Below are positions 1 through 64,000 of a stretch of DNA of 64,000 nt, piece after piece (the first letter of the stretch is position 1; the number at the start of each line of letters is the position of its first letter). Under the pieces are notes generated by a model, which had not been told where the DNA came from, ran no database searches, and saw only the letters and a program-made list of their open reading frames with translations. The stretch spans positions 24,444 through 88,443 of the forward strand of contig CAVRFZ010000025.1 of NCBI GenBank assembly GCA_963720655.1, in the 5' to 3' direction. Source of the DNA: an uncultured Acidobacteriota bacterium. Lineage in GTDB: Bacteria; Acidobacteriota; Terriglobia; Acidiferrales; UBA7541. The translations under genes were made by a program, and so were the position numbers.

Positions 1-1161
1 ACGGGACTCGGCATGCTCGCTCTCGCTTTGATCGTTGTTTTCGCGCGCTATGTGAAAAAAGTGCCAGGCTATATCGTGGCACTCTTTATCGGAACGGCGA
101 TCGTCGCTATTCTCAAGCTGCCGGTGGAAACCATCGGCACGCGCTTCGGAGGAATTCCCTCCGGCTTGCCAAAATTGCAAGTGCCGCAATTTCGTTTTGA
201 CCTGCTGCGACCGCTGATTTCTCCGGCCGTCACCGTCGCAATGCTGGGAGCGATCGAATCGCTAATGTCCGCGGTAGTTTCTGACCGCATGAGCGGGGAT
301 AAACACAATCCGAACGTCGAACTCGTGGCGCAGGGCGTTGCCAACATTTTTTCGCCGCTCTTCGGAGGCTTGCCGGCCACCGGGGCGATCGCTCGCACTG
401 CGACGAACATTCGCTCGGGCGCCAGGACCCCGGTTGCCGGAATGATTCATGCACTCACGTTGCTTGCGATTGTTCTATTCGCCGCGCCACTTGCCCGTTT
501 TATCCCCCTCGCGGTGCTCGCCGCGATTCTCTTCGTGGTTTCTTACAACATGGGCGAGTGGAGAGAAATTCCTGAGTTGCTGAAGCTGTCGCATCTGGAA
601 ATTGGGACCTGGGCGGTCACATTTCTGTTGACTGTGTTCGCAGATCTGACCGTTGCGGTGGAAGTCGGGATGATACTTGCCGCGCTCGTATTCATCCGTA
701 AGGTTACTTCCACAACCACCGTCTCCCAGGTGACCGAAGAATATGTTCGCGAAGGTTACGCGCACATGCTGCAGCACAAGGAAATTCCGCCGTACGTAAC
801 CATTTTCCGTATTCACGGTCCATTTCTTTTCGGCGCGACCGATAAGATCGAAGAAATCTTCTCGCAAATTGCGGAATTGCCGCCAATCGTAATTCTGCGA
901 CTGCGCAACATGACCGCGATTGACGCCACCGGACTACAAGCCTTGGAAAAACTTGCGGACGTGATCCACAGCTCCGGCCGGGAGCTCGTCCTATGCGGCG
1001 CGCGCGAACAGCCGGCGCGGCTAATGAGGCAGGCTGAGTTTGAGCAGCACGTCGGCGCAGAAAACATTTGCCGCAATGTGGAAGAAGCCCTGGAGCGAGC
1101 TAAGGCGCTTCACGCGGAGATGGCACCGCAGCGTGCGGGGGCAGTCGTTCTGGAAAGCTGA
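1..1161 (+). CDS. SulP-family anion transporter, C-terminal part with STAS domain (5' end outside window)
   Basis: The frame is open to base 1. A multi-TM core (GAIESLMSAVVSD, GGLPATGAIARTA) is followed by a STAS-like tail (FRIHGPFLFGATDKI, LRLRNMTAIDATGLQALEKL). Confidence 0.85.
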   Translation, partial: TGLGMLALALIVVFARYVKKVPGYIVALFIGTAIVAILKLPVETIGTRFGGIPSGLPKLQVPQFRFDLLRPLISPAVTVAMLGAIESLMSAVVSDRMSGDKHNPNVELVAQGVANIFSPLFGGLPATGAIARTATNIRSGARTPVAGMIHALTLLAIVLFAAPLARFIPLAVLAAILFVVSYNMGEWREIPELLKLSHLEIGTWAVTFLLTVFADLTVAVEVGMILAALVFIRKVTSTTTVSQVTEEYVREGYAHMLQHKEIPPYVTIFRIHGPFLFGATDKIEEIFSQIAELPPIVILRLRNMTAIDATGLQALEKLADVIHSSGRELVLCGAREQPARLMRQAEFEQHVGAENICRNVEEALERAKALHAEMAPQRAGAVVLES

Positions 1162-1216
1162 AAAGGCGAGACAGAACGAAAACATTTGGAGGGCCCCGGT
1201 TTAACCTTGGAGGCTG

Positions 1217-1744
1217 TTACGCGTTCGACTCCTGCGGCTTCCCCGCTTCTTTGGCGGTTTTGGCGCCCTCGTCGCGCGCTCGCTTCTTCTGTAGATATTC
1301 CCGCCACGTAAGGTAAATCAGGATGAGGTCGAAGATCGTAAGCAACACCAGAAAAATCGAATGCGTGTGCGTGAATCGATGCATCTGGTAGACGCAAAAC
1401 ACGCCGAACACAACCATCGTCAGCGGATAGGCCCACAATTTGTTCATCCAGAGACCGGCTACGAGCAAGGCCTTCGACAGTCCGTGCGTAATCAGATAAA
1501 TCGAAGCGAATTCCCTCCCGCCATTCGCGAGAGATTGGGTCCAATGAAAAAGGTGGGCAACAATCACTTCGTCGTACTTGCCCGGCAGGTCATGCAGTGC
1601 GGCAAACCGGAAAAATTCATTCATCGCGCTCGGCTTGATAAACCAGATCAGCACGCCGCCGATGCATTCGAGCAGGCCGTCGAATCCCTTGATCGCGATT
1701 CCGGCCTGGAAACTCTTATCGAGGAGTGAGCCGCCAAGTTTCAA
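1217..1744 (-). CDS. DUF2127-like small membrane protein
   Basis: 175 aa with four hydrophobic helices and a basic C-terminal tail. The pattern resembles DUF2127; the family call was made by eye only. Confidence 0.6.
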   Translation of the reverse strand: MKLGGSLLDKSFQAGIAIKGFDGLLECIGGVLIWFIKPSAMNEFFRFAALHDLPGKYDEVIVAHLFHWTQSLANGGREFASIYLITHGLSKALLVAGLWMNKLWAYPLTMVVFGVFCVYQMHRFTHTHSIFLVLLTIFDLILIYLTWREYLQKKRARDEGAKTAKEAGKPQESNA

Positions 1745-1754
1745 ATGAATCCCG

Positions 1755-2408
1755 TCAGGTTGCGTGTTCGAGCGATTTCAATTCTTCGCGGAGGTAGTCT
1801 CGCCAACTTTCGGGCAGGGCTTCCAGATTCGCTGCGCGTCTCAAAAGGTTAGCATCTTTCCCGCCATCTCTGTAGAGCGCGTTGATCTCGGCGATACTGA
1901 TTCTTTCGGGGTCTTCGTGAATTCTTTGGATTGGGTCACCGGCTCTTACGATTCCTTGTTGCTCCACCGCAAGATAAAATCCGGATCGTCCATTCGTGAG
2001 CATGCGTTTCAGCATGTCGTCGCGCTGGAATTTCAGCGCGAGTTTGTAGCACGGAGTTCGCGGTTGCGTCACGATCACGATTGCTTCGCCGATTCGAAAT
2101 TTGTCCCCGATGTGAATTTCGTCCTCCAGCATTCCTTCGGTCGTGAGGTTCTCGCCGAACATTCCCCAGGGCAGCGCCATCTCCGACAGTTCGGTTTTCC
2201 AGAGCGGATAGTGCTCCGACGGGTATGCATACACCGCTTTAGCCGGGCCGCCGTGGACGGTCAAGTCAGCCTGGCGATCGCCGTCGAGGTTCAAGCGTCG
2301 CATCATCACAGGTCCCTCGATTGGTTCTTTGAAGATTCCGGTGCGGACTTGGTGGCCTTTCCAGACCACGGTGCGCGGCACGGCCACGTTGAGCGAAATA
2401 AGCTTCAT
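1755..2408 (-). CDS. MOSC domain protein (YiiM-like)
   Basis: 217 aa with GDRQADLTVHGG and the conserved Cys motif QPRTPCYKL typical of MOSC/YiiM proteins. Confidence 0.85.
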   Translation of the reverse strand: MKLISLNVAVPRTVVWKGHQVRTGIFKEPIEGPVMMRRLNLDGDRQADLTVHGGPAKAVYAYPSEHYPLWKTELSEMALPWGMFGENLTTEGMLEDEIHIGDKFRIGEAIVIVTQPRTPCYKLALKFQRDDMLKRMLTNGRSGFYLAVEQQGIVRAGDPIQRIHEDPERISIAEINALYRDGGKDANLLRRAANLEALPESWRDYLREELKSLEHAT

Positions 2409-2424
2409 TGAGGAATTCTCTCTG

Positions 2425-3426
2425 TCACGACCTGCAATCCAGCACTGCCGCGCCGTTGATGCGATCCGCCTTCAAATCATTCAAGGCACGATTGGCTTCG
2501 CGCAGCGGAAAGAGAGTAACCTCGCTGCGGATCGGAATTTCGGCCGCGACTCGTAGGAAATCCTTGCCATCGTTGCGTGTGTTGTTTGCGACGCTTCGTA
2601 TCACGCGCTCCTCGTAGAGCAAACCGTAGTCGAATTCCGGAATCGGGCTCATGTGAATTCCGCCGAGGACCAGCACTCCGGCTTTCTTCAGCGCCTTCAG
2701 CGCCGGCGGAACTAATTCACCGGCCGGCGCAAACATGATGGCCGCGTCGATTTTGTCCGGAGGTGCGTCGGCGGCTTCGCCTACCCACACGGCGCCCAGT
2801 TTGCGAGCCAGCTCCTGATGCTTTTTGCCGCGTGTGGCCGCGTAAACTTCCGCGCCCCAATGCCGCGCCACCTGAATTGCCACGTGCCCCGCGGCGCCAA
2901 AGCCGTACAACGCAAGGCGTCCGCCTTTTTTGATTCCCGAAATCCGTAGGCAGCGGAAACCGATGATTCCGGCACAGAGAAGAGGAGCGGCCTGTTCATC
3001 GTCAAAGCTTTCCGGAATCTCGTATACAAAATCCTCCAGCGCCACGGCGTACTCCGCGTAGCCTCCATCCACGGTGTAGCCGGTAAACTCCGGATGGTCG
3101 CAGAGATTTTCCATTCCTGCGCGGCAGTATTCGCAGCTCTGATCCGTGCTATGAAGCCACGCAATTCCCACGCGCGCCCCCACGCGAAATCGCCGAGCCC
3201 CCTCTCCGCATTTCTCGACTGTGCCAACGACCTGGTGCCCGGGGATCACAGGAGATTTTCGCGGCGGCAATTCGCCTTCAACCACGTGCAAGTCAGTGCG
3301 GCAGACTCCACAAAAATGCACGCGGACCAGTATTTCACCCTTTCCGGGATGCGGAACGGGAACGTCGGCAAATTCCAGCGGATTCGTTTCAATCCGTGCT
3401 GCGGCCCGCAGAACGCACGCTTTCAT
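2425..3426 (-). CDS. zinc-dependent alcohol dehydrogenase (MDR family)
   Basis: CGVCRTDLH catalytic-zinc motif, [12 protein letters not shown] structural-zinc motif, GFGAAGH Rossmann motif. I placed the start at MKACVL (3426) rather than at the ORF-track start 3468. Confidence 0.85.
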
Positions 3427-4318
3427 TTTTCGATCCTTCTTTTCCCAGCCCCGCGTCTTCGGACACATTCAGCGCGATGGCGGACCAATCGAGATCGCCA
3501 CGGCCTTTGGCGACCGCTGAAACCCAGCGGTCATGCATCAGGCTGCCGAGCGGCAGGGGCGTGGTGCTGGCGGCGGCCATCTGCAAAATCAGATTGACGT
3601 CCTTCAACCCCAGCGTGAGCCGGAAGCCGGCGGGTTCAAAGCGCTGTTCGGCTATCTGGTTGGCGTAACCGGCGTGCAGAGGGGAAAATTTGCCGATCAT
3701 CTCCGCGACGGCTTTCTTGCTCACGCCGCTCTTTTCCGCGAGAGTCAACATTTCCGCGAGCGTCTCGATGGTTGCGGCCACCATGAAATTTCCGCACAAC
3801 TTGACCACGTTGGCGGCGCCGGGATCCTCGCCGAAATCGAATAGGCCCTGGCCGATGGCGTTTTGAATCGGCTCGGCGCGCTGCTTGGCGGCGGCCGCAC
3901 CGGACGTGCAAACCCACAGGCGCTTTGCCGCCGCCGCATCGGGGCGGCCGAACACCGGCGAGGCCACATAGGCCACTTGATGTTTGGCATGATGCTCGGC
4001 CAAGCGACGGGAGGTTACGGGCGAGATAGTGCTGAGCGAGACGTGAATTCCGCCGGGGCCCAGCCGTTCGACGAATGAGCCGCTCGCCAAGCACAAATCC
4101 TCCAAGGCACGGTCGTCCGCTACCATCGTCACGACGATCCCGCCGGACTGCGCTGCGTCCGCTGGTTTCGACGCAAGTGTGGCGCCTTTTTCGACGAGCG
4201 CAGCAGCTTTTGCAGCCGTTCGGTTGTACACCCGCAGGCCATAACCGGCCTTGAGCAGATTCGCAGCAATCGGTGCTCCCATGTTTCCCAACCCTATAAA
4301 TCCGAGTGTCTCTGGCAT
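3389..4318 (-). CDS. NAD(P)-dependent oxidoreductase, 3-hydroxyisobutyrate/6-phosphogluconate dehydrogenase family
   Basis: N-terminal [13 protein letters not shown] dinucleotide fold, 309 aa, HIBADH-like length. Its 3' end overlaps the ADH start by about 38 nt. Confidence 0.85.
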
Positions 4319-4478
4319 TGTGGATGTCCTCCGTCGGACGCTTATTTGCTGAGCAGGTCGCTATTCAATGGATGCGCCTCGCGATTAGTATGACTCATTT
4401 CCAGACTGTTAAATCTCGGTGCCGCTGGTTGCCGCGCGAGGGCGCGCTCTTCCGTGATTTAATGTCCCGGGGGCAGCG

Positions 4479-5441
4479 ATGGCGAAGAAGAGTTTCAAAC
4501 AGCTTTCCGAGCGGGAAATTCTGGCGCTGGCTATTTTTCTCGAGGAAGAAGACGGGCGCGTTTACGGCGATTTCGCGGACGGCCTTCGCGAGAGCTATCC
4601 AGCCACCGCCAAGATGTTCGAGGAGATGCAGGCGGAGGAGTCAGGGCACCGACAGGCGCTAATCGATCTCTATCGCCAGAAATTCGGCGAGCACATCCCG
4701 TTGATTCGCCGGCAGGATGTGAAAGGTTTTATCGAACGCCGTCCTGAATGGCTCGTGCGCCCGCTGGGAATCCAGAATGTCCGCAAGCAAGCCGAGGTGA
4801 TGGAACTTGAAACACGGCGCTTCTATGAACGCTCTATCAGCCACGTAACGGATGCTTCGATTCGCAAGCTTCTGGGCGACCTGGCGGAGGTCGAGCGGCA
4901 GCATTACGCCAAGGCAGAATCGCTCGAAAAGCAGCAGGTCACTACGGGCGCGCGCGGCGAGGAAGAAAAGGCCGGCCGGCGAATGTTCATGCTGCAGATT
5001 ATTCAGCCGGGGCTCGCGGGATTGATGGACGGCTCCGTGTCGACGCTGGCCCCTATCTTTGCCGCAGCGCTCGCGACGCATAGCAGTTGGGACGCGTTCC
5101 GCGTCGGACTTGCAGCATCGCTCGGCGCCGGAATTTCGATGGCATTTGCCGAGGCGCTTTCAGACGATGGCTCGCTCACAGGGCGAGGGCGCCCGGTGAT
5201 CCGCGGCCTTGTGACAGGCCTAATGACGGCTGCAGGCGGAATTGGACACACGCTGCCATTTCTCATCACAAATTTTCATGCGGCGCTCGTTGCGGCGATG
5301 GTCGTGGTGGCGATCGAGCTGGCGATTATCAGCTATGTCCGGCATCGTTATATGGACACGCCCCTCTTTGCGTCTTCACTGCAGGTGGTGGTGGGAGGCG
5401 GTCTCGTGTTTGCTGTGGGAATCATAATCGGGAGTTCGTGA
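4479..5441 (+). CDS. erythrin-VIT1 fusion (ferritin-like domain + VIT1/CCC1 iron transporter domain)
   Basis: The N-terminal half has rubrerythrin/ferritin-like ExxH pairs ([16 protein letters not shown]). The C-terminal half is Gly/Ala-rich TM helices typical of VIT1/CCC1. Confidence 0.8.
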
Positions 5442-5458
5442 TTACAAAGGAGCCGTTG

Positions 5459-6469
5459 ATGATGAATCGGACCGTAGTAGGATTCGCGCTCGCGCTGTTT
5501 TGCGCGCCGCTCGCTTGCGCTCAAAATGTGGTGAAGTATCACACGACGATGGACGACGTGAAGTACACCTACAACAGCACCTCGGCGCCGGTCGCAAAAT
5601 TAGCCCCCGAAGACATTCTCGAAACGAACACCGTGGACGCCTTCGGCAACGCGCTTCAAAAGCCAGGCGACACGTTGGCGCTCGTAAAAGGCGACAACCC
5701 GTTGAGCGGACCCTTTTATATCGAGACCGCGGAACCAGGCGACACACTCGCGATTGAATTTCTCAAGATGGAGGTGGACTCTTCGCAGGGCGTTGGCGCG
5801 TTCGCTCCGGGTTTCGGCGCGCTGAATGAGACGTTCTACACGCCGATGGTCCATCCTCCGCTGCCCGAGCGTATTTGGTTTTATCCGATCGACAATGCGG
5901 CGGGCACCGCCACGTTTCACGCCCTCGACTCAAATTTTTCCGTGAAGTTCCCGTTGCATCCGTTCTTAGGCTGCATCGGAGTGGCGCCCGCAGGCGCCGA
6001 GGCGCGCAGCTCAGTGGTACCGGCTGAGTTCGGCGGCAATATGGACGCGCCGGAAGCGAGCGTGGGCAACACGCTCTACCTTCCCGTAAACGTTCGCGGC
6101 GCGCTGCTCTACATGGGTGACGGACACGCGGCGATGGGCGACGGCGAAGTGGCAGGCACAGCGGTTGAGGTTCCGCTGCGAGTCCGGATGCGTGTCTCGG
6201 TGATTAAGGGCAAAAAGATCGATTGGCCGCGCTTCGAAAATACCGACGAAATCATGGCCGCCGGAATCTACCGCCCGCTCGATGATTCGCTGCGAATCGC
6301 GTTCACGCAGCTAATTAGCTGGATTCATGCCGATTACGGGCTTTCGGAGCTCGACGCGTATGAACTGCTCTCAAAGGTGGCGAAGATACACCTCACCGAG
6401 ATGGTGGATCCGAACTACGTGATCATTGCGAAGATCGAAAAGAAATACCTTCCAGCCAAGATTCACTAA
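5459..6469 (+). CDS. acetamidase/formamidase-family amidohydrolase with signal peptide
   Basis: The start is set at MMNRTVVGFALALFCAPLACAQ (a signal peptide). GGNMDAPE and YMGDGHAAMGDGEV motifs match the FmdA/AmdA family. The upstream ORF extension overlaps the VIT1 gene. Confidence 0.8.
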   Translation: MMNRTVVGFALALFCAPLACAQNVVKYHTTMDDVKYTYNSTSAPVAKLAPEDILETNTVDAFGNALQKPGDTLALVKGDNPLSGPFYIETAEPGDTLAIEFLKMEVDSSQGVGAFAPGFGALNETFYTPMVHPPLPERIWFYPIDNAAGTATFHALDSNFSVKFPLHPFLGCIGVAPAGAEARSSVVPAEFGGNMDAPEASVGNTLYLPVNVRGALLYMGDGHAAMGDGEVAGTAVEVPLRVRMRVSVIKGKKIDWPRFENTDEIMAAGIYRPLDDSLRIAFTQLISWIHADYGLSELDAYELLSKVAKIHLTEMVDPNYVIIAKIEKKYLPAKIH

Positions 6470-6507
6470 CGAACCTTATCCAATGGTCGGTAGCGACAGG
6501 CCAATTG

Positions 6508-6602
6508 TGTCGATTAGACCCAGATTTCTAATCGAGACACCACGATTAAAAATGCCCGTATCTAGCTTAAAAACATACATTTGCAAATTTCTAATCGAGA
6601 CA
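6508..6602 (+). promoter_or_regulatory. repeat cluster: TGTCGATTAGA (inverted) plus two direct copies of ATTTCTAATCGAGACA
   Basis: The 16-nt motif is exact at 6524-6539 and 6587-6602 (63 nt apart). An inverted partial copy lies at 6508-6518. The cluster sits in an AT-richer spacer between the formamidase stop and the DUF3147 genes. Confidence 0.4.
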
Positions 6603-6766
6603 AAAAAGCCTTTTCGTTGTGGAGCTCGTATCGAGTGAGAAATCGCGGGAAAGGCTCAGAGGCGCGCCAGCATACCGAGAAGTGCTGATTTCAATATGCC
6701 GAGAGCTGCGCTGTAATCTCCCCGTAACATTTGCGATGGCGTGTAATTTTGCCGAGCAATCGACCC

Positions 6767-7105
6767 ATGCAAATCCTATTCCGCTTCGTCATTGGCGGTC
6801 TTGTCGTATCGCTGTTCGCTGCGTTTGCCGACGCATTGAAGCCCAAGAGCTTTGCCGGCCTCTTCGCCGCGGCGCCTTCGGTAGCGATAGGCACTCTTGG
6901 GTTGACGATTTTGAGCGAAGGGAAATTATTCGCGGCTACCGAAGCGCGGTCGATGATCTTTGGCGCGATTGCTCTGTTCTTCTACGCGATGGCGGCGATG
7001 CGGCTGATGATGAGGTACAAGCTGAATGCTGCTCCAGCAGCGTTCTCAGCCATTGCGGTGTGGATGATTTGCGCGATGGGAGTTTGGTACGTGTTGTTGC
7101 GCTGA
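6767..7105 (+). CDS. DUF3147-like small membrane protein
   Basis: The start is taken at MQILFRFVIGG. There are four hydrophobic helices, and the gene abuts a paralogous downstream gene. Confidence 0.6.
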   Translation: MQILFRFVIGGLVVSLFAAFADALKPKSFAGLFAAAPSVAIGTLGLTILSEGKLFAATEARSMIFGAIALFFYAMAAMRLMMRYKLNAAPAAFSAIAVWMICAMGVWYVLLR

Positions 7106-7591
7106 TTGCGAATGAGAGTTCACTTCGACATTTCGGATTTGAAAGATACGAAATGGTATGAGTTAGCCACGCGCTTTCTCTTCGGAGGCGCGATCACCGC
7201 TATCACCGGAATACTAGCGAACCGCTACGGACCCGTGTTCGGCGGTTTGTTCCTCGCTTTCCCTGCCCTTTTTCCCGCGAGCGCCACTCTGCTCGAGAAA
7301 CACGAGCGAGAAAAGAAAAGAAGAGCGGGAATAGCAAACACCAGTCGCGGGCGAGAGGCTGCTGCTCTGGATGCGCGCGGCGCAGCGATCGGAAGTATCG
7401 GCCTCGCCGGTTTCGCACTTATAGCGTGGAAGCTCGTGCCCATGTCGAACGGCGTGATCGCGCTTTTTGGAGCGCTTGTGGTGTGGGCCGCGATTTCAGT
7501 TCTGATCTGGCGTCTGCGCAGGCACCGCCTTTTTCTCCGCAAAGGTCACGCTGGCACTGCCTCGCACGCGCCTGTTTCGCCAAAGGGTTGA
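7106..7591 (+). CDS. DUF3147-like membrane protein (second paralog)
   Basis: TTG at 7106 or ATG at 7112. The RFLFGGAITAITG helix resembles the upstream paralog. A central basic loop is followed by C-terminal helices. Confidence 0.55.
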   Translation: MRMRVHFDISDLKDTKWYELATRFLFGGAITAITGILANRYGPVFGGLFLAFPALFPASATLLEKHEREKKRRAGIANTSRGREAAALDARGAAIGSIGLAGFALIAWKLVPMSNGVIALFGALVVWAAISVLIWRLRRHRLFLRKGHAGTASHAPVSPKG

Positions 7592-7592
7592 C

Positions 7593-8162
7593 TTACGCTT
7601 TGCGGCGAGCCGCTTTTCTGCCGTCTTCGATTCGACGCCATGCTTCTGCGGGACCTTTTACGTCGAGAATTCGATATTTCTTACCCAGATGCCTGTGGTA
7701 GTTGACGAAGAACTCTTCTAGTTCCTGCACGAATTTCTTGCCCAGGTCATCAATGTGCTTGACGTAGGCGTAGCTGTGATTTTCTTCCTCGACGCCGACG
7801 ATCCGATCGTTGCGCTGCCCTTTCTTTTTCTTGCCCTGCTCTCCTTCAATCACCCCGATCACCCGGCATTTCACGAGCACTCCGGGAAAAGCGGGCTCGT
7901 CCATTAGAACCAAAACATCCGTAGGATCGCCGTCCTCCGCTTTGGTCGAGGGAATAAAACCGAAGTCGTAAGGAAACGTCATGCCGGCGGGCAGGACCTT
8001 CGCGAGCGCGAACACTTCCTGTTCCGGGTCAAACGCGAATTTGTTCCGGCTGCCTTTGGGAGTTTCGACGATGACCTGGATCCTGCTTTGGAGGTCTTTA
8101 TCGAATGGCGCGAGGCGCGTCGGGTCGGCGAGAACGCCGCGTGATTTGATTTTTGTGGGCAT
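7593..8162 (-). CDS. ppa: inorganic pyrophosphatase
   Basis: VIVETPKGSRNKF, YPYDFGFIP-like (FPYDFGFIPST) and DGDPTDVLVL are family I PPase signatures. Confidence 0.9.
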   Translation of the reverse strand: MPTKIKSRGVLADPTRLAPFDKDLQSRIQVIVETPKGSRNKFAFDPEQEVFALAKVLPAGMTFPYDFGFIPSTKAEDGDPTDVLVLMDEPAFPGVLVKCRVIGVIEGEQGKKKKGQRNDRIVGVEEENHSYAYVKHIDDLGKKFVQELEEFFVNYHRHLGKKYRILDVKGPAEAWRRIEDGRKAARRKA

Positions 8163-8452
8163 CGGTCAGTCGTTGTTGAACAAACTACCAGCGGCTTTCA
8201 AGGTTCCACAACTTCGCGTGCGGGCTCTCTCGCGGGAGAGCCTCCTGAGTCGAACATGAAATCCTATCGAGCGTCCTCCCCGTCCGTCGATACAGTGAAA
8301 GGCTTACTTTTTGCTGCCACATTGCTGGTGAAGGCCCGGCAACACGGGCAGCAGCAAAAAAAACTGAAGAGTGTATTGCGAAGCGGCACGGGAGCAAAGT
8401 ACTCTGGAACCTAGCGAATCGCCTTTTGTTAATAGGAAATCGGAGGAAATCG

Positions 8453-8704
8453 GTGGCTAAGACATTCGAAGTGGAAATCAAGTTTGAGGATCGCGAGAAG
8501 GGGCCGGGAACCGTGGCGGGGAAAGCCATCGTTACGGCCGGCACCATGGCGGCGGCAATCGGAAAAGGCGTGCGCGAGATTCTCGATAAGACGGATCGAA
8601 AGCAGAATTTCGACATGCAGAAACACGGTGTCGAAATTTTGGTGCGGTCTTCTGCGGACGCGGGCGAGTCTGACGAAGCAGCCGAGTCAGCGGCCGGCGC
8701 ATAA
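8453..8704 (+). CDS. hypothetical small protein (83 aa)
   Basis: A GTG start lies 6 nt after GGAGGA. I recognised no family. The C-terminal tail is acidic. Confidence 0.4.
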   Translation: MAKTFEVEIKFEDREKGPGTVAGKAIVTAGTMAAAIGKGVREILDKTDRKQNFDMQKHGVEILVRSSADAGESDEAAESAAGA

Positions 8705-8883
8705 CCGCAGAAAAATTCGGACCGTCATCTGCTCTAGTTTCTGGACGACGGCCGAGCTCCGTATTCGACTCACCCGAATAATCAAACCTCCAAATTTTAA
8801 GGGCCTTTGGCTACGTGGCGCGAACTCTCGTCGTGGGCTAGGGCGTAGCGCACCCGTCCGTTGACACGCAGGCGCGTTGACAT

Positions 8884-10371
8884 GTGGGCGCGTCGCACCT
8901 AGAATCGCGGCCTAAATCGCACAGGCCAGGCTCTGATTCGAGAATTAGTGCGATTCTCGCGGAGCCGCTAATAGCGGAGACAGCCATCACACCCGGTCCG
9001 GGTAGGCCCAAAATAGCGATTGTGGACGACGATGCCGGGTTGCGCGCAAAGATTGCGTCTGCTCTGCGTTCAGATTTTGAAGTTCTCGAAGGCGAGGACT
9101 ACGACGCAGCGGTAAAGTTGCTGGAAGAGCGAGAGTTGGATGTGTTGCTGTTGGGGTTGCCCATCGCGTCCGGCGGCGTGCGGGAGTGCACTGAGTTGTT
9201 GTCAAGGCTGGACGGAAGCAACATCGACACGCTCGTGATCGTGCTGAGTTCCGATGAAAAGAAATCCACCGCGCTGAAGGTCATCGACGCGGGCTCTTAC
9301 GACTACTTCATCAAGCCAATCGACACGGACGTGCTCCGGCACCTGCTCGAGCGCGCAGTCGAGAAGCTGCACATCCAGCGCGAGAACCGGCTGCTGCGCG
9401 AGGAAATCAGCCGGAAGAACGCGCTCGGCGATCTGATCGGGACAACGGACTCGATGCGGCATGTGTTCGACTCAATCAAGCGGATGGCCCGGGCGACGAC
9501 CAACGTGATAATTCGCGGAGAGAGCGGCGTCGGAAAAGAGCTGGTGGCCCGCGCCCTCCACGAGCAGAGCCCGCGGCGAAACCGCGCTTTCATCAGCGTA
9601 AATTGCGCGGCGCTGCCCGAGGGGCTAATGGAGGCTGAGCTTTTTGGGTACGAGAAGGGGGCCTTTACAGGAGCAGTGGGAACGAAAGAAGGCCGCGTGG
9701 AGCTGGCCCATCAGGGAACACTGTTCCTCGATGAGATTGCAACGTTGACGCCACCATTACAGAGCAAGCTACTGCGGGTGCTGGAGGACCGGTCGCTGAC
9801 GAGGTTGGGCGGAAAGAAGCAGATCAAGGTGGATTTCCGGCTAATCAGCGCGACGAACGAGGACCTGGAAGAGATGGTGCGGGACGACCGGTTCCGCGAG
9901 GACCTGTATTACAGGATCCATGTGGTGCCGATTTTCGTGCCCGCGTTGCGCGAACGGGTAGAGGATATCCCTGTGCTGGCGGAGTATTTCGTCAGCGTCT
10001 ATTGCGCGGCCAATAGCTTTCCGGCGAAGCGTATCGCCGACGACGCCATGCAAGCGTTAAAACGCTACCCGTGGCCGGGCAACGTGCGCGAACTGGAGAA
10101 TGCGATTCAGAGGCTGGTGATCATGACGGACGGAGAAACGATTGAGCTCAAGGATCTGCCGATCGACATCATGCAGGTAGTCAGCCGGGACAGGGGACGG
10201 GTTAGGCTGTCGGGAAACGGGATCAATCTGGACAGAGAGATCGAGGCCTTCGAGCGACGGTGGGTGCAGGAAGCATTGGAACAATCGAAACAGGTAAAGT
10301 CAGAGGCGGCACGACTGCTGGGTGTCGATCGGAACCGATTGAACTACCTGTGCCGTAAGTACAGCCTGTGA
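8884..10371 (+). CDS. sigma-54-dependent transcriptional activator (receiver-like domain + AAA+ + Fis-type HTH)
   Basis: Walker A GESGVGKE, sigma-54 contact loop GAFTGA, C-terminal HTH AARLLGVDRNRLNYLCRKY. The receiver-like N-terminus has DVLLLGLP where the phospho-Asp is expected. The start codon is uncertain. Confidence 0.9.
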   Translation: MGASHLESRPKSHRPGSDSRISAILAEPLIAETAITPGPGRPKIAIVDDDAGLRAKIASALRSDFEVLEGEDYDAAVKLLEERELDVLLLGLPIASGGVRECTELLSRLDGSNIDTLVIVLSSDEKKSTALKVIDAGSYDYFIKPIDTDVLRHLLERAVEKLHIQRENRLLREEISRKNALGDLIGTTDSMRHVFDSIKRMARATTNVIIRGESGVGKELVARALHEQSPRRNRAFISVNCAALPEGLMEAELFGYEKGAFTGAVGTKEGRVELAHQGTLFLDEIATLTPPLQSKLLRVLEDRSLTRLGGKKQIKVDFRLISATNEDLEEMVRDDRFREDLYYRIHVVPIFVPALRERVEDIPVLAEYFVSVYCAANSFPAKRIADDAMQALKRYPWPGNVRELENAIQRLVIMTDGETIELKDLPIDIMQVVSRDRGRVRLSGNGINLDREIEAFERRWVQEALEQSKQVKSEAARLLGVDRNRLNYLCRKYSL

Positions 10372-10430
10372 TCCGGGTCTGCTTGCACAGGAGACTGGTA
10401 TCCGTATTTGCACATGGTGAAAAATTCATT

Positions 10431-10450
10431 GGCGTTGAGTAAATCAACAC
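10431..10450 (+). promoter_or_regulatory. candidate enhancer (UAS) inverted repeat GGCGTTGAG-N4-TCAACAC
   Basis: GTTGA-N5-TCAAC palindrome about 100 nt upstream of the -24/-12 promoter at 10543. A related GCGTTGAA/TTCAAC set lies upstream of the second sigma-54 promoter. Confidence 0.35.
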
Positions 10451-10542
10451 GGTAAAGACATTGGGGCAGAAGCAATCCGGGACGCAGAATTCGATCAAAC
10501 ACATTCCACGAGACTTATCGGGCGACTCGAGTCTCGAGGTGA

Positions 10543-10558
10543 TTGGCAACTTGATTGC
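10543..10558 (+). promoter_or_regulatory. sigma-54 (-24/-12) promoter
   Basis: TGGCAACTTGATTGCA matches TGGCAC-N5-TTGCA, with GG and GC exactly 12 nt apart. It lies 52 nt upstream of the peptide-1 ATG. Confidence 0.7.
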
Positions 10559-10609
10559 AAGATAGAAAGCATCGCCCCAGAGGGGCAACTTGAGAGGGAG
10601 AACAAAGAC

Positions 10610-10678
10610 ATGGCAAAGAAAACCTTGAAGAAGTCCAAGAAGCTCGAATCGACCAAGCCGTTGATCAGCCGCGGATAA
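10610..10678 (+). CDS. small Lys-rich peptide 1 (22 aa, MAKKTLKKSKKLESTKPLISRG)
   Basis: A GAGGGAG Shine-Dalgarno sits 9 nt upstream, a sigma-54 promoter lies upstream, and two hairpin terminators follow. It shares the KKLE..K.LI.R motif with two paralogs. The ORF is below the ORF-track size cutoff. Confidence 0.6.
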   Translation: MAKKTLKKSKKLESTKPLISRG

Positions 10679-10738
10679 TTTTTAGGTGCGCCCGAAATAG
10701 TGGCGCACTTTGCGGAGAAGGATTCTTGAAATGAGAAG

Positions 10739-10764
10739 AGGCCGCTCCTAGGAGCGGCCTTTTC
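10739..10764 (+). terminator. rho-independent terminator after peptide 1
   Basis: AGGCCGCTCC-TA-GGAGCGGCCT stem followed by TTTCC. It is preceded by a second hairpin, GTGCGCC-N9-GGCGCAC-TTT, at 10686-10711. Confidence 0.7.
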
Positions 10765-11003
10765 CACGTTAGGGCCAGAAAGTTAAAGGCCAAAGTCAGG
10801 GCAGAAAAATTCTGAAGATCGGCTTCTTGACCGTACCCTGGGCCGATTGGCTCAAGAGTCCGCAGGATCAGACCTGTAAGTGCCAGTATTTTAGTCATTT
10901 AGGAAACGGCACCTCTATGGATTAAGTTGGTTGCGCGTGATTCCGCGGCAGATTAGACTTTCTATCGTAGATGGAGCTCAACTTTTCATAACACGGTGCA
11001 AAA

Positions 11004-11099
11004 ATGAAGTCCAAACCGAAGCCAAAAACCCTTAAGAAGTCGACCAAACTCGAACCCTTGAAATCCCTCATCGTCCGCGCTCCTTGGGCCTCAAAGTAG
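11004..11099 (+). CDS. small Lys-rich peptide 2 (31 aa, MKSKPKPKTLKKSTKLEPLKSLIVRAPWASK)
   Basis: It is a paralog of peptide 1 (TLKKS.KLE..K.LI.R) with synonymous codon differences. An in-frame TAA lies 12 nt upstream of the ATG. The SD is weak (GGTG) and no clear promoter was found. Confidence 0.5.
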   Translation: MKSKPKPKTLKKSTKLEPLKSLIVRAPWASK

Positions 11100-11122
11100 C
11101 GACGGTTCCGTCAACCAGCCAG

Positions 11123-11917
11123 CTATTTACCCCTCTTACGAGCCAAGTACATCGTTCGCAGACCTGTAGATACTCGTCGGTTGCTGGGGGGCGCGGCGAG
11201 ATCGCTAAAATCCAGAACACGAACTAGTTCCAGCCCAGCCTGCCTGAGGTGGCGGATTATATCGGCATGGGGCCACTCGATTTCTTCCAGCAGGTCATCG
11301 TGGCGCTCCCAAAGGTCCTTTCGACCACGAATGAACCAAGTTACTCGATTCCAGCCTTTACCCCTCTTGCGGTCGAATCCGCCGTGCTCGACTGCAAAGA
11401 AATTCGGTCCTTCACCATAATTGGTTATGGACCAGTGCTGTTCGTAAAGGAGCCGCTGGTGCAAATCGAAGTAGAAATAGCCCCCGGGACGAAGCGCGCG
11501 GGCAACGGCCCGGGCAACTTGAGCCAATTGGGAGCGGTTGGGCAGGTGATTTATCACGCCCCATTGCGAGCAAACCAGATCGACTGGCTCGGGAAGGCTG
11601 AAGGTGCGCATGTCCGCCCGCCAGACACGTACGCGGAGCCCCGTCGCGCGCACCTTCCCACGCGTGACGCGGCACATTTGTGGGGATAAATCGACGGCAT
11701 AGACTTTCAGGCCCCGTCGCGCGAAATCAATGGCAGCCGTGCCGCTTCCGCAGCCAAGCTCACACACGCTTTTGACTCCGGGAAGAATCGAACGGAGCAA
11801 TTTTTCCCGGTTGCGAACCCAAGACTTTTCATAGAGAGGCCAGATCTCGTCGTAAACGGGGCCTAGTTCGGCGTAGGTGTTCGGTTTTGGCGCGATCTTT
11901 GTGGATGGGCGGGGCAA
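11123..11917 (-). CDS. class I SAM-dependent methyltransferase
   Basis: Motif I VCELGCGSGTAAIDFA, then acidic D in VYAVDLSP, and motif-IV-like LVCSQWGVINHL. Confidence 0.85.
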   Translation of the reverse strand: MPRPSTKIAPKPNTYAELGPVYDEIWPLYEKSWVRNREKLLRSILPGVKSVCELGCGSGTAAIDFARRGLKVYAVDLSPQMCRVTRGKVRATGLRVRVWRADMRTFSLPEPVDLVCSQWGVINHLPNRSQLAQVARAVARALRPGGYFYFDLHQRLLYEQHWSITNYGEGPNFFAVEHGGFDRKRGKGWNRVTWFIRGRKDLWERHDDLLEEIEWPHADIIRHLRQAGLELVRVLDFSDLAAPPSNRRVSTGLRTMYLARKRGK

Positions 11918-11981
11918 CAGGGCTCCTAAACGAGCGCCCTTTATATCAGGGGAGCGTGATTTTGCCCACCGCTAAAGGGGC

Positions 11982-12028
11982 GGCGTTGAAACGTTGGATT
12001 TTTCAACAACATGAGCAAAATTCAACGC
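11982..12028 (+). promoter_or_regulatory. candidate enhancer (UAS) half-sites GGCGTTGAA / TTCAACAAC / TTCAACGC
   Basis: Inverted GCGTTGAA (11983) and TTCAACGC (12021), plus an internal TTCAAC (12003), lie 85-125 nt upstream of the sigma-54 promoter at 12110. Confidence 0.35.
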
Positions 12029-12109
12029 TTACTGAGCTCAAATCAGAGGGTAGGCGTGCGCCGCCGTGCCTAAGTGGTTTGATTTTAAGCCAGGAGAGGG
12101 AATTGTGTT

Positions 12110-12125
12110 TGGCGCGCGAATTGCA
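12110..12125 (+). promoter_or_regulatory. sigma-54 (-24/-12) promoter
   Basis: TGGCGCGCGAATTGCA has GG and GC exactly 12 nt apart. It lies 53 nt upstream of the peptide-3 ATG, the same geometry as at peptide 1. Confidence 0.7.
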
Positions 12126-12177
12126 CTTGCTCTGAACAAGCCCGGGCAGGGACGAGACCAAGAAAAAGGGACGAATC

Positions 12178-12288
12178 ATGAATCCAACCGCGAAGCCAGT
12201 AAAGAAAAACAAGAAAGTCGAGCCGGCAAAGAAGCTCGAGCGTAAAACACCGCTGATGTCCGTGCGCAGTCTCACGGTGAAGTGGTAG
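12178..12288 (+). CDS. small Lys-rich peptide 3 (36 aa, MNPTAKPVKKNKKVEPAKKLERKTPLMSVRSLTVKW)
   Basis: AAGGGA SD about 8 nt upstream, sigma-54 promoter upstream, two hairpins downstream, and the shared KKLE..K(T)PL motif. Confidence 0.6.
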   Translation: MNPTAKPVKKNKKVEPAKKLERKTPLMSVRSLTVKW

Positions 12289-12372
12289 GGGATTAAGTCG
12301 TCCCGAGATTTTAACGATCTTCCGACCTTGCGCTCCGCTAGGTCGGGAGTTTGAAGTAGCAGCAACCCCGAA

Positions 12373-12406
12373 GGGCCGCCGTCCCAGGAACGGCGGCCCT
12401 TTCTTT
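12373..12406 (+). terminator. rho-independent terminator after peptide 3
   Basis: GGGCCGCCG-loop-CGGCGGCCC stem followed by TTTCTTT. A further hairpin CCGACCT/AGGTCGG lies at about 12333-12357. Confidence 0.7.
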
Positions 12407-12429
12407 GTGACCGCGTCCAATCCCCACAA

Positions 12430-14577
12430 TCACCACCAAACCTGAGAACGCAACCAGTGCCAAGCGCTTCGACTCATCTGCCAGGCCAACGGCCTGCTCT
12501 TCGCTGTAATCTTGGCGACACCGGTCATCCCGGCGCTGAGTGAGCCGTCGGAGTTCGGAAATACCATCACGACGGCGAAGCGGTTAGTCAGTTCCTGCCC
12601 TAGTCGCGTTAGCTTTTGCGTGTCAGAGATGGGCGCATCGGTAGCGGCGGCGGGAAGAATCTGCTCCACATGGCCTGTGTAGGTGCGAAAAGCGTAGGGC
12701 AGAACTTTCACTCTTACAGGAGCACCGGCACGAATGTCGTTCAGATCGCGATCAGAGACGAAAATGCGCGCTTTCATCGTGCGAGCGTCAGAGAGGCGGC
12801 AGAATTCTTCGCCAGCGGCGAGAAACTGGCCGACTCGCTGGCGAATTTCGGAAGTTGTCACGATGCCGTCAAAGGGGGCGCGAATTTGTAGCGCGTCGAG
12901 ATTGGATGTGGCGACGGCGAGTTCTTTCTGAAGACGGATGCGTTCGCGCACGGACTGGGCAGACTTCCCGGATGCAGGCTGGTCCTGATTCTCTCGAAGG
13001 TTGCTGCTAGCCAAGGTGAGTTCGATGGTGGTCTTTCTGGCCTCCGCTTCAATCTCCGGGTTCTGCAGAACGGCGAGGAGTTGACCCGCCTTAACCTCTT
13101 GACCCTGGCGAACGAATACCTCTGAGATTGTTCCGGCAACTGAGGTGCGGAGATGCGCGGCCTTACCGGGCTCGAGGAGGAGTTCGGAGGAGACGCTGGT
13201 GGGGATAGGAGGCACGAATAAGAGCAAAGCGACTCCTAAGACGCCGAAAGTCTGAGCGCGCGTTAATCTCCAGGTCATGTAGGACCCCCCCTGTTTTCGA
13301 ATCCATGCGCGGGCGACAGGCACGGATGATTTGATCCCCTTTCGCGCGAAAAAATAAAGCACACCGGCAAACAAGAAATAGCCCCAGTCTCCGAACTTTG
13401 AGACGAGCACATTCTTCGCGAACAACAGGACCACGGCCAGCAGGGCGGCACTGTAGATGATTGCTGTGACGCCGAAAATGAAGAAGATTCGCCGGTGGCG
13501 GCGGCTGGAAGGAGGAAGATCAATATCCCGGCGAAAAATGTATTTCTGCGCCCAAACGCGCAGGAAAGCGAATGCGTCTTCGCGCAAGTTGTCGATATCG
13601 AGGAACTGCGAGAGGGCGTAATAACCATCGGCTTTGATGAGCGGATTCAGGTTTAAAACAGCGCCCTGTATGCCGCTGAGAAGCATCATCTTGTACGCCA
13701 AGTCACTAACGATAGTGCCGGGTGCGGTGAAGTGCCAGATCACGGCTGAAGTGCTGCAAAGAAGAAGCTCCACCCAGATGCCGGCGAAGATCACCCATTG
13801 GCGGCGTGAAGTGCGATCAAAGAGAAGGATATCTGTGGTGTCGGTATAAAAGGCGGGCGTCAGGTAGATCAGCAAAAACCCCATTTGGTGAACGTCGCCG
13901 CCGAAGTGCTTGCAGGTAAGCCCGTGGCCGAACTCGTGGACTGCGCCGAGCAGCAGAAGCAGGATCCAAAACGCCCACACATCGTAGGCGCTCTTTTCGG
14001 CGAAGGAATAAAGCGATGAAGTGTCGCGCTGCACCCGGCTCCAGTCGCCAGCTACAAAATAGGCCGCCGTGACAAACAGGAGGATGCAAAAAAACACGAA
14101 CTGAGTAGTGTAAATCCAGCTGAGATAAGGATCGAGCTTCGCGAGGGTTTTATTTGGGTCCCAGGCCTTGAAGCTGATGTATAGCATGCTGGACTGGTCG
14201 ACGCGGCCTTTGCGTTCGTCGCGGATGCGTTCAAGAACCGCGAGATTTTTTTCGCCCAGGGACCGTTCCCACATGGCGGGCTCAATTGAATCGAGAAATT
14301 CGAGAACTTCGGATTCCGCGATCGCAGAATCGGGGTCTTGTTCGGCGAGCGCCTCGGATATCTCGGCCGGTGTACGTGTTCCGTCGCACAGCAAAAGCAG
14401 CTGATATTCGAATTCACCGTAACGGTTGTAGGAATTGGTTTCGTAATTCTTGATGACGTAACTCTTTTCGCCATTCACGGTCTGTTCGCTGATGCGCAGA
14501 TCGGAGCGAAGCTTGGGGCGCCGCAATCCTTTGGAGAGGACGCTCGAGACCTGAATACTGGTGGGGCCAAAGCGCAT
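12430..14577 (-). CDS. triple-fusion protein: PqqD-like RRE domain + M50 site-2-protease membrane domain + HlyD-type periplasmic adaptor domain
   Basis: The N-terminus SYVIKNYETNSYNRYGEFEYQLLLLCDGTRTPAEISEALAE...VLEFLDSI is PqqD-like. HEFGHGLTCK (HExxH) and LNLNPLIKADGYY (NxxPxxxxDG) are M50 motifs within a multi-TM block. The C-terminus has a lipoyl-like hairpin (VAGTISEVFVRQGQEVKAGQLLAVL ... IRAPFDGIV). Confidence 0.8.
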   Translation of the reverse strand: MRFGPTSIQVSSVLSKGLRRPKLRSDLRISEQTVNGEKSYVIKNYETNSYNRYGEFEYQLLLLCDGTRTPAEISEALAEQDPDSAIAESEVLEFLDSIEPAMWERSLGEKNLAVLERIRDERKGRVDQSSMLYISFKAWDPNKTLAKLDPYLSWIYTTQFVFFCILLFVTAAYFVAGDWSRVQRDTSSLYSFAEKSAYDVWAFWILLLLLGAVHEFGHGLTCKHFGGDVHQMGFLLIYLTPAFYTDTTDILLFDRTSRRQWVIFAGIWVELLLCSTSAVIWHFTAPGTIVSDLAYKMMLLSGIQGAVLNLNPLIKADGYYALSQFLDIDNLREDAFAFLRVWAQKYIFRRDIDLPPSSRRHRRIFFIFGVTAIIYSAALLAVVLLFAKNVLVSKFGDWGYFLFAGVLYFFARKGIKSSVPVARAWIRKQGGSYMTWRLTRAQTFGVLGVALLLFVPPIPTSVSSELLLEPGKAAHLRTSVAGTISEVFVRQGQEVKAGQLLAVLQNPEIEAEARKTTIELTLASSNLRENQDQPASGKSAQSVRERIRLQKELAVATSNLDALQIRAPFDGIVTTSEIRQRVGQFLAAGEEFCRLSDARTMKARIFVSDRDLNDIRAGAPVRVKVLPYAFRTYTGHVEQILPAAATDAPISDTQKLTRLGQELTNRFAVVMVFPNSDGSLSAGMTGVAKITAKSRPLAWQMSRSAWHWLRSQVWW

Positions 14578-14589
14578 GGGTCGCGGTGC

Positions 14590-15528
14590 CTATGGTTTCG
14601 CTTTTGCAGTGCCCGGCCAAATCACATGTACAGCCATGCCGGGCCGCAAATCGGAAATTCCGGTTCCGACAAGCTGCGCGGTGACGTCGTAGCTGTCACT
14701 TGCGGGATCGACGGTGGGACTAACCTTCACCACGCGGGCTGAAAACGTGCGGCCGGAATTATCGACAAGCGAGAGATCGACGGGCGCGCCACGCTCGGGA
14801 CGCCTGGGGGAAGCTTCGGAAACCTGAAATTGGACCTGAAGGGGCGAAAGCTGGCTGATGCGAAAACACTTGTCATTCTTGGCCACCGTCTGACCTTCAC
14901 GAACATAGCGGCGCACGACGACACCGCTGAATGGGGCGCGCAGTCGGGTTTGGTCCAGTTGAATTTCGAGGCGATGAATTTCCGAATGGCTGCTTTCGAC
15001 CAGGGCTTGCCATCCATGCATATCGTATTCGGCGCCTTTTGCTTCAAACTCGGCGGCTTCCAGATCGGCTTCGCTTGAAAGCCCATATTCACGCAGCTGC
15101 TGTTGGCGTCTTAGAGCCGCGGCTTTGGCCTTGAGCTCGGCCTCTTTGAATTTCACGTTATTCTCGGCAACGGTGAGATCGTTGCGGGCCTTGTTGAGCT
15201 CCATCTGAAGGCTGCGGTCATCGAGCTGCCCTAGAATTTCACCGGCTTTGACGGCGCTGCCTTCGTCTTTCGCGAGGGAGGTGACGACACCGTCGCGCTC
15301 GGCAGAGAGATCCACTTGGTGCTCCACGGAGAGCACGCTGAGAACGTCGTTTGGCTCAGGAGGCTTGACGGTGGCGGTTGGTCCCGGCGGTTGTGACGGT
15401 CGCGAAGGCACGGCCGAAGACGGAGGTGGAGCGGCAGAAGTGGAATCCGGCGCGTGAGAAGAATCGCCACAGCCCGCCAGCGCGAGCGCCAAAGTTACGA
15501 TTGGAAGATACGTTGAACGTCTCATCAT
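14590..15528 (-). CDS. HlyD-family periplasmic adaptor lipoprotein
   Basis: Lipobox LALAGCGD, a Pro/Ser-rich linker, then barrel-sandwich and coiled-coil motifs (AERDGVVTSLAKDEGSAVKAGEILGQLD ... LRAPFSGVVV). Confidence 0.8.
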   Translation of the reverse strand: MMRRSTYLPIVTLALALAGCGDSSHAPDSTSAAPPPSSAVPSRPSQPPGPTATVKPPEPNDVLSVLSVEHQVDLSAERDGVVTSLAKDEGSAVKAGEILGQLDDRSLQMELNKARNDLTVAENNVKFKEAELKAKAAALRRQQQLREYGLSSEADLEAAEFEAKGAEYDMHGWQALVESSHSEIHRLEIQLDQTRLRAPFSGVVVRRYVREGQTVAKNDKCFRISQLSPLQVQFQVSEASPRRPERGAPVDLSLVDNSGRTFSARVVKVSPTVDPASDSYDVTAQLVGTGISDLRPGMAVHVIWPGTAKAKP

Positions 15529-15546
15529 GTCCCCTGCCCCTTCAGC

Positions 15547-17976
15547 TTACGGAAGCCAGCTCCAGACCTTCTGCCAAATCCAGCGAAATGGATCACGAAA
15601 TAGTGCGTAGCCTATCGGGTACCATCCGGTATGGAACCATTCGAGCGGGCCGCCTGCGGCGCGGATGCGAACGCGGCCAACCATTCCGTCGCGAGCGCGC
15701 CCGCCGGAATTCGAAAAGAGAGCGCGTACTAGAAAGTATTGGTCCCCAGCATCGGAATGAGTTTGAGCGCCGATACGATCGACGGTCCCGAAGAATGTTG
15801 CCGTCGGGAAGGCATTGAGCTTAAGGGCGACTTCCTTGCCAGGATGGACGAGGGCCAAATCCGTTTCAGGCACGCTCATTTCGGCGGCCATCCGTTCCTG
15901 GTCGACGATCTCGGCGAACGGATCTCCTGCCTTGACCATCACGCCAGTTTTCTCTTCAATTTTCGGCGTCACAACCACACCAGCAATCGGCGCACGAAGA
16001 TCCGCAGAGGCGACGCGCTGCTGTTCGAGTTTCACTTCGGCAGCATGAAGGTCGGCGCGCATTTTGGCTTGTCCTGCGGCCGATGGATCGTTACGAAATT
16101 CCGCTTCCGCAATTTCACGGCGAGCCTGCGCGAGAGCGGCTTCGGCTTGGGCAAGCTTGATGCGATCTTCGCTGTCGTCAAGCTGGGCAAGAGATTGGCC
16201 CGGCTGCACAGTTTCGCCTTCGCGAACGAAAACGTGCCGCACGACTCCGCCTTCGATCGAGCTAACAATGCGGCGCTCAGCGGGGACCACGGTAGCATCC
16301 GTACGCACGCGCACAGGCCATGGCACCAGAATAAGAATGGCGGCAACAATGGCGGCGCGCTCAGCATATAGGCGCCAGCGCTCCTTCGGCATCGCGGCAG
16401 CCAGGCGCTTTTTCTGTTCGGCAAGCGGCTGGAAAATATTCGCGAGCGGAACCTGCTGATAAAGCTGCGCATTGCGGATTGCAACAGTCGTCTGGTTGGC
16501 GAGAATCGAGACAGTCTCTTTGTTGGCGTCGGTGAGGAAGTCTGCGTCGCTGCTAAGAAGTATCATCGCGCCAAGAACGCCCTGATCGTCGCGCAGCGGC
16601 AAGGCATACGTGCCGTTGAGCTCGTAGGCTTCGAGGTATGAAACGAGCTGCGCGCGAGCATCTTCCGGATCGGCGTGCCAGCCATCGTCGTATTTATCGA
16701 CGGCGACGGGGCCTTCCTGCTGGGATACCCATTCCAGCCGGTCGCGCAGTTCGCTCATCTCGCGCGTTTTTGGAACCTCCGCTTCGCCCGAGACGGCGCC
16801 AAGAACGAATTTACGCCGATCGAAAAAGCCGATGACTAATTTGTCGAACGGAACTACGGAGGCGGCTTGCTGGGCGACAGTGGAAAGAACGTGATCGAGG
16901 TCCAGCGTGGATGTGATTTCCTGCGAAATTTTTAGAAGAGCGTCAAGGGCGTAGACCTTACGTTCGGATTCAAGAAGATTCGCATTGTGCAAGGCGACAG
17001 CAGCCTGCTCGCTGATGCTTTCGAGGAAAAAAAGATCTTCTTCGTTAAAGGGAGTGCCGTCTGCTTTGTTCACCAGCTCGACGATGCCGAGAACCTCGTT
17101 TTCCTTTCGTAGCGGCGCCGCCATCCACGACTCGATCTCGAATTCTCCGCCAGCCTTGATGCGCTCTTCGAGACCCGGTTCTTCCGATGGCGTTTCAAGG
17201 AGCTTCGGATTTCCCGCCTGGGCAATTTCACCGAGCAGCCCTTCGCTCGCGGAAACACTCGCACCTTGCTCCACCGTCGGATCCACTCCTGCGGTATTGG
17301 CCAGACGAAGTTCGTCTCCCGCCGCGAGCCACAGATTGCAGCCCTCAGCTCCGAGAATGTCTTTGATTTTGCCGGCGACGATGGGCAGCAGCTCTTCTAA
17401 CTCGAGTGTGGATGTGAAGGTGCGGCCAAGGTCGTAGAGAGCAGTGAGGCGTTCGAGAGTTGCGAGCTGGGCGTGGCGCTCGCCTTCTATAGCTTCGAGA
17501 TTCGTGAGAGCCTGGCCTGCAAGCCGCGCCGCTTCTTCGAGAAAATGCGCGTCTTGCTCTGTAAAGTTCCCGGCTCTCTTGTTCAGGACCTCGACCACGC
17601 CTTCGGGCCCTTCGACGCCGGGAAGGGAGGCAAACATTGCAGATTTGACGCGGACCCGGCTCGTCTCCTCCAGATGCTCGAGATCATCAAGCGACAGATC
17701 CTGCGCGCTAAGGCGGCTGGTGCTTGCCGACTCAAACACGATGGCGAGAGGACCTTCAGTGACCGGTTCGCTGGAGGGCACAATCCGCTCGCCGGTTTCG
17801 GTCCAGCGCGTACGGCATGCAAGCCCTTCCGATTCAGAATCGTGAATCCACACGAATACGGCGCGCGCTCCGAGCGTGGTGCCCACGCGAGCGGCAAACG
17901 TCTTCAAAAGCGTGTCCTGATCGCGACACGCTAGAGACACGCTCGCGAGTTCGAAGAGCGCCGAAGATGTTTCCAT
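15547..17976 (-). CDS. GAF-domain (about 3 copies) - TM - HlyD-type adaptor fusion protein
   Basis: The start is set at METSSALFEL with a GGGAGA SD. About 520 cytoplasmic residues carry repeated GAF-like units. A single TM (AAIVAAILILVPWPV) follows, then HlyD motifs (IEGGVVRHVFVREGETVQPGQSLAQLD ... LRAPIAGVVV). Confidence 0.8.
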   Translation of the reverse strand: METSSALFELASVSLACRDQDTLLKTFAARVGTTLGARAVFVWIHDSESEGLACRTRWTETGERIVPSSEPVTEGPLAIVFESASTSRLSAQDLSLDDLEHLEETSRVRVKSAMFASLPGVEGPEGVVEVLNKRAGNFTEQDAHFLEEAARLAGQALTNLEAIEGERHAQLATLERLTALYDLGRTFTSTLELEELLPIVAGKIKDILGAEGCNLWLAAGDELRLANTAGVDPTVEQGASVSASEGLLGEIAQAGNPKLLETPSEEPGLEERIKAGGEFEIESWMAAPLRKENEVLGIVELVNKADGTPFNEEDLFFLESISEQAAVALHNANLLESERKVYALDALLKISQEITSTLDLDHVLSTVAQQAASVVPFDKLVIGFFDRRKFVLGAVSGEAEVPKTREMSELRDRLEWVSQQEGPVAVDKYDDGWHADPEDARAQLVSYLEAYELNGTYALPLRDDQGVLGAMILLSSDADFLTDANKETVSILANQTTVAIRNAQLYQQVPLANIFQPLAEQKKRLAAAMPKERWRLYAERAAIVAAILILVPWPVRVRTDATVVPAERRIVSSIEGGVVRHVFVREGETVQPGQSLAQLDDSEDRIKLAQAEAALAQARREIAEAEFRNDPSAAGQAKMRADLHAAEVKLEQQRVASADLRAPIAGVVVTPKIEEKTGVMVKAGDPFAEIVDQERMAAEMSVPETDLALVHPGKEVALKLNAFPTATFFGTVDRIGAQTHSDAGDQYFLVRALFSNSGGRARDGMVGRVRIRAAGGPLEWFHTGWYPIGYALFRDPFRWIWQKVWSWLP

Positions 17977-18183
17977 TGCTCTCCCTGGAGGGGCGTTCTC
18001 ACACCCGCCCCCGCGCCGAGCCCGGAGACCGGGGGAAAGAGAACGCGCGGAGCCTAACAAAAGGGGCTGTAGCGCGTCAAGGAACTGTCCCCTAATGGCC
18101 CCGATAAACAGGACATACGAGAGTGCAAACCCTTGATTGCGGAGCGCAATTCAGTTAGCTTTGCAACTCGCTGTGAGGTACCT

Positions 18184-18519
18184 GTGAATATTGGTATTCG
18201 CAAAGCCGGACAAGCCACGATCCTGGATCTTGAGGGCCCCCTCAAACTTGGTGAGGCGGAAGAGGCATTCCGCAGTCAGATTCAGCAACTGATGGATGCG
18301 GGATCCACTCGCGTTGCCGTGAACCTGGCGGGTGTAACCGAGCTTGATAGCTCGGGAATTGGCGCTCTCGTCCGTTCTTTTACGATGTTGAAGCGGGCGG
18401 GCGGAAAATGCACGTTTTTCGCGCCGAGTAAGCGCGTGATGATGCTGCTGAAAATGGTGCGCCTGGATTCGATATTGGACCTTTCGGAAGACGAAGCCAC
18501 AGCGCTAACGCGCATTTAG
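18184..18519 (+). CDS. STAS-domain protein (anti-sigma-factor-antagonist type)
   Basis: GTG start after GAGG. ILDLEGPL...VAVNLAGVTELDSSGIGALV is the SpoIIAA/RsbV pattern with the conserved Ser. Confidence 0.8.
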   Translation: MNIGIRKAGQATILDLEGPLKLGEAEEAFRSQIQQLMDAGSTRVAVNLAGVTELDSSGIGALVRSFTMLKRAGGKCTFFAPSKRVMMLLKMVRLDSILDLSEDEATALTRI

Positions 18520-18603
18520 CTTTCGCTTTTGGATTCGAGCCTCATCCGCCTGAGATTGAACAATTCGCGTTCCCTCCTGTTTGTCCTATAGTTCCAGGCC
18601 GAG

Positions 18604-19422
18604 ATGCGTGCTTCGGAATGGATCCAAATCGCTTTTGCAATTGGGATTGGTTTGCTGGCGTGGACGCGACCCCTGGAAAAGCGACGGCGATTGCGCATTG
18701 CAAAGCTTGCCGTCATCGTGCCGGCGGCGATCTTAGGGGCACGATTTGCCTTTCACGGATTCGCGGGCTCCTTAGTGCGCGATTGGCTCCCGGCTGCGCT
18801 GTTGCTCATTCCTTACTGGCAAGCGGGGCAATTTTTTACCGGTCCCGACGAACGAATTCAGAACTGGCTGGCGCAAACAGACGAGAAAGTGTTGCGCGTG
18901 CTCCAACGGACAATCGGAAGCAACGAGAATGGGGGATGGGCCAGATATTTTGAAACAGCCTACCTGATGTGCTATCCGTTGGTGCCGATCGGACTGGCGA
19001 CTCTGTATCTGGGACATCACCGTGCGGCAGCCGATTTCTACTGGATCGTCGTCGTCTTAGCGAGCGACATCTGCTTTGCCGTCACGATTTTTGTTCCAGC
19101 CATGCCGCCTCGTTTGGTTCCTGAGCAAACTGGTGACTTCCGCGTGGCCGCGAATGAGGTTCGCAAGCTGAATTTAGAAGTCCTGAATCGCGGCAGCATT
19201 CAGGCCATCACGTTCCCGAGCGCGCACGTGGCGTCAACAATGGCGGTGGCGCTGGTGCTGACGCGATTCTTGCCGACGACCGGCGCGATATTCGTCGTTG
19301 TCGCAGTGAGCATCGCGCTCGGCGCGTTTCTCGGCCGCTACCATTACTTTCTCGACGTAGCGCTGGGCGCGATAGAAGCGGTGATTATTTTTCTGGTGTG
19401 CGTGCTGGTATTTCGACCGTAG
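18604..19422 (+). CDS. PAP2-superfamily-like integral membrane protein
   Basis: Six or more TM helices. FPSAHVAS and GRYHYFLDVALGA resemble the PSGH and SRxxxxxHxxxD motifs of PAP2 phosphatases and transferases. Confidence 0.55.
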   Translation: MRASEWIQIAFAIGIGLLAWTRPLEKRRRLRIAKLAVIVPAAILGARFAFHGFAGSLVRDWLPAALLLIPYWQAGQFFTGPDERIQNWLAQTDEKVLRVLQRTIGSNENGGWARYFETAYLMCYPLVPIGLATLYLGHHRAAADFYWIVVVLASDICFAVTIFVPAMPPRLVPEQTGDFRVAANEVRKLNLEVLNRGSIQAITFPSAHVASTMAVALVLTRFLPTTGAIFVVVAVSIALGAFLGRYHYFLDVALGAIEAVIIFLVCVLVFRP

Positions 19423-19442
19423 TTCCAGGCGAAACCGCGCCG

Positions 19443-20108
19443 CTAACGGCGGTCGAGAGCGGGGTGGCGGACGTCGCGGCCGGCAACAAAGTAGATAACG
19501 TCCTCGGCGATGTTCGTGGCGTGGTCGCCAATGCGCTCGAGATTCTTGGCAACGAGAATCAGCTCGAAAGCGGCAAACACCACCGCAGAATTTTCCATCA
19601 TGTAAGTAAGCAACTCGCGAAAGAGCTGATCACGCAAGCGATCCACCTGGTCGTCGCGCTGAAGAACGCTGCGGGCAAGATCAATATCGCCGCGGACCAG
19701 CGCATTCAAGCTATCGCGCACCATCCCTTCGGCGAGTTCGCTCATGCGGGGCAGATCGACGTAAGGCTTTACCTGGGGATGGCGCAGAACGCGCATCGCG
19801 GACTGCGCGATGTTGACGGCCTGATCGCCGATGCGTTCGAGGTCGCCGTTAATACGCGAGACCGCCAAGAGAAAACGCAGGTCGGCAGCCATCGGTTGCT
19901 GCAATGCGAGCAGCCGCTGTACGCGCTCGTCAATTTCGATCTGCATTTCATTGATCGCATCTTCTTCGCTAAGCACAATTTCAGCGAGGTGTTCTTCGGC
20001 GTCCAACACGGCGTGCACAGCCTGGTGTACCGCGCGCTCGGCCAGACTTCCCATCCAGAGCAGACGCTGCTTCAGTTCTTCGAGGTCGCGTTCAAAATGG
20101 CGTTCCAT
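19443..20108 (-). CDS. phoU: phosphate signalling complex protein PhoU
   Basis: Two PhoU repeats, each with E(D)xxxD motifs (INGDLERIGDQAVNIA, VAKNLERIGDHATNIAEDV). It lies immediately downstream of pstB. Confidence 0.9.
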   Translation of the reverse strand: MERHFERDLEELKQRLLWMGSLAERAVHQAVHAVLDAEEHLAEIVLSEEDAINEMQIEIDERVQRLLALQQPMAADLRFLLAVSRINGDLERIGDQAVNIAQSAMRVLRHPQVKPYVDLPRMSELAEGMVRDSLNALVRGDIDLARSVLQRDDQVDRLRDQLFRELLTYMMENSAVVFAAFELILVAKNLERIGDHATNIAEDVIYFVAGRDVRHPALDRR

Positions 20109-20166
20109 GTAATCTCAGTCCCCTTCACTCGAAAGCCGGAAACCGGGCCCAAAGCAGCACAGAGAA

Positions 20167-21006
20167 TCATCCGAAACGGCCGGTGATGTACGCTTCTGTG
20201 CGCGGGTCGGTCGGCGTTGTAAACAGTTTCGAAGTCTCGCTGTGCTCGATCAGTTTTCCGTCCAGCATGAACGCGGTGAAATCGCTGGCGCGCGCTGCCT
20301 GTTGCATGTTGTGCGTCACAATGGCCATCGTGCAGCTGTCTTTGAGCTGGAACATCAACTCCTCGATTTTGGCCGTGGTTACGGGATCGAGAGCGGAGCA
20401 CGGCTCGTCGAGCAAAAGAACTTCAGGATCGACAGCGAGAGCCCGCGCGATGCAAAGGCGCTGCTGCTGCCCGCCAGAGAGCGCAAAGGCCGACTTCTTG
20501 AGGTAGTCTTTCACTTCTTCCCACAGGGCAGCGCGACGCAAGCTTTTTTCCACGAGATCGTCGAGGCGTCCTTTGAAGCCATTCACCCGCAAGCCGTAGG
20601 CCACATTCTCGTAGATGGATTTGGGAAATGGGTTCGGCCGCTGGAACACCATGCCAACCCGGCGGCGCAGTCCGACCACATCCATTCCGTGAATATCTTG
20701 CTGGTCGAGCAAGATTTCGCCCTGCACACGGGTGTTCCGGATTGTTTCGTTCATGCGGTTGAGGGTACGCAGAAACGTCGACTTGCCGCAGCCCGATGGT
20801 CCAATTAGCGCGGTAATCTTGTTGGTCGGAATGTTCAAATTGAGACCGAAGACCGCCTGTTTGGGTCCATAGAAGACGTCGAGGTTCGAAATCTTAAAAC
20901 GCAACGGTGAGCTTTTTTCGGAACCCGTTGGTGTCGGCTCGGTCATCCGGACCTCCGTCGCAATCCGCTCAGCGGCGGGATTCTTTCCTTGAGTTGCTGA
21001 TGCCAT
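20167..21006 (-). CDS. pstB: phosphate ABC transporter ATP-binding protein
   Basis: Walker [10 protein letters not shown], signature [14 protein letters not shown], Walker B LLLDEP. The start is taken at MASATQ, 1 nt after the pstA stop. Confidence 0.9.
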
Positions 21007-21007
21007 G

Positions 21008-21862
21008 TCATACGCTCCGAGCATTGCCGCCGCGATTCAGGGCAAGACGGCAACCAAGATTTGCGAGGAGGACGAGTGCTAAGAGAACCAGGCCAGCGGC
21101 CCAAGCTTGGCGGTGCCAATCATCATAAGGCGCAATCGCATAGGTGTAAATCATCACCGGAAGCGAAGCGATTGGCTGGGACCATCCCGGACTCCAATAG
21201 CGATTGCTGAAGGCGGTGAACAGCAACGGAGCCGTTTCTCCGGCTACGCGCGCCAATGCCAGCAGCATACCGGTCAGAATTCCACCACTCGCAGCCGGCA
21301 GCACTACGGTGGCGATTGTCTTCCACTTGCTGGCGCCCAAAGCCATTGCGCCTTCGCGGAGAGTTCCCGGAATCGCTCGCAGAAACTCTTCCGTGCTGCG
21401 GACCGTAATCGGAATCACCATTATTCCCAAAGCGAAACCGCCGGCGAGAGTTGAGAAATGTTTCACGGGAAGCACAACCAGTGAGTACGCGAATATGCCG
21501 ATGACGATAGACGGCACACCGTTGAGCAAGTCCGTGGTGTAGCGAATCACGAAGGAAAAAGTCTGGCCGCCGAATTCCGCGAGGTAGACGCCGGCCATCA
21601 GACCGACCGGCAAACCGAGAACGGCGGCGAGCAACAAAAGCTTCAGGCTGCCGACGATGGCGTTGGCCATTCCTCCGCCCGTCTCACCGACGGGTTTTGG
21701 CAACTGCGTGAAGAAATTCCAATTGAGCGATGCACCACCATGCCAGATCAGATAACCGAGGATCAGGAACAAGACGGAGACGACCGATAAAGCAGCCACA
21801 CCCGTAAGGGTTAGCATTATGACGTTGAGGGATTTTCGCCACATTAAGAGCGCGCGGTTCAT
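21008..21862 (-). CDS. pstA: phosphate ABC transporter permease PstA
   Basis: Six-TM permease with an EAA-like loop ([14 protein letters not shown]). Position within the pstSCAB order supports the call. Confidence 0.9.
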
Positions 21863-22857
21863 GCGGGACGTCCTCCGCCGCGCTCAGTTGCCACGATCAG
21901 AATTCGAGCGAGACCATTCAGGATGAACGTCATCAGAAACAGGACGAGACCGAGTTCGATCAGCGCGCTCAGGTAAAGATCGCCGGTTGCTTCCGTGAAT
22001 TCATTGGCGATTACAGCGGCGATTGTGTAGCCCGGATGGAGAAGCGAGGCGCTGATCTTCGGGTCGTTGCCGATGACCATCGTGACGGCCATCGTTTCCC
22101 CGAGCGCACGCGCGAGGGCGAGGAATATCGAGCCCATAATTCCCGTCCGAGCCCACGGAACCACCACCTTCCATGTGGATTCCCACCGCGTGGCGCCCAG
22201 TGCGAGGGCTGCTTCGCGCTGCTCGCGCGGAACCGTCAGCAACACTTCGCGTGACACGGAAATAATGAACGGGACCACCATAATAGCCAGCACAATTCCC
22301 GCCGTAAAGAATCCCACTCCGTAGTTCGGCCCCGCAAATAGCTTTCCTATTCCTGGAAGTTTTCCAAGAGTGTTGATGAGAAGAGGACCGAGCCAGGAGC
22401 GCATCAGCGGAACGACTACGAAGATGCCAAGCAATCCGTAAATGACGCTGGGAACGGCAGCGAGCAGGTCGATCAGGAACGAAACAGCGTCACTGATTTT
22501 TCGCGGCGCAAGCTCAGAGAGAAAGATCGCGCTTGCGAGCCCGAGCGGGACCGCAAGCGCGAGTGCAACCACGGACGTCACAAGCGTCCCATAGATAAAC
22601 GGAGCTGCTCCGAAATTGTCGAAAATCGGGTCCCAGGTTGTCGTCCAAAAAAAGTGCCAACCGAATTTGGCGCGGGAAAGGTGGGAGTTCACCCACAATT
22701 CCCAAACCAGCATGGAGGTAATAAGAAGAATCGCAGCGGCGAAAGTGAGCGTAATAAGGTGAGCCATTTCATCGCCGTGCTGGAATCGCCGAACGAACGA
22801 ACGCGGCCCCGAATAGGGAGGAGCCGCGTGCGGAATCGTGGTGGCCGGTGATGTCAT
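21859..22857 (-). CDS. pstC: phosphate ABC transporter permease PstC
   Basis: Permease with an EAALALGATRWE loop. Its stop overlaps the pstA start by 4 nt. Confidence 0.9.
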   Translation of the reverse strand: MTSPATTIPHAAPPYSGPRSFVRRFQHGDEMAHLITLTFAAAILLITSMLVWELWVNSHLSRAKFGWHFFWTTTWDPIFDNFGAAPFIYGTLVTSVVALALAVPLGLASAIFLSELAPRKISDAVSFLIDLLAAVPSVIYGLLGIFVVVPLMRSWLGPLLINTLGKLPGIGKLFAGPNYGVGFFTAGIVLAIMVVPFIISVSREVLLTVPREQREAALALGATRWESTWKVVVPWARTGIMGSIFLALARALGETMAVTMVIGNDPKISASLLHPGYTIAAVIANEFTEATGDLYLSALIELGLVLFLMTFILNGLARILIVATERGGGRPA

Positions 22858-22858
22858 G

Positions 22859-23878
22859 CTACTGGATGAGCGAAATGGCCTTCATTTCCTTTTCGACTAC
22901 CGGTTTGGGCAGGCGAGCGTAAGCGAGACCTTCATTATATCCCTGTCCATCCGTCAGCATCCATTTCAGGAAACCCTTGATCGCATCGCGTTTCGTGGCA
23001 TCCGAGATTTGCGCCGGGATCAAGAGCCATGTAAAGCTGGAAACGGGATACACGGTCGGGCCGGGTTCGTTCGTGATCGACACGCGAAAGTCGGCCGGCA
23101 TGTCTTTCGCCGCCGCCGCTGCCGCGGCAGTGACGCCCGCCAAGTCCGCTTTCACAAACTTCCCGGAAGCGTTCTGAACCTTTCCGAAAGTGATGCCATT
23201 CTGAACGGCATAGATGAGTTCCACATATCCGACCGAACCGGGCGTTTGCTTTACGAGGCCGGATACACCTTCGTTTCCCTTGCCGCCCAGCCCAACTGGC
23301 CACTGCACGGATGTACCTTTACCGACTTTGTTCTTCCAGTCGTCGCTTACCTTGGAAAGGAAATCCGTCCAGATGTAGGACGTACCGCTGCCATCCGCCC
23401 GGTGAACAACGACGATATCGCTTGCCGGCAGATTCACTCCCGAATTTGCCTTGGCAATTTCCGGGTCATTCCATTTTGTGATTGTCCCCAGATAGATACC
23501 GGCCAGTGCTTTCTGAGTGAAGTTCAATTCCCCCGACACTCCAGCGACGTTGTAGATCGGAATCACGGCACCAAGTACGGTGGGGAAATGCAGAATCTTG
23601 AATTTTGCTTCTTTCAACTGGTCATCGGTCATCGGCCCGTCAGAGGCGCCGAAGTCTACTGTGCCGGCGAGAAGCTGGCGGATTCCGCCGCCTGAGCCAA
23701 TCGACTGGTAGTTAATCTGAACGTTGGGGTCCTTCTGGTGGTAAACATCAAACCACTTGGAGTAAATGGGATACGGGAAGGTGGCGCCTGCGGCATTCAG
23801 CAATATCGTGCCGGGGTGCGCTGCAACTGCAATTGCGAGAGCCAACAGGATCGACAGAACGAGAGAAGTCTTCTTCAT
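22859..23878 (-). CDS. pstS: phosphate-binding protein PstS
   Basis: Signal peptide, then GATFPYPIYSKW, GSGGGIRQ and SDGPMTD motifs of PstS. Confidence 0.9.
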   Translation of the reverse strand: MKKTSLVLSILLALAIAVAAHPGTILLNAAGATFPYPIYSKWFDVYHQKDPNVQINYQSIGSGGGIRQLLAGTVDFGASDGPMTDDQLKEAKFKILHFPTVLGAVIPIYNVAGVSGELNFTQKALAGIYLGTITKWNDPEIAKANSGVNLPASDIVVVHRADGSGTSYIWTDFLSKVSDDWKNKVGKGTSVQWPVGLGGKGNEGVSGLVKQTPGSVGYVELIYAVQNGITFGKVQNASGKFVKADLAGVTAAAAAAAKDMPADFRVSITNEPGPTVYPVSSFTWLLIPAQISDATKRDAIKGFLKWMLTDGQGYNEGLAYARLPKPVVEKEMKAISLIQ

Positions 23879-23918
23879 GGTGGCAGTACTCTCCTTAGGA
23901 GCGTATCTTTTGTCGGGA

Positions 23919-23940
23919 TTGTTACAGCTGCGTTACATAC
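23919..23940 (-). promoter_or_regulatory. candidate Pho box upstream of pstS
   Basis: The minus strand reads TGTAAC-GCAGC-TGTAAC (direct repeat, 11-nt period), 43-59 nt upstream of the pstS ATG. Compare the E. coli CTGTCAT-N4-CTGTCAT arrangement. Confidence 0.45.
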
Positions 23941-24210
23941 ACAACAATTGGAAGTGAAATAGGAAAAGCTCCTCTGCAAAAAAATGAGGAGGCGCGGCCC
24001 CGGGGGTTGTCCAGGCCGCGCCTCCTTGGTGGGCGCAGGTCGTAGACTGCATTTTCCAGCGCAAAATGCTGTTGCGCCAGAACTTGTCAAGCCGAACCCA
24101 TCAGCCGCCCGCGACAGAAGTCTTATCGTCGCATCCGTCCGGCTACAAAATCGATGGCGCAGCGTAGGCGCTCGTGTTCACTGCCGGATGACCGATGCGT
24201 GAAAAAACTG

Positions 24211-24915
24211 TTACGACGCTTTTGCGTCTTCCTGGGTGTCCATAAGCCGCGCTCGGCCGTGCCGTACCTCAAGACCGCGGACCCAAAACAGGACGTCCTC
24301 CGCAATATTCGTGGCGTGATCGGCGATTCGCTCCAAGTGCCGCGAGGCCAGAACGAAATGAAGGTTCGGCGCGGCGAGCGACGAATCCTTCGTCATTCCT
24401 GCGAGAAGTGCCTCGAAGACCTGATCGCGGTATTGGTCCACGATATCGTCGCTCTCAAGGACTTGTGTTGCCAGATCCACATTTTGGTAGATCAGAGCTC
24501 CAAGGCATTTCGAAACCATGGCGCGAACAGCTGTTGTCATTGGCTCGAGTTCGGAAGGCGTCTCAATCTTACCCATTCCGGCTAGAGAGATAGCGCGCTC
24601 GCTTAAGTTGACGGCCAGGTCACCCATGCGCTCGAGATCGTTATTTATCTTGAGAGTGGCCACGATCAAGCGAACGTCGGTTTCAAGAAGATTCGGCTGC
24701 CGCAACATGCGAATCGCATGTTCATCGATCAGGATCTCCATTTCGTTGATCCGGGGCTCGGTCAGAAACACTTCGCTGGCAAGCCGTTCGTTGCGCTCCA
24801 TCAACGCCCACAGAGCGCGGTTCAGCGAAGACTCCACAGTGCGCGCCTGTGAGATCAAGTAGTTCACCAGCACGTTCTGAAAAATCGCCTCCGAATTGGC
24901 CTTTGTTCCCGCCAC
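24211..24915 (-). CDS. PhoU-family protein (second paralog)
   Basis: Duplicated PhoU repeats (INNDLERMGDLAVNL, ASRHLERIADHATNIAEDV). Confidence 0.85.
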   Translation of the reverse strand: MAGTKANSEAIFQNVLVNYLISQARTVESSLNRALWALMERNERLASEVFLTEPRINEMEILIDEHAIRMLRQPNLLETDVRLIVATLKINNDLERMGDLAVNLSERAISLAGMGKIETPSELEPMTTAVRAMVSKCLGALIYQNVDLATQVLESDDIVDQYRDQVFEALLAGMTKDSSLAAPNLHFVLASRHLERIADHATNIAEDVLFWVRGLEVRHGRARLMDTQEDAKAS

Positions 24916-25050
24916 GTTGCGTTCCTCCCAGGGCCCTATGGGTATGCGCCCAGCCGTATCTTTTTCCAGCCACTACATGATTAGGGGCGGATGTTGCAAG
25001 AGGTTGAATCCGTCGTGAATGTTTCGAGACCGCGGAAGTAGGGGGGCCGG

Positions 25051-26862
25051 CTAATTAGCCAGGGGAATCGAAAAGGAGAATCGCGAGCCTTCGCCTACGG
25101 TGCTTTCCACCCACAGACGTCCGTCGTGCGCGTCGATGATGTGTTTGGCGATGGATAGGCCCAGGCCTGTGCCGCCTGCTTCCCGGGAACGGGCCGCGTC
25201 CACGCGATAGAAACGCTCGAAGATCCGCTCCTGGTCAATAAGTGGGATCCCGATTCCAGTATCCATAACCTCGATCACCATTTCGTTGGAATTGACGCGG
25301 GCGCTTACCCGGATCCGGCCGCCAGGTGGCGTGTACTGAATTGCGTTATCGACCAGATTCTGAAGAACGTCACGCAGCAAGCTGGCATCGCCGCGAACCG
25401 GTGGAAGTCCCGGCGGGATCTCTATGTCGAGGGTTATCTGTTTGCGGCTGGCTTTCATCAGAGCTGTTTCCGCACAGCGCTCGATAAACTCGATCACACC
25501 GACCGCCGAAAACTCCAGTTCGAGCTTCCCTGCTTCGATGCGTGCGAGCTTTAAGAGATCGTCCGTCAATCGCGCCAGCCGATTGGCGTGATCGCGCATG
25601 ATTTCAAGGAATCGCCGGTTGTTTTTTGGATCTTCGAGCGCTCCGCCCAACAGTGTTTCCGCAAAACCCTGGATCGCTGTGAGAGGAGTCTTGAATTCAT
25701 GAGAGACGTTGGCTACGAAATCTTGCCGGACGCGTTCGAGCCGCCGCAGCTCAGTGACATCGTGAAGCACAACCACCGCGCCTGATGGTTTTTGCGAAGG
25801 AAACGTTACGGGAGACGGCCGGTTCGCGTTGGACGCCGCGGCTGTGGGTTCGAGCGCCTTCACGGGAGCAGCCGTCACAGAGAAACTCTGCTGTGACACG
25901 ATACCGGTTACGATGTCGCTCTGAAGCCCTTCCTCTCCGCCCAGAGCCTTGCGGATCAGTCCGGTTAATTCCGAATTGCGAACCACCTCGATGAGCGGGC
26001 GCCCTTCGCTGCTTTTCGAATCTATGTTCAGAATTTCCGAAAACGCGCGATTGCAAAAGACGAGCCGCTCCTGCGCATCAATCACCGCCACACCTTCCAC
26101 CATGCTTCGGAGGATCGCGCTCGAACGATTGCGCTCGCCACTCAGCAGCCGGATCTCGGATTCGAGGCGCCGCGCCGTTTCGTTGAGCGATGCACCCAGC
26201 TCTGCGAGCTCATCGCTCGAGTTTTCACCGGGCAGCGGGCGGAAATCTCCTTCTGCGACGCGCTTTGAGAATTCCGTCAGGCGTTCCACGCGGGCCGAAA
26301 ACATCCGCGAAATCATAAGAGACGCGGCGAGTCCCATTAGAAATATCAGCAGAGAGGCGAACAGCAGCCGGTCACGCAGCTCGGTTAGCGCCACATCAAG
26401 GCTGGTTAATGGTTTCGCCGCGCGAATCACTACCGGAGCTCCGCCCGGAGGCTCGTAACGTATCGCTTGATAGACCGCCTGGCCCTCTAAGGCCGTGCTG
26501 AGCCGAAGGGATTGCCCTTGCCCGTTCGCGAACGCCTGCTGAACTTCCGGGCTGGTGGAGCGTTCTCCGAGTGTCTCGAGATCTTGTGCAGAGTCAGCAA
26601 GCACTTTGCCGCCGTTCTCGATCACGGTTACGCGGGCCCCCGATTGCGACATCCAGTCCACCCAAGAGCGAAGCTGGGAAATATCATTGATTGCGGGCGG
26701 ACGCGTGCGGGCGAGATTAAGAAGCGAAGTGAGTTCTTCGTTGGTTTTGCGAATGTATTCGCGGCGCAGTACTTCCGCAGAGTAGAAATCGACCGCCAGC
26801 AGAACTCCGACCAGGAGGGCTAGATACGTCAGCCCAATCTTCCAGAAAATCCTAGCTCGCAC
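25051..26862 (-). CDS. phoR: phosphate-regulon-type sensor histidine kinase (TM-HAMP-PAS-HisKA-HATPase)
   Basis: H-box VANVSHEFKTPLTAI, N-box LVDNAIQYT, G-boxes DTGIGI and GGTGLGLSI. Adjacent to and overlapping the OmpR-type regulator. The symbol is assigned from context. Confidence 0.8.
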   Translation of the reverse strand: MRARIFWKIGLTYLALLVGVLLAVDFYSAEVLRREYIRKTNEELTSLLNLARTRPPAINDISQLRSWVDWMSQSGARVTVIENGGKVLADSAQDLETLGERSTSPEVQQAFANGQGQSLRLSTALEGQAVYQAIRYEPPGGAPVVIRAAKPLTSLDVALTELRDRLLFASLLIFLMGLAASLMISRMFSARVERLTEFSKRVAEGDFRPLPGENSSDELAELGASLNETARRLESEIRLLSGERNRSSAILRSMVEGVAVIDAQERLVFCNRAFSEILNIDSKSSEGRPLIEVVRNSELTGLIRKALGGEEGLQSDIVTGIVSQQSFSVTAAPVKALEPTAAASNANRPSPVTFPSQKPSGAVVVLHDVTELRRLERVRQDFVANVSHEFKTPLTAIQGFAETLLGGALEDPKNNRRFLEIMRDHANRLARLTDDLLKLARIEAGKLELEFSAVGVIEFIERCAETALMKASRKQITLDIEIPPGLPPVRGDASLLRDVLQNLVDNAIQYTPPGGRIRVSARVNSNEMVIEVMDTGIGIPLIDQERIFERFYRVDAARSREAGGTGLGLSIAKHIIDAHDGRLWVESTVGEGSRFSFSIPLAN

Positions 26863-27547
26863 GGGTCTCGAATAAATACCCGGCGCCGCGAATCGTTTTC
26901 ATATAAGCCGGGTGCTGGGGATCGGCTTCGATTTTTTCCCGCAAGCGCCGTACATACACATCCACGCTGCGCGGCGTAACAAACCGCTCCGTTCCCCACA
27001 CGCCATCCAGTAATTGGTCTCGCGTGAAGACGCGGTTGGGCCGGGCGGCGAGGAAATACAACAGGCGAAATTCCAGCGTGCTCATCGGCACCGGTTTTCC
27101 CGCGCGCGTAACGCGATACGCGGCCGGATCAATCCGCAGAGCTCCGATTTCGAGAGCTTTCTCAGAGGGCGTTCCCGGATCGGCGCGGCGAAGAAGTGCC
27201 TTCACGCGCGCTGCGAGCTCGCGAGGACTGAAAGGCTTCGTGACGTAATCGTCGGCGCCCAATTCGAGGCCCACGACGCGATCCGCCTCTTCACCTTTGG
27301 CGGTCAAAATCAGGATCGGAAGCCGGTTCAAGCTAACGTCCTTGCGAACCTCTTTGCAGATCTCAAGACCCGACAGCTTCGGCAGCATCAGGTCGAGAAT
27401 CAGAAGATCGGGCGGAGTCTTGCGAAGCTGAGCCAAACCGGTGGCCCCATCGCCGGTCGCGCCCACCTGGTATCCATCCTTCTCCAGGTTGTACCGAACC
27501 AGCTCGATAATGTCTTTGTCGTCTTCAACAACCAGAATCCGCTTCAT
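26852..27547 (-). CDS. phoB: OmpR/PhoB-family response regulator
   Basis: The start is at MKRILVVEDD. Receiver Asp in LLILDLMLP, and a winged-helix C-terminus (RVFTRDQLL...VDVYVRRLREKIE...IRGAGY). The symbol is assigned from context. Confidence 0.85.
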   Translation of the reverse strand: MKRILVVEDDKDIIELVRYNLEKDGYQVGATGDGATGLAQLRKTPPDLLILDLMLPKLSGLEICKEVRKDVSLNRLPILILTAKGEEADRVVGLELGADDYVTKPFSPRELAARVKALLRRADPGTPSEKALEIGALRIDPAAYRVTRAGKPVPMSTLEFRLLYFLAARPNRVFTRDQLLDGVWGTERFVTPRSVDVYVRRLREKIEADPQHPAYMKTIRGAGYLFETRAS

Positions 27548-27852
27548 AGTTTTCTCTCTTTGGACGCCCTCAACATACGGGAAACACAGTCCCCGAAGCA
27601 AGCTGACGCTTGTAGCATCTTTTGATTAACGGATTGTTAAGAGCAGTTCCTCGGCTTCTGTTCCATTCTTACTCAGCCAGCTTCAAGAAACATCCTCAAG
27701 CCTTCCCATTTCGGTGCAGTTAGCTGAGACGATTTCGCCGTCCATTCCCCCCTGCAAGATCCTTTCGCGAACGTGGAGAGCCACCCAAATCCCTCGAAGC
27801 AGTGCGATGCCGATTCTCCAACCTGCCGATAAAAGGTGCAGGGGAGGCGTTT

Positions 27853-29019
27853 ATGAACGCTTGCGCTGGAAAGCGACTGGATCCGGGGCGGAAAAGCCCT
27901 GAGTCAATGGGGTTCGAGGGAGGGCTGCGGCGGAAGATTGTAGGGCAGGACGAAGCGGTGCAGGCCGTCGTAGACCTGTACCAGGTGTTTCGTGCCGGCC
28001 TGAACTCGCCGGGGCGGCCGGTGGGGAACCTGTTGTTCCTCGGGCCTACGGGAGCCGGCAAGACGCGCGTGGTGGAAGCCACGGCCGAGGTGCTGTTCGG
28101 CGATCCGCGGGCGGTGATCAAGGTGGATTGCGCCGAGTTTCAGCACTCGCACGAAATCGCGAAATTGATTGGGTCGCCTCCAGGGTATTTGGGGCACCGG
28201 GAGACGCATCCGCTAATCACCCAGGAAGCGCTCGCGCAATATCACACGGAGAAGCTGAAAATCTCGTTCCTCCTGTTCGACGAAATCGAGAAAGCGTCGG
28301 ATGCGCTATGGCAGCTGCTGCTGGGAATTTTGGACAAGGCCACACTCACGCTGGGAGACAACCGGCGAGTGGATTTGTCGCAGACGATGATTTTCATGAC
28401 CTCGAACCTGGGCGGCGGGGAAATCACGGAACTGATGACTGGCGGAATGGGGTTCGCGCCGACGGTACCGGCCGATTCCAAGCCGCGCCTCGATGAGAAG
28501 GTGGAAAAGACAGCATCGGAAGCGGCGAAGAGGAAATTCGCACCGGAGTTCATGAACCGGATCGACAAGACAATCGTGTTTCATCCGCTACGTTCAGAGC
28601 AGCTGGAACAGATTCTCGAGATCGAGCTGGGCATGGTGCAACAGCGCGTACTCGAGACAGCCAAGGGTCGTTTCTTGTTCCGCGTGATGCCAGGCGCGCG
28701 GCAATTCCTACTTCGCGAAGGTACAGACCTCAAGTACGGAGCCCGCCACTTGAAACGTGCCATCGAGCGCAGGCTCGTTTACCCAATCGCGAATCTGCTC
28801 TCAACCGAACAGGTGCGCCTGGGAGACATGATTTCGGTGGATTGCAGTGGCACTGACAGCGACCTTGTGTTTCTAAAAGAAGCCGAAGGCGCGCTGATCC
28901 CCCTCCCTGCTCTGCAAAAAACAAATGAGGCTGTCTCTGCCAGTTCAGGAGGCCGGGCGATACCGGTCGAGCCAGGAGTGGCGGTCGCCGAACGGCTACC
29001 GCTTCGGCCAACGCGCTGA
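27853..29019 (+). CDS. stand-alone Clp/Hsp100 D2-type AAA+ ATPase
   Basis: IVGQDEAV...RPVGNLLFLGPTGAGKT Walker A, LLFDEIEKA Walker B, sensor and arginine regions (FAPEFMNRID, GARHLKRAIE). No N-domain, D1 or middle domain. ATG follows a GGGGAGG SD. Confidence 0.75.
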   Translation: MNACAGKRLDPGRKSPESMGFEGGLRRKIVGQDEAVQAVVDLYQVFRAGLNSPGRPVGNLLFLGPTGAGKTRVVEATAEVLFGDPRAVIKVDCAEFQHSHEIAKLIGSPPGYLGHRETHPLITQEALAQYHTEKLKISFLLFDEIEKASDALWQLLLGILDKATLTLGDNRRVDLSQTMIFMTSNLGGGEITELMTGGMGFAPTVPADSKPRLDEKVEKTASEAAKRKFAPEFMNRIDKTIVFHPLRSEQLEQILEIELGMVQQRVLETAKGRFLFRVMPGARQFLLREGTDLKYGARHLKRAIERRLVYPIANLLSTEQVRLGDMISVDCSGTDSDLVFLKEAEGALIPLPALQKTNEAVSASSGGRAIPVEPGVAVAERLPLRPTR

Positions 29020-29100
29020 GGCGCTGCCGTTCTCGCGGAATCCAGGCCATACCTGACCTTTCCGACCGGCGATGCCAAAACCAAATATGCAGGGGGAAAA

Positions 29101-31125
29101 ATGTTGGAGTTCCTAACCAGCCGCGTCAAAGGGCGCTCAACTGGTCTATTCCAAGCCGCGCTCTGCGTGGCGGTTTGCGCGCTCTTCGCATTGCCTGCAA
29201 GGTCACAGCAGAAGCCCACTGATCTTGCGGATTCCAGCCTCGAAGATTTGATGAATGTTCAGGTCACCTCGGTTTCCAAGACGGAGCAGAAGATATCGCA
29301 GGTAGCGGCAGCCATTTTTGTGATTACGCAGGAGGACATTCGACGCTCAGGTGCAACCAATATCCCGGACCTGCTTCGCATGGTGCCGGGGCTCGACGTG
29401 GCGCAGATCAATGGCAACACCTGGGCTATCAGTTCTCGAGGCTTCAACCTTCAGTTCGCGAACAAACTTCTGGTGCTTATCGATGGCCGAGCGGTTTACT
29501 CACCGCTTTTCGGCGGCGTTGACTGGGACACACAGGACGTGCCGCTGGAAGACATCGCACGAATCGAGGTAATTCGCGGTCCGGGAGGAACTGTCTGGGG
29601 CGCCAACGCAGTGAATGGGGTAATCAACATCATTACGAAAAAGGCGGCAGATACTCACGGCGGGATGGTAGTAGCGGGCGGAGGCAACGTCGATCAGGAA
29701 TTCGGTACCGTTCAGTATGGGGGCGCAGCTAAGAACACGGACTACCGAATCTTTGCGAAATATCAGAACTACGATCGTTTTCTGGACTTGAACAACCAGG
29801 ATGGACAGGACGGTTGGCATTTATTGCACGGCGGATTCCGCATGGACTCGAATCTTTCCGCTAAAGACTCTTTGACAACAGAGGGAGATCTGTACAGCGG
29901 AAGCGAAGGGGCGATCATTGTCCATAGCGAATTTAACCCGCCTGACAATGTCAATGTTGCTCGCCTCACCGGGCTCTCGGGCGGAAACATCCTGAGCCGC
30001 TGGCAGCACACTTTTTCGAACGGGTCCGACGCCACCCTGCAGGTCTATTTCGACCGTTACGCGCGCTCGGGACCCGAATCGCGCGAGGATCGCAACACTG
30101 TTGACCTCGAATTTCATCATCACTTTGCGTGGGGCTCGCGGCAGGATTTCATCTGGGGCTTTGGTTATCGTCACACCTCGGATCAGACGGCAGGCACGAT
30201 CGATCAGTCATTTGTTCCCTCGGACTTTGCCGGTGAACTGTTCAATTTCTTCGTTCAAGATCAAATCACCCTAAAACCAGATCGTGTGTTTTTGACGATT
30301 GGAACGAAGCTTGAAAATGAGTATTTCACGGGATTTGATCCAGAGCCCACCGCTCGCGTCGCTTGGACTCCCAGCGGACAGCATACTTTCTGGGCCGCGG
30401 TTTCACGTGCGGCTCGCACCCCCACTCGTCGTGACAGAGGACTCGATGCGGTTCTCGCCGCATTGCCCGGACCGGCCGAGGTTGTGCTGTTGGGCGATCC
30501 GGACTTCCAAGCGGAACATGTTGTAGCTTACGAAGCCGGCTACCGCGCCCAGCCGCTTGCCCGTCTCTCGGTCGACGGGACGATTTTTTACAATAGCTAC
30601 ACTTCTCTTGAAAGTGTCGAGCCACTCCCTGACGTCGTTCAATCCAATCCTCCTCTCCTGATCCATCCGCAAACTTTCGGTAATGGCCTGTACGGTGAGA
30701 CTGAAGGCGTCGAAGTATTTGCGAGTTGGAAGGTGACTAATCGATGGACGCTCAGTCCGGGATATGCCTTTCTGGAAATGCATCTTCACGCCGCTCGGAG
30801 CAGCCAGGACACGACGAGCATTTCTGACATTCAGGGCACAAATCCGGTTCACCAGGCCCAACTTCGGTCTCACGTCGCGATGCTCCATGGTCTTTCCTGG
30901 GATGCTGCCGCGTACTTTGTAGATCGCCTCCCCGATCCGCAGATTGCCGCTTATACCCGCGTGGATACACAACTGAGCTGGCGAATCGCGGAATCCGTGG
31001 ACTTGAGTGTAGTCGGTCAAAACCTGCTCCACGATCATCACGTGGAGTTCAACGATCCACTCCAGAGCGTGAATTCCTCGCAGGTGGCACGCAGTATCTA
31101 CTCCAAATTTACTTGGCGGTTCTAG
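29101..31125 (+). CDS. TonB-dependent outer-membrane receptor
   Basis: Signal peptide, plug-domain motifs (DLMNVQVTSVSK, IEVIRGPGGTVWGANAVNGVINIITK), and a C-terminal aromatic end (SKFTWRF). Confidence 0.85.
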   Translation: MLEFLTSRVKGRSTGLFQAALCVAVCALFALPARSQQKPTDLADSSLEDLMNVQVTSVSKTEQKISQVAAAIFVITQEDIRRSGATNIPDLLRMVPGLDVAQINGNTWAISSRGFNLQFANKLLVLIDGRAVYSPLFGGVDWDTQDVPLEDIARIEVIRGPGGTVWGANAVNGVINIITKKAADTHGGMVVAGGGNVDQEFGTVQYGGAAKNTDYRIFAKYQNYDRFLDLNNQDGQDGWHLLHGGFRMDSNLSAKDSLTTEGDLYSGSEGAIIVHSEFNPPDNVNVARLTGLSGGNILSRWQHTFSNGSDATLQVYFDRYARSGPESREDRNTVDLEFHHHFAWGSRQDFIWGFGYRHTSDQTAGTIDQSFVPSDFAGELFNFFVQDQITLKPDRVFLTIGTKLENEYFTGFDPEPTARVAWTPSGQHTFWAAVSRAARTPTRRDRGLDAVLAALPGPAEVVLLGDPDFQAEHVVAYEAGYRAQPLARLSVDGTIFYNSYTSLESVEPLPDVVQSNPPLLIHPQTFGNGLYGETEGVEVFASWKVTNRWTLSPGYAFLEMHLHAARSSQDTTSISDIQGTNPVHQAQLRSHVAMLHGLSWDAAAYFVDRLPDPQIAAYTRVDTQLSWRIAESVDLSVVGQNLLHDHHVEFNDPLQSVNSSQVARSIYSKFTWRF

Positions 31126-31159
31126 AGAGGAGTGAAAGCGATTTAGGCCGGGACAAACC

Positions 31160-31795
31160 ATGGGACCCTCCTGCCAGCAAGCGAGCGCTGCCGTGCCGCG
31201 CGTCCCCGCGATGTGCATGAGGCTCGTGCTCGCTTTCATCATTCTGATTTCGCATTCGATCGCGGATTCGTCAGCCCTTATTGCTCAAACGAAGACGGCC
31301 ACTGAATATCAGGTGAAAGCCGCGTTCCTCTACAATTTCGCTAAATTTGTTGAGTGGCCGCCATCCGCTTTTAGCGATGCGAAGCAACCGCTCGACATTT
31401 GTGTCTACGGACGCGATCCGTTCGGAAGTGCTCTGGAAGATGCGCTGCTCGGAAAGACGATAGGTGAACGCCGCGTTGGCCTTGGACGGGCCACGCAATT
31501 CCAAGACCTTGCGGGTTGCCAGGTGGTTTTCCTGGGCGCCCCGGCGCGCGAATCCGCGGCGGAGTTGGCCAATCGGCTAAAAGGCCGCGCGGTTCTACTC
31601 GTTGGTGAAAGCGACGGCTTCGCAGCCTCCGGCGGCACGATCCAGTTCACGATCGAAGATAACCGCGTACATTTCGTCATCAATCCAGACGCGGCGGATC
31701 GAGCGGGCCTGAAGATCAGCTCAAAACTTCTGGCCCTGGCCAAAATCGTGCGCGATTCGAATCGGTCGGTTGCCGCCGGGAGCCCACTGCGATGA
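31160..31795 (+). CDS. YfiR-family (DUF4154) periplasmic protein
   Basis: YQVKAAFLYNFAKFVEWP and KISSKLLALAK are hallmark DUF4154 motifs. The start may be at 31208. Confidence 0.8.
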   Translation: MGPSCQQASAAVPRVPAMCMRLVLAFIILISHSIADSSALIAQTKTATEYQVKAAFLYNFAKFVEWPPSAFSDAKQPLDICVYGRDPFGSALEDALLGKTIGERRVGLGRATQFQDLAGCQVVFLGAPARESAAELANRLKGRAVLLVGESDGFAASGGTIQFTIEDNRVHFVINPDAADRAGLKISSKLLALAKIVRDSNRSVAAGSPLR

Positions 31796-34700
31796 TGCCA
31801 TCGAGCAGATATTCGATTCGGCGCAAGATCACGGAACTGGTTCTGGTCACCTGCGCGGTGGCAGTCCTTGTGGCCTGCGGTGTTTTTGCGGTCTACGACA
31901 TCGTGAGCTCCCGAGAGGCGCTCGCGCGCGACCTTATGACTATCGCGCAGATCACCGGATCCAACAGCACCGCCGCTCTTACGTTCGATGACGCTCAATC
32001 CGCCAATGAAATTCTCAGTTCGCTTAGCTCCAAACCACACATCGTCGAGGCGTGCATCTATAGGCGCGACGGAAGCGTTTTTGCCAAGTACAGCAGCGAC
32101 CCCTCCGCGGCGGATTTCTTGCCGCCTCCGGTTTCTCCCGACGGCGTGCGATCAATTAACGAATTCATGGAGGTTTTTCGTGAAATTCGTTTGAAGAACG
32201 AGGTTGTGGGCGCGATTTATGTGAAATCCGACCTTAAGGAGCTCAGCGCCCGCGAGGTTCGTTTCGCCTGGACGATTCTTGGAGTGATCTTACTTTCGTT
32301 CTTGTCCGTATATTTCTCCGCAGCCAAGTTGCAGCGGCTCATTTCCGATCCGATTCTGGATTTGGCCCGTGCCGCCTTCGCCGTTTCTACCGGAAAAGAC
32401 TATTCGCTCCGAGTCAGGAAGTGGAATGACGACGAAATCGGTTTTCTGTTTGACCGTTTCAACGAAATGCTGGGCCAGATTCAGGAACGCGACGTCGCTC
32501 TTCAGCAAGCGCGCGAGAGCCTGGAACTGCGCGTTCACGAACGCACGCTAGACTTGAAAAAAGAGATCGTCCAAAAGACAGCAGCCCAAGAGAAGCTTCA
32601 GCGCTCTCTCAGGGAGTTGGAAGATCTCAAATTTGCCCTTGACCAGCATGCCATCGTCGCCCGAACCGACGAGCGCGGAATTATCACCTTTGCCAACGAC
32701 AAGTTCTGCTCCGTTTCCCAATACAGCCGCGAAGAGCTGATCGGACAGGACCATCGGATTCTGAACTCCCGCTATCACAGCAAGGAATTCTTCGCCGGAT
32801 TGTGGGAAACGATCAAATCGGGAGAGGTGTGGAAAGGAGAAGTCAAGAATCGCGCGAAGGACGGGAGCTTTTACTGGGTTGACTCCACAATCGTTCCCTT
32901 CTGTGACGGCATCGGCAAGCCCAAGCAGTTCATCGTAATTCGCATGGACATCACAGGGCTCAAACAAATTGAAGAAGAATTGCGAGCCGCCAAGGACGTT
33001 GCCGAAGGCGCGAGCCGCGCGAAGAGCGAGTTCCTGGCCAACATGAGTCACGAAATTCGCACGCCAATGAACGGAATCATCGGCATGACCGAGCTGGCGC
33101 TCGATACGCAGTTGACCATCGAACAACGCGAATACCTCAACATGGTCAAGACCTCCGGCGTCTCGTTGTTGACACTCATCAACGACATCCTCGATTTCTC
33201 CAAGATCGAGGCGGGAAAACTAGACCTAGACGTGAGCGATTTTCCCCTGCGGCAAAGCGTCGGCGAGACCTTAAAGGCTCTCGGTTTCCGCGCGCATCAG
33301 AAGGGCCTCGAACTTGCGTGGCGCGTGGCGGAGAACGTGCCGGACCATCTGGCGGGGGACGCCAGTCGCGTGCGGCAGGTGCTTGTAAATCTGGTTGGAA
33401 ACGCAGTGAAGTTCACCGAAAAAGGAGAAATAGTCGTCGAAATCGAGCGGGATCCTAAGTCAACTGAGCAGACGATCCTTCTTCATTTCTGCGTGCGCGA
33501 TACGGGCATCGGAATTGCGAAAGAGAAACAGGACATGATCTTCGGGGCATTTACCCAAGCCGATAGCTCCACGACGAGAAGGTATGGCGGGACCGGACTC
33601 GGATTGGCGATTACAAGACGCCTCATAGATCTGATGGGCGGGAAACTGTGGCTGGAGAGCGAGCCAGGCGTGGGCAGCGCATTCCATTTTACGATTCAAT
33701 TCCAGCGAGCATCGGCCCAACCAGTTTCTGATTATCCGGATCCCCAAATCCTGTCGCACGCCTCGATTCTCGTCGTCGATGACAACGAGACAAATCGCAT
33801 CATCCTGGTTGAGATGCTCGGACGATGGGGGATGCAGATCGTGACCGCGAAAGATGCCAGAGAGGCCCTCGAAATCCTTGTACGCAGTGGAAACCGAGCC
33901 CCTCCTTCTCCGCAGTCATCTCAGATTTGCAGATGCCGGATATGGACGGATTCGAACTCGTAGAAAACATCCGCAAGAGTGTTCAGTTCGGTCAAATTCC
34001 GGTGCTCCTGCTGAGTTCGAGTGTGCAGCAAGGTGAGCACGAACGGTGCCGGCAACTGGGGATTTCAGCGTATTTGGCCAAGCCAATTCAGCCGTCGGAG
34101 CTTCTCAATGCGATTTTGAGCGCGCTGTCGCTGCATGCCAGTGAGCCGAGCCAGACGCAGGAAATGACGCAGGACAAGCCGCAGGAAGTGTTGCCACAAA
34201 GCGACCGGAGGCAAGGAATGAAAGTCTTACTTGCGGAAGATAACGCGGTCAATCGCACGCTCGCCACTCGCCTGCTTCAGAAACACGGCCACACCGTCGT
34301 TGTGGTCGAAAACGGACGCGAAGCTCTGGAAGCGCTCGAACGCGAAACCGTGGATCTGGTGTTGATGGACGTGCAGATGCCGGAGATGGACGGCCTGGAA
34401 GCCACGGCAGCGATTCGCGAAAAAGAGAAAAAGACGGGCCATCACTTGCCCATCATCGCGCTCACCGCGCACGCAATGAAAGGAGACCGCGAGAAGTGCC
34501 TGGCCGCCGGCACGGACGATTACCTGACCAAGCCGATTCGCACGGCGGATCTCTTTGCAGTTGTCGAGCGCTTGAGAAACGCAAAAACAAATACCACTTC
34601 CGAAGCACCCGCCATCACCAAAGCGCCGGCGACAAATGGTTTTGACAGCGATGCAGCGCTCAGGCACGTGGAGGGCGATCGCGACTTGCTCGATGAAATC

Positions 34701-34979
34701 ATCCGAATTTTTGCGGATCAATTCCCGAAAACACTGTACGAAATTCAGAATGCCATTCGCGCCGCCGACCTTCCTGCTCTCGAGCGAGCCGCCCATTCCC
34801 TGAAAGGCTCAGCGTCCAACCTTTTCGCGACCGGCGTGACTCAGGCTGCCGCAAAACTGGAAGAATCCGCGCGCTCCGGCGACTCTTCACGCTCTCGCGA
34901 ACAGTTTCAGGCGCTTGAAAGCGAAGTGGAAAAACTTCTGCGCGAACTCGAAGCTCTCTCGCGAAAGGTGGCCAGTTGA
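31792..34979 (+). pseudogene. hybrid sensor kinase (CHASE8-like sensor, HAMP, PAS, HisKA, HATPase, REC, REC, HPt) with an apparent -1 frame break inside the first REC
   Basis: ORF 31792-33963 ends in ILVVDDNETNRIIL...LVRSGNRAPPSP. The REC domain continues in ORF 33825-34979 as FSAVISDLQMPDMDGFEL. The break lies near the CCCC run at 33900-33905 and may be a sequencing error. Confidence 0.8.
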
Positions 34980-37135
34980 CATCGCTCTCGATTTTCGCGA
35001 GGAAGTCGCCTTCGGATTGGTTCCGCGGGAAATCCCCGGCCTCTTTCAGCGAGGCGATCCAGTATCGTCTGGTGATTGCGCTCGGATTCACCGTCCTTTA
35101 CGTAGCGTTGGATCACTCCGTCGTTTTTTTTCAGATATGGGAGGGAATCAGCGCCTGGTACCCTCCCGCCGGACTTGCCCTGGCGCTTCTCGTAGGACTT
35201 GATCTTGCTTACGCACCGCTTCTGTTGATCGCGGGGATGATCGCGGCAGGCGTCAACTATCCTCTGTCAGCGTTTTCGGTGGGATTTTGGGTTGTCAACT
35301 TCGTCGTCGCGATCGGATACACGTGCGCTGCTTACATGTTGCGCCGTCTCCGCGTTAACATCGCTTTCCGTTCTCTCCGCGATGTGAATCTGTTTGTGAT
35401 GGTGGCATTGGCAGCTTCATTTTGTGTCGCGGCTGCGGGCTCGGCAGCCTTCGTTTGGGCTGGAACGCTGCGACAAGCCGATTATCCCAAAGCGGTATTG
35501 AATTGGTGGATTGGCGATGCAGTTGCGCTGATTTGTCTCACGCCGTTTCTGCTCGTTCATGTCACTCCCTGGCTGCGCCGACGAGCTTTCCCCAAAGATT
35601 CGGTACTTTCACAACCTGATTCACCGCCATCCATCCGAGCGGTGAGCGGTTCTCCGGTCACCCGCACAATTGAAAGTTGCGCCCAAGGCGCCAGCATCCT
35701 TCTTTCCTTGTGGTTTGTGTTTGGCTGGAACCTGCTGAAGAGCTATGACCTTTTCTATCTTTTCTTTTTGCCAATTCTTTGGATTGCGGTTCGCCGCGGA
35801 TTGCGAGGAGCCACCAGCGCAGTGGTGCTGCTCAATTCCAGTGCGATGCTGATGCTTCGCATCTATTCGTCGGACTCGCAGCGGCTGACGCTCTTGCAGA
35901 TTTTGATGTTGATCGTCTCGCTCACCGGACTCTCGATCGGAACGGTGATCTCCGAGCGTGAGCTCGCCGAGCAGGAATCGAGGGAAGGTGAGGCGCGGCT
36001 CGAGGCTCTCGTGAAGTCCATTGATGAACTGGTGTTTGAATTTGATGCCGATAATAAATACAAGAACGTCTGGACGAACGACGAAACACTTCTTTTGCGG
36101 CCTAAAGGTGATTTGATTGGACGAAAGGTTACCGCGTTTCTCGATGAAGAGAGCACGCGCCCATTTCCTCCGATTTTTCAGCGGGTGCTGCGTACCGGCC
36201 GGGGCGAGAGTGTTGAATATCGCATACCCTTTCCTTCCGGGGAGCGCTGGTTCTTGGGCCGGGTTACTGCGATTCCGACGGCGGGAGGCGTGCCTAAAAC
36301 GGTTTGCATGACGGCGCGCGACATCACCGGCCTCAAACGAGCCGAACAAGATTTGCGCAGCGCCCGCGATGCCGCCGAAGCAGCGAGCCGCGCGAAGAGC
36401 GAATTCGTCGCCAATATGAGCCACGAAATACGCACTCCCATGAACGGGATTATCGGGATGACCGAACTGGCCCTTGATACCGAATTGACCGCCGATCAGC
36501 GCGAATATATGGAGCTTGTGAAGCTTTCTGCCGATTCATTATTGGCGCTTCTGAACGATATTCTCGATTTCTCCAAAATCGAAGCCGGAAAGATGGACTT
36601 GGACCCGCTGGAGTTCGCGGTGCAGGAGAATCTGGACGAAGCCTTGAAACTGATGCGATTTCGAGCCCGGCAGAAAGCCCTCGTGTTCGAATGGCGGATC
36701 GCGTCCGACGTCCCGCCGGTATTGATTGGCGACCCCGTAAGGTTGCGACAGGTACTGATCAATCTGGTGGGGAACGCGATCAAGTTTACAGAGCGCGGGG
36801 GCATCGATGTGGACGTCGCTTGCGGTCATCGCGAGGGTCAAAGTCTCGAGGTGGTATTCCGGGTGCGCGACACGGGGATTGGAATTCCCTCCGAAAAGCA
36901 GGCTCTGATTTTTGACGCCTTCACGCAAGCGGATAGTTCCACAACGCGAAGGTTCGGCGGCACCGGTCTCGGCCTCGCGATATCAAGCAGCCTCATCAAG
37001 TTGATGGGAGGCCAGATCTCGGTGGAAAGCGAGCCCGGAAAGGGCAGCACCTTTATGTTTACAGCGAAATTTGGACTACCGGCTGCCGAGTACTTGAATG
37101 CGATCCAGCCAAACCATCCAGAGAGGGTACGATGA
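34976..37135 (+). CDS. membrane sensor histidine kinase (MASE1-like TM domain, PAS, HisKA, HATPase)
   Basis: About 300 aa of polytopic N-terminus, then PAS, H-box [15 protein letters not shown], and [10 protein letters not shown]. The start overlaps the upstream stop by 4 nt. Confidence 0.8.
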
Positions 37136-38100
37136 TGATGGACCAAAAAGAAAACAAAGAGCGCATCCTCATTGCCGAGGATGATCCTGTTTCGCGACGC
37201 GTGCTCGAGACCCTGCTCAAAAAATGGGGCCACGAAATCGTGGTCGCAAACGATGGTCTGGAAGCAGTGCGCCTGCTGGAGAGCCGGGAGGCTCCGCGAC
37301 TCGCCGTTCTGGACTGGATGATGCCTGGCTTGGAGGGCGTTCAGGTCTGCCAGCGAATTCGCCAGGACACTACGCGACCGTATATGTACCTGCTGCTGCT
37401 CACCGCGCGCAGCCAAAAGGATGATCTCGTGCGCGGACTGGAGTCCGGCGCCGACGACTATCTGACCAAGCCCTTCGACGCACAGGAATTGCGAGCGCGC
37501 CTGCACGTCGGGAAGCGAATTTTAGAATTGCAGGACAATTTGATCGCTGCCCGCGAAAAGCTGCTCTACCAGGCCACTCACGACGCGCTCACGGGAATTT
37601 CCAATCGCGGAGTGAGTCTGGACGCGCTTCGCCGTGAGCGCTCTCGCCAAACCCGAGAAAGCGGTTTCTTCGCGATCGCGCTGCTCGACATCGATCATTT
37701 CAAATACGTCAACGACACATACGGCCACCTCGCCGGGGACGCGGTACTTACCGAGGCGGCTCAGCGAATCAAGAGCTGCATTCGGCCCTACGACACTTTA
37801 GGACGTTATGGAGGTGAGGAATTCCTGATTGTCCTTCCTACAGCCGATGGGCCCGGAGCTGCGTGTGTCGCCGAGAGAATCCGCGCAGCATTTGAATCGC
37901 AGCCAATCGTCACCGAGCGTGACAAGATCGCGATTACCGTAAGCCTCGGAATCGCCGCGAGTGGAGGACAGAACTCCTTCGATGCGGAATCGCTCTTGCA
38001 GAGGGCAGACGAAGCGCTCTATCGCGCGAAGCAGATGGGACGCAATCGTGTGGAAGTCGCAGTCCCATCGATAGAGGATGAGGGCGTGACCTCAGCCTAG
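37132..38100 (+). CDS. response regulator - GGDEF diguanylate cyclase
   Basis: Receiver ([25 protein letters not shown]) followed by a GGDEF domain with the active-site RYGGEEF. Confidence 0.9.
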
Positions 38101-38170
38101 TTGCCGGTTGCTAATGACGCAATCAAAGCTGAATCGCTCTGAACCATTGGCATGAGACACTACGACGAAT

Positions 38171-38662
38171 ATGGGCCGCAAGAGGGTCTTCGTCGCGCAA
38201 TCAATAATTAATGCGCCTGCGGAAGAAGTTTTTCGCTGGCACGCCGAGGCCCGTGCGCTTGAGCGATTGACGCCGCCCTGGGAGCCGCTGGAAGTGCTGC
38301 AGCCGGCGCCTGGTATACGCAACGGCGACCGCGGAATGCTGCGAGTGAAAGTCGGCCCGTTTCGCGTCCGCTGGGAATTCGAGCACCGCGACTACGTGGA
38401 GGGACGTCAATTTCGCGATGTCCAGATTCGAGGTCCATTTCGACGTTGGGACCACACGCATCGCATGATGCCGGAAGGCCCTAAGTCCTGCCGGCTCGAG
38501 GATCGCGTCGAATATGAATTGCCCCTTGGATTTATTGGCAGTCTCCTCGGAGGCTGGTTTGTAGACAAGAAGCTGCGGAAATTATTTCGCTATCGGCACA
38601 ATGTCACGGCAGAAGCAATGGCCGATCAGAACAATAGCAGTGCGACGCCGGAAGTGGCTTAA
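38171..38662 (+). CDS. SRPBCC-superfamily (cyclase/dehydrase-like) protein
   Basis: 163 aa. INAPAEEVFRWH...W(E)FEH...F.D.Q..GPF..W.H.H follows the polyketide_cyc2-like pattern. Confidence 0.65.
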   Translation: MGRKRVFVAQSIINAPAEEVFRWHAEARALERLTPPWEPLEVLQPAPGIRNGDRGMLRVKVGPFRVRWEFEHRDYVEGRQFRDVQIRGPFRRWDHTHRMMPEGPKSCRLEDRVEYELPLGFIGSLLGGWFVDKKLRKLFRYRHNVTAEAMADQNNSSATPEVA

Positions 38663-38681
38663 TCAGGGCATCTTATTTGTA

Positions 38682-38697
38682 CATACGGTACCGTATG
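38682..38697. promoter_or_regulatory. perfect 16-bp palindrome CATACGGTACCGTATG upstream of gltA
   Basis: Exact dyad symmetry, read directly from the sequence, about 140 nt upstream of the citrate synthase ATG and 20 nt after the SRPBCC stop. Confidence 0.35.
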
Positions 38698-38838
38698 GTG
38701 ACGCTGGCATTAACATCTGGTAGCGTCGGGGCGATTCCAGTTTCGCAAGCACAGGAAATTGGTATACATTTAGCGTAGAGAGGTAGCGACTGCGCACGCG
38801 CAGAGCGCCGTGGATGTAAGGCGCGAAGGGATTGAGCG

Positions 38839-40179
38839 ATGAATCCTGCCAAGTCAGAATCTGTGGTGAGCGCAAATCCAGCGGCCACCGGTCGCCGCGA
38901 CTCGCTGACAATCACCGACAACCGCAACGGCCGCCAATACGAAGTTCCCATCAAGCACGATACGATTCGCGCCATCGACCTGCGCCCAATCAAAATTGAT
39001 CCCTCTGACTTCGGAATGATGAGCTACGATCCGGCGTACTCGAATACGGCGTCGTGCATCAGCAAAATCACGTTTATTGACGGAGATAAAGGAATTCTGC
39101 GCTATCGCGGGTACTCGATCGAGGAGCTTTCCGAAAAGAGCACCTATCTCGAAACGGCTTACCTTCTACTCCGCGGCGAACTCCCCACTAAATCGCAACT
39201 TGCCGACTGGTCCTATCACGTCACTCATCACACCTTCATTCACGAAAGCATTAAAAAATTTCTCGACGGATTTCACTACGATGCGCACCCGATGGGCATG
39301 CTGATTTCCACTGTCGCCGCGCTCTCCACTTTTTATCCCGACGCGAAGGATATCTTCAATCCCGACTCGCGACTTAAGCAAACCTATCGCCTGGTCGGAA
39401 AGATGCCCACCCTGGCAGCGTTTGCCTATCGCCATAGCTTGGGCATGCCCTTCGCCTACCCCGATAACGATCTCAGCTATACCGGCAATTTCCTGAACAT
39501 GCTCTTCCGCACCACGGAACTGAAATACCGGCCGAATCCCACTCTCGAGCGCGCCCTGGACATTCTTTTTATTCTTCACGCCGATCACGAGCAGAATTGC
39601 TCCTCGAGCGCCATGCGGGGCGTAGGCAGTTCCCACGTCGATCCTTACTCGGCAACTGCCGCGGCCACCGCGGCGCTTTACGGCCCGCTCCATGGCGGCG
39701 CGAATGAGCAAGTGCTCCGCATGCTTCTCGAGATCGGCTCGGTGAAGAATGTGCCGGCGTACATCAAGAGCGTCAAAGCCGGCGAAAAGCTTCTGATGGG
39801 CTTCGGCCATCGCGTATACAAAAACTACGATCCGCGAGCCAGGATCGTAAAGCACATCGCCTATGAAGTTTTCGACGTGATGGGCCGCAACCCTCTCATC
39901 GAGATTGCGCTCGAATGCGAACGCATAGCGCTCGAAGATGAGTACTTCGTCACACGCCGCTTATATCCCAATGTGGATTTCTATACGGGTCTCATCTACC
40001 AGTCGATGGGCTTCCCCGTAACGATGTTTCCGGTCCTTTTTGCGATTCCACGCACTTCGGGCTGGATCGCGCAATGGGAAGAGATGTTGCTAGACCCTGA
40101 GCAAAAAATTTCCCGTCCGCGCCAGATCTATCTAGGACACGATTTGCGCGGGTACGTTCCACTTGACGACCGCAGCTGA
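38839..40179 (+). CDS. gltA: citrate synthase
   Basis: GILRYRGY, LHADHEQNCS, GPLHGGANE and GFGHRVYKNYDPRA are citrate synthase signatures. Confidence 0.95.
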   Translation: MNPAKSESVVSANPAATGRRDSLTITDNRNGRQYEVPIKHDTIRAIDLRPIKIDPSDFGMMSYDPAYSNTASCISKITFIDGDKGILRYRGYSIEELSEKSTYLETAYLLLRGELPTKSQLADWSYHVTHHTFIHESIKKFLDGFHYDAHPMGMLISTVAALSTFYPDAKDIFNPDSRLKQTYRLVGKMPTLAAFAYRHSLGMPFAYPDNDLSYTGNFLNMLFRTTELKYRPNPTLERALDILFILHADHEQNCSSSAMRGVGSSHVDPYSATAAATAALYGPLHGGANEQVLRMLLEIGSVKNVPAYIKSVKAGEKLLMGFGHRVYKNYDPRARIVKHIAYEVFDVMGRNPLIEIALECERIALEDEYFVTRRLYPNVDFYTGLIYQSMGFPVTMFPVLFAIPRTSGWIAQWEEMLLDPEQKISRPRQIYLGHDLRGYVPLDDRS

Positions 40180-40313
40180 AAACTGCTCTCTCCCCGTCCC
40201 GCTTTGACTCATTCCGCTGTGGCCTTAGTCCATCGGTTTTTTTCCGAAAAGTGATTGCATTCGGGCCTAATCTCTGGCAAAACACCCTGCACGCCTGCAG
40301 GGGGCCTCTGTAA

Positions 40314-40673
40314 ATGGAACTATCTACACGTGATTCCGGCACAGCCACGATTGTTGACGTGGTCGGCGACATTACGCTCTATAACTCGCCGGACATGCGC
40401 AAAATGCTCATCGATCTGCTGAAGACGCAGCGCAAACCTCGCGTGATCGTGAATATGCTCAGTGTGAAATATATTGATAGCGCGGGCGTTGCTTCTCTGG
40501 TAGAAGGTCTAAAAATTGCTAGGGATCTGAAGAGCACATTTGCGCTTTTTGGTCTCAGCCGCACGGCTCGAGAGGTACTCGAGCTCACGCGCCTGATAAA
40601 GGTTTTTGAAGTCTATAACAACGAACAAGAAGCTCTGCAGGGTGGCGGCGCACCAGCCGCTCCCGCGAGGTAA
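40314..40673 (+). CDS. STAS-domain protein, MlaB-like by position
   Basis: STAS pattern (IVDVVGDITL...VIVNMLSVKYIDSAGVASLV). It lies directly upstream of mlaE-mlaF-mlaD on the same strand. Confidence 0.7.
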   Translation: MELSTRDSGTATIVDVVGDITLYNSPDMRKMLIDLLKTQRKPRVIVNMLSVKYIDSAGVASLVEGLKIARDLKSTFALFGLSRTAREVLELTRLIKVFEVYNNEQEALQGGGAPAAPAR

Positions 40674-40732
40674 TTTCCGGTCGGATTCGGCGGGCAATTT
40701 TCGGGGATGCCGCCACCCGCCGGGTTTCACCA

Positions 40733-41527
40733 ATGGCATTTACTGAATCAGTCGGCGCAGCGACAATTAACGGCCTAGCCTACGTTGGTGGCTTGGCTCG
40801 CATCACGGGGGGCGCCGCCAAGGCCCTCTTCGTCGAACCCGGTCGCGTTGGAAAGCTCCTCAGTCGCTCGATTCATCAAGCGATGGCTGTCGGCGTGGAA
40901 GCCATTCCCATCGTTTCGCTCATTTCTTTCTTCATCGGATTGATTTTTGCGCTTCAAAGCGCCTATCAACTTCGCAAACTTGGCGCTCTCCAATTCGTTG
41001 CCGCGGCAGTCGCCATCGCAATCACGCGCGAGCTTGGCCCCCTGATGACGGCGGTCATGGTGATTGGCCGTTCCGGTTCTTCTTTCGCCGCAGAAATCGG
41101 CACAATGAAGGTCAACGAAGAAATCGATGCGATGGAAACGATGGCGCTCGAGCCAGTCCGTTTCCTCGTCGCTCCTAAATTGATCGCGATGATGCTCATG
41201 CTGCCCTGCCTCACCACCTGGGCCGATTTCATGGGCGTCGTAGGCGGAGGAGTGTTCGGCGTCACCAGCGGCCCCTTCACGTGGCATTCCTATTTCCAGG
41301 CCACGCTAGACGCACTGGTGAGGCGCGACATTCTCACAGGTTTGGTCAAGAGCATCATGTTCGGCGTTGTGATCACCGCCGTCGGCTGCATGGAGGGATT
41401 TTCGACCGGCCTCGGTTCCGAACAGGTGGGCCGCTCCACAACTTCGGCGGTCGTTAAATCAATTTTCATGGTCATTTTTGTAGACGTCATTTTTACAGCC
41501 ATTTTTTATTTCGCGATGCCGGACTGA
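40733..41527 (+). CDS. mlaE: MlaE-family ABC transporter permease
   Basis: REL(G)P..TA....GRSGS..AAEIG.M...EEIDA is the MlaE signature (ITRELGPLMTAVMVIGRSGSSFAAEIGTMKVNEEIDAM). Confidence 0.85.
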   Translation: MAFTESVGAATINGLAYVGGLARITGGAAKALFVEPGRVGKLLSRSIHQAMAVGVEAIPIVSLISFFIGLIFALQSAYQLRKLGALQFVAAAVAIAITRELGPLMTAVMVIGRSGSSFAAEIGTMKVNEEIDAMETMALEPVRFLVAPKLIAMMLMLPCLTTWADFMGVVGGGVFGVTSGPFTWHSYFQATLDALVRRDILTGLVKSIMFGVVITAVGCMEGFSTGLGSEQVGRSTTSAVVKSIFMVIFVDVIFTAIFYFAMPD

Positions 41528-41534
41528 ACGGACT

Positions 41535-42383
41535 ATGTCACCCGACCCTATCGTGAAACCGCCAGAGAGCCGCGCCGACGGTGGCCCCGCGATCTCCGTG
41601 CGCAACTTGCGCGTGAATTACGGCGAGCGTGAGATTCTGCACAGCATCAGCTTCGACATCAGTCCCGGCGAGACGCTCGTGATCCTCGGCGGCTCGGGCT
41701 CTGGCAAAAGCACGTTGTTGCGCACGCTGGTGGGACTTGAAAAACCCAGCGGCGGCGAAATCTGGATTCGTGGAAAGAATTTTGCGGCGCTGGACGACGC
41801 GAGCCGCGACGAGCTTTTGAAAAAAATGGGCATGTCGTTTCAAGGCGGCGCCTTATTCGGCTCGATGACCGTCGGCGATAACGTCGCGCTTCCGCTTCGC
41901 GAGCACACCCCTCTCGACGACTCCACAATTGAAATCATGGTCCGCCTGAAACTCGATCAGGTTGGCCTCTCAGGATTTGAGAATTACATGCCCGCACAGC
42001 TCAGCGGTGGAATGAAAAAGCGCGCCGCCATTGCGCGCGCCTTGGCCATGGATCCGGAGATTCTCTTCTTCGACGAACCATCCGCTGGTCTCGACCCGAT
42101 CATCGCCGCCGGCATCGACGAACTCATCCTGAAATTAAAAAAAGCGTTTCGCATGACGATCGTCGTCGTCACCCACGAACTCGCCAGCGCCTATTTGATC
42201 GCCGATCGAATGATCCTTCTCGATAAAGGCGTCATCGTCGCCAATGGAACTACGGCCGAGCTGCAAAAGAGCCTGCAGCCGCGCGTGCGCCAATTTCTCG
42301 ATCGCGTTCCGGAGCCGGAAATTTCAACGGAGCTGGATTATCTGCAGATGTTGACGGGAGAGATTCCGCCGTTGCGGCAATGA
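41535..42383 (+). CDS. mlaF: MlaF-type ABC transporter ATP-binding protein
   Basis: Walker A GGSGSGKST, signature LSGGMKKRAAIARA, Walker B ILFFDEPSAGLDP. Confidence 0.85.
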   Translation: MSPDPIVKPPESRADGGPAISVRNLRVNYGEREILHSISFDISPGETLVILGGSGSGKSTLLRTLVGLEKPSGGEIWIRGKNFAALDDASRDELLKKMGMSFQGGALFGSMTVGDNVALPLREHTPLDDSTIEIMVRLKLDQVGLSGFENYMPAQLSGGMKKRAAIARALAMDPEILFFDEPSAGLDPIIAAGIDELILKLKKAFRMTIVVVTHELASAYLIADRMILLDKGVIVANGTTAELQKSLQPRVRQFLDRVPEPEISTELDYLQMLTGEIPPLRQ

Positions 42384-42465
42384 TGGAGGGCGCGGAGCTC
42401 ATGCTATACTCCGCGCGCCTGAGGGGGACCTTCCCGAAACATCGGGCGGGATATTAAGGAAGCCA

Positions 42466-43432
42466 ATGGAATCGAAGCGAGAACAGGCACTCGTCGGATT
42501 ATTCGTAGTCGTGGCATCGGCATTACTGATCGCCACCATCTTGTATCTTTCCGGCAGCCTCTCCAGCGGGTTGGTCCCGTATCGCACCTATTTCAAGAAC
42601 GCGGGCGGAATGATTCCTGGCACCGAGGTTCACTACGCCGGCGGTCCGAAAATAGGGCGCGTCACGAAGGTCGCTCCAGATCCGAAAGATCCCACGCGCA
42701 TGGAGGTCGATTTCTGAATTGAGCCCAGCGTTCCGGTTAAGACCGACAGCTAAAGCGACGGTCGCCAGCACCAGTCCCCTGGGAGAAAATTTTCTTGGTC
42801 TTCTCGCCGGGACTCCTCCGGCCCCGCACGCGCCGCCGGGTTCGACGCTTCCCTCCAAAGAATATGTCAGCTTTGCAGACATCGGTGACATGCTCTCCGG
42901 CCTCGGCCCTTCCGCTCAGGAGCTAATCACCCATTTGAATGATCGCGTAATGGAGATGAAGGTAACGCTGGCGCGCGTGAATGACGTGCTCGATGACGAG
43001 AATCGCGCCAACATCAAAGCTACCATCGGCAACATAAAAGGCATGCTCGCTGAAAATCGCCCTGCCATTCGTTCGTCGCTGAATCACATAAACGATGCGA
43101 GCGCAAAGCTCAGCCCTCTCCTCGATAAGTTCAACAACCTCTCCGACAAAGCCAACGAGCTGATCGCCCACATGGACGGCGTCATCACCGATCCCAACGT
43201 CAAGGAGTCCATCGATAAGTTGAAGCAAACTCTAACGCAAGCGAACGAATTGACCACCCGGCTGAACAACCTGATGGATGCCAATTCCGAGAACCTCGAC
43301 GAGATCATCGACAACCTCCGCGCCGTCTCGAACAACATGCGCGAATTCACCGAAACCATTAAGACTCGTCCGTACACTTTGATTCGCACCTCAAGCCCGA
43401 AGCCGCACCAGACGGGTCAGGCGCCGAAGTAA
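42466..43432 (+). pseudogene. mlaD: MlaD/MCE-family protein disrupted by an in-frame TGA (42715) and a +1 shift (about 42751)
   Basis: Frame 1 reads ...RMEVDF*IEPSVPVKTDS*. Frame 2 then continues KATVASTSPLGENFLGL..., which together form one continuous MCE-domain motif. This may be a sequencing error or a pseudogene. Confidence 0.7.
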
Positions 43433-43466
43433 GGCTGAAGAGACAGGAGCTTTGAAAGGAACATTA

Positions 43467-44096
43467 ATGCGTCGCGCGAACAGTGCTGTGCTGGTGGCGG
43501 TACTTGTAGGAGTTCTGTCAGGATGTGGCGGCACGCGTCCTACCAAATACTACGTGCTCGACGTTCCCGCTCCGCCCACCACTCAGTCGTCCACCGCGTA
43601 TCCTGTCTCCCTGCTTGTCGCCAGGCCCGTCACCTCGCACCTCTATCGCGATGACCGCATCGTTTTCGGCGCGGGTCCGGTGGAACTTGGCACTTATGAG
43701 TTTGAGCGCTGGGCTCAATCCCCCGCCGACATGATGCAGGATCTCCTCGTCAGCTACTTGCGCAACTCCAAACAATACCGCTCCGTTCTTCGCCCCGGAA
43801 GTAATGCGAGGGGTGATTACATTGTTCGCTCTTACCTGCGCTCACTCGCTGAGATTGACTCACCGGATTTTGTCGCCCGCTTTGCCATCCATCTCGATCT
43901 ATACGATCCGAAGAAGGGCGCCACTGTCTGGAGCGGCGACTACTCCCATGACGAACCTGTGGGAAGCAAGACCGTTACGGCGGTTGTCGAGGCACTCGAC
44001 AAGAATGTTCGCGCCGGGCTGCAGCAACTCACCTCGGAAATGGGCCAGTACTTCGCCGAGCATCCGCCTACAGCGCCGTCACAGGCCGCCAAATAG
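43467..44096 (+). CDS. ABC-type transport auxiliary lipoprotein (DUF330 / PqiC-like)
   Basis: Lipobox VLSGCGG followed by KYYVLD. It lies directly downstream of the Mla/MCE genes. Confidence 0.7.
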   Translation: MRRANSAVLVAVLVGVLSGCGGTRPTKYYVLDVPAPPTTQSSTAYPVSLLVARPVTSHLYRDDRIVFGAGPVELGTYEFERWAQSPADMMQDLLVSYLRNSKQYRSVLRPGSNARGDYIVRSYLRSLAEIDSPDFVARFAIHLDLYDPKKGATVWSGDYSHDEPVGSKTVTAVVEALDKNVRAGLQQLTSEMGQYFAEHPPTAPSQAAK

Positions 44097-44248
44097 CGGC
44101 TCGGTCTGGGCGGCCCGTTCCATCTCTGCCAAATCCGCTGTTTCGTTTTGAAATTTCCCCACTGATGCGTATTGGCTCATCTATTCGCTCCTAGCTGCCG
44201 ATACGACATTCAAGGCGCCTTTGTCACAGGTGTCGTTGCGGGGGACCC

Positions 44249-46207
44249 TTGGATTTCCTGAGGCAGCTTTTCGGCTCGGGCGACTTCCAGCCACACGGCT
44301 TCTGCTATCTCTGGAACGCCCGGCTGGTCTGGCTGCACGCGATCTCAGATCTGCTGATAGGGCTCGCGTATCTTACGATTCCGGTCACGCTCGTCTGGTT
44401 CATTCGCAAACGGCGGGATCTTCCCTTCAGCTGGATCTTCGTCTGCTTCGGAGTATTCATCGTTGCCTGTGGCGCCACGCACGTCTTGGAAGTCTGGAAT
44501 CTCTGGCACGCGAACTATTGGCTCGCCGGCGTGATCAAGGCCATCACAGCGGCTGCCTCCATTCTCACTGCGATCCTTCTGATTCGACTGGTGCCGCAGG
44601 CCCTCGATCTTCCCAGCTCTAAGCAGTGGCTCCTTGCCAACGCCGCGCTTCAGCAGGAGGTGCAAGATCGGCGTGAACTCGAGCTCACTCTCCGCATCAG
44701 CGAGTCGATGTATCGCGAACAGGCCGAACTTCTCGAGCTAACTCACGACGCTATTTTCGTCCGTAGCCTCGAGAAGAAGGTTCTCTACTGGAATCGCGCA
44801 GCCGAGCGGCTCTACGGCTGGCAAAAGGAAGAGGCCCGCGGAAAAATTACTCACGAGCTTCTTCATACTGTTTCCCCGAAACCCTTGGAAGAAATTCAGG
44901 CCGACGTATTTGAAAAAGGTTACTGGGAAGGCGAACTCATTCATACCCGCCGCGATGGAGCGCAAATCACAGTCTCCAGCCGCTGGGCTTTGCGCGTGGA
45001 TGCCAATGGCAAACCGCTTTCCATTCTCGAAAGCAATCGAGATGTTACCCATCGCAAGTTGGAAGAAGCGAAGTTTCGGAATCTTCTCGAATCGGCCCCT
45101 GATGCAATCGTGATCGTCGACGAACACGGCCGCATCGTTCTGACGAATGCCCAAACGGAGAAATTGTTTGGTTATCCGCGTCACGAATTGCTGCACGAGC
45201 CCATCGAAATCCTCATTCCGCCTCGGTTTCATGGCCAGCATGCCGTACATCGCACCAGCTATGCTCATGCGCCTCGCCCTCGGGCTATGGGAGCTGGTTT
45301 GGAACTTTACGGCCGCCGCAAGGACGGCACTGAGTTTCCCGTTGAAGTCAGTCTGAGCCCGCTCGAAACAGAAGAGGGCAAGCTCGTCTCCAGTGCAATC
45401 CGCGATGTTTCTACCCGCAGGCAAGCCGAACAAGAGGTCGAGCTCCGCAGACAGGAATTGGCCCGCTCCAACGCCGATCTAGCCGCCGTCAACCAGGAGC
45501 TCGAAGCCTTCAGTTACTCCGTCTCTCACGATCTGCGCGCTCCCTTGCGCCACATTGATGGGTTCGCCCGCATTTTGAAAGAGGAGCATGCTGCAGAGCT
45601 GTCCGAAGAGGCTCAGCGCTATCTCGAACGCATCCTCCATGGCGCGAATCATATGGGCCAGCTTGTGGATGACCTCCTGAATCTCGCCAAGGTCGGAAGA
45701 AAAGAGCTGGTCCGCCAAAGAACGAAGCTCGACGTGCTTGTTCGGGAGACGCTTGCCGACTTGCCTGAAACGGAAAACCGTGCCGTTGAGTGGCGCGTTG
45801 AACCGTTGCCGGAAGTTGACTGCGACCCCGGCTTGCTCAAATTAGTCTTCAACAATCTTCTTGGCAATGCCCTCAAATTTACGCGCGGCCGCCAGCCCGC
45901 CGTGATCGAAATCGGCACACTCGACTCCGCTGAGATGACCACAATTTTTGTCCGCGACAATGGTGTGGGCTTCGATCCCAAGTATGCCGATAAACTTTTT
46001 GGAGTCTTCCAACGCCTTCATCGCCAAGAAGACTTCGAGGGCACAGGCATCGGCCTGGCTACCGTTCAGCGAATTATTCGCAGGCACGGTGGCGAAGTTT
46101 GGGCCGAATCTGAACTGGATCGTGGCGCCACATTCTGTTTCTCGCTCGGCGGTCGGTCATCAGCCGCACGCGAGCCCCGGCCTGTGGAGGTGAGTGACCG
46201 TGCCTGA
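44249..46207 (+). CDS. histidine kinase with N-terminal ETR1-like ethylene-binding domain (EBD), two PAS, HisKA, HATPase
   Basis: TTG start. ISDLLIGLAYLTIPVTLVWFIRKRRDLPFSWIFVCFGVFIVACGATHVLEVWNLW aligns with Arabidopsis ETR1 [52 protein letters not shown]. H-box VSHDLRAPLRHI. Confidence 0.85.
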   Translation: MDFLRQLFGSGDFQPHGFCYLWNARLVWLHAISDLLIGLAYLTIPVTLVWFIRKRRDLPFSWIFVCFGVFIVACGATHVLEVWNLWHANYWLAGVIKAITAAASILTAILLIRLVPQALDLPSSKQWLLANAALQQEVQDRRELELTLRISESMYREQAELLELTHDAIFVRSLEKKVLYWNRAAERLYGWQKEEARGKITHELLHTVSPKPLEEIQADVFEKGYWEGELIHTRRDGAQITVSSRWALRVDANGKPLSILESNRDVTHRKLEEAKFRNLLESAPDAIVIVDEHGRIVLTNAQTEKLFGYPRHELLHEPIEILIPPRFHGQHAVHRTSYAHAPRPRAMGAGLELYGRRKDGTEFPVEVSLSPLETEEGKLVSSAIRDVSTRRQAEQEVELRRQELARSNADLAAVNQELEAFSYSVSHDLRAPLRHIDGFARILKEEHAAELSEEAQRYLERILHGANHMGQLVDDLLNLAKVGRKELVRQRTKLDVLVRETLADLPETENRAVEWRVEPLPEVDCDPGLLKLVFNNLLGNALKFTRGRQPAVIEIGTLDSAEMTTIFVRDNGVGFDPKYADKLFGVFQRLHRQEDFEGTGIGLATVQRIIRRHGGEVWAESELDRGATFCFSLGGRSSAAREPRPVEVSDRA

Positions 46208-46652
46208 AGCCGTCGAAATCTTGTTGGTCGAAGACAATCCTGCTGACGCCGAGCTGACGATTCACGCTCTCCGGAAAAGCAAGCTGGTCAATCACATTTG
46301 CCTTCTGCAGGACGGCGCCGAGGCTCTTGATTTTCTCTTCTGCCGGGGCGCCTACTCCATGCGGAGATTCGACACTCCTCCCCGTCTGATCCTCCTCGAT
46401 TTGAAACTCCCCAAGGTCGACGGCATTGGAGTCCTCGAACAAATAAAAAGCGACACACGAACGAAAGCTATTCCGGTGATCCTTCTCACTTCCTCTAAGG
46501 AAGAGCGTGATGTGGCAAGAAGCTACAAGCTCGGCGTGAACAGTTACATCCAAAAACCGGTGAGTTTCACGGAGTTTCAAGACGTTGTGAGGCAGCTCGG
46601 CCTGTATTGGCTGATAGCCAATAGCAAGCCACCAGCTTCCGCATTCTCTTAG
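46194..46652 (+). CDS. single-domain response regulator (CheY/Rcp1-like)
   Basis: ILLVEDNPADAEL, LILLDLKLPKVDG, LTSS and IQKP are receiver motifs. It overlaps the kinase gene by 14 nt. Confidence 0.85.
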   Translation: MTVPEAVEILLVEDNPADAELTIHALRKSKLVNHICLLQDGAEALDFLFCRGAYSMRRFDTPPRLILLDLKLPKVDGIGVLEQIKSDTRTKAIPVILLTSSKEERDVARSYKLGVNSYIQKPVSFTEFQDVVRQLGLYWLIANSKPPASAFS

Positions 46653-46665
46653 GAGTCTCGACTCG

Positions 46666-48699
46666 ATGTCGGAAATCGCGTCCGAAAAAGAACCGCTTCG
46701 AGCAAAATCGCCGCTTCGTCTGCTCCAGGTGGAGCATGAGGCCGACGATATAGAACTCTGCCTGCGCGAGTTGAAGAAATCCGGGCTTCACTTTGAAGTT
46801 GACACCGTCGCCGCCAGGGAGCTTTACGTTCAGAAACTAATCGAGAAGCCTTTCGACGTCGTCATCGCCGACTATCGCCTGCCTGGCTGGACGGGAATGG
46901 ACGCGCTAGCCGAAATCAAGCAACGCGATCTCAATATTCCGCTAATTCTCGTCACGGGCACGCTGGGTGATCGTCTCGCAGTGGAATGTATCAAGGAGGG
47001 AATCACCGATTACGTCTTGAAAGACCAGTTGGCCCGCCTTCCCGCTGCCCTGATTCGAGCGCGCGAAGAAAAGGAGTTGCGCGACGCCGAAACCCGCGCC
47101 ATGGACGCGCTTCGTGCCAGCGAAGCTCGCTATCGAGGCCTGGTCCAAAACGCAACTTACGGAATGCTCTGGGTCACCGGCGAAGGGAATCTTCTCGCCG
47201 TAAATCCGGCATTCGTCCGCATGCTGGGATACAACTCCGCCGAAGAACTTCTCGCCATTGGTAACACCACTGCGCTTTACCGTGATCCCGCGGCATCGAC
47301 GAAACTCCGCGAAAGGTACAGGGCCAGTGGGCACGTAGAGGCCACCGTCGAATGGAAACGCAAAGACGACAAAATCATCACCGTACGGCTCAGCGGCCGC
47401 CGCGTCATCGACCCCGAACAGAATGGCGAGTGCGCGGAAGTCATCGTCGAGGATGTTACCGAGCGCCTGGCTCTCGAAAAACAACTGATGCAGGCTCAAA
47501 AGTTCGAAGCCATCGGCCAGCTCGCCGGTGGAATCGCCCACGACTTCAACAACATGATCGGAGCCATCATGGGCTGGTCCGATATTGGGATGGAAGAGAC
47601 CGAAGAAGGCGCTCGCCTCCGCCGCCATTTTCAAAAAATCCACCAGCAGGCCGAACGCGCCGCCGCGCTCACTCGTCAGCTCCTGGCTTTTGCTCGCCGC
47701 CAGATTCTAGAGCCGCGCAATATCGACCTGAACCAGAGCGTCACCGAAACTCTCAACCTCCTCGAAAAGGTGATTGGCAGCAATATCGAGATCAAGACCA
47801 TCCTCGCGCCAGCTCTCTCCCTCGTTCGCGCTGATCCCACGCAAGTCGAGCAGGTGCTCATGAATCTCTGCATCAACGCTCGCGACGCCATGCCCGAGGG
47901 CGGTTCCTTGCTCATCGAGACCGCGCTTGTCATCTTCGACACGGAATACTGTGCCCACCAACCATTCGCCCGCCCCGGCGACTACGTGATGCTCTCAGTC
48001 ACCGATACGGGAACGGGAATGGACACGGCCACCATCGATCGCATCTTTGAGCCGTTTTTCACCACCAAGGAACTGGGCAAGGGCACCGGTCTTGGCCTCG
48101 CCACGGTATACGGCATCGTCAGGCAACACGGCGGATTCACCCATGTGTATAGCGAACTGGGCGTCGGAACTACATTTCGCACATATTTTCCAGCCGCACC
48201 GCTCGCAACCAAATCCGTTGAAATAGTCGAGGACACGCAACCGGTTCGCGGCGGCGTCGAGACGATTCTCGTTGTAGAAGATCACCCCGGGCTGCGCGAA
48301 CTTGCTTTCGAAACTCTCACCAACCTCGGCTACAAAGTGATTCTCGCCTCTGACGGCGAGCAGGGGCTGCATGAATTTGAAAGCCGCCGCGACCAAATCA
48401 ATCTTCTTCTCTTGGATGTTGTTCTGCCCAAATTGAGCGGCCCGCAAATTTACTCGCGTATTTGCGAAATCAAGCCCGATGTTTCCGTGATTTTCGCAAC
48501 GGGTTACAGCGCTGATATCGCCTCGCTTCAAAAGGCCCAACAGAAAGGCTTGCCGGTGCTGCAAAAGCCCTACTCCCCGCGAAGCTTAGCGCGGAAGGTC
48601 CGCGACACCTTGGATCAACCCCGGGTTCCCGTTGTGCAAGAAAATGTGCAAGAAAAGCCCTGTAATTCGCCTCACCCCGCCGCACTTCATCACGATTAG
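46666..48699 (+). CDS. hybrid kinase: REC - PAS - HisKA - HATPase - REC
   Basis: N-terminal receiver (VVIADYRLPGWTG), PAS, H-box GGIAHDFNNMIGAI, GTGLGLATVYGIV, and a C-terminal receiver (LLLLDVVLPKLSG). Confidence 0.85.
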   Translation: MSEIASEKEPLRAKSPLRLLQVEHEADDIELCLRELKKSGLHFEVDTVAARELYVQKLIEKPFDVVIADYRLPGWTGMDALAEIKQRDLNIPLILVTGTLGDRLAVECIKEGITDYVLKDQLARLPAALIRAREEKELRDAETRAMDALRASEARYRGLVQNATYGMLWVTGEGNLLAVNPAFVRMLGYNSAEELLAIGNTTALYRDPAASTKLRERYRASGHVEATVEWKRKDDKIITVRLSGRRVIDPEQNGECAEVIVEDVTERLALEKQLMQAQKFEAIGQLAGGIAHDFNNMIGAIMGWSDIGMEETEEGARLRRHFQKIHQQAERAAALTRQLLAFARRQILEPRNIDLNQSVTETLNLLEKVIGSNIEIKTILAPALSLVRADPTQVEQVLMNLCINARDAMPEGGSLLIETALVIFDTEYCAHQPFARPGDYVMLSVTDTGTGMDTATIDRIFEPFFTTKELGKGTGLGLATVYGIVRQHGGFTHVYSELGVGTTFRTYFPAAPLATKSVEIVEDTQPVRGGVETILVVEDHPGLRELAFETLTNLGYKVILASDGEQGLHEFESRRDQINLLLLDVVLPKLSGPQIYSRICEIKPDVSVIFATGYSADIASLQKAQQKGLPVLQKPYSPRSLARKVRDTLDQPRVPVVQENVQEKPCNSPHPAALHHD

Positions 48700-49021
48700 C
48701 GTTGACACCATTTCTTCCCTCGTGGTATTTCAGAATTAATCCGTGGACACCGGCTTCTTGCCGGGTTGCTGGGTCGTCAGACGCGGAAGTACCACCCAAA
48801 GGACGATCCGGCAACGAGCCCACCCACCCCGGGAGGTGGAATGCCGCTTGGCTTTCACCTCCCTTTTTTATGCCTGTCTTTGTAATGCCGGTTTTCTGCT
48901 GATTGCGGCGCAGTGGCGCGCCGCCTCGCGATCGCTTGCTTACTCAAGCACTTGCGGGGTTATAATGCGCACTCGGCAGCCACTTAGGATCGCGCCAGTA
49001 TTTGAATGTGGGGGAGGGGAC

Positions 49022-49384
49022 ATGGGCCTGCAAATTGCCGCGCGTAAAGCCGGAAACGTCACCATCCTCGATCTGCAAGGCCGTATTACAATCGGCACCA
49101 GCAATGACGCTCTTGGTGCCGAATTGCGACGCCTCGCCGAAATCGCCCCCTGCGACATCCTTGTCAATCTCTCTGGCGTTCAACAGGTAGACAGCTCCGG
49201 CATCAGCACGCTGGTTCGTTCCTTCGTCACGCTCGAACGCAACGCCGGCAGCCTGAAGCTTCTCAATCCCACCGGCCACGTCCGCGAAGTCCTCGAACTC
49301 ACGCGCCTCATCCAATCCATCCCCACCTACACCGACGAAGCAAAAGCCGTCGCCAGCTTCCGCGGCGGCGCCGCCCTGGCCTAA
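49022..49384 (+). CDS. STAS-domain protein (anti-sigma-factor-antagonist type)
   Basis: ATG after a GGGGAGGGGA SD. ILDLQGRITIG...ILVNLSGVQQVDSSGISTLV. About 50 percent similar to the STAS protein at 18184. Confidence 0.8.
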   Translation: MGLQIAARKAGNVTILDLQGRITIGTSNDALGAELRRLAEIAPCDILVNLSGVQQVDSSGISTLVRSFVTLERNAGSLKLLNPTGHVREVLELTRLIQSIPTYTDEAKAVASFRGGAALA

Positions 49385-49465
49385 TCCGGCCGCAAGCAGT
49401 ATTTGATTTCGTGAAAGTAGTTTCGGAAAAAGAAAATAAACCGGCGGGATAAATTAAGTGAAGAC

Positions 49466-50053
49466 CTAAGCGTTCTTCTTCAGGTCCGCCAGCACGAGCT
49501 TCGCGACTTCCTTCAGCGTGTCAAACACACCCTGCCCGGTAACTGCAACCGCCTCCATCGAAGGCTCACCCTTCACGCTAAGCTGTTTCTGTAATTCCTC
49601 TACGGGCAGCACGTTCGGCAGATCGCGCTTATTCAACTGCAACACGTAAGGAATCGTATCGAAATTCAAATTGTGATCCTTCAGATGTTCGCGCAGGTTG
49701 TCGAGTGTTTCGAGGTTCGCATCCAGCCGCTCTTCCTGCGAATCCGCCACGAACACCACTCCATCCGCGCCCTTCAAAATCAATCGTCGGCTCGCCTCGT
49801 AAAACACCTGCCCCGGAACGGTATACAAATGAAAACGAGTCCGAAATCCGCGCACAGTCCCCAGGTCGAGCGGTAGAAAATCGAAGAAAAGCGTGCGATC
49901 CGTCTCGGTGGCGAGCGACACCATCTTTCCCTTTTGGTTCGACCCCGTGTGCTCGTAGATCCACTGCAGGTTCGCGGTCTTCCCGCCAAGGCCGGGGCCA
50001 TAGTAGACAAGCTTGCAGTTAATTTCGCGCGCGGGAAAATTAATAAACGGCAC
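49466..50053 (-). CDS. mglA: MglA-like Ras-superfamily small GTPase
   Basis: GTG start 4 nt after GAGGAA gives [44 protein letters not shown] and LNKRDL all match the MglA family. About 195 aa. Confidence 0.85.
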
Positions 50054-50298
50054 AATTTCCTCAGTTTTGCAGCCGAGGTTACTTATAGCACAGCCTCGCA
50101 CCACCGCCAACGCGACCGCCACCCCGTGCTTCGCAATTGACAACTCTCCGCCGCACTGCCAGTTAGCAGGAATTCACCCGCGGACTGACATTCTGTGTCC
50201 AATCCGCCAAAAATCAGCCCGCCACCTACCTTGAGCCCTGCATTGACGCAGGTGCCCGACTTTGCTATGTTTCCTCGACAGTAATACGGAGCCACCAC

Positions 50299-50913
50299 GT
50301 GAAGCATCGCGCAGCCCGCACCTCTCGATCCCCGAGAAGTAGCCAGAAGATGCTGAAAACAAAGAGCTTGAAAGCGATCGCCAAGGCAAAAGTCATGCCT
50401 CCCGATCCCGAGGCGGGCGCCAAGCTCGCTCAGCTCAAATTCTACGAAGAGGCTCTTAAGTATTTTCAGCAGCAGAAGTTTCAACGCGCCAAGCAGTCCC
50501 TGGAACGCGCCCTGGAAGGTCCCAGCAGGGAACTCCGCGATCGCGCGCAAGTTCATGTCCGCATTTGCGAACAGCGCATCTCGCGCCTGCCGGCTGCTGC
50601 GCCAAAATCCGCCGAGGATCACTACACGCAGGGCGTCGCGCTCATGAATCTGGGCCGCTGGGACGAAGCCCGCGAGCATCTTGATCGCGCCCGCAAATCC
50701 GCCCCTAAAGCCGACCACATCGTGTACGCGATGGCCGCGCTCGATTGCCTCACCGGCGAAGCTGATTCTGCCATGCAGAATCTGAAAATCGCCATCCAGC
50801 TTCGCCCCGAAAATCGCTACCACGCCCGCAATGACGAGGACTTCGCATTCTTGCAGGAAGACCCTCGATTCACCGAGCTGCTCTACCCCGAGCGAGACGG
50901 TTCGAGCGCCTAG
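50299..50913 (+). CDS. TPR-repeat protein
   Basis: TPR-like helical repeats (YEEALKYFQQQKFQRAKQSLERAL, HYTQGVALMNLGRWDEAREHLDRA, AMQNLKIAIQLRPEN). The start may be at 50350. Confidence 0.6.
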   Translation: MKHRAARTSRSPRSSQKMLKTKSLKAIAKAKVMPPDPEAGAKLAQLKFYEEALKYFQQQKFQRAKQSLERALEGPSRELRDRAQVHVRICEQRISRLPAAAPKSAEDHYTQGVALMNLGRWDEAREHLDRARKSAPKADHIVYAMAALDCLTGEADSAMQNLKIAIQLRPENRYHARNDEDFAFLQEDPRFTELLYPERDGSSA

Positions 50914-50928
50914 CCTCAATTTTCTTCC

Positions 50929-51948
50929 GTGAAAAATAGTTCGCACCCTCGCGTCCGCCCAGTTCGCATCGTGGCACTCGGCGGCGGCACCGGACTCTCC
51001 ACAGTCCTGCGCGGACTCAAGCAGCACATCGGCGATCCCAAACGCGGGATCGAGCGGCCCATCTCGGATCTCGCCGCGGTCGTCACCGTCACCGACGACG
51101 GCGGAAGTTCTGGCCGTCTTCGCCGCGATTATCGCGTCCTCCCGCCGGGCGACATTCGCAATTGCATGGTCGCGCTTTCAAAAGACGAGGACCTCCTCGG
51201 CAAATTATTTCAATACCGCTTTTCCGCCGGCCGAGGCCTCGCCGGCCACAGCTTCGGCAATTTATTTCTCACCGCCCTCACCAATATCACCGGCGATTTC
51301 CCGGAAGCAGTGCACGTTTCCTCGCAGGTGCTCGCAATTCGCGGACGCATCTTTCCTTCGACGACCGAGAACGTCACCCTCGAAGCCGAGCTCGAAGATG
51401 GTTCCCTCGTGGCCGGCGAAACAAGAATTTCCCGCTCGAAGCAGCGAATCCGCCGCATTCGTCTCGTCCCGCGCCGCGTTCGTCCGCTCTCCGAAGTGCT
51501 CGCCGCGCTTCACTCCGCAGACTTGATTCTCGTCGGCCCCGGCTCGCTCTACACCAGCATCATTCCCAATCTCCTGGTCGAGGGCGTCACAAAAGCGATC
51601 GCCCGCTCGAGCGCCAAATGCGTTTACATCGCCAACCTCATGACGCAACCTGGCGAGACCGAGCACTACTCCGTCGCCGATCACGTCCGCGCCATCTACG
51701 AACACACCCGCGTTCCCATATTCCACTCGGCGGTGATCAATCGCACTCCGGCCTCCCCGCAAATGTTGCGCCGCTATCGCAAACAAGGCGCCGAGATTGT
51801 GAAGCCTTCGCTCACTGAACTGAAGCGGATGCGTTTGCCCTATATCACCTCCGATCTTCTGCAACAGCGCGGCAAGATCCGCCACGATACCAGCCGCCTC
51901 GCTAAACTCCTCCTGCGCGAATTCGTCACGCAGCATCCCCGCCACTGA
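50929..51948 (+). CDS. YvcK/CofD-family gluconeogenesis-morphology factor
   Basis: IVALGGGTGLSTVLRGLK, VVTVTDDGGSSGRLR, PPGDIRNCMVAL, GPGSLYTSIIPNLLV. Confidence 0.85.
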   Translation: MKNSSHPRVRPVRIVALGGGTGLSTVLRGLKQHIGDPKRGIERPISDLAAVVTVTDDGGSSGRLRRDYRVLPPGDIRNCMVALSKDEDLLGKLFQYRFSAGRGLAGHSFGNLFLTALTNITGDFPEAVHVSSQVLAIRGRIFPSTTENVTLEAELEDGSLVAGETRISRSKQRIRRIRLVPRRVRPLSEVLAALHSADLILVGPGSLYTSIIPNLLVEGVTKAIARSSAKCVYIANLMTQPGETEHYSVADHVRAIYEHTRVPIFHSAVINRTPASPQMLRRYRKQGAEIVKPSLTELKRMRLPYITSDLLQQRGKIRHDTSRLAKLLLREFVTQHPRH

Positions 51949-52134
51949 TTGCTGTCCTGTTTTGCGTCAGTCTAAAGGCACTTTCAAAAAGCCTTTTCTT
52001 GCGCCTCGTTCCCCCTGTTCGTATACTTGCCCGCGCTGTTTATGAGCCATATTGGCGTAATTTGTGACTGCCTATAACAACGTCCATTTCCGAACGCTTT
52101 CATTCATGCTCGTCAGATTCCTCCAGGAGGTGTC

Positions 52135-53403
52135 ATGTCTGCGGCTGCGCAGGATGAATTAAACGTTTATCAGTCTGCGGAAGCGCGCTTCGAAATCGCT
52201 GCGCATAAGCTGAATTTGGAAGATGGCCTCTACCGCTATCTGAAATATCCCAGCAAGGAAATCACGGTTTACATTCCAGTTCCGCTCGACAACGGCAAGC
52301 TCGAAGTCTTCACCGGCTATCGCGTGCTGCACTCCACGATTCGGGGTCCCGGTAAAGGCGGCATCCGCTTCGACCCAAACGTCAGCCTCGATGAAGTCCG
52401 CGCCCTCGCCGCTTGGATGACTTGGAAATGCGCGGTCGTCAATATTCCTTTCGGTGGCGCGAAGGGCGGCGTGATCTGCGATCCGAGCAAACTCTCAAAA
52501 ACCGAAATCGAGCGCATCACCCGCCGCTATACCGCCGAGCTGAGCGAATGGTTCGGGCCCGAGCGCGATGTTCCCGCGCCGGACATCGGCACCAACGCGC
52601 AAACCATGGCCTGGGTGATGGACACCTACGCCATGCACGTCCGTCAGGCTACCACCGCCGTCGTCACCGGCAAGCCGCTTGAACTCGGCGGCTCACAAGG
52701 CCGCACCGAGGCTACCGGCCGTGGCTTAATGATTTGCTGCGACAAAGCCATTCAGAAACTCGGAATGCAGCGCCGCGGCGCTCGCGTCATCATTCAGGGC
52801 TTTGGCAACGTCGGCTCCCAGGCCGCCGACCTGATGCACAAGGCGGGCTACAAGATCATCGGCGTTGCGGACATACACGGCGGTCTTTACAACGAAGGCG
52901 GCTTCGACATCCCGAAACTAGTCGAATGGGTCTACGGCCAGCGCAAACCACTTCCTGATTTCCCGGGTGGCGGCGAGAAAATGAGCGCGCAGGAAGTGCT
53001 TTTCCACCCCTGCGAGATTCTCGTTCCCGCGGCCACCGAAAATCAGATCACCACGAAAAATGCTCACCGCGTGGATTGCAAAATCCTGTGCGAGGGCGCC
53101 AACGGCCCCACCACGTCGCACGCCGACCCGATCATCGAGAAAAAGGGAATCTTTATCATCCCGGACATTCTCGGCAATGCCGGCGGCGTCACCGTCAGCT
53201 ATTTCGAGTGGGTGCAGGATCGCCAGGGCTTTTTCTGGCGCGAGAGCGAAGTGAATGAACGCCTGCAGGACGTGATGGAACAAAGTTTCGATCAAGTTGT
53301 GCTTTACGCCGAAACCCACGGGGTGAATAATCGTATCGCTGCATACATTGTGGCGATCGATCGCGTGGCCCGCGCACTGAAATTGCGCGGCATCTACGCA
53401 TAG
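52135..53403 (+). CDS. gdhA: Glu/Leu/Phe/Val-family dehydrogenase, glutamate dehydrogenase type
   Basis: GPGKGGIRF, catalytic-Lys region PFGGAKGG, Rossmann [10 protein letters not shown]-terminal SYFEWVQ. Confidence 0.9.
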
Positions 53404-53416
53404 CGACAGCCGCACA

Positions 53417-53440
53417 GTAGGGGCACGGCATGCCGTGCCC
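53417..53440 (+). repeat. REP-like element: GTAG(G) head + palindrome GGCACGGCATGCCGTGCC
   Basis: Perfect 18-20 nt palindrome 14 nt after the gdh stop. A near-identical inverted copy lies at 58921-58944. Confidence 0.6.
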
Positions 53441-53509
53441 GATCGACCGGTGGGAAGAAGCTGCCCATCGTCATCTTGAATGTAAGCGTCGTTCGCGACG
53501 GAGGCAATT

Positions 53510-54313
53510 CTGTACCCTGAAGCCATTTCGCCGGGCGCTCTAAAAACCGAGGACGAACACCGCCGCGACATTTGCGCCGTCGGCCGCTGGATTCACGATC
53601 GCGGCTACGTTGCCTCCACCGACGGCAACATCTCGCTCCGCCTCGACCCTCGCCGCATTCTCACTTCTCCCACCGGCATCAGCAAAGGCATGATGACGCC
53701 CGACGATCTCGTCGTCACCGATCTTCAAGGTCACAAGCTGAGCGGCCGCCGCAACGCCAGTTCCGAACTCGGCATGCATCTCCTGATTTACAGCCGCCGG
53801 CCCGACATCAATGCCGTTTGCCATGCGCACCCGCCTGCTGCCACTGGCTATGCGGCTGCCGGCATTCCGCTTAACAAAGCTATCCTTTGCGAACTCGTTC
53901 TCTCCCTCGGCTGCATTCCGGTCGCGCGCTACGGCACTCCCGGAACCAGCGAACTCACCGAAGCTCTCGAACCGCTCGTCCAAAGCTACGAAGCAATCTT
54001 GATGGCCAATCACGGCGTGGTCTGCTACGGGCAGGATCTCCTCTCCGCTTTTTTCCGCATGGAGACCACCGAACACTTCGCTCGCGTCTCCCTCGTAACC
54101 GAATTAATCGGCAAACAAGTCTTGCTTTCCAGCGGAGATGTGGAAAAATTGCTCGCGGCGCGCGCCCGTTACGGCGTTCAAACAGCTTCGTCAATCGGCC
54201 CAGACTGTCCAGTCACGGCAGACGCCGCCGATTCCGAGCGAATCACGCTGACGCGTCGCGAACTCGAAGCGCTCGTGGATGAAGCCGTACAGAAAGAGCG
54301 CTCGCGCCGCTAG
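53510..54313 (+). CDS. class II (zinc) aldolase/adducin-family protein, fuculose/rhamnulose-1-P aldolase-like, with C-terminal amphipathic extension
   Basis: DGNISLRL, TPTGISKG, AVCHAHPP, MANHGVV. The frame is open upstream of the ORF-track Met. The only plausible start is CTG at 53510, 5 nt after GGAGG (no in-frame ATG/GTG/TTG), so the start is uncertain. Confidence 0.75.
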   Translation: MYPEAISPGALKTEDEHRRDICAVGRWIHDRGYVASTDGNISLRLDPRRILTSPTGISKGMMTPDDLVVTDLQGHKLSGRRNASSELGMHLLIYSRRPDINAVCHAHPPAATGYAAAGIPLNKAILCELVLSLGCIPVARYGTPGTSELTEALEPLVQSYEAILMANHGVVCYGQDLLSAFFRMETTEHFARVSLVTELIGKQVLLSSGDVEKLLAARARYGVQTASSIGPDCPVTADAADSERITLTRRELEALVDEAVQKERSRR

Positions 54314-54348
54314 CGCAACAGGCCGTGTTCGAATTTTCGAAAAGCTTT

Positions 54349-54372
54349 GTAGGCCGCGGTTTTAACCGCGGC
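54349..54372 (+). repeat. REP-like element: GTAGG head + palindrome GCCGCGGTTTTAACCGCGGC
   Basis: Perfect palindrome 36 nt after the aldolase stop. Confidence 0.55.
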
Positions 54373-54390
54373 AATTGCCAAACCAGAAAA

Positions 54391-54419
54391 AAGGGGCTTT
54401 AGCCCCTGAAGTACATCAG
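54391..54419 (+). repeat. hairpin element AAGGGGCTTTAGCCCCTGAAGTACATCAG (copy 1)
   Basis: AGGGGCT/AGCCCCT stem. A second copy lies at 54945-54976, so the BMC-H gene is flanked by direct copies. Confidence 0.55.
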
Positions 54420-54475
54420 GCCTGTTTCAGACGGACACCAGACAACGTTCAGAAGTGGTTGCCGGAGGATCCAGA

Positions 54476-54772
54476 ATGGGCGAAGCACTCGGTATGATCG
54501 AAACGCGCGGCATGGTTGCGATGATCGAGGCCTCAGACGCGATGGTAAAAGCGGCCAAGGTCACGCTCGTCGGTTGGGAGAAGATCGGTTCCGGCTACGT
54601 CACCGCGATGGTCCGCGGCGATGTGGCTGCCGTGAAAGCGGCCACCGACGCCGGCGCCGCCGCTGCGCGCCGCGTGGGCGAATTGATCGCCGTCCACGTC
54701 ATCCCGCGGCCGCATCAATCGCTCGAGGATGTGTTGCCCATCGGCAAGACCCCGATGGTAGCCGCCAAGTAG
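54476..54772 (+). CDS. bacterial microcompartment shell protein, BMC-H (Pfam BMC/PduA-CcmK type)
   Basis: ATG after a [34 protein letters not shown]...[20 protein letters not shown] is the canonical BMC-H fold signature. Confidence 0.9.
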
Positions 54773-54886
54773 CCGTCGGCAAAGCGCCGAGGCTCGGCGC
54801 ACCAGCGCGCAACTGTCACCGGTCGTCGTCGGATGTCATGGTCTGGTCGTTGTCGAAGAATTGGTTTGGTTGGTTTCCGGTCGGAG

Positions 54887-54976
54887 CCCCCTGCTTTAGC
54901 AGGGGGAGCTGGACTTCAGTCCAGCGGAAAAAGCGCCCAAGAACAAGGGGCTTTAGCCCCGGGAAGTACGATTCAG
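54887..54976 (+). repeat. array of three stem-loops in the BMC-H / BMC-P spacer
   Basis: CCCCCTGC-TTTA-GCAGGGGG (54887-54906), GCTGGACT-TC-AGTCCAGC (54908-54925), and AAGGGGCTTTAGCCCCGGGAAGTACGATTCAG (54945-54976, copy 2). Confidence 0.55.
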
Positions 54977-55126
54977 AAATGATCACAAACTCGAACCCGA
55001 TTGCGCCGCAAATTCACGCCTGTCGCCAGTTTCGCAGCTCAGGCGAGCGGAATTGACCTGAGGCCTTTGACGCAAGCTGAAAGCCTGATCGGGACGTAAA
55101 AAGCTTTATCAGAACAAATCAATCTC

Positions 55127-55431
55127 ATGCTTCTCGCTCGCATCGTCGGCACCGTCGTTTCCACTCGCAAAGACCCGCGCCTCGAAGGCAAAAAGCTGCT
55201 CATCGTAAAGCCCATCAATCCCGAAGGCGGCGACGAATCCGGCTACTTGATCGCCTTGATACCGTTGACGCCGGCTTCCGCGAAACCGTCCTCGTCGTCT
55301 CCGGCAGCTCCGCCCGCCTGGCCGCCGAATGCAAGGACCGCCCCGTCGACGCCGCCATCATCGGCATCGTCGACACGATCCAGCTAGACGCCCACCACGA
55401 AGCCGAACTCGCCGCCGCCCGAAAGAAATGA
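55127..55431 (+). pseudogene. BMC-P (EutN/CcmL-type pentamer) shell protein 1 with an apparent 1-nt deletion near 55258
   Basis: MLLARIVGTVVSTRKDPRLEGKKLLIV...GYLIAL, then the -1 frame reads DTVDAGFRETVLVVSGSSARLAAECKDRPVDAAIIGIVDTI. The uncorrected frame gives low-complexity P/S/A sequence. Confidence 0.75.
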
Positions 55432-55461
55432 CCCAACACCCGCTTACAGTAGGGCAGAAGC

Positions 55462-55746
55462 ATGATTCTCGGCCGCGTCATCGGCAAAGTCGTCGCTACC
55501 ATGAAAAACGACACACTCATCGGCCAACGCCTGCTCATCGTGCAGCCAATCGACCGTCACGGCCGCGATAAAGGTAAAGCGATTGTCGCGCTCGATTCGG
55601 TAGGCGCCGGAGCGGGTGAAACCGTTTACTGGTGCCGAGGAAAAGAAGCCAGCTTTCCATTTCTTCCGGTCGAGGTTCCCACGGAAGCAACAATCGTAGG
55701 AATCGTCGACGAAATCAACGTCCCCACAGAATCCGGGAATTCCTGA
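55462..55746 (+). CDS. BMC-P (EutN/CcmL-type) shell protein 2
   Basis: MILGRVIGKVVATMKND...LLIVQP...VALDSVGAGAGETV...ATIVGIVDEI. Confidence 0.85.
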   Translation: MILGRVIGKVVATMKNDTLIGQRLLIVQPIDRHGRDKGKAIVALDSVGAGAGETVYWCRGKEASFPFLPVEVPTEATIVGIVDEINVPTESGNS

Positions 55747-56028
55747 ATGCTGATCGCGCGCGTCGTCGGTGACATAGTCGCCACTCAAAAAGATCCGTCG
55801 CACCACGCCCGAAAAATCCTGCTCGTGCAGCCGCTGAATCTCGACGGCTCCGATCGCGGCGAAGCTGTTGTCGCCCTCGATGCCGTGGATGCCGGAATCG
55901 GTGAGCGCGTGCTGCTTTCCGCCGAAGGCTTTTGCGCGATGACCGCCGTCGGCCGCCCCAACTCCCCCATCGACACCGCCGTAATCGGCATAATCGACGA
56001 AGTAACGCTGATCGAAAACATAAAGTAA
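55747..56028 (+). CDS. BMC-P (EutN/CcmL-type) shell protein 3
   Basis: MLIARVVGDIVATQKD...ILLVQP...VALDAVDAGIGERVLL...DTAVIGIIDEV. It starts immediately after the stop of paralog 2. Confidence 0.85.
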   Translation: MLIARVVGDIVATQKDPSHHARKILLVQPLNLDGSDRGEAVVALDAVDAGIGERVLLSAEGFCAMTAVGRPNSPIDTAVIGIIDEVTLIENIK

Positions 56029-56037
56029 CGGATCCCA

Positions 56038-56060
56038 GTAGGAGCGGGTCTCAGACCCGC
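56038..56060 (+). repeat. REP-like element: GTAGG head + palindrome GCGGGTCT-C-AGACCCGC
   Basis: It lies 10 nt after the BMC-P3 stop. Confidence 0.5.
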
Positions 56061-56223
56061 CCGCGCAGCCCACTCCACCACCGCGCCACCCACATCCGAT
56101 CTTGCCTGTCCTCTGACGATCGCAAAACCAAGTTCACGCAAACGCCACAATCGCGGCGCAAGTCCGAAATGGCGAGGCGCTTGTTCTGAGCCTGTTATTT
56201 GATTGCTTTGAAACAACTCACCC

Positions 56224-56259
56224 AAAAAAAAGGCAGCGCTCGCTGCATCGAGCGCTGCC
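56224..56259 (-). terminator. rho-independent terminator of the 56300-56680 gene
   Basis: GGCAGCGCTCG-CTGCA-(T)CGAGCGCTGCC stem followed on the minus strand by T8. Confidence 0.7.
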
Positions 56260-56299
56260 CATTCCGCGACCACCAACAAATCCCAGCTGCGTCAGATCG

Positions 56300-56680
56300 T
56301 TACTTTCCCGCTACCGTGCCACTCGTCACCGAAATGTATTTGGCCTTGCCGCCAAAATGAACCTCGGCGATTTGGTTGCTATCCAGCACGACGGAGGTGT
56401 ACGAAGCCTTGCTCTGCCCGTCTTTCCACTCGATCGGTGCTTCCGCCACCACTTTTCCATCGCGTGAGATCGTCATTTTCGTTTCATCTGCCGACACTTG
56501 ATACGTTCCGGGCTTGAGATCTTTGCCGGCCAGCGTCGCGGAGCTATGTAGATCGACGGCAATATGAGAAACCGGCTTGACTGTTTTTGAATCGTCGGCG
56601 CGAGCTGCGATTGGAATCGCCAGAGCAAGCGCCGCCAGGATTGTCACCACAAAATTCATTCGACGATGTTCCATTTTCAT
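56300..56680 (-). CDS. small secreted hypothetical protein
   Basis: Signal peptide (NFVVTILAALALAIPIAARA), then a beta-rich 95-aa domain. No family recognised. Confidence 0.55.
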   Translation of the reverse strand: MKMEHRRMNFVVTILAALALAIPIAARADDSKTVKPVSHIAVDLHSSATLAGKDLKPGTYQVSADETKMTISRDGKVVAEAPIEWKDGQSKASYTSVVLDSNQIAEVHFGGKAKYISVTSGTVAGK

Positions 56681-57105
56681 TTCTCCTTGTTCTCACTCGC
56701 CCCTTGCAATGCTTAGACGCGATGATTCCTGCACCGAGAGCGCCATTTCAAAAGATTCATAAAAAAAGCCTTGCAGCAATCGTTACAACTAAATCACTCC
56801 GTATGCGGACACCATGCGTGCGAAAGCGAACAGCTTGCTCGGGCCAGCGAGTAAAAATGGGTAAAAAATCAACACTCTCCGAATTTTCGGAGAAATGCCA
56901 AACGCTGCAAAATGCGTTTTCGCTGCGCTCTTCTTGTATACGGAGCGCTGCGGCGATTAGTTCCGGCGTAATAGAAAATTAACAATATTTATCAAGATTC
57001 GGATTTGTGTTGCTGATTAGGTTGCACCCTTTTGGTGCATACGCCTTTTCTGGCCTGCGGGGCCCAGATTGACACCCTGACCACGCTCAGGAATAATCGC
57101 TCGAC

Positions 57106-57732
57106 ATGATCGGTTCGCTTCGCGGCAAGCTCATTGAGAAACGGCCTAACCAGCTCCTCGTTGACGTGAATGGCGTGGGCTATCAGGTGCAGATTCCGCT
57201 CTCCACGTTCGCGAGCCTCGCTGCGCTCCACGCCGAAACGAACCTGTTGATTCACACGCACGTACGCGAAGACCAGCTCACGCTGTACGGCTTTGCAACG
57301 GCACGCGAAAAGCAGTGTTTTGAGCTGCTGATTTCCGCGTCTGGCGTGGGGCCTTCGCTTGCGTTGAAGATTTTGTCCGGGATGAGCATCGAAGAGCTGG
57401 TTCCCGCAATCCGCAAAAGCGATCTCGCGCAGCTCGTTAAAATTCCGGGCGTTGGCCGCAAGACCGCCGAACGAATCGTCGTCGAACTGCGCGACAAGCT
57501 CGTCGTGATTGACGTTCCGGAGGCGGGCAAGCCGAGCACGCGCTCTCAGCTCGAGGACGACGTGGCGTCTGCTCTTATGAATCTTGGTTACGATGCGAAG
57601 TCTGTCGAACGTGCCGTTGAAAAATCGCGCGCGGCAAGCGGCAACGATTTCGAAAAATTGCTGCGTTCATCGCTCCAGATTCTCGGCAGCTCCGCCATGC
57701 AAAAATCGGCCCGCGCAGGTCGCGACGAATGA
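57106..57732 (+). CDS. ruvA: Holliday junction branch migration complex subunit RuvA
   Basis: MIGSLRGKL...[10 protein letters not shown]...FGF...ERQ-like [17 protein letters not shown], and HhH motif [16 protein letters not shown]. Confidence 0.95.
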
Positions 57733-58758
57733 CCGACAATCGCAGCCGGATCATCTCCGGTAAAGCGCTCGAGGAAGACGCGCGCATTGACGCAACCGTG
57801 CGTCCGCAGAAAATCGAGGACTTCATCGGCCAGTCGCGCGTAAAAGAAAATCTGAAAATCGCCGTGGACGCCGCGCGCAATCGCGGCGACGCGCTCGATC
57901 ACGTCCTGCTCTACGGCCCGCCCGGCCTGGGCAAGACCACGCTCGCGCAAATTCTCGCCAATGAAATGGGCTCAGCCATCAAAATCAGCTCCGGCCCGCT
58001 GCTGGAAAAAAAGGGCGACCTCACCGCCGTGCTCACATCGCTCGACGCGCGCGATTTTTTCTTTCTCGACGAAATTCACCGCCTGCAGCCGGCGCTCGAA
58101 GAAATTCTCTATCCCGCGATGGAGGATTTCCGCATTGACCTGATCATCGGCCAGGGCCCCGGCGCGCGCGTTCATCCGTATCAGCTGAACCGCTTCACGC
58201 TGATCGGCGCCACCACGCGCGCGGGCCTGATCATGGCGCCGCTGCGCTCGCGTTTCGGCATCGTTCATCGCCTGGAATTTTATTCGCCGGAAGATTTGCA
58301 GCGCATCGTGCGAGCGCTCCGCAAAAATTCTCGGCATCACGATGGACCGCGAAGGCGCCGCCGAAATCGCGCGCCGCAGCCGCGGCACTCCGCGCGTCGC
58401 GAATCGTTTGCTGCGCCGCGTGCGCGATTTCGCCGAAGTGCGCGCCAAAGGCCACATCACGCTCGGCGTTGCGCGCGACGCGCTAGCAATGCTCGGCGTC
58501 GACGAGCACGGCCTCGACGAAGTGGACCGGAACCTGATGCTGACTATTATTCAGAAATATTCAGGCGGCCCCGTCGGCCTGAATACGATTGCCGCGTCGC
58601 TCAGCGAGGAAGAAGACGCCATCGAAGAAATCTACGAGCCTTACTTGATGCAACTCGGGCTGCTTGACCGCACGCCGCGCGGCCGCGTGGCGACGGCGCT
58701 GGCTTACAAGCATTTCGGCTTTGATGAGCCGCGCCGCCAGCCTGCGCTTTTCAGCTAG
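57729..58758 (+). pseudogene. ruvB: Holliday junction DNA helicase RuvB with an apparent 1-nt insertion near 58314
   Basis: [31 protein letters not shown], ...QRIVR, then the +1 frame reads [42 protein letters not shown]. Most likely a sequencing or assembly error. Confidence 0.9.
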
Positions 58759-58920
58759 CCGTCCAACTGGCATTTGCGCCAGTCCCCCCTTTTACCGCCG
58801 ATTAGAATTTCGTCAAATTGCTGATTCGTGGCGGTTTGCCGTGAATTTTAATCGCGGTACCGTGTATTAAAACTCGCGGTCGGTAACCCCAAGTGGCGCG
58901 GCCTTGCTCATCGCGCGTTC

Positions 58921-58944
58921 GGGCACGGCATGCCGTGACCCCAC
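58921..58944 (-). repeat. REP-like element, inverted copy (minus strand GTGGGGTCACGGCATGCCGTGCCC)
   Basis: It has the same GCACGGCATGCCGTG core as 53417-53440, in the ruvB / LssY-like spacer. Confidence 0.55.
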
Positions 58945-59134
58945 GGAATACAGCACTGCTTCTTTAGATGCGTGGCTAGCTTAGCCGGTAGCTTCGTGGC
59001 GAGAAATCTCTGCCTCGTGCTTGGGTGTTGCCAATTTCCACAAGGTAGACCTGCAAAGTCGATGGCATCCACTTGGAGGTGTGGCAACATCGAAGTACCG
59101 GTACGAAGAAAACTGCTCGGGGTGTGGTGTCGGC

Positions 59135-60692
59135 GTGAGAGCGAAGAGAAGCTGGAAGCAGAGAGTTGGGGATTGGCGACCGATCATTCTGGCTGCGGTC
59201 GCAGCGTTTCCTGCTGCTGCGGGAGCGGGCGCGTGCGATCAGATACCGGCGGGGCAGACGTTTGAGAGTCAGGCTATTGCAGCCGCTCGCTTCGTACAGC
59301 TCGAAGCCTAATACGAGCGTTCGGGCTCTTCTGGTTGAATCTCCGCAGTGCGATGGGTCAGCCGTTTTTCCGATTGGCACGATCGTCGAAGGATATATCC
59401 AGTCCGTTCATCGTGTGGGCATGGGAATCCGCCATGAGACTGCTGCGCTTCACGTGGTATTCAACCGGTTTTCCAACGGCAACGGTGAATCGTCGGAAAT
59501 GCAGTCACAAGTGGTGGACGTGGACAACGCCCGCGAGAACGTGAAGAAGGGCGTGATTCAAGGCGTGCTGGGAACGCAAACTCCGCAGGGACGCATCACC
59601 AGCCGGCTGAAATATCTTCCGACGATCAATCCCTATTCTGATTGGTTTCTGCTCGCTTATCGGGCAACTTTCCCAATTTTCCCCGAGCCGGAGATTTATT
59701 TTCCTGCGGGAACGGACATGCGCCTGGAATTAACGTCTTCGATGCCTGTGATCAACCGGCCGCCGGCGGAATCAATGGTGAGCGAGTTCGACCAGTCAGA
59801 AAAGGACGAGCTGAGCATGATGGTGCAGTCGCTTCCCGAGCGTACGTTCACGAGAAAAGGCCAAGAAGCGGACGCAATCAATCTTGTTTTTCTGGGATCT
59901 CGAGAGCAGGTGGAAAATTCTTTCGCGGCGGCGGGCTGGCGAGGCAGCGATGCGTCATCGAAGCGCGCGTCGTTTCGGCAGTTTCACGCGTTTTTGGCGC
60001 TGAAGAACTATCCTACCGAACCGATGTCGCAGCAATTCTTCGAGGGGCGCGCGACGGACATGACGCGGCAGAAAAGCCTGAACAGCTATGCGAAGCGAGA
60101 TCATTCGCGGGTGTGGAGCACGGGCGAACGATGGGATGGGCAGCCGGCGTGGGTGGCGGCGGGAACGCGGGATACGGACGCGGTGCTCTCCCTTCGCCAG
60201 AAAAAACTAATTCATCGTGTGGAAGCAAATATTGATGAGGAACGCGACAAGATCGTGCGGGACCTCTCCGTGGCCGGCTGTGTGGATGCGGTTTTCGTAG
60301 CTGCGCGGCCGGGAGCTTCGCGAGCCCTTGAAAATGCCACGAGAGATGACATGCACACCGATGGCGGCGTGAGTGTGGTGAAGCTGAAAAACTGCGAACG
60401 GCCGGATTTTGCGCAGGCAGAGACCGAGACAAATTTGCAGGCGCGGCCGCGGTCGAAATTTGCGCGTTATTTTCGGATGCAGGTGCTTTCGTTCCGCGGC
60501 GACGTGCTGCGCGGCAATATTATTTACGGAGTTTTTGACCTTAGCCGGATGAGCATTCGCGCCTTACGGAGCGACCGCGCGCGCAACGCGGAAGCTCGAG
60601 AATATGCGCGTTCGCTGCGGGCTCCTGCGAGCGCTCCTCCTGAAACCTCGCACGCGCCGGCCTCCCTGGCCCTGACTTCCTCGACCGATTAA
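59135..60692 (+). pseudogene. LssY-C-terminal-domain-like secreted protein with a possible 1-nt insertion near 59267
   Basis: The ORF from 59166 has DAINLVFLGSREQVENSFAAAGW...RDHSRVW, an LssY_C-like pattern. The upstream frame encodes a signal-like WRPIILAAVAAFPAAAGAGA...IPAGQTFE that joins onto VRLLQPLASYSS. The N-terminal reconstruction is inference. Confidence 0.55.
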
Positions 60693-60785
60693 ACTTGGCT
60701 TTGTTGACAAGCGACGGCAAGCCACCCTTCGGCTCCGCCAGGACAGGTTGCGCTCTGAATAGTTACGTCTCGCGGCGAACGGTTT

Positions 60786-61193
60786 TCAGATCTTCTTTCG
60801 GTCTTCACGACCGTCAACGGAGAGCGCGCCTGCTGACAGGCCGCCGACGGCAATTCCGCCCGCAGCCAGGCCGCCCATTGCGATCGCGCCCAGCGCCAAG
60901 CCGCCCATCGCGATTAAACCAACCGAGATTCCACCTAGTGCGACAACTCCCATTGCTTTGCCGCCGAGGGCCAGGATGCCGCGAGCGCTACCGCCGAGAG
61001 CGATGTATCCGCGAGCGGAGCCGCCCATCGCGAGCCAGCCGCGCGCTTCGTCACCAATGGCGATGATGCCGTGGGCTTTGCCGTGAGGTTCGTCGAGATC
61101 CGGATCGGGGCCGAGGGCGACATCGACGAGCGGCAATCCGGCGAAGGTTCGTTTTGAGCGGCTTCGAATTGTTTTTTGCGAGTGGTTTTTCAT
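60786..61193 (-). CDS. decapeptide-repeat protein (8 tandem units, consensus x-I-A-[LM]-G-G-x-A-x-G)
   Basis: IIAIGDEARG WLAMGGSARG YIALGGSARG ILALGGKAMG VVALGGISVG LIAMGGLALG AIAMGGLAAG GIAVGGLSAG after a basic 40-aa N-terminus. Confidence 0.55.
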   Translation of the reverse strand: MKNHSQKTIRSRSKRTFAGLPLVDVALGPDPDLDEPHGKAHGIIAIGDEARGWLAMGGSARGYIALGGSARGILALGGKAMGVVALGGISVGLIAMGGLALGAIAMGGLAAGGIAVGGLSAGALSVDGREDRKKI

Positions 61194-61316
61194 ATATTTT
61201 CTGTCACTTTGAGGCTACGTTGGCGGACGGAGGGTGTCAACGGTTCCCCCCGAGCGCGCAGGACCGCCAGTCCACTTTGGCTCTACCTGCATTTTTAATG
61301 GCAGCTACCATCCGCT

Positions 61317-61829
61317 ATGCGCGACATCCACATTCGTTCTGCTGTTCGGAGCGACCTTCCGCGGCTCACCGAGATTTACAACCACTACGTAATCCATACG
61401 CCGATTACATTTGATCTCGCGCCGCATACGGTGGAGGCGCGCGTGCCTTGGTTCGAGCAGTTTGCCGCTACTGGCCGGCATCGTCTTCTGGTGGCGGAAG
61501 AAAACGGCATCGTGGTCGGTTATGCGGGCACCACGCGATTTCGCAATAAAGCGGCGTATGAGACGAGCGTTGAGACTACGGTTTATTGCAGCCATGATGC
61601 GCTTGGGCGCGGCATTGGGAGCCGTCTTTACGCCGCGCTTTTTGAAGCGATCGCCGGGGAAGATATTCACCGGATCATCGGCGGCTACACACTGCCTAAT
61701 GCGGCCACGCTTGCGTTGCATGAGCGATTCGGATTCAAGCAGGTTGCGGTGTTCAGCGAGGCAGGGCGAAAATTTGGGCGCTACTGGGATGTGGGATTTT
61801 CCGAGCGGCCGCTGCGATTACTGACCTAG
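61317..61829 (+). CDS. GNAT-family N-acetyltransferase (phosphinothricin acetyltransferase-like)
   Basis: IR.A...D...I..IYN.YV...T.TF, and an acetyl-CoA motif GRGIGSRLYAALF, matching PAT-like length and pattern. Confidence 0.8.
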   Translation: MRDIHIRSAVRSDLPRLTEIYNHYVIHTPITFDLAPHTVEARVPWFEQFAATGRHRLLVAEENGIVVGYAGTTRFRNKAAYETSVETTVYCSHDALGRGIGSRLYAALFEAIAGEDIHRIIGGYTLPNAATLALHERFGFKQVAVFSEAGRKFGRYWDVGFSERPLRLLT

Positions 61830-61944
61830 CGCTATTCCTCGAACAAGTTGTGCCGATAAATGGATACGAGTGTTTGCGCGTGGCGGTTTCCGCGAAATTT
61901 AGAGTGTACCGTCTTGAGACATCGTTCCTTCCGGGAAGAGAAGC

Positions 61945-62478
61945 GTGGAAATGAAAAGTCTTCCTGAAAAAACGGCGAGCGCCAGATGCAGTTTGGCGTC
62001 CAAAGAGCGGAGGCACCACGATCGGCTTGCATTCACGGCATCCGTCGTTGCGATCGAACCAGTTTCTGGCACGCGAATCGACGCGCGAACTACGGACGTC
62101 TGCCCGGGCGGATGCTACGTAGATTCGATGAGCCCGTTTCCAGCCGGAACCGTCTTGCAGCTGCGGCTAACGAAAGATGGAAAGTCATTTCATTCCAGTG
62201 CGCGAGTGGTGTCGTCGGATGCGGGCGTTGGAATGGGCGTCAGCTTTTCATCTCCTGCTCCCGATCAGGGGGAGCTTTTAGAAAGCTGGCTCGCGGGATC
62301 GGTGCGCTGCGAATCCGCGTCATCGAAGGAGTTGCAGCCGGACGAGCAGGGCACGGAAGGCTGCCTGCTCAAAGAGGACCAGGGCTACGTCTTGAACGAA
62401 TTGCTGATCAAGCTGATGCGCAAAGGCGTGCTCAGTGAAGAAGAAGGTGAAGATATGTTGCGGAAGCTTCACCATTAG
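61945..62478 (+). CDS. PilZ-domain protein
   Basis: ERRHHDR (RxxxR) and DVCPGGCYV (D.S..G-like) motifs. GTG at 61945 or ATG at 61951. Confidence 0.7.
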   Translation: MEMKSLPEKTASARCSLASKERRHHDRLAFTASVVAIEPVSGTRIDARTTDVCPGGCYVDSMSPFPAGTVLQLRLTKDGKSFHSSARVVSSDAGVGMGVSFSSPAPDQGELLESWLAGSVRCESASSKELQPDEQGTEGCLLKEDQGYVLNELLIKLMRKGVLSEEEGEDMLRKLHH

Positions 62479-62561
62479 CCCAGCCGATTGGTTTTAATCC
62501 TCTCTGTTTTCCTGGTTCTGCTCTGTTCCGCCAAACACAGTGGCTCGAGATCCATTGGTGA

Positions 62562-64000
62562 TTATTCGCAGCGCAGGGAGACCATGGGGTCGATGCGGGC
62601 GGCGCGGCGGGCTGGGATGTAACTGGCGAGAAGCGCAATCAGGGTGAGAAGCGCGGCGATTGCGACGAACGTCAGCGGGTCTGTGGAACGCACGCCGAAA
62701 AGCAGGCTGCGCATCAGGCGGGTGAGCGCGAAGGCGCCAGCGAGGCCGATGGCTACGCCCGTTAGCGCGAGAATCATTCCCTGGCGGACGATGAGATTGA
62801 GAATGTTCTTCTGCGTTGCGCCCAGCGCGAGGCGGATTCCGATTTCGCGCGTGCCTTGATTCACCATGTAGGCCATCACACCGTAGATGCCGATCGTCGC
62901 GAGCGCCAGTGCGAGAGCGGCAAAAAGCCCCAACATCACCATTGAGAAGCGGCGGCGGGCCAGGGATTCCTGGACGCGGTCGTCCATCGTGCGCACGTTG
63001 TAGATGGGAAGATCGGGGTCGAGCTCGCGAATTTCTTTTTTTATGGCGGAGGTGAGGGCGGCGGGCGCGACGTTGCTTCGCAGGACGACGTTCATCGCGG
63101 GCGTGGTGTACTGCGAATGCGGAAAATAGAAAGCGATGCGCGAATCGGAATCGAGCGCGTCCTGCTTCACGCGGCCAACCACGCCGACGATCGTGATCCA
63201 CGGCTCTTTGGAATCGAGGCCGCCCGTGCGGATTCGTTTGCCGAGGGGATCTTCGTGCGGCCAATACTGCTGGGCGAAATATTCGTCGATGATCGCGACT
63301 TTCTGCGTGGTAGGCGTGTCGAGGTCATTGAAGAATCGGCCCTGGCGCAACGGGATTTGCATCGCTTCGAAATAGTGGCCGCTGACGATGCGTTCATCGG
63401 CATTGATGAAATTTTCGCCGGGGGGCGGCGTGCGTCCTTCGATGGTGATGGGACCCCAGGCAAACATTTCGCTGAGCGGAAGCGACGTGACGGCGCCTGC
63501 GGCTGAGACGCCGGGGATGCGTTCGAGGCGATCATTGAGCTGGCGATAGGTGGCGAGGACGGTGGGACGATCTTTGTAGCGCAGGCCGTTGGTGGTGAGT
63601 TCTAGCGTGAGGACGTTGTGCGGATTGAAGCCGGGCGCGACGTTTTCAAGACTTGCGAAGCTGCGAATCAGCAGGCCGGCGCCAATCAGCAGCACCACCG
63701 AAAGCGCGAGTTCGGAGACAACGAGGAGACGGCGGAGATTGTTGCCGCGTCCCCAGACGGCGCCCGTGCCGGCTGAGCCGCGCGTGCCGTCGCTCAGTAT
63801 GGCGTGCATATCGAGGCGCGCGATGCGCAGAGCTGGAGCGAGGCCGAAGAGAATTCCGGAAAGAACGGAGAGCGATAGCGTGAAGAGCAGGGCCTGGCGG
63901 TCGACGCCGATGTCGCTCAAGCGCGGGACGCTTTTCGGGCCGAGCACGTGAATCCAGTGGACACTGAGAATCGCGAAGATAATTCCCAGCGCGCCACCGC
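62562..64000 (-). CDS. FtsX/MacB-type ABC transporter permease, ADOP-like (5' end outside window)
   Basis: The frame is open to the window end (..[17 protein letters not shown]..). A large periplasmic loop is followed by a C-terminal FtsX 3-TM block ([22 protein letters not shown]...[11 protein letters not shown]). Confidence 0.85.

Follow-up and report, generated by a model that had tools for sequence, protein, structure and literature searches.

A widespread bacterial polypeptide joining a PqqD-like RRE, an M50 protease and a HlyD-type adaptor may serve peptide secretion

The locus lies in a 64,000-nucleotide stretch of DNA from an uncultured Acidobacteriota bacterium, which we refer to as the window; its features are collected in Table 1. 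At its center is a minus-strand gene for a protein of 715 residues. The ORF list and the translation establish this reading frame, and the plus-strand frame across the same positions is riddled with stops. An earlier note on this DNA had proposed that the single chain combines a PqqD-like RRE, an M50 site-2 protease (S2P) and a HlyD adaptor, and that small peptides, P1–P3, are encoded nearby. All amino acid strings that it quoted could be located in the translation, and domain profiles, an AlphaFold2 model and full-length homologues bear out the three-part reading.

Table 1. Features of the locus. Positions are counted from the first nucleotide of the window; in P1–P3, the slash marks the border between conserved leader and variable tail.
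Feature	Position	Strand	Basis or remark
NtrC-type sigma-54 activator (receiver, AAA+, HTH_8)	8884..10371	+	Pfam (Sigma54_activat)
Predicted sigma-54 -24/-12 element TGGCAACTTGATTGC	10544..10558	+	66 nt before P1 ATG
P1 precursor, 22 aa, MAKKTLKKSKKLESTKPL/ISRG	10610..10678	+	Orthologue in L001; family alignment
GC-rich hairpin downstream of P1	10739..10760		Scored on the minus strand in the scan (10760..10739)
P2 precursor, 31 aa, MKSKPKPKTLKKSTKLEPLKSL/IVRAPWASK	11004..11099	+	Codon comparison with L001
SAM methyltransferase	11123..11917	-	Downstream of fusion; Pfam Methyltransf_25; probably a non-core neighbor
Predicted sigma-54 -24/-12 element TGGCGCGCGAATTGC	12110..12124	+	68 nt before P3 ATG
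P3 precursor, 36 aa, MNPTAKPVKKNKKVEPAKKLERKTPL/MSVRSLTVKW	12178..12288	+	Convergent with fusion; codon comparison with L004
Predicted terminator hairpin	12378..12397	+	Between the convergent P3 and fusion genes
RRE-M50-HlyD fusion gene	12430..14577	-	715 aa plus stop, ATG start; ORF list, translation, Pfam/NCBIfam, full-length homologues
Periplasmic HlyD/EmrA-type adaptor, residues ~463–715	12433..13191	-	Pfam, TIGR01730, Foldseek, PDB sequence matches
Polytopic M50/S2P core and last anchor helix, residues ~158–462	13192..14106	-	Hydropathy, loop charges, AlphaFold2, NF041824, NF058609
Second S2P motif N309-L-N-P-L-I-K-A-D317-G318, third metal ligand Asp	13624..13653	-	Read from sequence
HExxH zinc-binding/catalytic motif, H214 E215 F G H218	13924..13938	-	Read from sequence; invariant in 37 diverse homologues
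PqqD-like RRE, residues ~21–100	14278..14517	-	AlphaFold2 secondary structure, Foldseek, weak PqqD profiles, NF041824 coverage
Second adaptor, 312-aa HlyD/RND_mfp lipoprotein	14590..15528	-	Lipobox LAGC at residues 17–20; Pfam, TIGR01730
Third adaptor, three cytoplasmic GAF domains, one TM, periplasmic HlyD	15547..18060	-	Pfam GAF (three), HlyD_D23, HlyD_3
STAS-domain protein	18133..18519	+	Divergent from operon; Pfam STAS; adjoins module in most acidobacterial loci

In the AlphaFold2 model, the N-terminal domain displays the fold of an RRE, a three-stranded sheet (residues 28–34, 37–44 and 49–54) followed by three helices (55–63, 70–80 and 88–97), with pLDDT values of 80–89. The earlier note had placed a PqqD pattern at residues ~30–100; the two strings it had cited, SYVIKNYETNSYNRYGEFEYQLLLLCDGTRTPAEISEALAE and VLEFLDSI, occupy residues 39–79 and 91–98. 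The best fold matches in the PDB found by Foldseek are leader-peptide-bound RREs, namely TbiB1 (5v1v and 5v1u; probability 0.97–1.0, TM score 0.55–0.63), the lasso B1 protein 6jx3 and CteB (5why). Sequence profiles match more weakly: Pfam PqqD (PF05402) reaches 18.1 bits against a cut-off of 23.4 (E = 3.4e-3) and NCBIfam TIGR03859 19.1 bits against 46 (E = 9e-4), and a profile search of the PDB ranks PqqD (5sxy) first, but at E = 0.37. RREs are a sequence-divergent class (PMC10028931). The profile searches assigned no unrelated fold to this region.

For the following part of the chain, hydropathy peaks, loop charges and AlphaFold2 predict seven transmembrane helices (158–177, 197–224, 265–283, 289–310, 359–395, 398–432 and 441–453), in keeping with the polytopic M50 region claimed for residues ~150–420. 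The string HEFGHGLTCKH (residues 214–224) contains the HExxH motif, which sits within a predicted transmembrane helix, at its cytoplasmic end, as in M50 proteases. The second motif, NxNPLxxxDG (residues 309–318, within LNLNPLIKADGYY, residues 308–320), closes helix 289–310 and supplies the third zinc ligand that M50 proteases carry in a later transmembrane segment. Among 37 family members of 24–67% identity, the HExxH motif, P312, D317, G318 and Y319 are invariant, and N309 and N311 recur in at least 90% of them; since the catalytic residues are invariant, the protease is no relic. Pfam Peptidase_M50 (PF02163) falls just below its cut-off for the fusion (25.9 versus 27.2 bits) and is listed for most close homologues.

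The C-terminal 250 residues follow a further transmembrane segment and form an adaptor of the membrane-fusion type, on which Pfam and Foldseek agree, as the earlier note had it. Three Pfam models score above their cut-offs (HlyD_3, 65.8 bits; HlyD_D23, 62.6; Biotin_lipoyl_2, 37.6), and Foldseek matches the region to MacA, MexA, AcrA, ZneB and EmrA with E-values from 1e-14 to 1e-11. The predicted structure comprises the lipoyl domain, alpha-hairpin and beta-barrel that characterize the HlyD/membrane-fusion class, and in addition a tryptophan-rich C-terminal helix. The hairpin (507–530 and 538–561) is short, with ~24 residues per helix, and a membrane-proximal domain is absent, TIGR01730 aligning only to model positions 21–249 of 322. 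An adaptor of this predicted build would not necessarily extend to an outer-membrane factor or open one.

Hydropathy, the positive-inside distribution of charges and the AlphaFold2 helices place both the RRE and the HExxH motif on the cytoplasmic side and the adaptor in the periplasm. Incompatible sides for RRE and active site, which the earlier note had named as grounds for giving up its reading, are thus not what is predicted. The model of the fusion alone, one of the checks proposed there, recovers the three-part build; its pTM over the full length is only 0.38, and the inter-domain geometry is therefore unreliable. The prediction thus shows a cytoplasmic RRE, a seven-helix M50 protease and a periplasmic HlyD/EmrA-type adaptor.

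A word-indexed search retrieved 1,216 homologues at E ≤ 1e-5. The best 120 of these are mostly ~715 residues long and 65–98% identical over ~100% of the query, with a few truncated. An exhaustive search of 50%-identity clusters gave 19,321 matches at E ≤ 1e-3, of which 2,819 reached E ≤ 1e-30. Judged from these matches, the RRE-M50-HlyD build lies far beyond chance and is not rare. Many diderm phyla have full-length relatives, the family being present in Acidobacteriota, Planctomycetota, Gemmatimonadota, Verrucomicrobiota, Chlamydiota and Proteobacteria; one relative is found in a cultured strain, Granulicella sp. S190. Databases call the proteins "efflux RND transporter periplasmic adaptor subunit" or "HlyD family efflux transporter", and JGI uses the yydH-derived label "putative peptide zinc metalloprotease protein". 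On these records, the whole architecture is abundant and automatically annotated, and no one-off.

The three small plus-strand ORFs named in the earlier note are present, and in the window they are encoded opposite to the protease operon. We compared them with their counterparts in related loci, which were collected by scanning genomes with a profile built from a 10-sequence alignment of the fusion (83 loci compared). P1 differs from its orthologue in L001 by two synonymous and two non-synonymous changes, P2 from that in L001 by 10 and 5, and P3 from that in L004 by 9 and 5; the P2 ORF is 82% identical, the flanks 59–62%. Kept frames, the overall excess of synonymous changes, conservation above that of the flanks and RBS-like upstream sequence mark these as real peptide genes, so far as comparison of sequences can tell. 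In the family alignment, the first ~22 columns are conserved and the tail is hypervariable. The leader of P1–P3 is rich in lysine (K-x-[LVI]-K-K-x-K-K-[LIV]-x3-K-[PKS]-L) and the tails measure 4–16 residues; the peptides are very hydrophilic, unlike classical S2P substrates.

P1 and P3 are preceded by properly spaced -24 GG/-12 GC elements and lie near a gene for an enhancer-binding protein, as expected of a sigma-54 regulon. A TGG-N8-TTGC element stands upstream of 46 of 61 family peptide genes, mostly at 61–77 nt; the background expectation is 0.02 elements in a 20-nt window. For P2, neither a pattern search nor the aligned orthologous upstream regions revealed a recognizable sigma-54 element or anything else convincing, and no sigma-70-like promoter was found between 10300 and 12500. 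The plus strand of the hairpin behind P1 also reads as stem, loop, stem and short T run, and this hairpin could act as terminator of the P1 transcript; the one between the convergent genes could, from its position, serve both P3 and the fusion. As the ORFs are very short (22–36 codons) and none of the three peptide types is represented in Pfam or NCBIfam, they might also be untranslated, the sigma-54-driven transcripts being regulatory RNAs and the RRE having another ligand. We regard this as very improbable in view of the codon changes and the RBS-like motifs before the ATG; moreover, Rfam yielded no family in the same interval, where only terminator-like hairpins were seen, and repeat units in distant relatives are identical as amino acids despite wholly synonymous DNA variation.

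Across the family, the type of peptide follows the clade of the protease. The Acidiferrales clade has the Lys-rich leader, the Terriglobales clade has a M[ST][IV]QKKSLIS leader with tandem repeats, and a (L/V)EELE(Q/E)RIAP leader occurs at loci of Gemmatimonadota, Betaproteobacteria, Limnocylindrales and Chlamydiales. Leader-bearing small ORFs stand beside the fusion in three unrelated arrangements and in several phyla. The RRE is probably the binder of the leaders of these co-encoded precursors, a putative role suggested by their co-occurrence and by the match between leader type and protease clade. Twelve copies of LAKGT and twelve of LATKN are each written in 12 different synonymous DNA versions; by this codon evidence, selection acts on the peptide encoded by the repeats, the identity of the units being kept through synonymous changes only. 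A weak NCBIfam hint at a pentapeptide-repeat beta-helix for the precursors with five-residue repeats is unlikely to hold generally, because orthologous precursors carry units of 3, 4, 6 or 7 residues.

Comparative genomics delineates a conserved module in which the STAS protein, the GAFx3-HlyD protein and the lipoprotein HlyD are joined by the fusion, the NtrC-type activator and, between these last two, one to five small peptide genes. The lipoprotein (TIGR01730, 153 bits versus a cut-off of 94.9) is encoded 12 nt upstream of the fusion and is syntenic in ~60 loci. The GAFx3-HlyD protein, an 837-residue ORF with an uncertain TTG start (relatives have ~806–808 residues), is syntenic across Acidobacteriota and also present at loci of Chlamydiales, Gemmatimonadota and Alteromonadaceae. 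The activator gene, upstream of the peptide genes on the same strand, is kept beside the fusion and facing it in ~50 loci. At the Gemmatimonadales locus L079, the fusion is accompanied solely by three peptide genes, the first of them behind a perfect sigma-54 promoter; further adaptors and modifying enzymes are absent. PADLOC defense-system models gave nothing for the fusion or the adaptors; the activator and the methyltransferase were matched solely through their AAA+ and methyltransferase domains, which are generic.

Adaptors of this class work with an inner-membrane transporter and an outer-membrane factor. Scans of the conserved module and of ~30 window ORFs revealed neither an ABC, RND or MFS transporter nor an OEP/TolC-like channel. 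The database names would fit an ordinary tripartite efflux or type I adaptor that carries an accessory protease and works with an unlinked ABC, MFS or RND pump, the small ORFs being unrelated neighbors, and an MFS_3 gene does lie near the module in Granulicella (L019). That gene is not conserved, however, PAP2 and PhoU/Pst genes occupying its place in the window. This explanation is improbable, as the RRE is a peptide-leader-binding fold, leader-bearing ORFs recur with the fusion in several phyla and the catalytic residues do not vary.

The best NCBIfam match of the fusion is daptide_HExxH (NF041824), which spans residues 23–417 and thus both RRE and protease (E = 3.9e-54). Its namesake MpaP is the RRE-dependent intramembrane leader peptidase of daptides (Ren et al., PMC10028931), likewise an N-terminal RRE joined to an M50/S2P core, and proposed to remove leaders from small co-encoded precursors. 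Together with the methyltransferase gene directly downstream, this could suggest a daptide-type RiPP cluster in which an MpaP orthologue works beside an enzyme that dimethylates a modified C-terminus. The score of 184.2 bits stays below the equivalog cut-off of 300, however, and P1–P3 end in G, K and W, although daptides require a C-terminal Thr (PMC10028931). The MpaB, C, D and M proteins, which in MpaP clusters convert that Thr, are absent from the neighborhood: no MpaB-like DUF-RRE, Fe-alcohol dehydrogenase/oxidative decarboxylase or aminotransferase occurs among the scanned neighbors. Because the methyltransferase is absent outside the closest relatives (among 83 loci, it occurs only in the 79%-identical L001 and L002), we rejected it as part of the system. 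MpaP lacks a HlyD domain, and none has been described for daptide peptidases (PMC10028931). A daptide cluster is thus effectively refuted. The earlier note was not aware of any functional characterization of the architecture. The RRE-protease half, being homologous to MpaP, is already known and partly characterized, whereas for the HlyD-fused form a full-text literature search found no paper; its sole relevant matches were the daptide study and a review of proteases, two reviews of adaptors having matched through unrelated character strings. A preprint on TMcin was set aside, as it concerns another HExxH family, DUF3267.

We consider it somewhat more probable than the contrary that the fusion is an inner-membrane, leader-dependent maturation protease joined to its own periplasmic export adaptor. 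Cleavage and export of P1–P3 are what we infer from the sequences, and comparative genomics strengthens this picture without proving it. The adjoining activator would turn on the sigma-54 promoters of P1 and P3, and the RRE would hold the conserved Lys-rich leader of the 22–36-residue peptides. The M50 domain, its active site near the cytoplasmic face, would then cleave within the membrane, at the end of the leader or just beyond, and the hypervariable tail (ISRG, IVRAPWASK or MSVRSLTVKW) would exit via a periplasmic assembly. This assembly may unite the fused adaptor with two paralogues of it, the lipoprotein HlyD and GAFx3-HlyD, and dock to an unlinked outer-membrane channel; gating or regulation of the whole probably falls to the STAS protein and the GAF domains. 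The peptides so released would be unmodified and act as signals or as small bacteriocin-like effectors.

S2P proteases classically act in signaling cascades, and the fusion could be a protease that exports nothing. It would then process the neighboring peptides or another cytoplasmic or membrane substrate, with the cleaved peptides acting in the cell or membrane, for instance by feeding back on the sigma-54 activator, and the periplasmic HlyD part would be no more than a sensor, filter or oligomerization scaffold, in the manner of the RseP PDZ domains. A conserved module without transporter, ATPase or outer-membrane factor, the co-conserved regulatory partners (GAF, STAS and activator), the short hairpin and the missing membrane-proximal domain would all suit such a protease. 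Three paralogous adaptors in one operon are nevertheless hard to read as sensors, hypervariable tails and multi-copy repeat precursors typify secreted signals or toxins rather than housekeeping regulators, and in its fold the adaptor resembles genuine conduit formers (E ~1e-14); we hold this alternative to be unlikely, if worth keeping in mind. The maturation-and-export reading has a bolder extension, which we put forward as a possibility somewhat short of even chance: RRE-M50-HlyD may be an unrecognized, ATPase-less and leader-gated route of diderms for processing and secreting unmodified, sigma-54-controlled signal or narrow-spectrum effector peptides, with hypervariable single cores in the present genome and multi-copy units of 3–7 residues in Terriglobales relatives.

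Several known systems resemble the proposed one in part. CvaB/CvaA/TolC, which secretes colicin V, couples leader cleavage by a double-glycine peptidase ABC exporter to a HlyD-type adaptor across the diderm envelope, and likewise handles small unmodified leader-bearing peptides with variable cores. The fusion differs in having an RRE-guided zinc S2P instead of a C39 cysteine peptidase, and an adaptor that is fused rather than separate; by Pfam and NCBIfam, the C39 peptidase and ABC ATPase domains expected of a PCAT are absent from the fusion and its operon partners. S2Ps of the Eep/RseP type make peptide pheromones (enterococcal sex pheromones and streptococcal SHP), which the ABC transporter PptAB exports separately. 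There, too, small precursors that are Lys-rich at the N-terminus yield a short C-terminal signaling peptide when cut by an M50 protease, but Eep substrates are hydrophobic and signal-peptide-like, and Eep has neither RRE nor HlyD domain. SpoIVFB, an S2P that cuts the N-terminal pro-sequence off a non-transmembrane sigma factor on the cytoplasmic side with the help of a CBS domain, shares the extra cytoplasmic substrate-binding domain; it has CBS in place of the RRE and no periplasmic adaptor. Adaptors of the EmrA/HlyD type resemble the fused one in their N-terminal transmembrane anchor, lipoyl domain, alpha-hairpin and beta-barrel and in lacking a membrane-proximal domain. The fused adaptor departs from them in its much shorter hairpin and in being anchored by the final helix of a polytopic protease, and no cognate transporter was identified in the module. 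For EpeP, export of EpeX as well as its cleavage has been suggested (PMC10885120). Like the fusion, EpeP/YydH and LiaK are membrane M50 proteases dedicated to a small ribosomal peptide, but the match to their model NF058609 is weak, partial and confined to the protease core (residues 143–332, E = 1e-13, 51 bits versus a cut-off of 225), and the present module lacks a radical-SAM epimerase. The EpeP host, Bacillus, is a monoderm.

If the export reading is true, one polypeptide would choose the substrate, remove its leader and pass it into a conduit across the envelope, all without an ABC, RND or MFS motor, a possibly new secretion principle present in thousands of protein clusters of the six phyla named above. 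It would also reveal an overlooked class of gene-encoded peptides, including tandem-repeat precursors with units held by selection; genome mining misses precursors linked to the fusion, as their loci carry no modifying enzyme that would flag them. The annotation of RRE-M50-HlyD proteins, now carried in databases as efflux adaptors, could be corrected, and the locus would offer an entry to peptide signaling and antagonism in soil Acidobacteria, of which almost nothing is known. The HlyD-fused family is widespread and may constitute a new bacterial route of peptide secretion.

The 715-residue reading frame in which the earlier note had placed a RiPP recognition element (RRE), an M50 site-2 protease (S2P) and a HlyD adaptor is present, but on the minus strand, the plus-strand frame being riddled with stops; all sequence strings quoted from the translation occur at their given residue ranges. 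In Pfam, HlyD_3, HlyD_D23 and Biotin_lipoyl_2 exceed the curated thresholds (residues 472-646), while Peptidase_M50 (202-338) and PqqD (59-97) fall slightly under theirs. NCBIfam tells more than Pfam about this protein: residues 23-417 match NF041824, its model for the daptide intramembrane metalloprotease (E=3.9e-54), and residues 143-332 match its YydH/LiaK epipeptide protease model (E=1e-13). The first 20 residues (MRFGPTSIQVSSVLSKGLRR) are near-invariant in the Acidiferrales clade and missing from distant homologues; residues 697-715 are a Trp/Arg-rich C-terminal helix (R...R...W) kept family-wide.

The N-terminal domain was modelled with AlphaFold2 within the full fusion (49-sequence alignment, mean pLDDT 72.7) and separately as residues 1-150. 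Both models display the same three strands (28-34, 37-44, 49-54) followed by three helices (55-63, 70-80, 88-97), with a pLDDT of 80-89. The top five PDB matches of the isolated domain in Foldseek are leader-bound lasso-peptide RREs (TbiB1, 5v1v/5v1u; probability 0.97-1.0, target TM 0.55-0.63), followed by lasso B1 6jx3 and the sactisynthase CteB; at about 0.02, the E-values are modest, which is not surprising for a fold of only 80 residues. A PDB profile search ranks PqqD 5sxy first, with E=0.37. Despite failing PqqD sequence thresholds, the domain is thus identified as an RRE by its predicted fold and its homology to the daptide peptidase, which bears out the original assignment.

In the protease core, both M50/S2P motifs are intact, as had been claimed. 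Across an alignment of 37 homologues (24-67% identity to the query), H214, E215, H218, P312, D317, G318 and Y319 never vary, and conservation is at least 90% at N309 and N311, which argues that the enzyme is under selection as an active S2P.

The adaptor, too, was correctly recognized: beyond the Pfam assignments, phmmer matches it to MacA, MexJ, EmrA and related chains, and Foldseek matches the full model to MacA, MexA, AcrA, ZneB and EmrA at E-values of 1e-14 to 1e-11. Its hairpin is short (helices 507-530 and 538-561). The TIGR01730 alignment covers only model positions 21-249 of 322, and hence the membrane-proximal domain is absent, as it is in EmrA/HlyD-type adaptors. Hydropathy and the AlphaFold2 helices place transmembrane segments at about 158-177, 197-224, 265-283, 289-310, 359-395, 398-432 and 441-462, with the K/R-rich loops 320-366 (11 K+R) and 413-442 (9 K+R, 1 D+E) on the side of the N-terminus. 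With seven spans, the RRE, the HExxH motif and the Asp motif are predicted to lie at the cytoplasmic face and the adaptor in the periplasm, so that the conflict between RRE and HExxH sides raised in the earlier note does not arise. The pTM of the full model is 0.38, and its inter-domain packing is therefore unreliable.

A word-indexed search returned 1,216 homologues. The best 120 of these are mostly about 715 aa long, with 65-98% identity and about 100% query coverage, a few being truncated, and those entries among them that name an organism come from Candidatus Acidiferrales (Acidobacteriota). An exhaustive search of 50%-identity representatives gave 19,321 matches at E<=1e-3, of which 2,819 reach E<=1e-30. 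Among the best 150 of the 19,321, most have a length of 680-820 aa and an alignment that begins near residue 20 and ends near 714. With one genome per species, at least 596 stretches among the 600 matches listed were confirmed as relatives. Full-length matches in the best 80 loci come from Acidobacteriota, Planctomycetota, Gemmatimonadota, Verrucomicrobiota, Chlamydiales, Bacteroidales, Ignavibacteria, Nitrospirae, Beta- and Gammaproteobacteria, Binatia, Eisenbacteria and Kuenenia. The architecture is thus old and widespread, and automatic annotation covers only its parts; homologues are labelled 'putative peptide zinc metalloprotease protein' by JGI and HlyD/RND adaptor subunits by NCBI. The three-part single chain is thus real, but common rather than unique.

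The fusion gene closes an operon whose three adaptor domains are paralogues sharing 25-26% identity. Among 83 related loci, the same module recurs throughout Acidobacteriota, at fusion identities down to 27-35%, and in one Eisenbacteria and one Binatia genome. Its order is GAF-HlyD, HlyD, fusion, a gap of 450-3000 bp and an opposite-strand sigma-54 activator, with a STAS gene near; in loci of Chlamydiales, Gemmatimonadota and Alteromonadaceae, too, the fusion has GAF-HlyD and HlyD neighbours. Since only the 79%-identical relatives (L001 and L002) have the methyltransferase, it is not counted with the system; its gene may have been inserted recently, or it may be a tailoring enzyme specific to this lineage. 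In most acidobacterial loci, the STAS gene (anti-sigma antagonist-like) lies beside the GAF-HlyD gene or the activator, a hint that partner switching may feed into the module. The STAS gene of the Granulicella sp. S190 locus (L019) is adjoined by a gene for an MFS_3 'transmembrane secretion effector' transporter; this transporter gene is not conserved in the window and possibly encodes a partner transporter of that lineage. A conserved 42-aa ORF (…SGRSFIRPEERPD…) just downstream of the activator in two loci is unlike the precursor peptides, and no counterpart was seen in the window. Directly upstream of the window's activator is a 92-aa ORF with no Pfam match. Sensor kinases are dense in the window (among them a CHASE8 kinase, a MASE1 kinase, a hybrid kinase and one with an ethylene-receptor-like ETR1_N domain, plus a double-receiver/Hpt protein), and the kinase that the orphan activator lacks could be any of these.

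Acidiferrales-type loci have between one and five ORFs of 22-53 aa in this gap, preceded by RBS-like sequences; in the window these are P1, P2 and P3. Alignment reveals a common leader, M-x(1-5)-K-x-[LVI]-K-K-x-K-K-[LIV]-x3-K-[PKS]-L (for example, MAKKTLKKSKKLESTKPL), beyond which the peptides diverge fully, with tails such as ISRG, IQLGYHKK, IKLLHS, MTTKFAGR and TIVGVGRG. As judged from these alignments, a constant N-terminus with divergent tails represents the classic leader/core pattern. Between orthologues, synonymous exceed non-synonymous changes (10 versus 5 in P2, 9 versus 5 in P3), and the peptide ORFs retain 82-94% DNA identity versus 57-79% for most flanks. Sigma-54 elements precede P1 and P3, each of which has a GC-rich terminator-like hairpin just downstream, a strong one in the case of P1 (scan strand - for P1, + for P3). 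Of the 61 acidobacterial-type peptide genes, 46 have a TGG-N8-TTGC element (one mismatch allowed), in most cases 61-77 nt ahead of the ATG, against a predicted background of 0.02 per 20-nt window. No sigma-70-like promoter or Rfam family was found in the peptide region of the window, and the region upstream of P2, poorly conserved among orthologues, has no recognizable sigma-54 or sigma-70 element.

Precursor-like ORFs of other kinds accompany the fusion in other clades. At least 30 Terriglobales-type loci carry an ORF of 45-123 aa between fusion and activator, in which a leader M[AST][IV]QKKSLIS... precedes a unit of 3-7 residues, one of them K or R, repeated 7-16 times in tandem: (LAKGT)x12, (LATKN)x12, (LSKQVG)x8 or more, (PGNALK)x9, (RPAV)x16, (GRA)x12, (AKV)x10 and (GGKNL)x7. 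Those in the range L019-L070 are sigma-54-preceded. No two of the 12 LAKGT units in L023, nor of the 12 LATKN units in L031, share a DNA sequence, yet all differences within each set are synonymous; the unit is therefore kept by selection on the peptide and is no slippage artefact. A further family, with a leader (L/V)EELE(Q/E)RIAP, G/S/N/P-rich cores and no Pfam or NCBIfam match, is encoded by one to three same-strand ORFs flanking the fusion in Gemmatimonadota, one Limnocylindrales, one Betaproteobacterium and one Chlamydiales genome. In L079, these ORFs and a perfect TGGCACGCGCGTTGCA promoter are all that is associated with the fusion. The ELE...P of this leader resembles the daptide leader motif, E(-8)L(-7)D(-6)P(-5)M(-4)E(-3)xP(-1) (PMC10028931), a likeness that serves as a lead only.

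Features of the fusion locus in the window and of related loci (positions with an L number lie within that locus)
Feature	Position	Strand	Remarks
92-aa ORF	8426-8704	+	
NtrC-type sigma-54 activator	8884-10371	+	followed by P1-P3
Sigma-54 element	-66 of P1	+	TGGCAACTTGATTGC; canonical -24/-12 spacing
P1	10610-10678	+	MAKKTLKKSKKLESTKPLISRG
P2 upstream region	10860-11003		
P2	11004-11099	+	MKSKPKPKTLKKSTKLEPLKSLIVRAPWASK
SAM methyltransferase	11123-11917	-	between P2 and P3
Sigma-54 element	-68 of P3	+	TGGCGCGCGAATTGC; canonical -24/-12 spacing
P3	12178-12288	+	MNPTAKPVKKNKKVEPAKKLERKTPLMSVRSLTVKW
Fusion	12430-14577	-	ATG start, 715 aa
Fusion residues 697-715	12433-12489		
Fusion residues 1-20	14518-14577		
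HlyD lipoprotein	14590-15528	-	lipobox LAGC; second in operon, fusion starts 12 nt after
GAFx3-TM-HlyD	15547-18060	-	first gene of operon
STAS gene	18133-18519	+	diverges upstream of operon
Sensor kinases	25051-26862; 31792-37135; 44249-48699		
ETR1_N kinase	44249-46207		
Repeat precursors	L023 10199-10504; L031 10178-10510; L043 10331-10630	-	
Repeat precursor	L070 17398-17712	+	
(L/V)EELE(Q/E)RIAP family	L049 7305-7943; L074 1121-1273; L079 7296-7938		
(L/V)EELE(Q/E)RIAP family	L065 7591-7728; L067 7691-7897; L039 6357-6530		
MFS_3 transporter	L019 2641-3885	-	
42-aa ORF	L003 12943-13071; L016 12626-12754	-	

The fusion combines three folds, intact catalytic motifs and a coherent predicted topology, and its locus combines a conserved gene module with translated, selected, sigma-54-associated, leader-bearing peptide genes. 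We propose that the activator would drive the peptide genes, that the RRE would bind the leader and that the S2P would cut at the junction of leader and tail or close to it; an adaptor assembly would then pass the tail (or, in relatives, each repeat unit) to an unlinked outer-membrane channel, with the GAF and STAS components regulating the machine. We lean slightly towards this reading of leader-dependent cleavage coupled to export through the fused adaptor, its main weaknesses being the missing motor and outer-membrane factor: no ABC, RND, MFS or OEP gene is present among the about 30 window ORFs scanned. In the main rival explanation, the periplasmic domain merely regulates or scaffolds the protease and the products act inside the cell, which we consider improbable. 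Functionally, the proposed cleavage-and-export machine comes closest to a double-glycine peptidase ABC exporter together with the HlyD protein it pairs with, from which the fusion differs in its protease, its fused adaptor and the lack of an ATPase; identity with a peptidase-containing ABC transporter (PCAT) was rejected.

The defining motifs of M50/S2P enzymes are present in the protein, as are the folds of an RRE and of an adaptor. Its score stays below the equivalog threshold of the daptide model, and every daptide hallmark is absent from the locus; it is therefore a homologue of the daptide peptidase and not a member of that family. An RRE-dependent intramembrane leader peptidase is already known, as MpaP is described as taking off the daptide leader in this manner (PMC10028931), and a review of RiPP leader proteases names the M50 enzymes EpeP, TglG and TmoG, of which EpeP is thought both to cleave and to export its own peptide (PMC10885120). 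The view that the architecture lacked functional characterization hence no longer holds for its RRE-S2P half; for the HlyD-fused form it stands, in that full-text searches of open-access papers and bioRxiv, which are not proof, found no paper on an M50-HlyD fusion. The fusion is set apart by carrying its adaptor in the same chain, by two further adaptor paralogues and by its association with sigma-54-controlled, unmodified peptides that are hypervariable or multi-copy. Tentatively, and with rather less confidence than in cleavage and export as such, we suggest that the system may represent a new, motor-less pathway of peptide secretion and signalling in diderm bacteria. For this large family of fusions, unstudied and mis-annotated as it is, there are now concrete candidate substrates.

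Follow-up and report, generated by a model that had tools for sequence, protein, structure and literature searches.

A triple-GAF sensor fused to a HlyD-type adaptor, encoded beside an M50 protease-adaptor fusion and lysine-rich peptide genes in Acidobacteriota

An 809-residue protein encoded on the minus strand at 15547..17976 of the window (the whole 64,000-nucleotide stretch of Acidobacteriota DNA analysed here) joins three GAF domains, through one transmembrane (TM) helix, to a HlyD-type adaptor. This sensor-fused adaptor, GAF-HlyD, is real and conserved, and its setting is possibly a new kind of export machine. Because its gene always lies beside an M50-HlyD protease gene and sigma-54-driven peptide genes, it is probably part of an undescribed, regulated system for peptide processing and export. 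In the reading that we prefer, to which we give about an even chance of being right, GAF-HlyD would be the sensory adaptor of a three-adaptor envelope machine: the M50 protease cleaves a leader, a HlyD conduit exports the remaining tail and the GAF array gates the process.

Is 15547..17976 the right gene? A sequence-only reading had placed an open reading frame there, and it is present, on the minus strand; plus-strand translation of the interval is full of stops and yields no reading frame. The assignment draws on the translation, on Pfam and NCBIfam matches and on full-length orthologues of 71–96% identity. No stop interrupts the frame between 18060 and 15547, so that a TTG at 18060 offers a longer start, which we rejected: a ribosome-binding site, GGGAGAG, precedes the ATG at 17976, and all 27 aligned orthologues (806–829 residues) share a start with M-E. 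Since the orthologues all begin at this M-E, we take 15547..17976 as the correct gene. Both strings quoted in the sequence-only reading lie within it, IEGGVVRHVFVREGETVQPGQSLAQLD at residues 574–600 and LRAPIAGVVV at 660–669. An AlphaFold2 (AF2) model of the protein (pLDDT 75) shows three GAF folds linked by long helices, then the TM helix, and in the adaptor part a lipoyl domain, hairpin and beta-barrel. Inter-domain geometry in this model and in that of the M50-HlyD protein is unreliable because both have low pTM values (0.33–0.34). The architecture and topology first proposed, with three GAFs in the cytoplasm joined by one TM helix to a HlyD adaptor in the periplasm, are thus borne out by Pfam, hydrophobicity and AF2. 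An Rfam scan of the window gave no matches.

A Pfam scan of the whole protein finds three GAF stretches (PF01590, E 8.7e-34). When each third of the region was scanned separately, GAF1 (residues 21–157; 17506..17916, minus strand) scored 36.5 bits and GAF2 (192–329; 16990..17403, minus strand) 60.2 bits with PF01590, and GAF3 (358–500; 16477..16905, minus strand) 33.1–34.3 bits (PF13185, 34.3). The Pfam models for GAF are PF01590, PF13185 and PF13492; the gathering cut-offs are 22.4 and 28.6 bits, so the N-terminus does score as GAF, in three copies. The AF2 model has the expected order of strands and helices over the three domains (pLDDT ~80–90). Foldseek matches the array to the GAF domains of PDE2A, PDE5 and CyaB2 with probability 1.00 (E 2e-15). 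The best PDB sequence match for GAF2 is 5w10_A (E 1.6e-14), and 1mc0, the GAF-A/B pair of PDE2A, aligns over residues 68–326 (E 1.2e-11).

What might such an array sense? An NKFDE-type motif occurs in GAF1 (N132, K133, F138, D142, then A in place of the final E) and in GAF2 (N303, K304, F310, D314, that is N-K-x5-F-x3-D with four of the five positions, then L), and is absent from GAF3. The eight residues concerned are invariant in 28 orthologues; the motif is not diagnostic of binding, being found in non-binding GAF domains as well. No ligand-binding residues could be identified among the conserved GAF positions, the invariant ones being mostly glycine, proline and hydrophobic residues, and the GAF alignment contains no conserved polar pocket residues. 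The best-conserved segments are the inter-GAF helix (linker 2) and the helix that follows GAF3, at 52% as against about 30% for the domains; the helices flanking GAF3 carry the motifs ISxEITSTLDLD and ILANQxTVAxRNAxLYxxVP. In the alignment of distant homologs GAF1 is the least conserved of the three (occupancy 0.67, 21% pairwise identity). It is missing from family members with two GAFs, and the gene module is kept whether the count is two or three.

A hydrophobic segment at residues ~536–556, the only Kyte-Doolittle window above 1.4, holds the TM helix (~537–555; 16312..16368, minus strand), which AF2 places at 531–550. The segment before it is rich in lysine and arginine (net charge +4), so the N-terminus lies in the cytoplasm. 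The periplasmic part (15682..16296, minus strand), identified by HMMs, AF2 and Foldseek, matches HlyD_D23 (78.5 bits, E 5.8e-22) and HlyD_3 (69.4 bits, E 5.1e-19) in Pfam, and TIGR01730 (RND_mfp) at 97.1 bits against a cut-off of 94.9. Its Foldseek matches are MacA, AcrA and EmrA. It had been called a full adaptor: a lipoyl domain, an alpha-hairpin (residues 602–656) and a beta-barrel are indeed present, but the hairpin is short, 2 × 25 residues in the AF2 model, and the word "full" has to be given up because the membrane-proximal domain is absent. Inspection of the hairpin tip by eye did not reveal the canonical RLS motif for TolC contact. The protein ends in a tryptophan-rich amphipathic helix (..FRWIWQKVWSWLP; 15556..15615, minus strand; AF2 helices at residues 788–807), in which R798, W801, W805 and P809 are invariant in the orthologue alignment. 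The M50-HlyD protein has a similar tail, ..WHWLRSQVWW.

Two further adaptor genes lie on the same strand. One (14590..15528, minus strand) encodes a short HlyD/RND_mfp lipoprotein of 312 residues with the lipobox LALAGC (TIGR01730, 153 bits). The other (12430..14577, minus strand) encodes the M50-HlyD protein, 715 residues, in which an RRE-like domain, an M50 intramembrane metalloprotease, TM and a HlyD adaptor are fused (NCBIfam, Pfam M50, HlyD_3 and a weak PqqD match). Both protease motifs, HExxH and NxxPxxxxDG, are present, as HEFGH at 214–218 and NPLIKADGYY at 311–320. The protein covers positions 3–371 of the 379 in the daptide_HExxH model NF041824 with 184 bits, short of the curated cut-off of 300, and scores 51.5 bits with the LiaK/YydH model NF058609, below the curated cut-off of 225. 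Judged by sequence, then, it is a relative of the daptide/YydH-type RiPP metalloproteases and not a member of that group. The JGI name is 'putative peptide zinc metalloprotease protein'. Its RRE-like N-terminus (residues ~23–100) scores 18.1–20.8 bits with PqqD, below the cut-off of 23.4, and E 9e-4 with TIGR03859. AF2 models it as beta3-alpha3, with strands at 28–34, 37–44 and 49–54 followed by three helices (pLDDT about 80). The RRE proteins PaaA and TbiB1 come first in a PDB profile search with it, weakly (E~1, 1.1). Foldseek on the M50-HlyD model returned adaptor matches only.

The sequence-only reading had tied GAF-HlyD to M50-HlyD, and the two do occur together. The order GAF-HlyD, short HlyD, M50-HlyD (~700 residues) is kept in 80 of the 80 closest genome loci listed, in all 38 informative loci among the metagenome matches listed, which were reached through the M50 protein, and in eight of nine distant loci (22–34% identity) that include Magnetococcales and Thermodesulfobacteriota; the contig of the ninth, from Sericytochromatia, is too short. 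Genomes were scanned with a profile of a 12-sequence subset, that of all 35 distant members being too divergent, and breadth across phyla is taken from the nine hand-picked loci. Relatives were located at several hundred positions in genomes, and at least four phyla have the module. Since the trio is kept across genome, metagenome and distant loci, GAF-HlyD is not a chance fusion. A gene for an OEP/TolC-like protein lies within the cluster in four distant loci (L083, L084, L086, L169); none was found among the 32 window reading frames scanned. Class III cyclase, CRP-like or PilZ genes lie beside the module in four of the nine distant loci, with cyclase or CRP genes adjoining it in L086, L167 and L168. 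Two neighbours were rejected as core parts: the methyltransferase at 11123..11917 occurs in no more than about 10 of 82 loci, and PAP2 (18604..19422) in only a minority. The cluster has no conserved modification enzymes.

On the opposite strand lie the likely cargo genes and their sigma-54 control, neither of which the sequence-only reading had mentioned; nor had it mentioned that the operon encodes no energised transporter. In Acidobacteriota the module comes with a sigma-54 activator and one to five small peptide genes of the form MAKKTLKKSKKLExTKPL plus a variable tail, the lysine-rich leader being MAKKTLKKSKKLESTKPL. In the window an enhancer-binding protein (8884..10371, plus strand) combines REC, AAA+ (sigma-54 interaction) and HTH domains (Sigma54_activat, E 2e-69; Response_reg; HTH_8). 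A sigma-54 activator is found on the peptide strand, adjoining the module, in 76 of 82 loci, and this REC-type protein is likely the activator of the peptide genes. Peptide gene 1 (10610..10678, plus strand; 22 residues, MAKKTLKKSKKLESTKPLISRG) matches the family consensus; a sigma-54-type promoter, TGGCAACTTGATTGCA, precedes it (10544..10559, plus strand) and a GC-rich hairpin terminator follows (10739..10760). Peptide gene 2 (11004..11099, plus strand; 31 residues) ends in ..RAPWASK, has RAPW-tailed orthologues in L001, L005, L007, L008, L059, L073 and L075, and has no recognisable sigma-54 promoter in the window. Peptide gene 3 (12178..12288, plus strand; 36 residues, MNPTAKPVKKNKKVEPAKKLERKTPLMSVRSLTVKW) lies downstream of the sigma-54-type promoter TGGCGCGCGAATTGCA (12110..12125, plus strand), the spacing of which recurs across loci. 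The tail ..SLTVKW is seen in its orthologues from L005, L010, L038 and L059, and a hairpin terminator at 12378..12397 is common to the convergent peptide 3 and M50-HlyD genes.

Across loci we find 124 such lysine-rich small reading frames beside the module, on the strand of the activator, with a conserved leader, hypervariable tails and a mean charge of +9. TGGC-N8-TGC[AT] stands 44–56 nucleotides upstream of 86 of them, against 1% of background windows, and promoter and small reading frame occur together in 67 of 73 loci. Pfam and NCBIfam scans of the peptides gave no match. The peptides are probably the cargo of the module. No lysine-rich peptides were found in the distant loci, so the link to cargo consists of neighbourhood and a short motif. 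Leader-like N-termini (..KLEDRIAP, ..LEDRVSP, ..KLDEIVAP) stand on adjacent reading frames in L084, L167, L168 and L086. Those of L167 and L168 are acidic, not basic. A scan of the distant loci for lysine-rich sequence plus motif returned only a protein of 1,666 residues, in L084; the candidate cargo proteins of L084 and L086 have 1,100–1,700 residues.

How might these parts work together? The data establish the domain architecture, the topology, the gene linkage across phyla and the peptide family with its sigma-54 promoters; the role of the peptides as cargo, export by the machine and gating by the GAFs are inferred. The machine would consist of the GAF3-TM-HlyD protein, the short HlyD lipoprotein and the M50 protease with its N-terminal RRE-like, presumably peptide-binding, domain and its C-terminal HlyD domain; in other phyla the same cluster also encodes a TolC-like outer-membrane factor. 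Cargo would be marked by an N-terminal lysine-rich leader with KLE(A/D)(T/R)x(x)P at its end. In the window the three small peptides would be the cargo; sigma-54 promoters precede the genes of two, and the REC-type enhancer-binding protein would control them. The leader might be captured at the cytoplasmic face and then cut by the M50 domain, and the released C-terminal part would leave by a periplasmic conduit that the three kinds of HlyD domain line. The tandem GAF array, which would form a dimer and be linked rigidly to the TM helix by the highly conserved connecting helices, would be the cytoplasmic input that switches the adaptor towards assembly or opening of the conduit; that input may be a small ligand, a cyclic nucleotide being the best guess, or the occupied leader. 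The connecting helices, the likeness to cNMP-regulated tandem GAFs and the cyclase, CRP and PilZ neighbours in four of nine distant loci make ligand gating plausible. HlyD and Alg44, whose cytoplasmic parts are described below, are precedents for the preferred reading. ABC, RND or MFS transporter genes are absent in and next to the operon, and inside the cluster in loci with listed genes; with no energised transporter in or near the operon, the power for export is unaccounted for, especially for the 1,100–1,700-residue candidates. In L168 a MacB-type permease gene lies 2.5 kb upstream, with thiC between permease and module. We put forward only tentatively, and think somewhat doubtful, a bolder version in which GAF-HlyD gates, in response to a second messenger, an envelope-spanning secretion and maturation machine that is widespread and so far unrecognised: an RRE-guided M50-adaptor replaces the ABC, RND or MFS motor, three HlyD-type proteins form a duct to a TolC-like channel, and cargo ranges from 20-residue signalling peptides to proteins of more than 1,000 residues with a cleavable lysine-rich ..KLE(D/A)(R/T)xxP leader.

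Several known systems share parts of this design. Alg44 of Pseudomonas likewise has a cytoplasmic sensor of second-messenger type and a periplasmic MFP-like domain of an envelope-spanning secretion complex, with a single TM helix between them; its PilZ domain is a c-di-GMP receptor that alginate production requires, and mutation of the binding motif abolishes that production (PMC4436075). The sensor there is PilZ, whereas here there are three GAFs and no PilZ match in the Pfam scan; the partner there is a glycosyltransferase and here an M50 protease-adaptor fusion; the cargo there is polysaccharide and here presumably peptide or protein. The resemblance is one of design, with the MFP fold shared. 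With PDE2A, PDE5, PDE6 and CyaB2, which give the best sequence and fold matches, the array shares long connecting helices and the N-K..F...D pattern in GAF1 and GAF2, but it has three GAFs, lacks the final E of NKFDE, and has as output a TM helix and structural adaptor instead of a catalytic domain. HlyD, EmrA and MacA have the same N-terminal TM anchor, lipoyl domain, hairpin and beta-barrel, and 8dck_C (HlyD) and 4tko (EmrA) are sequence matches. GAF-HlyD differs from them in its short hairpin, in having no ABC or MFS partner and in belonging to a system with three different adaptor proteins; with the type I model TIGR01843 (type_I_hlyD) it reaches 78 bits where the cut-off is 208.65, and its cytoplasmic part is ~530 residues of GAFs against about 60 in HlyD-type proteins. 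The RiPP leader peptidases (daptide, YydH/LiaK) resemble M50-HlyD in that it spans the daptide_HExxH model and has HExxH, but it is fused to a HlyD adaptor in a cluster that has no conserved modification enzymes. PCATs with HlyD-like accessory proteins combine a C39 leader protease with an ABC ATPase and handle bacteriocins with double-glycine (GG) leaders; leader-bearing small peptides, a leader protease within an inner-membrane export component and an adaptor are common to both, whereas here the protease is M50, not C39, there is no ABC ATPase and the leader is the lysine-rich ..KLExTKPL, not GG. A literature search for GAF-fused or M50-fused adaptors, or for a described form of the system, found nothing; a TMcin preprint that it returned is unrelated.

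Could the GAF array hold cargo and sense no small molecule? As a docking or chaperone platform, the counterpart of HlyD's short cargo-binding cytoplasmic N-terminus, an acidic array would keep the lysine-rich leader at the membrane and pass it to the RRE-M50 protein. The GAF region has a net charge of −43 and a pI of 4.5 against peptides averaging +9, its GAFs lack conserved polar pocket residues, and the module persists whether the GAFs number two or three. In HlyD, cargo binds to the cytoplasmic N-terminus, a part that triggers TolC recruitment and is required for it (PMC4446572; PMC8277102). An acidic pI is nevertheless common in cytoplasmic proteins, and the acidic leaders of L167 and L168 would not fit such a platform. 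Peptide binding by GAF domains is uncommon, conservation is strongest in the connecting helices and not on domain surfaces, and the RRE-like domain already provides a leader-binding site. We consider docking unlikely, though far from negligible.

It is less probable still, and in our view improbable, that the module is no exporter at all and serves regulated intramembrane proteolysis or signalling, with the HlyD domains as periplasmic scaffold or sensor and the GAFs controlling proteolysis according to the state of the cytoplasm. Signalling is a classic role of M50/S2P proteases, a transporter gene is absent, and the module is linked to a sigma-54 activator of response-regulator type. Against this stand the OEP/TolC genes inside the cluster in the four distant loci, three TolC-type adaptor domains with hairpins, which are hard to explain without a conduit, and the hypervariable tails in multiple paralogues, which fit secreted products.

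More improbable again, we would rate as small the chance that the GAFs are degenerate structural or dimerisation modules without input, and the protein a membrane-anchored adaptor with nothing more than a bulky anchor in the cytoplasm. GAF1 shows poor conservation and can be dispensed with, the GAFs yielded no ligand-specific motif, and many database GAFs have no known ligand. All three GAFs, however, equal the adaptor domain in identity within the order, at 73–77%; at least two are retained across phyla, and the transmitting helices are the most strongly constrained. An ordinary drug or metal efflux adaptor for an RND, ABC or MFS pump encoded elsewhere is scarcely credible and we reject it: the RND_mfp score just over its cut-off and the automatic source name 'RND family efflux transporter MFP subunit' speak for it, but GAF-HlyD lacks the membrane-proximal domain that always accompanies pumps with large periplasmic domains (PMC4446572), no pump gene adjoins the module in any of about 130 loci while the M50-HlyD partner is invariably there, and specific efflux-adaptor equivalog models all score far under their cut-offs.

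What would a sensory adaptor mean for the family? Tripartite-pump and type I adaptors are usually regarded as passive or transporter-driven connectors, and two large reviews describe their cytoplasmic parts as poorly understood, neither mentioning a GAF- or M50-fused adaptor (PMC8277102; PMC4446572). The GAF-HlyD family would be a genetically tractable case of a classical signalling module wired straight to an adaptor, and of a protease, not a pump, as the inner-membrane partner. If true, export without an ATPase or proton-driven pump would be a new entry among bacterial secretion mechanisms. The family is abundant in soil Acidobacteriota, and hardly anything is known of the peptides that these bacteria secrete or of their cell-cell signals; as candidate cargo and a dedicated activator are both present, hypotheses of peptide signalling or bacteriocin-like competition become directly testable there.

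The gene that a sequence-only reading had placed at 15547-17976 is real and is encoded on the minus strand. Translation of the plus strand across this interval meets many stops, the minus-strand frame runs from 18060 to 15547 without any, the ATG at 17976 is preceded by GGGAGAG, and 27 of 27 aligned orthologues (806-829 aa) begin with the same Met-Glu start; we therefore assign to 15547..17976 (-) a product of 809 aa, GAF-HlyD. An HMM search returned three Pfam GAF stretches (E 8.7e-34), in line with the earlier count, and residues 21-157, 192-329 and 358-500 each exceed the Pfam GAF gathering score on their own. The proposed single transmembrane (TM) helix corresponds to the sole hydrophobic segment, aa ~536-556. 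Because basic residues precede this one segment and no signal peptide was found at the N-terminus, the GAF domains are assigned to the cytoplasm and the C-terminal 250 aa to the periplasm. That C-terminal part is, as had been read, a HlyD-type adaptor (HlyD_D23, E 5.8e-22; TIGR01730, 97.1 bits against a cut-off of 94.9).

An AlphaFold2 model (pLDDT 75, pTM 0.34; inter-domain geometry unreliable) contains three GAF folds connected by long helices (aa 140-187, 312-356 and 483-507). Beyond the TM helix lie a lipoyl domain, a short hairpin (aa 602-656) and a beta-barrel, and an amphipathic Trp-rich helix ends the protein. No membrane-proximal (MP) domain is present in the model. Foldseek matched the tandem GAFs of PDE2A, PDE5 and CyaB2 and the adaptors MacA, AcrA and EmrA, in agreement with PDB sequence matches. 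The Trp-rich amphipathic tail of GAF-HlyD (15550-15624, minus strand, ending ..FRWIWQKVWSWLP) resembles that of the neighboring M50-HlyD fusion (12433-12495, minus strand, ending ..AWHWLRSQVWW), and both occupy the place of a membrane-proximal domain. Distant M50-HlyD homologues end in ..DLWI, ..DLWL or ..PDFW.

Two genes follow GAF-HlyD on the same strand, with spacings of 12-19 bases: a short HlyD lipoprotein of 312 aa (14590..15528) and the M50-HlyD fusion of 715 aa (12430..14577). The first ~420 aa of M50-HlyD align across the entire NCBIfam model for daptide RiPP intramembrane metalloproteases, at 184 bits (below the cut-off of 300), and also match the YydH/LiaK epipeptide protease; the protein carries the motifs HEFGH and NPLIKADGYY. 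Its last 270 aa form the operon's third HlyD adaptor. The N-terminal ~100 aa are probably a peptide-recognition (RRE) domain, since they give sub-threshold PqqD matches, are modeled as three strands and three helices (pLDDT ~80), and have the RRE proteins PaaA and TbiB1 as leading matches in a PDB profile search, at weak scores (E~1).

Do GAF-HlyD proteins occur without the M50-HlyD partner? Co-occurrence, predicted by the sequence-only reading, had been set beforehand as a test, and the partner was adjacent in close, metagenome and distant loci. The order GAF-HlyD, short HlyD, M50-HlyD was found in 80/80 genome-scan loci and in two loci fetched earlier, wherever the DNA was long enough. Conversely, a full GAF-HlyD gene was present in all 38 metagenome contigs found via M50-HlyD that had at least 3.4 kb upstream. 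The genome and metagenome loci are the closest 80 of each scan. Nine distant loci (22-34% identity) come from bins whose labels include Magnetococcales, Thermodesulfobacteriota and Sericytochromatia. Eight of them have, next to GAF-HlyD, both a short HlyD and an M50-HlyD homologue of full length, and the ninth contig ends too soon for a call; seven of the eight homologues score E 1e-73 to 1e-117 by BLAST against the window's M50-HlyD protein, and the eighth was judged by gene sizes alone. A TolC-family outer-membrane factor (OMF) gene lies within the cluster in 4/9 distant loci, and no ABC, RND or MFS transporter was found within the cluster in those examined. In one of them, L168, a gene for a MacB-type permease lies 2.5 kb upstream, with thiC between permease and module.

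Hundreds of full-length GAF-HlyD proteins exist at 71-96% identity, mostly in 'Candidatus Acidiferrales' and other Acidobacteriota MAGs, where annotation gives them only generic names (for example 'GAF domain-containing protein' and 'RND family efflux transporter MFP subunit'). An exhaustive HMMER run against 1.84 billion representatives revealed a diverse family of the same architecture (22-57% identity) in two forms, one with three GAFs (~800 aa) and one with two (~640 aa, lacking GAF1). Scanning a single genome for each GTDB species gave at least 599 pattern-matching stretches, at least 565 of which encode a relative; the best 80 all belong to bins that are of Acidobacteriota origin or probably mis-assigned, and breadth beyond Acidobacteriota is based on the nine distant loci. 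Operon copies at 56-95% identity sit in MAGs labeled Dormiibacterota, Binatus or Cybelea (L005, L013, L068 and L070); these labels are probably binning errors in public assemblies.

Between the M50-HlyD gene and a gene for a sigma-54 activator of REC-AAA+-HTH architecture (8884..10371, plus strand), three small ORFs lie on the activator's strand: peptide 1, MAKKTLKKSKKLESTKPLISRG (10610..10678); peptide 2, MKSKPKPKTLKKSTKLEPLKSLIVRAPWASK (11004..11099); and peptide 3, MNPTAKPVKKNKKVEPAKKLERKTPLMSVRSLTVKW (12178..12288). Related loci contain 124 such Lys-rich ORFs on the activator's strand, one to five per locus and 20-60 aa long. They share a leader with the pattern ..KK[LI]xxxKPL (MAKKTLKKSKKLExTKPL), followed by hypervariable tails of 3-32 aa; in some tails [KR]PL[ML] is repeated, e.g. 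VKPLMSQRPLSSVRPLLRAN. Pfam and NCBIfam searches with these peptides gave no family match. The combination of a conserved leader with a variable tail, in several paralogues, is the signature of secreted peptide precursors. A SAM-dependent methyltransferase gene (11123-11917, minus strand) also lies among the window's peptide genes; homologues (45-65% identity) occur in only ~10/82 related loci, which places it outside the system's core.

Peptides 1 and 3 are preceded on the plus strand by the sigma-54 promoters TGGCAACTTGATTGCA (10544-10559) and TGGCGCGCGAATTGCA (12110-12125), two of only three near-consensus sites in the 64 kb, and strong hairpin terminators lie 3' of both genes; upstream of peptide 2 (11004) no near-consensus site was found. 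Across loci, TGGC-N8-TGC[AT] ends 44-56 nt before the ATG in 86/124 peptide ORFs, compared with 1.05% of background windows. A promoter-first scan found a promoter with a small ORF in 67/73 loci and recovered diverged peptides that the first screen had missed. The activator gene is adjacent to the module in 76/82 loci. By eye, GTTGAA-n-TTCAAC palindromes were seen upstream of the sigma-54 promoters, at distances of ~100-130 bp (window ~10430-10450 and ~11983-12010; in the related locus L001, ~16905-16925 and ~15990-16010); the adjacent enhancer-binding protein may bind there.

No Lys-rich peptides were found in the distant loci. In four of these, an adjacent ORF has an N-terminus ending in a leader-related motif: a 1,666-aa low-complexity protein in L084 (MPVIKKQKMKVVPKKAEKLEDRIAP), 195 aa in L167 (..ESLEDRIAP), 46 aa in L168 (..EELEDRVSP) and >1,100 aa in L086 (KAKKKGVRVEKLDEIVAP). 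The short motif and the shared neighborhood suggest a cleavable address tag common to the acidobacterial peptides and the distant ORFs. A low-complexity Pro-, Gly- or Gln-rich protein adjoins the module in each distant locus (L084, 9472-12385; L086, 1-3149, minus strand; L083, 2759-4810; L169, 2-562; L167, 3572-4159), without a Pfam match; in several of them the N-terminus is Lys-rich, a ..LEDRIAP-like motif is present, or both. These proteins are candidate large cargo for the same machine.

What might the GAF array do? Within the order, conservation of the three GAFs (73-77%) equals that of the adaptor domain (76%). Family-wide, the GAF2-GAF3 helix and the helix from GAF3 to the membrane are best conserved (52% vs ~30%), and GAF1 is the least conserved GAF and dispensable. 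In known tandem-GAF proteins these connecting helices are the dimeric signaling spine, and their conservation here is consistent with a signal being passed on to the TM helix. GAF1 and GAF2 each retain four of the five NKFDE positions (N-K..F...D), and the best PDB matches of the array are cNMP-regulated GAFs. Neighbors of the module in distant loci include CRP-like cNMP-binding regulators (L086, 5685-6407; L168), class III cyclases (L167, 9410-11449; L168), one of which combines FHA with GAF domains, and a PilZ protein (L084, 8723-9037); the two L168 features lie at 11819-12526 and 13079-15899. Together these are leads to a nucleotide as candidate ligand. The array is also strongly acidic, with a net charge of -43 and a pI of 4.5, and acidobacterial leaders are strongly basic, with a mean charge of +9, so direct docking of the leader by the GAF array is a serious alternative.

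Directly upstream of the operon, in the window and in L001 and most close loci, lies a phosphate-uptake block (19443-27601, minus strand). Judged from its sequence and from L001, it reads PhoU, PstB, two permeases, PstS and a PhoR/PhoB-like pair, PhoU (tblastn, 91-100% identical across loci) and the two-component pair (Pfam) being the only members tested in this window. A signaling cluster (29101-38100, plus strand) encodes a TonB-dependent receptor, a YfiR/HmsC-like protein, a CHASE8-PAS histidine kinase, a REC-REC-Hpt protein, a MASE1-PAS histidine kinase and a REC-GGDEF diguanylate cyclase. Another histidine kinase (44249-46207, plus strand) has PAS domains after an N-terminal match to the ethylene-receptor domain ETR1_N (E 7e-41) and is a putative ethylene-binding-type sensor in an acidobacterium.

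We propose, at roughly even odds for the mechanism as a whole, that the trio is a regulated, envelope-spanning peptide or protein device; its cargo, the RRE domain, export and GAF gating are all inferred. The three proteins would form the device together. On the cytoplasmic side a leader-bearing peptide or protein would be recognized; the M50 domain would cleave it, and its C-terminal part would enter a duct to which an OMF and all three kinds of HlyD domain contribute. GAF-HlyD would be the regulatory adaptor: its GAF dimer would switch state upon binding ligand or leader, and the change would pass through the conserved helix and TM segment to control assembly or opening. In HlyD, a short cytoplasmic N-terminus binds cargo and is needed for TolC recruitment (PMC4446572; PMC8277102), a case that the proposed mechanism mirrors. 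Adaptors without an MP domain and with an N-terminal TM helix serve inner-membrane partners that take cargo from the cytoplasm (PMC4446572), a class that GAF-HlyD fits. The chief weakness is energy, as there is no linked ATPase or proton-driven transporter, and the membrane potential works against export of cationic peptides. The Lys-rich leader is therefore expected to stay inside and the tail alone to be exported.

Each domain belongs to a known family, and Alg44, whose PilZ domain binds c-di-GMP and is needed to produce alginate (PMC4436075), is a precedent for the design of sensor domain, TM segment and adaptor. Full-text searches and comprehensive reviews yielded no description of a GAF-HlyD or M50-HlyD fusion. 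New are the combination of a HlyD adaptor with a tandem-GAF input, the obligatory pairing of this protein with an adaptor-fused M50 protease and with a third adaptor, and the associated leader-bearing candidate cargo under sigma-54 control. The system as a whole may, though this is less likely than not, turn out to be a new type of secretion machine.

Follow-up and report, generated by a model that had tools for sequence, protein, structure and literature searches.

An uncultured Acidobacteriota bacterium (Terriglobia, Candidatus Acidiferrales) carries a gene for a membrane-bound sensor kinase that, judged from its sequence, is probably a functional sensor of ethylene or another small olefin. 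We put the probability at roughly 0.65 that its input module, of the type found in ETR1, SynEtr1, and AzoEtr1, binds ethylene or other small olefins in a copper-dependent manner. The gene heads a conserved three-gene unit located within the window, the whole stretch of 64,000 nt that was analyzed. The open reading frame (44249-46207, + strand), the receiver gene that overlaps it, and the REC-PAS-kinase-REC hybrid were all found where an earlier note on this DNA had placed them. A Pfam scan also confirmed the architecture described in that note, namely an ethylene-binding domain (EBD), two PAS domains, and a HisKA/HATPase core, followed by a CheY-like receiver and a hybrid kinase. The features are as follows.

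40314..44096, + strand: upstream neighbors STAS (MlaB-like), MlaE, ABC ATPase, disrupted MlaD, and auxiliary lipoprotein; conserved synteny
44249..46207, + strand: EBD-PAS-PAS-HisKA-HATPase sensor kinase gene, 652 aa, TTG start (ORF, translation, domain scan)
44249..44623, + strand: ethylene-binding-type transmembrane domain, residues 1-125 (Pfam, alignments to ETR1 and AzoEtr1, AlphaFold2 model)
44291..44314, + strand: PHGFCYLW motif near the N terminus, residues 15-22, preceding helix 1, not covered by the Pfam model, predicted to be periplasmic
44348..44350, + strand: Asp34 codon, aligned with ETR1 Asp25 and AzoEtr1 Asp35
44468..44482, + strand: CGATH, with Cys74 and His78 at the positions of the helix 2 Cu(I) ligands of ETR1, Cys65 and His69
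44537..44539, + strand: Lys97 codon, equivalent of ETR1 Lys91, a helix 3 residue that is the polar partner of Asp25
44711..45052, + strand: PAS domain 1, approximately residues 155-268 (PAS_3 at 179-259; PAS family in two stretches)
45062..45424, + strand: PAS domain 2, residues 272-392, FixL-like (domain scan, structure matches, alignment)
45503..46147, + strand: transmitter core, with HisKA at residues 419-482 and HATPase_c at residues 526-633
46200..46652, + strand: single-domain receiver, 150 aa, GTG start; alternative GTG at 46194
46666..48699, + strand: hybrid kinase REC-PAS-HisKA-HATPase-REC, 677 aa (ORF and domain scan)
49022..49384, + strand: downstream STAS-domain gene, ~120 aa as called in relatives; conserved neighbor

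The TTG start of the sensor kinase is supported by its orthologues, which align from residue 1 (MDFLRQLF...), and by the 99%-identical P0125, which is likewise 652 aa long. The receiver start at 46200 was chosen to agree with the gene calls in relatives; a gene starting there shares 8 nt with the end of the kinase gene, stop codon included, and one starting at the alternative GTG (46194) shares 14 nt. Synteny is identical in orthologues of 72 to 99% identity. According to a crude ORF call, at least 33/78 related genome loci have all three genes (kinase, receiver, and hybrid kinase), and nine further loci of the 78 have the hybrid kinase only. The downstream STAS match covers residues 98-202 of a long ORF (48743-49384), and its product is possibly an output partner of the kinase system. 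The upstream genes share conserved synteny, which does not establish that they belong to that system.

The ethylene-binding-type domain

By sequence comparison, the membrane part of the kinase is genuinely homologous to the EBD of plants. A profile search, proposed as a check in the earlier note, matched Pfam ETR1_N (PF25487) to residues 26-121 (44324-44611) with 138.8 bits (E 7.3e-41; cut-off 27), five times the gathering threshold, across profile positions 2-97 of 97. The N-terminal sequence of Arabidopsis ETR1 was 37% identical to the domain (E 6e-25, composition-adjusted BLASTP). In 2000 shuffles of the domain, the best shuffled scores were 59-65, compared to observed alignment scores of 197 for ETR1 (z = 29.8) and 262 for AzoEtr1 (z = 36.3), whose sequence was fetched from a database. 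The earlier note had allowed that the resemblance might not exceed what the composition of transmembrane helices yields. Because the Pfam score, the BLASTP E value, and the shuffle z scores all lie far above chance, the similarity is significant beyond composition, and a chance likeness between hydrophobic helices is rejected with virtually no probability left to it. The domain is the only one of ETR1 type in the 64,000-nt window.

The AlphaFold2 model of the domain comprises three long helices (residues 24-54, 60-86, and 90-119) at moderate confidence (mean pLDDT, 67.7); no solved EBD structure was found for comparison. The loop that links helix 1 to helix 2 (RKRRD) is predicted on the cytoplasmic side, which fits the positive-inside rule. 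The modeled topology would place the N terminus outside and the C terminus in the cytoplasm.

For ethylene binding in AtETR1, "seven amino acids" are needed, and roles have been described for D25, C65, H69, and K91 of ETR1 (PMC11819568, PMC10266040), specifically for Lys91 (PMC10266040) and for D25 together with AzoEtr1 D35 (PMC10266040, PMC11819568). In the acidobacterial kinase, the relevant positions fall within ISDLLIGLAYLTIP (residues 32-45 of ORF 44249-46207, + strand) and FGVFIVACGATHVLEVW (residues 67-83 of the same ORF) and at Lys97. The other four required ETR1 residues are reportedly Y32, I35, P36, and I62 (Wang et al. 2006). In the alignments, ETR1 D25/Y32/I35/P36/I62/C65/H69/K91 correspond to D34/Y41/I44/P45/I71/C74/H78/K97 of the kinase. 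The claim that all key ligand residues are kept thus stands for D34, Y41, I44, P45, C74, and H78 and extends to I71 and K97. These eight residues are kept in 138 to 140 of 140 diverse subfamily representatives that are <50% identical overall (Lys97 in 139/140), a pattern that suggests selection acting on the binding site and not simply on membrane anchoring.

A second conserved element precedes helix 1. P15, H16, G17, C19, Y20, and W22 of the PHGFCYLW motif are invariant in 24 acidobacterial homologues; among the 140 diverse representatives, H16 is kept in 136 and C19 and W22 in all 140. The counterpart in AzoEtr1 is LPHGVCLFW, and C19 is paired with ETR1 Cys4 in a MAFFT alignment.

The domain is less rare than the earlier note implied. 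It has its own Pfam family, and the EBD profile matched 10,214 clusters at 50% identity, 4,517 of them at E<=1e-30. More than 533 places with an EBD were found in species-representative genomes, and the lineages include Acidobacteriota, Verrucomicrobiota, Myxococcota, and groundwater and peat bins. The acidobacterial kinase is therefore a further member of a catalogued family with thousands of bacterial members and a proven bacterial example.

The size of this family and its spread over non-plant-associated lineages would also suit a true ETR1_N homologue whose physiological ligand is not ethylene and for which ethylene binding is incidental. Candidates would be other small molecules that bind Cu(I), such as carbon monoxide, acetylene, propylene, an isocyanide, or another alkene, and copper/redox status itself. 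The additional invariant His/Cys motif, PHGxCYxW in the bacterial subfamily, can be read in the same direction, as can the weaker binding of other olefins and related pi-acceptor ligands by ETR1-type sites. We nevertheless regard a different ligand as unlikely. The residues of the known site are all identical in the acidobacterial kinase, and each tested EBD with all seven residues, from Arabidopsis, tomato, Synechocystis, Geitlerinema, and Azospirillum, binds ethylene saturably (PMC10266040, PMC6682694, PMC11819568). Moreover, AzoEtr1 has the same N-terminal motif, yet it responds to 100 ppb ethylene (PMC11819568).

PAS domains, transmitter core, and partner proteins

Two PAS domains take the place of a GAF domain, for which the Pfam scan of the kinase gave no match. 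The PAS1 region aligns with the PAS domain of AzoEtr1. PAS2 matches FixL heme-PAS structures (E ~1e-17), with His331 at the aligned position of His200, the proximal heme ligand in Bradyrhizobium japonicum FixL. Kinase paralogues vary by one to three additional PAS domains, which suggests that these domains carry signal-specific functions. Both observations are compatible with a kinase in which the transmembrane domain is mainly a membrane anchor and dimerization module and the PAS domains do the sensing, for example with PAS2 reading O2 or redox state through a FixL-like heme. This arrangement seems very unlikely to us. FixL Arg206 and Arg220, the contacts to the heme propionate and bound O2, are replaced by Ser and Leu in PAS2, and His331 is present in just 47/98 (about half) of the last PAS domains of homologues. 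Furthermore, a plain anchor would not keep eight site residues at 138-140/140. Sensing by the PAS domains and sensing by the EBD are compatible, not mutually exclusive, and the PAS domains could carry signals of their own beside an olefin signal from the EBD.

The HisKA (55.4 bits) and HATPase_c (80.1 bits) Pfam matches define the transmitter core, whose closest matches among solved structures are 8f71 and bacteriophytochrome kinases. The translation contains the H box SHDLRAPL, with the phospho-acceptor His427, as well as NLLGNALKF, DNGVGF, FGVFQR, and GTGIGL. With an H box and N, G1, F, and G2 boxes, the protein classes by sequence as a class I histidine kinase with intact catalytic motifs.

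The best solved relatives of the receiver are the bacteriophytochrome response regulators 5ic5 (E 2e-43) and 5brj (3e-42), followed by RcpA (8e-25) and Rcp1 (8e-24). By these matches, its length of ~150 aa, its stand-alone form, and its position adjoining a kinase, it is assigned to the phytochrome-associated single-domain type (Rcp1/RcpA/BRR). The hybrid kinase comprises an N-terminal REC (~17-135), PAS (154-266), HisKA (284-346), HATPase (390-511), and a C-terminal REC (534-645); its resemblance to CckA in NCBIfam scores below the cut-off. Both of its receivers are present in 47/47 relatives listed, with a variable number of PAS domains. The acidic pocket, Asp, Thr, and Lys are kept in the single receiver and in both hybrid-kinase receivers, as read from the translations.

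The earlier note called this cluster a phosphorelay, a label that goes beyond the conserved adjacency of kinase, receiver, and hybrid kinase. None of the three translations gave an Hpt match in the Pfam scan, and an Hpt between two receivers is what defines a multistep His-Asp-His-Asp relay. The three-gene cluster also has no DNA-binding domain and no enzymatic output domain. The sole Hpt in the window (33825-34979) is part of a separate CHASE8 hybrid kinase ~10 kb upstream, and a cryptic ChpT-like Hpt may be encoded elsewhere in the genome.

Comparison with characterized receptors

The earlier statement that experiments exist essentially only for Synechocystis is outdated. Saturable 14C-ethylene binding was reported for two Geitlerinema receptors in 2019 (PMC6682694), and ethylene binding plus genetics were reported in 2025 for AzoEtr1 of Azospirillum brasilense, a soil proteobacterium (PMC11819568). 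AzoEtr1 residues 1-130 bind 14C-ethylene saturably, and the D35A and C75A mutants are nonfunctional (PMC11819568).

AzoEtr1 and AzoRR-Etr1 (A. brasilense Sp7, plasmid ABSP7_p1) resemble the acidobacterial pair in many respects. AzoEtr1 is 46% identical to the kinase in the EBD (BLASTP E 1e-44 over residues 7-270, EBD plus PAS1), and both have the seven required residues and the Lys, LPHGxCxxW ahead of helix 1, an LPSxxQ..AN.ALQ.E linker into PAS, a histidine kinase output, and a single-domain receiver gene overlapping the kinase stop codon. However, AzoEtr1 has one PAS domain rather than two and an H box of the AHEMSQPL type, whereas the acidobacterial transmitter, of a different type, has the classical SHDLRAPL and is nearest to phytochrome kinases among solved structures. 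The two receivers are only 24% identical, and the REC-PAS-kinase-REC hybrid conserved downstream in the acidobacterium has no counterpart described for Azospirillum, a root colonizer.

SynEtr1 (slr1212, UirS; Synechocystis PCC 6803) and GeiEtr1/2 (Geitlerinema; PMC6682694) likewise combine a bacterial EBD with a histidine kinase. Their kinase is functional and signals to response regulators through phosphotransfer, and experiments have shown that they bind ethylene. The cyanobacterial proteins contain PAS/GAF (cyanobacteriochrome) photosensory modules, and their output is a DNA-binding regulator and a small RNA; in the domain scan, the acidobacterial cluster had neither a GAF domain nor a DNA-binding regulator. 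Arabidopsis ETR1 (plant subfamily 1) shares the three-helix EBD, a Cys ahead of helix 1, and the HisKA/HATPase core but has a GAF domain and a fused receiver where the acidobacterial kinase has neither, with PAS domains instead. The acidobacterial helix 2-3 loop is three residues shorter, the plant N terminus has CxC in place of PHGxCYxW, and plant signaling proceeds via CTR1 and EIN2, largely independently of kinase activity. Going by these comparisons, the kinase has an ethylene-receptor-like input module and is not a plant-type (ETR1/ERS1) receptor. Cph1-Rcp1 and bacteriophytochrome pairs are the nearest match to the transmitter core and to the 150-aa receiver beside it, although their input is a PAS-GAF-PHY bilin photosensor rather than an EBD plus PAS.

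Proposed mechanism and significance

The sequence data show the domain identity, the conserved binding residues, the intact catalytic motifs, the gene overlap, and the conserved three-gene unit; the steps below that concern copper, ethylene, the direction of regulation, and phosphotransfer are inferred. The three transmembrane helices would hold one Cu(I) per monomer via Cys74 and His78 of helix 2, with Asp34 on helix 1 orienting the copper-ligand His. Ethylene would bind the copper, and an Asp34-Lys97 bridge would relay the change to helix 3 and on through the conserved LPSxxQ...AN.ALQ.E linker and the two cytoplasmic PAS domains to the HisKA/HATPase core. Autophosphorylation is probably lowered by ethylene if ETR1 and SynEtr1 are a guide; such inhibition has only indirect support even for SynEtr1 and is no more than predicted for AzoEtr1 (PMC11819568). 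The phosphoryl group would pass to the translationally coupled phytochrome-type receiver, to the N-terminal REC of the hybrid kinase, or to both, and this REC would control the second kinase together with that kinase's C-terminal REC.

A more elaborate version, which we consider improbable, has a conserved chromosomal circuit in Acidiferrales (EBD kinase, receiver, and REC-PASn-kinase-REC) combining two inputs: soil ethylene, which would report waterlogging, anoxia, or other organisms nearby, and O2/redox, sensed by a heme-type PAS2. In this version, PHGxCYxW would let copper in or lock the dimer through a disulfide, a device confined to the bacterial subfamily. If so, ethylene would be a general soil-gas signal for free-living bacteria, not a plant-microbe signal. 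The relevance to plant-microbe signaling suggested earlier is speculative. The organism belongs to an uncultured Acidiferrales lineage, and its relatives are known as metagenome bins recovered from soil, peat, and groundwater.

The practical value of the locus is modest because thousands of homologues are catalogued, AzoEtr1 shares the input module and the overlapping receiver gene, and the organism is uncultured. What the locus adds is a conserved three-gene unit with a hybrid kinase, an N-terminal His/Cys motif that the Pfam profile leaves out, and perhaps a further input through a heme PAS. Acidobacteriota are among the most abundant and least cultivable soil phyla. If the protein binds ethylene, ethylene perception with an experimental basis would extend from cyanobacteria and one rhizosphere proteobacterium to this phylum, and the result would support ethylene as a widespread, plant-independent gas signal in soil and peat.

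Organization of the three-gene unit

A histidine kinase headed by an ETR1-type ethylene-binding domain (EBD) is encoded together with a single-domain receiver, whose gene overlaps the stop codon of the kinase gene, and with a hybrid kinase.

Genes of the unit
44249-46207, forward strand: EBD kinase (protein 1), 652 aa, TTG start
46194 or 46200 to 46652, forward strand: single-domain receiver (protein 2), 152 or 150 aa, GTG start
46666-48699, forward strand: hybrid kinase (protein 3), 677 aa, ATG start

The profile check against the ETR1 N-terminal domain, as proposed in the earlier note, was positive: in a Pfam scan, ETR1_N (PF25487) matched residues 26 to 121 of the EBD kinase with 138.8 bits against a cut-off of 27 (E = 7.3e-41). 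The domain is followed by two PAS domains, HisKA (residues 419 to 482), and HATPase_c (residues 526 to 633). The second protein consists of a receiver domain alone, and the third has the order REC, PAS, HisKA, HATPase_c, REC. The open reading frames and the Pfam scan thus confirm the previously described succession of a kinase, an overlapping regulator, and a REC-PAS-kinase-REC hybrid, and the two peptides quoted from the kinase are exact (ISDLLIGLAYLTIP, residues 32 to 45; FGVFIVACGATHVLEVW, residues 67 to 83). The term "phosphorelay" exceeds the evidence because no Hpt domain was detected in the three proteins by the Pfam scan, which also found no DNA-binding or enzymatic output domain in them; the sole Hpt in the window is on a CHASE8 hybrid kinase approximately 10 kb upstream of the EBD kinase. 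No NCBIfam model reached its cut-off for the proteins of the unit, which explains why public relatives are named merely "PAS domain S-box protein." Scanning positions 43900 to 49600 for promoters and terminators gave no sigma-70-like promoter, and terminator-like sites were less numerous than in shuffled sequence.

The ethylene-binding domain and its N-terminal motif

The possibility that the likeness to ETR1 is no better than helix composition was evaluated by sequence comparison and shuffling. Composition-adjusted BLASTP aligned the EBD with what we take to be the N-terminal sequence of Arabidopsis ETR1 at 37% identity over 105 residues (E = 6e-25). A comparison free of that assumed query was made with AzoEtr1, the ethylene receptor kinase of Azospirillum brasilense Sp7, recovered from plasmid ABSP7_p1. 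The recovered protein has 525 aa and starts with MFGGVEAF, in agreement with the published cloning primer, and its D35, C75, and K98 are located at the positions numbered in PMC11819568. The two EBDs are 46% identical, and the BLASTP match to AzoEtr1 (E = 1e-44) extends across residues 7 to 270, that is, the EBD, the linker, and the first PAS domain. Relative to 2,000 shuffles of the window's domain, the z-scores were 29.8 for ETR1 and 36.3 for AzoEtr1. The BLASTP E-values, the AzoEtr1 comparison, and the shuffle scores therefore place the likeness beyond helix composition, and because all of the sequence-level tests agree, the EBD is, as judged by sequence, a member of the ETR1_N domain family.

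Residues D25, Y32, I35, P36, I62, C65, and H69 of ETR1 align, at an offset of +9, with D34, Y41, I44, P45, I71, C74, and H78, and ETR1 K91 corresponds to K97 here, the loop between helices 2 and 3 being shorter by three residues. The claim that all key ligand residues are present held for the Cu(I)-ligand equivalents C74 and H78 as well as for D34, Y41, I44, and P45. In ETR1, Cu(I) is coordinated by C65 and H69, and D25 holds H69 in place and transmits the signal through a bridge to K91 (PMC10266040); AzoEtr1 is inactivated by D35A and by C75A (PMC11819568). Conservation was assessed on the best 150 representatives of the profile search, one per 50%-identity cluster, 140 of which were aligned. 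The binding-site positions are kept in 138 to 140 of these 140 proteins, a degree of conservation that a domain serving only as a membrane anchor would not be expected to show. An AlphaFold2 model from a shallow alignment has long helices at residues 24 to 54, 60 to 86, and 90 to 119 with moderate confidence (pLDDT 67.7). When the PDB was searched by sequence with only the EBD as query (E ≤ 10), no solved EBD structure was found; the sole match, EccD5, was dismissed as chance.

The earlier note recognized the ligand residues of the EBD and did not mention an N-terminal motif, PHGFCYLW (residues 15 to 22; 44291-44314, forward strand), located before helix 1 and outside the Pfam ETR1_N span. The form PHGxCYxW is invariant in 24/24 acidobacterial homologues; among the 140 diverse representatives, H16 is kept in 136 and C19 and W22 in all 140. 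The AzoEtr1 form is LPHGVCLFW. A genome scan that used the motif as its search pattern yielded more than 533 confirmed EBD loci. C19 pairs with Cys4 of ETR1 in a MAFFT alignment, and the dimer disulfides of ETR1 are formed by Cys4 and Cys6. "Disulfide-linked homodimers" are mentioned in PMC10266040. The motif could serve in dimer locking through a disulfide or in copper entry.

Distribution and genomic neighborhood

The host belongs to Acidobacteriota, Terriglobia, Candidatus Acidiferrales. The proteins nearest to the EBD kinase, which are 99% (P0125), 89%, and 87% identical, come from metagenome assemblies, and named relatives are "Candidatus Acidiferrales bacterium" or "Candidatus Acidoferrum sp." All six amino acid differences to P0125 fall within the first 150 residues (44372-44698, forward strand), the other 502 residues being identical. 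Five of them, L42F, V46L, V65I, L80M, and V82I, are conservative and lie inside EBD helices; the remaining one is I150M. Gene conversion from a paralogue or relaxed helix positions could account for the clustering. The same lineage often encodes paralogues that have three to five PAS domains (779 to 1031 aa).

The best 80 of the more than 533 confirmed loci, all in species-representative genomes, are mostly in Acidobacteriota bins, several from peat or groundwater, with Chthoniobacterales, Polyangiaceae, Steroidobacteraceae, and a Coleofasciculus among the other hosts. Among 1.84 billion representatives, the EBD profile matched 10,214 clusters (50% identity) at E ≤ 1e-3 and 4,517 at E ≤ 1e-30, and a homologue is present on twenty PLSDB replicons, seven of which are from Azospirillum. 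Given these cluster, locus, and replicon counts, the EBD is common in bacteria, and a curated family for it already exists. Some Acidobacteriota also encode stand-alone EBD proteins of approximately 137 to 160 aa without an output domain (e.g., homologues P0019 and P0056). The gene in locus L015 is orthologous in position: the auxiliary lipoprotein gene flanks it on one side and the STAS and Arf-like genes on the other, and this locus lacks the kinase, receiver, and hybrid kinase.

Stand-alone EBD genes in loci of relatives
L015, 1560-1973
L076, 5959-6423
L083, 5956-6435

Orthologues of 72 to 99% identity share a gene order in which citrate synthase, STAS, MlaE, ABC ATPase, MlaD, and an auxiliary lipoprotein precede the EBD kinase, and the receiver, the hybrid kinase, STAS (on the evidence of gene calls in relatives), sometimes a TonB_C protein, and a divergent Arf-like GTPase follow it. 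Conservation of the unit was scored by crude open reading frame calling in 78 EBD loci from different species, with thresholds of E ≤ 1e-40 for the receiver and E ≤ 1e-140 for the hybrid kinase. A closely related receiver immediately downstream, and then a hybrid kinase homologue, was found in 33/78 loci, and this crude calling flagged a hybrid kinase without the receiver in nine more. Several of the remaining loci have the same genes slightly further downstream, past the flag distance; in some of these the kinase gene is seemingly split or another kinase open reading frame intervenes. Both receivers are invariably retained in the hybrid kinase, and the PAS domains between them apparently number from none to three. 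Mla-type genes lie upstream in approximately 31 loci. They were not detected in L024, L033, L036, and L040, where citrate synthase is directly upstream of the three-gene unit. A functional link between the Mla-type lipid-transport genes and the kinase was dropped because these four loci have the unit without Mla, and we conclude that the functional unit comprises the three two-component genes and attribute the Mla adjacency to lineage synteny.

The window's own MlaD gene (42466-43432, forward strand) is broken, and the gene is intact (321 to 324 aa) in relatives. Compared with relatives L004 and L005, to which its DNA is 99% identical over 150 aligned bases, it has a stop codon at 42715-42717 (TCA to TGA) and, approximately 33 nt past this stop, a 1-nt insertion near 42750 (CAG-TAAAG to CAGCTAAAG); the gene has either become a pseudogene or been misassembled. 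The region 31792-34979 is probably a second frameshifted gene in the window; relative L001 has a single 1193-aa protein with all of the domains of the two open reading frames found there. Just upstream of citrate synthase, the MASE1 kinase and the diguanylate cyclase form a separate pair for c-di-GMP signaling. An Arf/Ras-like small GTPase (195 aa in relatives' gene calls) adjoins the cluster and is conserved across relatives. Two unusual HlyD-type membrane-fusion proteins are encoded within 12430-18060 on the reverse strand.

Other features of the window
12430-14577, reverse strand: HlyD-type protein, 714 aa, with a subthreshold Peptidase_M50 match (26.7 bits, cut-off 27.2)
15547-18060, reverse strand: HlyD-type protein fused to three GAF domain matches, 836 aa
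31792-33963, forward strand: CHASE8-HAMP-PAS-HisKA-HATPase open reading frame
33825-34979, forward strand: REC-REC-Hpt open reading frame, overlapping the preceding one by 139 nt
34976-37135, forward strand: MASE1-PAS-HisKA-HATPase kinase
37132-38100, forward strand: REC-GGDEF diguanylate cyclase, overlapping the MASE1 kinase gene
49466-50143 and 50083-51027, both reverse strand: Arf/Ras-like GTPase and an adjacent 313-aa open reading frame, for which no Pfam match was found

Predicted signaling and comparison with known receptors

The transmitter core of the EBD kinase reads as intact (SHDLRAPL with His427; N, G1, F, and G2 boxes), and the nearest solved structures are 8f71 and bacteriophytochrome kinases. 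Among solved proteins, the 150-aa receiver most resembles 5ic5 and 5brj, which are bacteriophytochrome response regulators, and then RcpA and Rcp1. Each of the three receiver domains retains its acidic pocket together with Asp, Thr, and Lys. In the proposed mechanism, the Cu(I)-loaded EBD would bind ethylene, and the resulting change would reach the kinase by way of helix 3, the conserved linker, and the PAS domains; the kinase would then phosphorylate the translationally coupled receiver, the N-terminal receiver of the hybrid kinase, or both. If ETR1, SynEtr1 (the Synechocystis receptor), and AzoEtr1 are a guide, ethylene would lower kinase activity, an effect that is shown for ETR1 and indirect or predicted for SynEtr1 and AzoEtr1 (PMC11819568).

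The second PAS domain (residues 272 to 392; 45062-45424, forward strand) is possibly a second input that acts via heme binding. It matches FixL heme-PAS structures (E ≈ 1e-17), and in the alignment its His331 falls on His200, the proximal ligand in B. japonicum FixL. At the positions of FixL Arg206 and Arg220 it has Ser and Leu, and His331 is kept in only 47/98 homologous last-PAS domains. Its top match among solved structures is 10jx_A, an uncharacterized "multi-sensor signal transduction histidine kinase."

The functionally closest system is AzoEtr1 with its overlapping receiver AzoRR-Etr1, which shares the input module, the N-terminal motif, the linker, and the overlapping receiver gene. 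In contrast to that system, the window has a second PAS domain, a phytochrome-type transmitter and receiver pair, and a conserved hybrid kinase, and its host is an uncultured acidobacterium. The EBD kinase lacks the GAF domain of plant-type receptors and is therefore not one of them. Passages in PMC11819568, PMC7700396, and PMC6682694 already describe putative ethylene receptors in several bacterial phyla. The statement that experimental work exists essentially only for Synechocystis was too narrow, since published binding data extend beyond it; a search for literature on acidobacterial ethylene receptors found no relevant paper. The feature is real and was correctly recognized in the earlier note. 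The three-gene unit and the N-terminal His/Cys motif are small additions to what is known, and the EBD kinase gene is a reasonable candidate for taking binding assays to Acidobacteriota.
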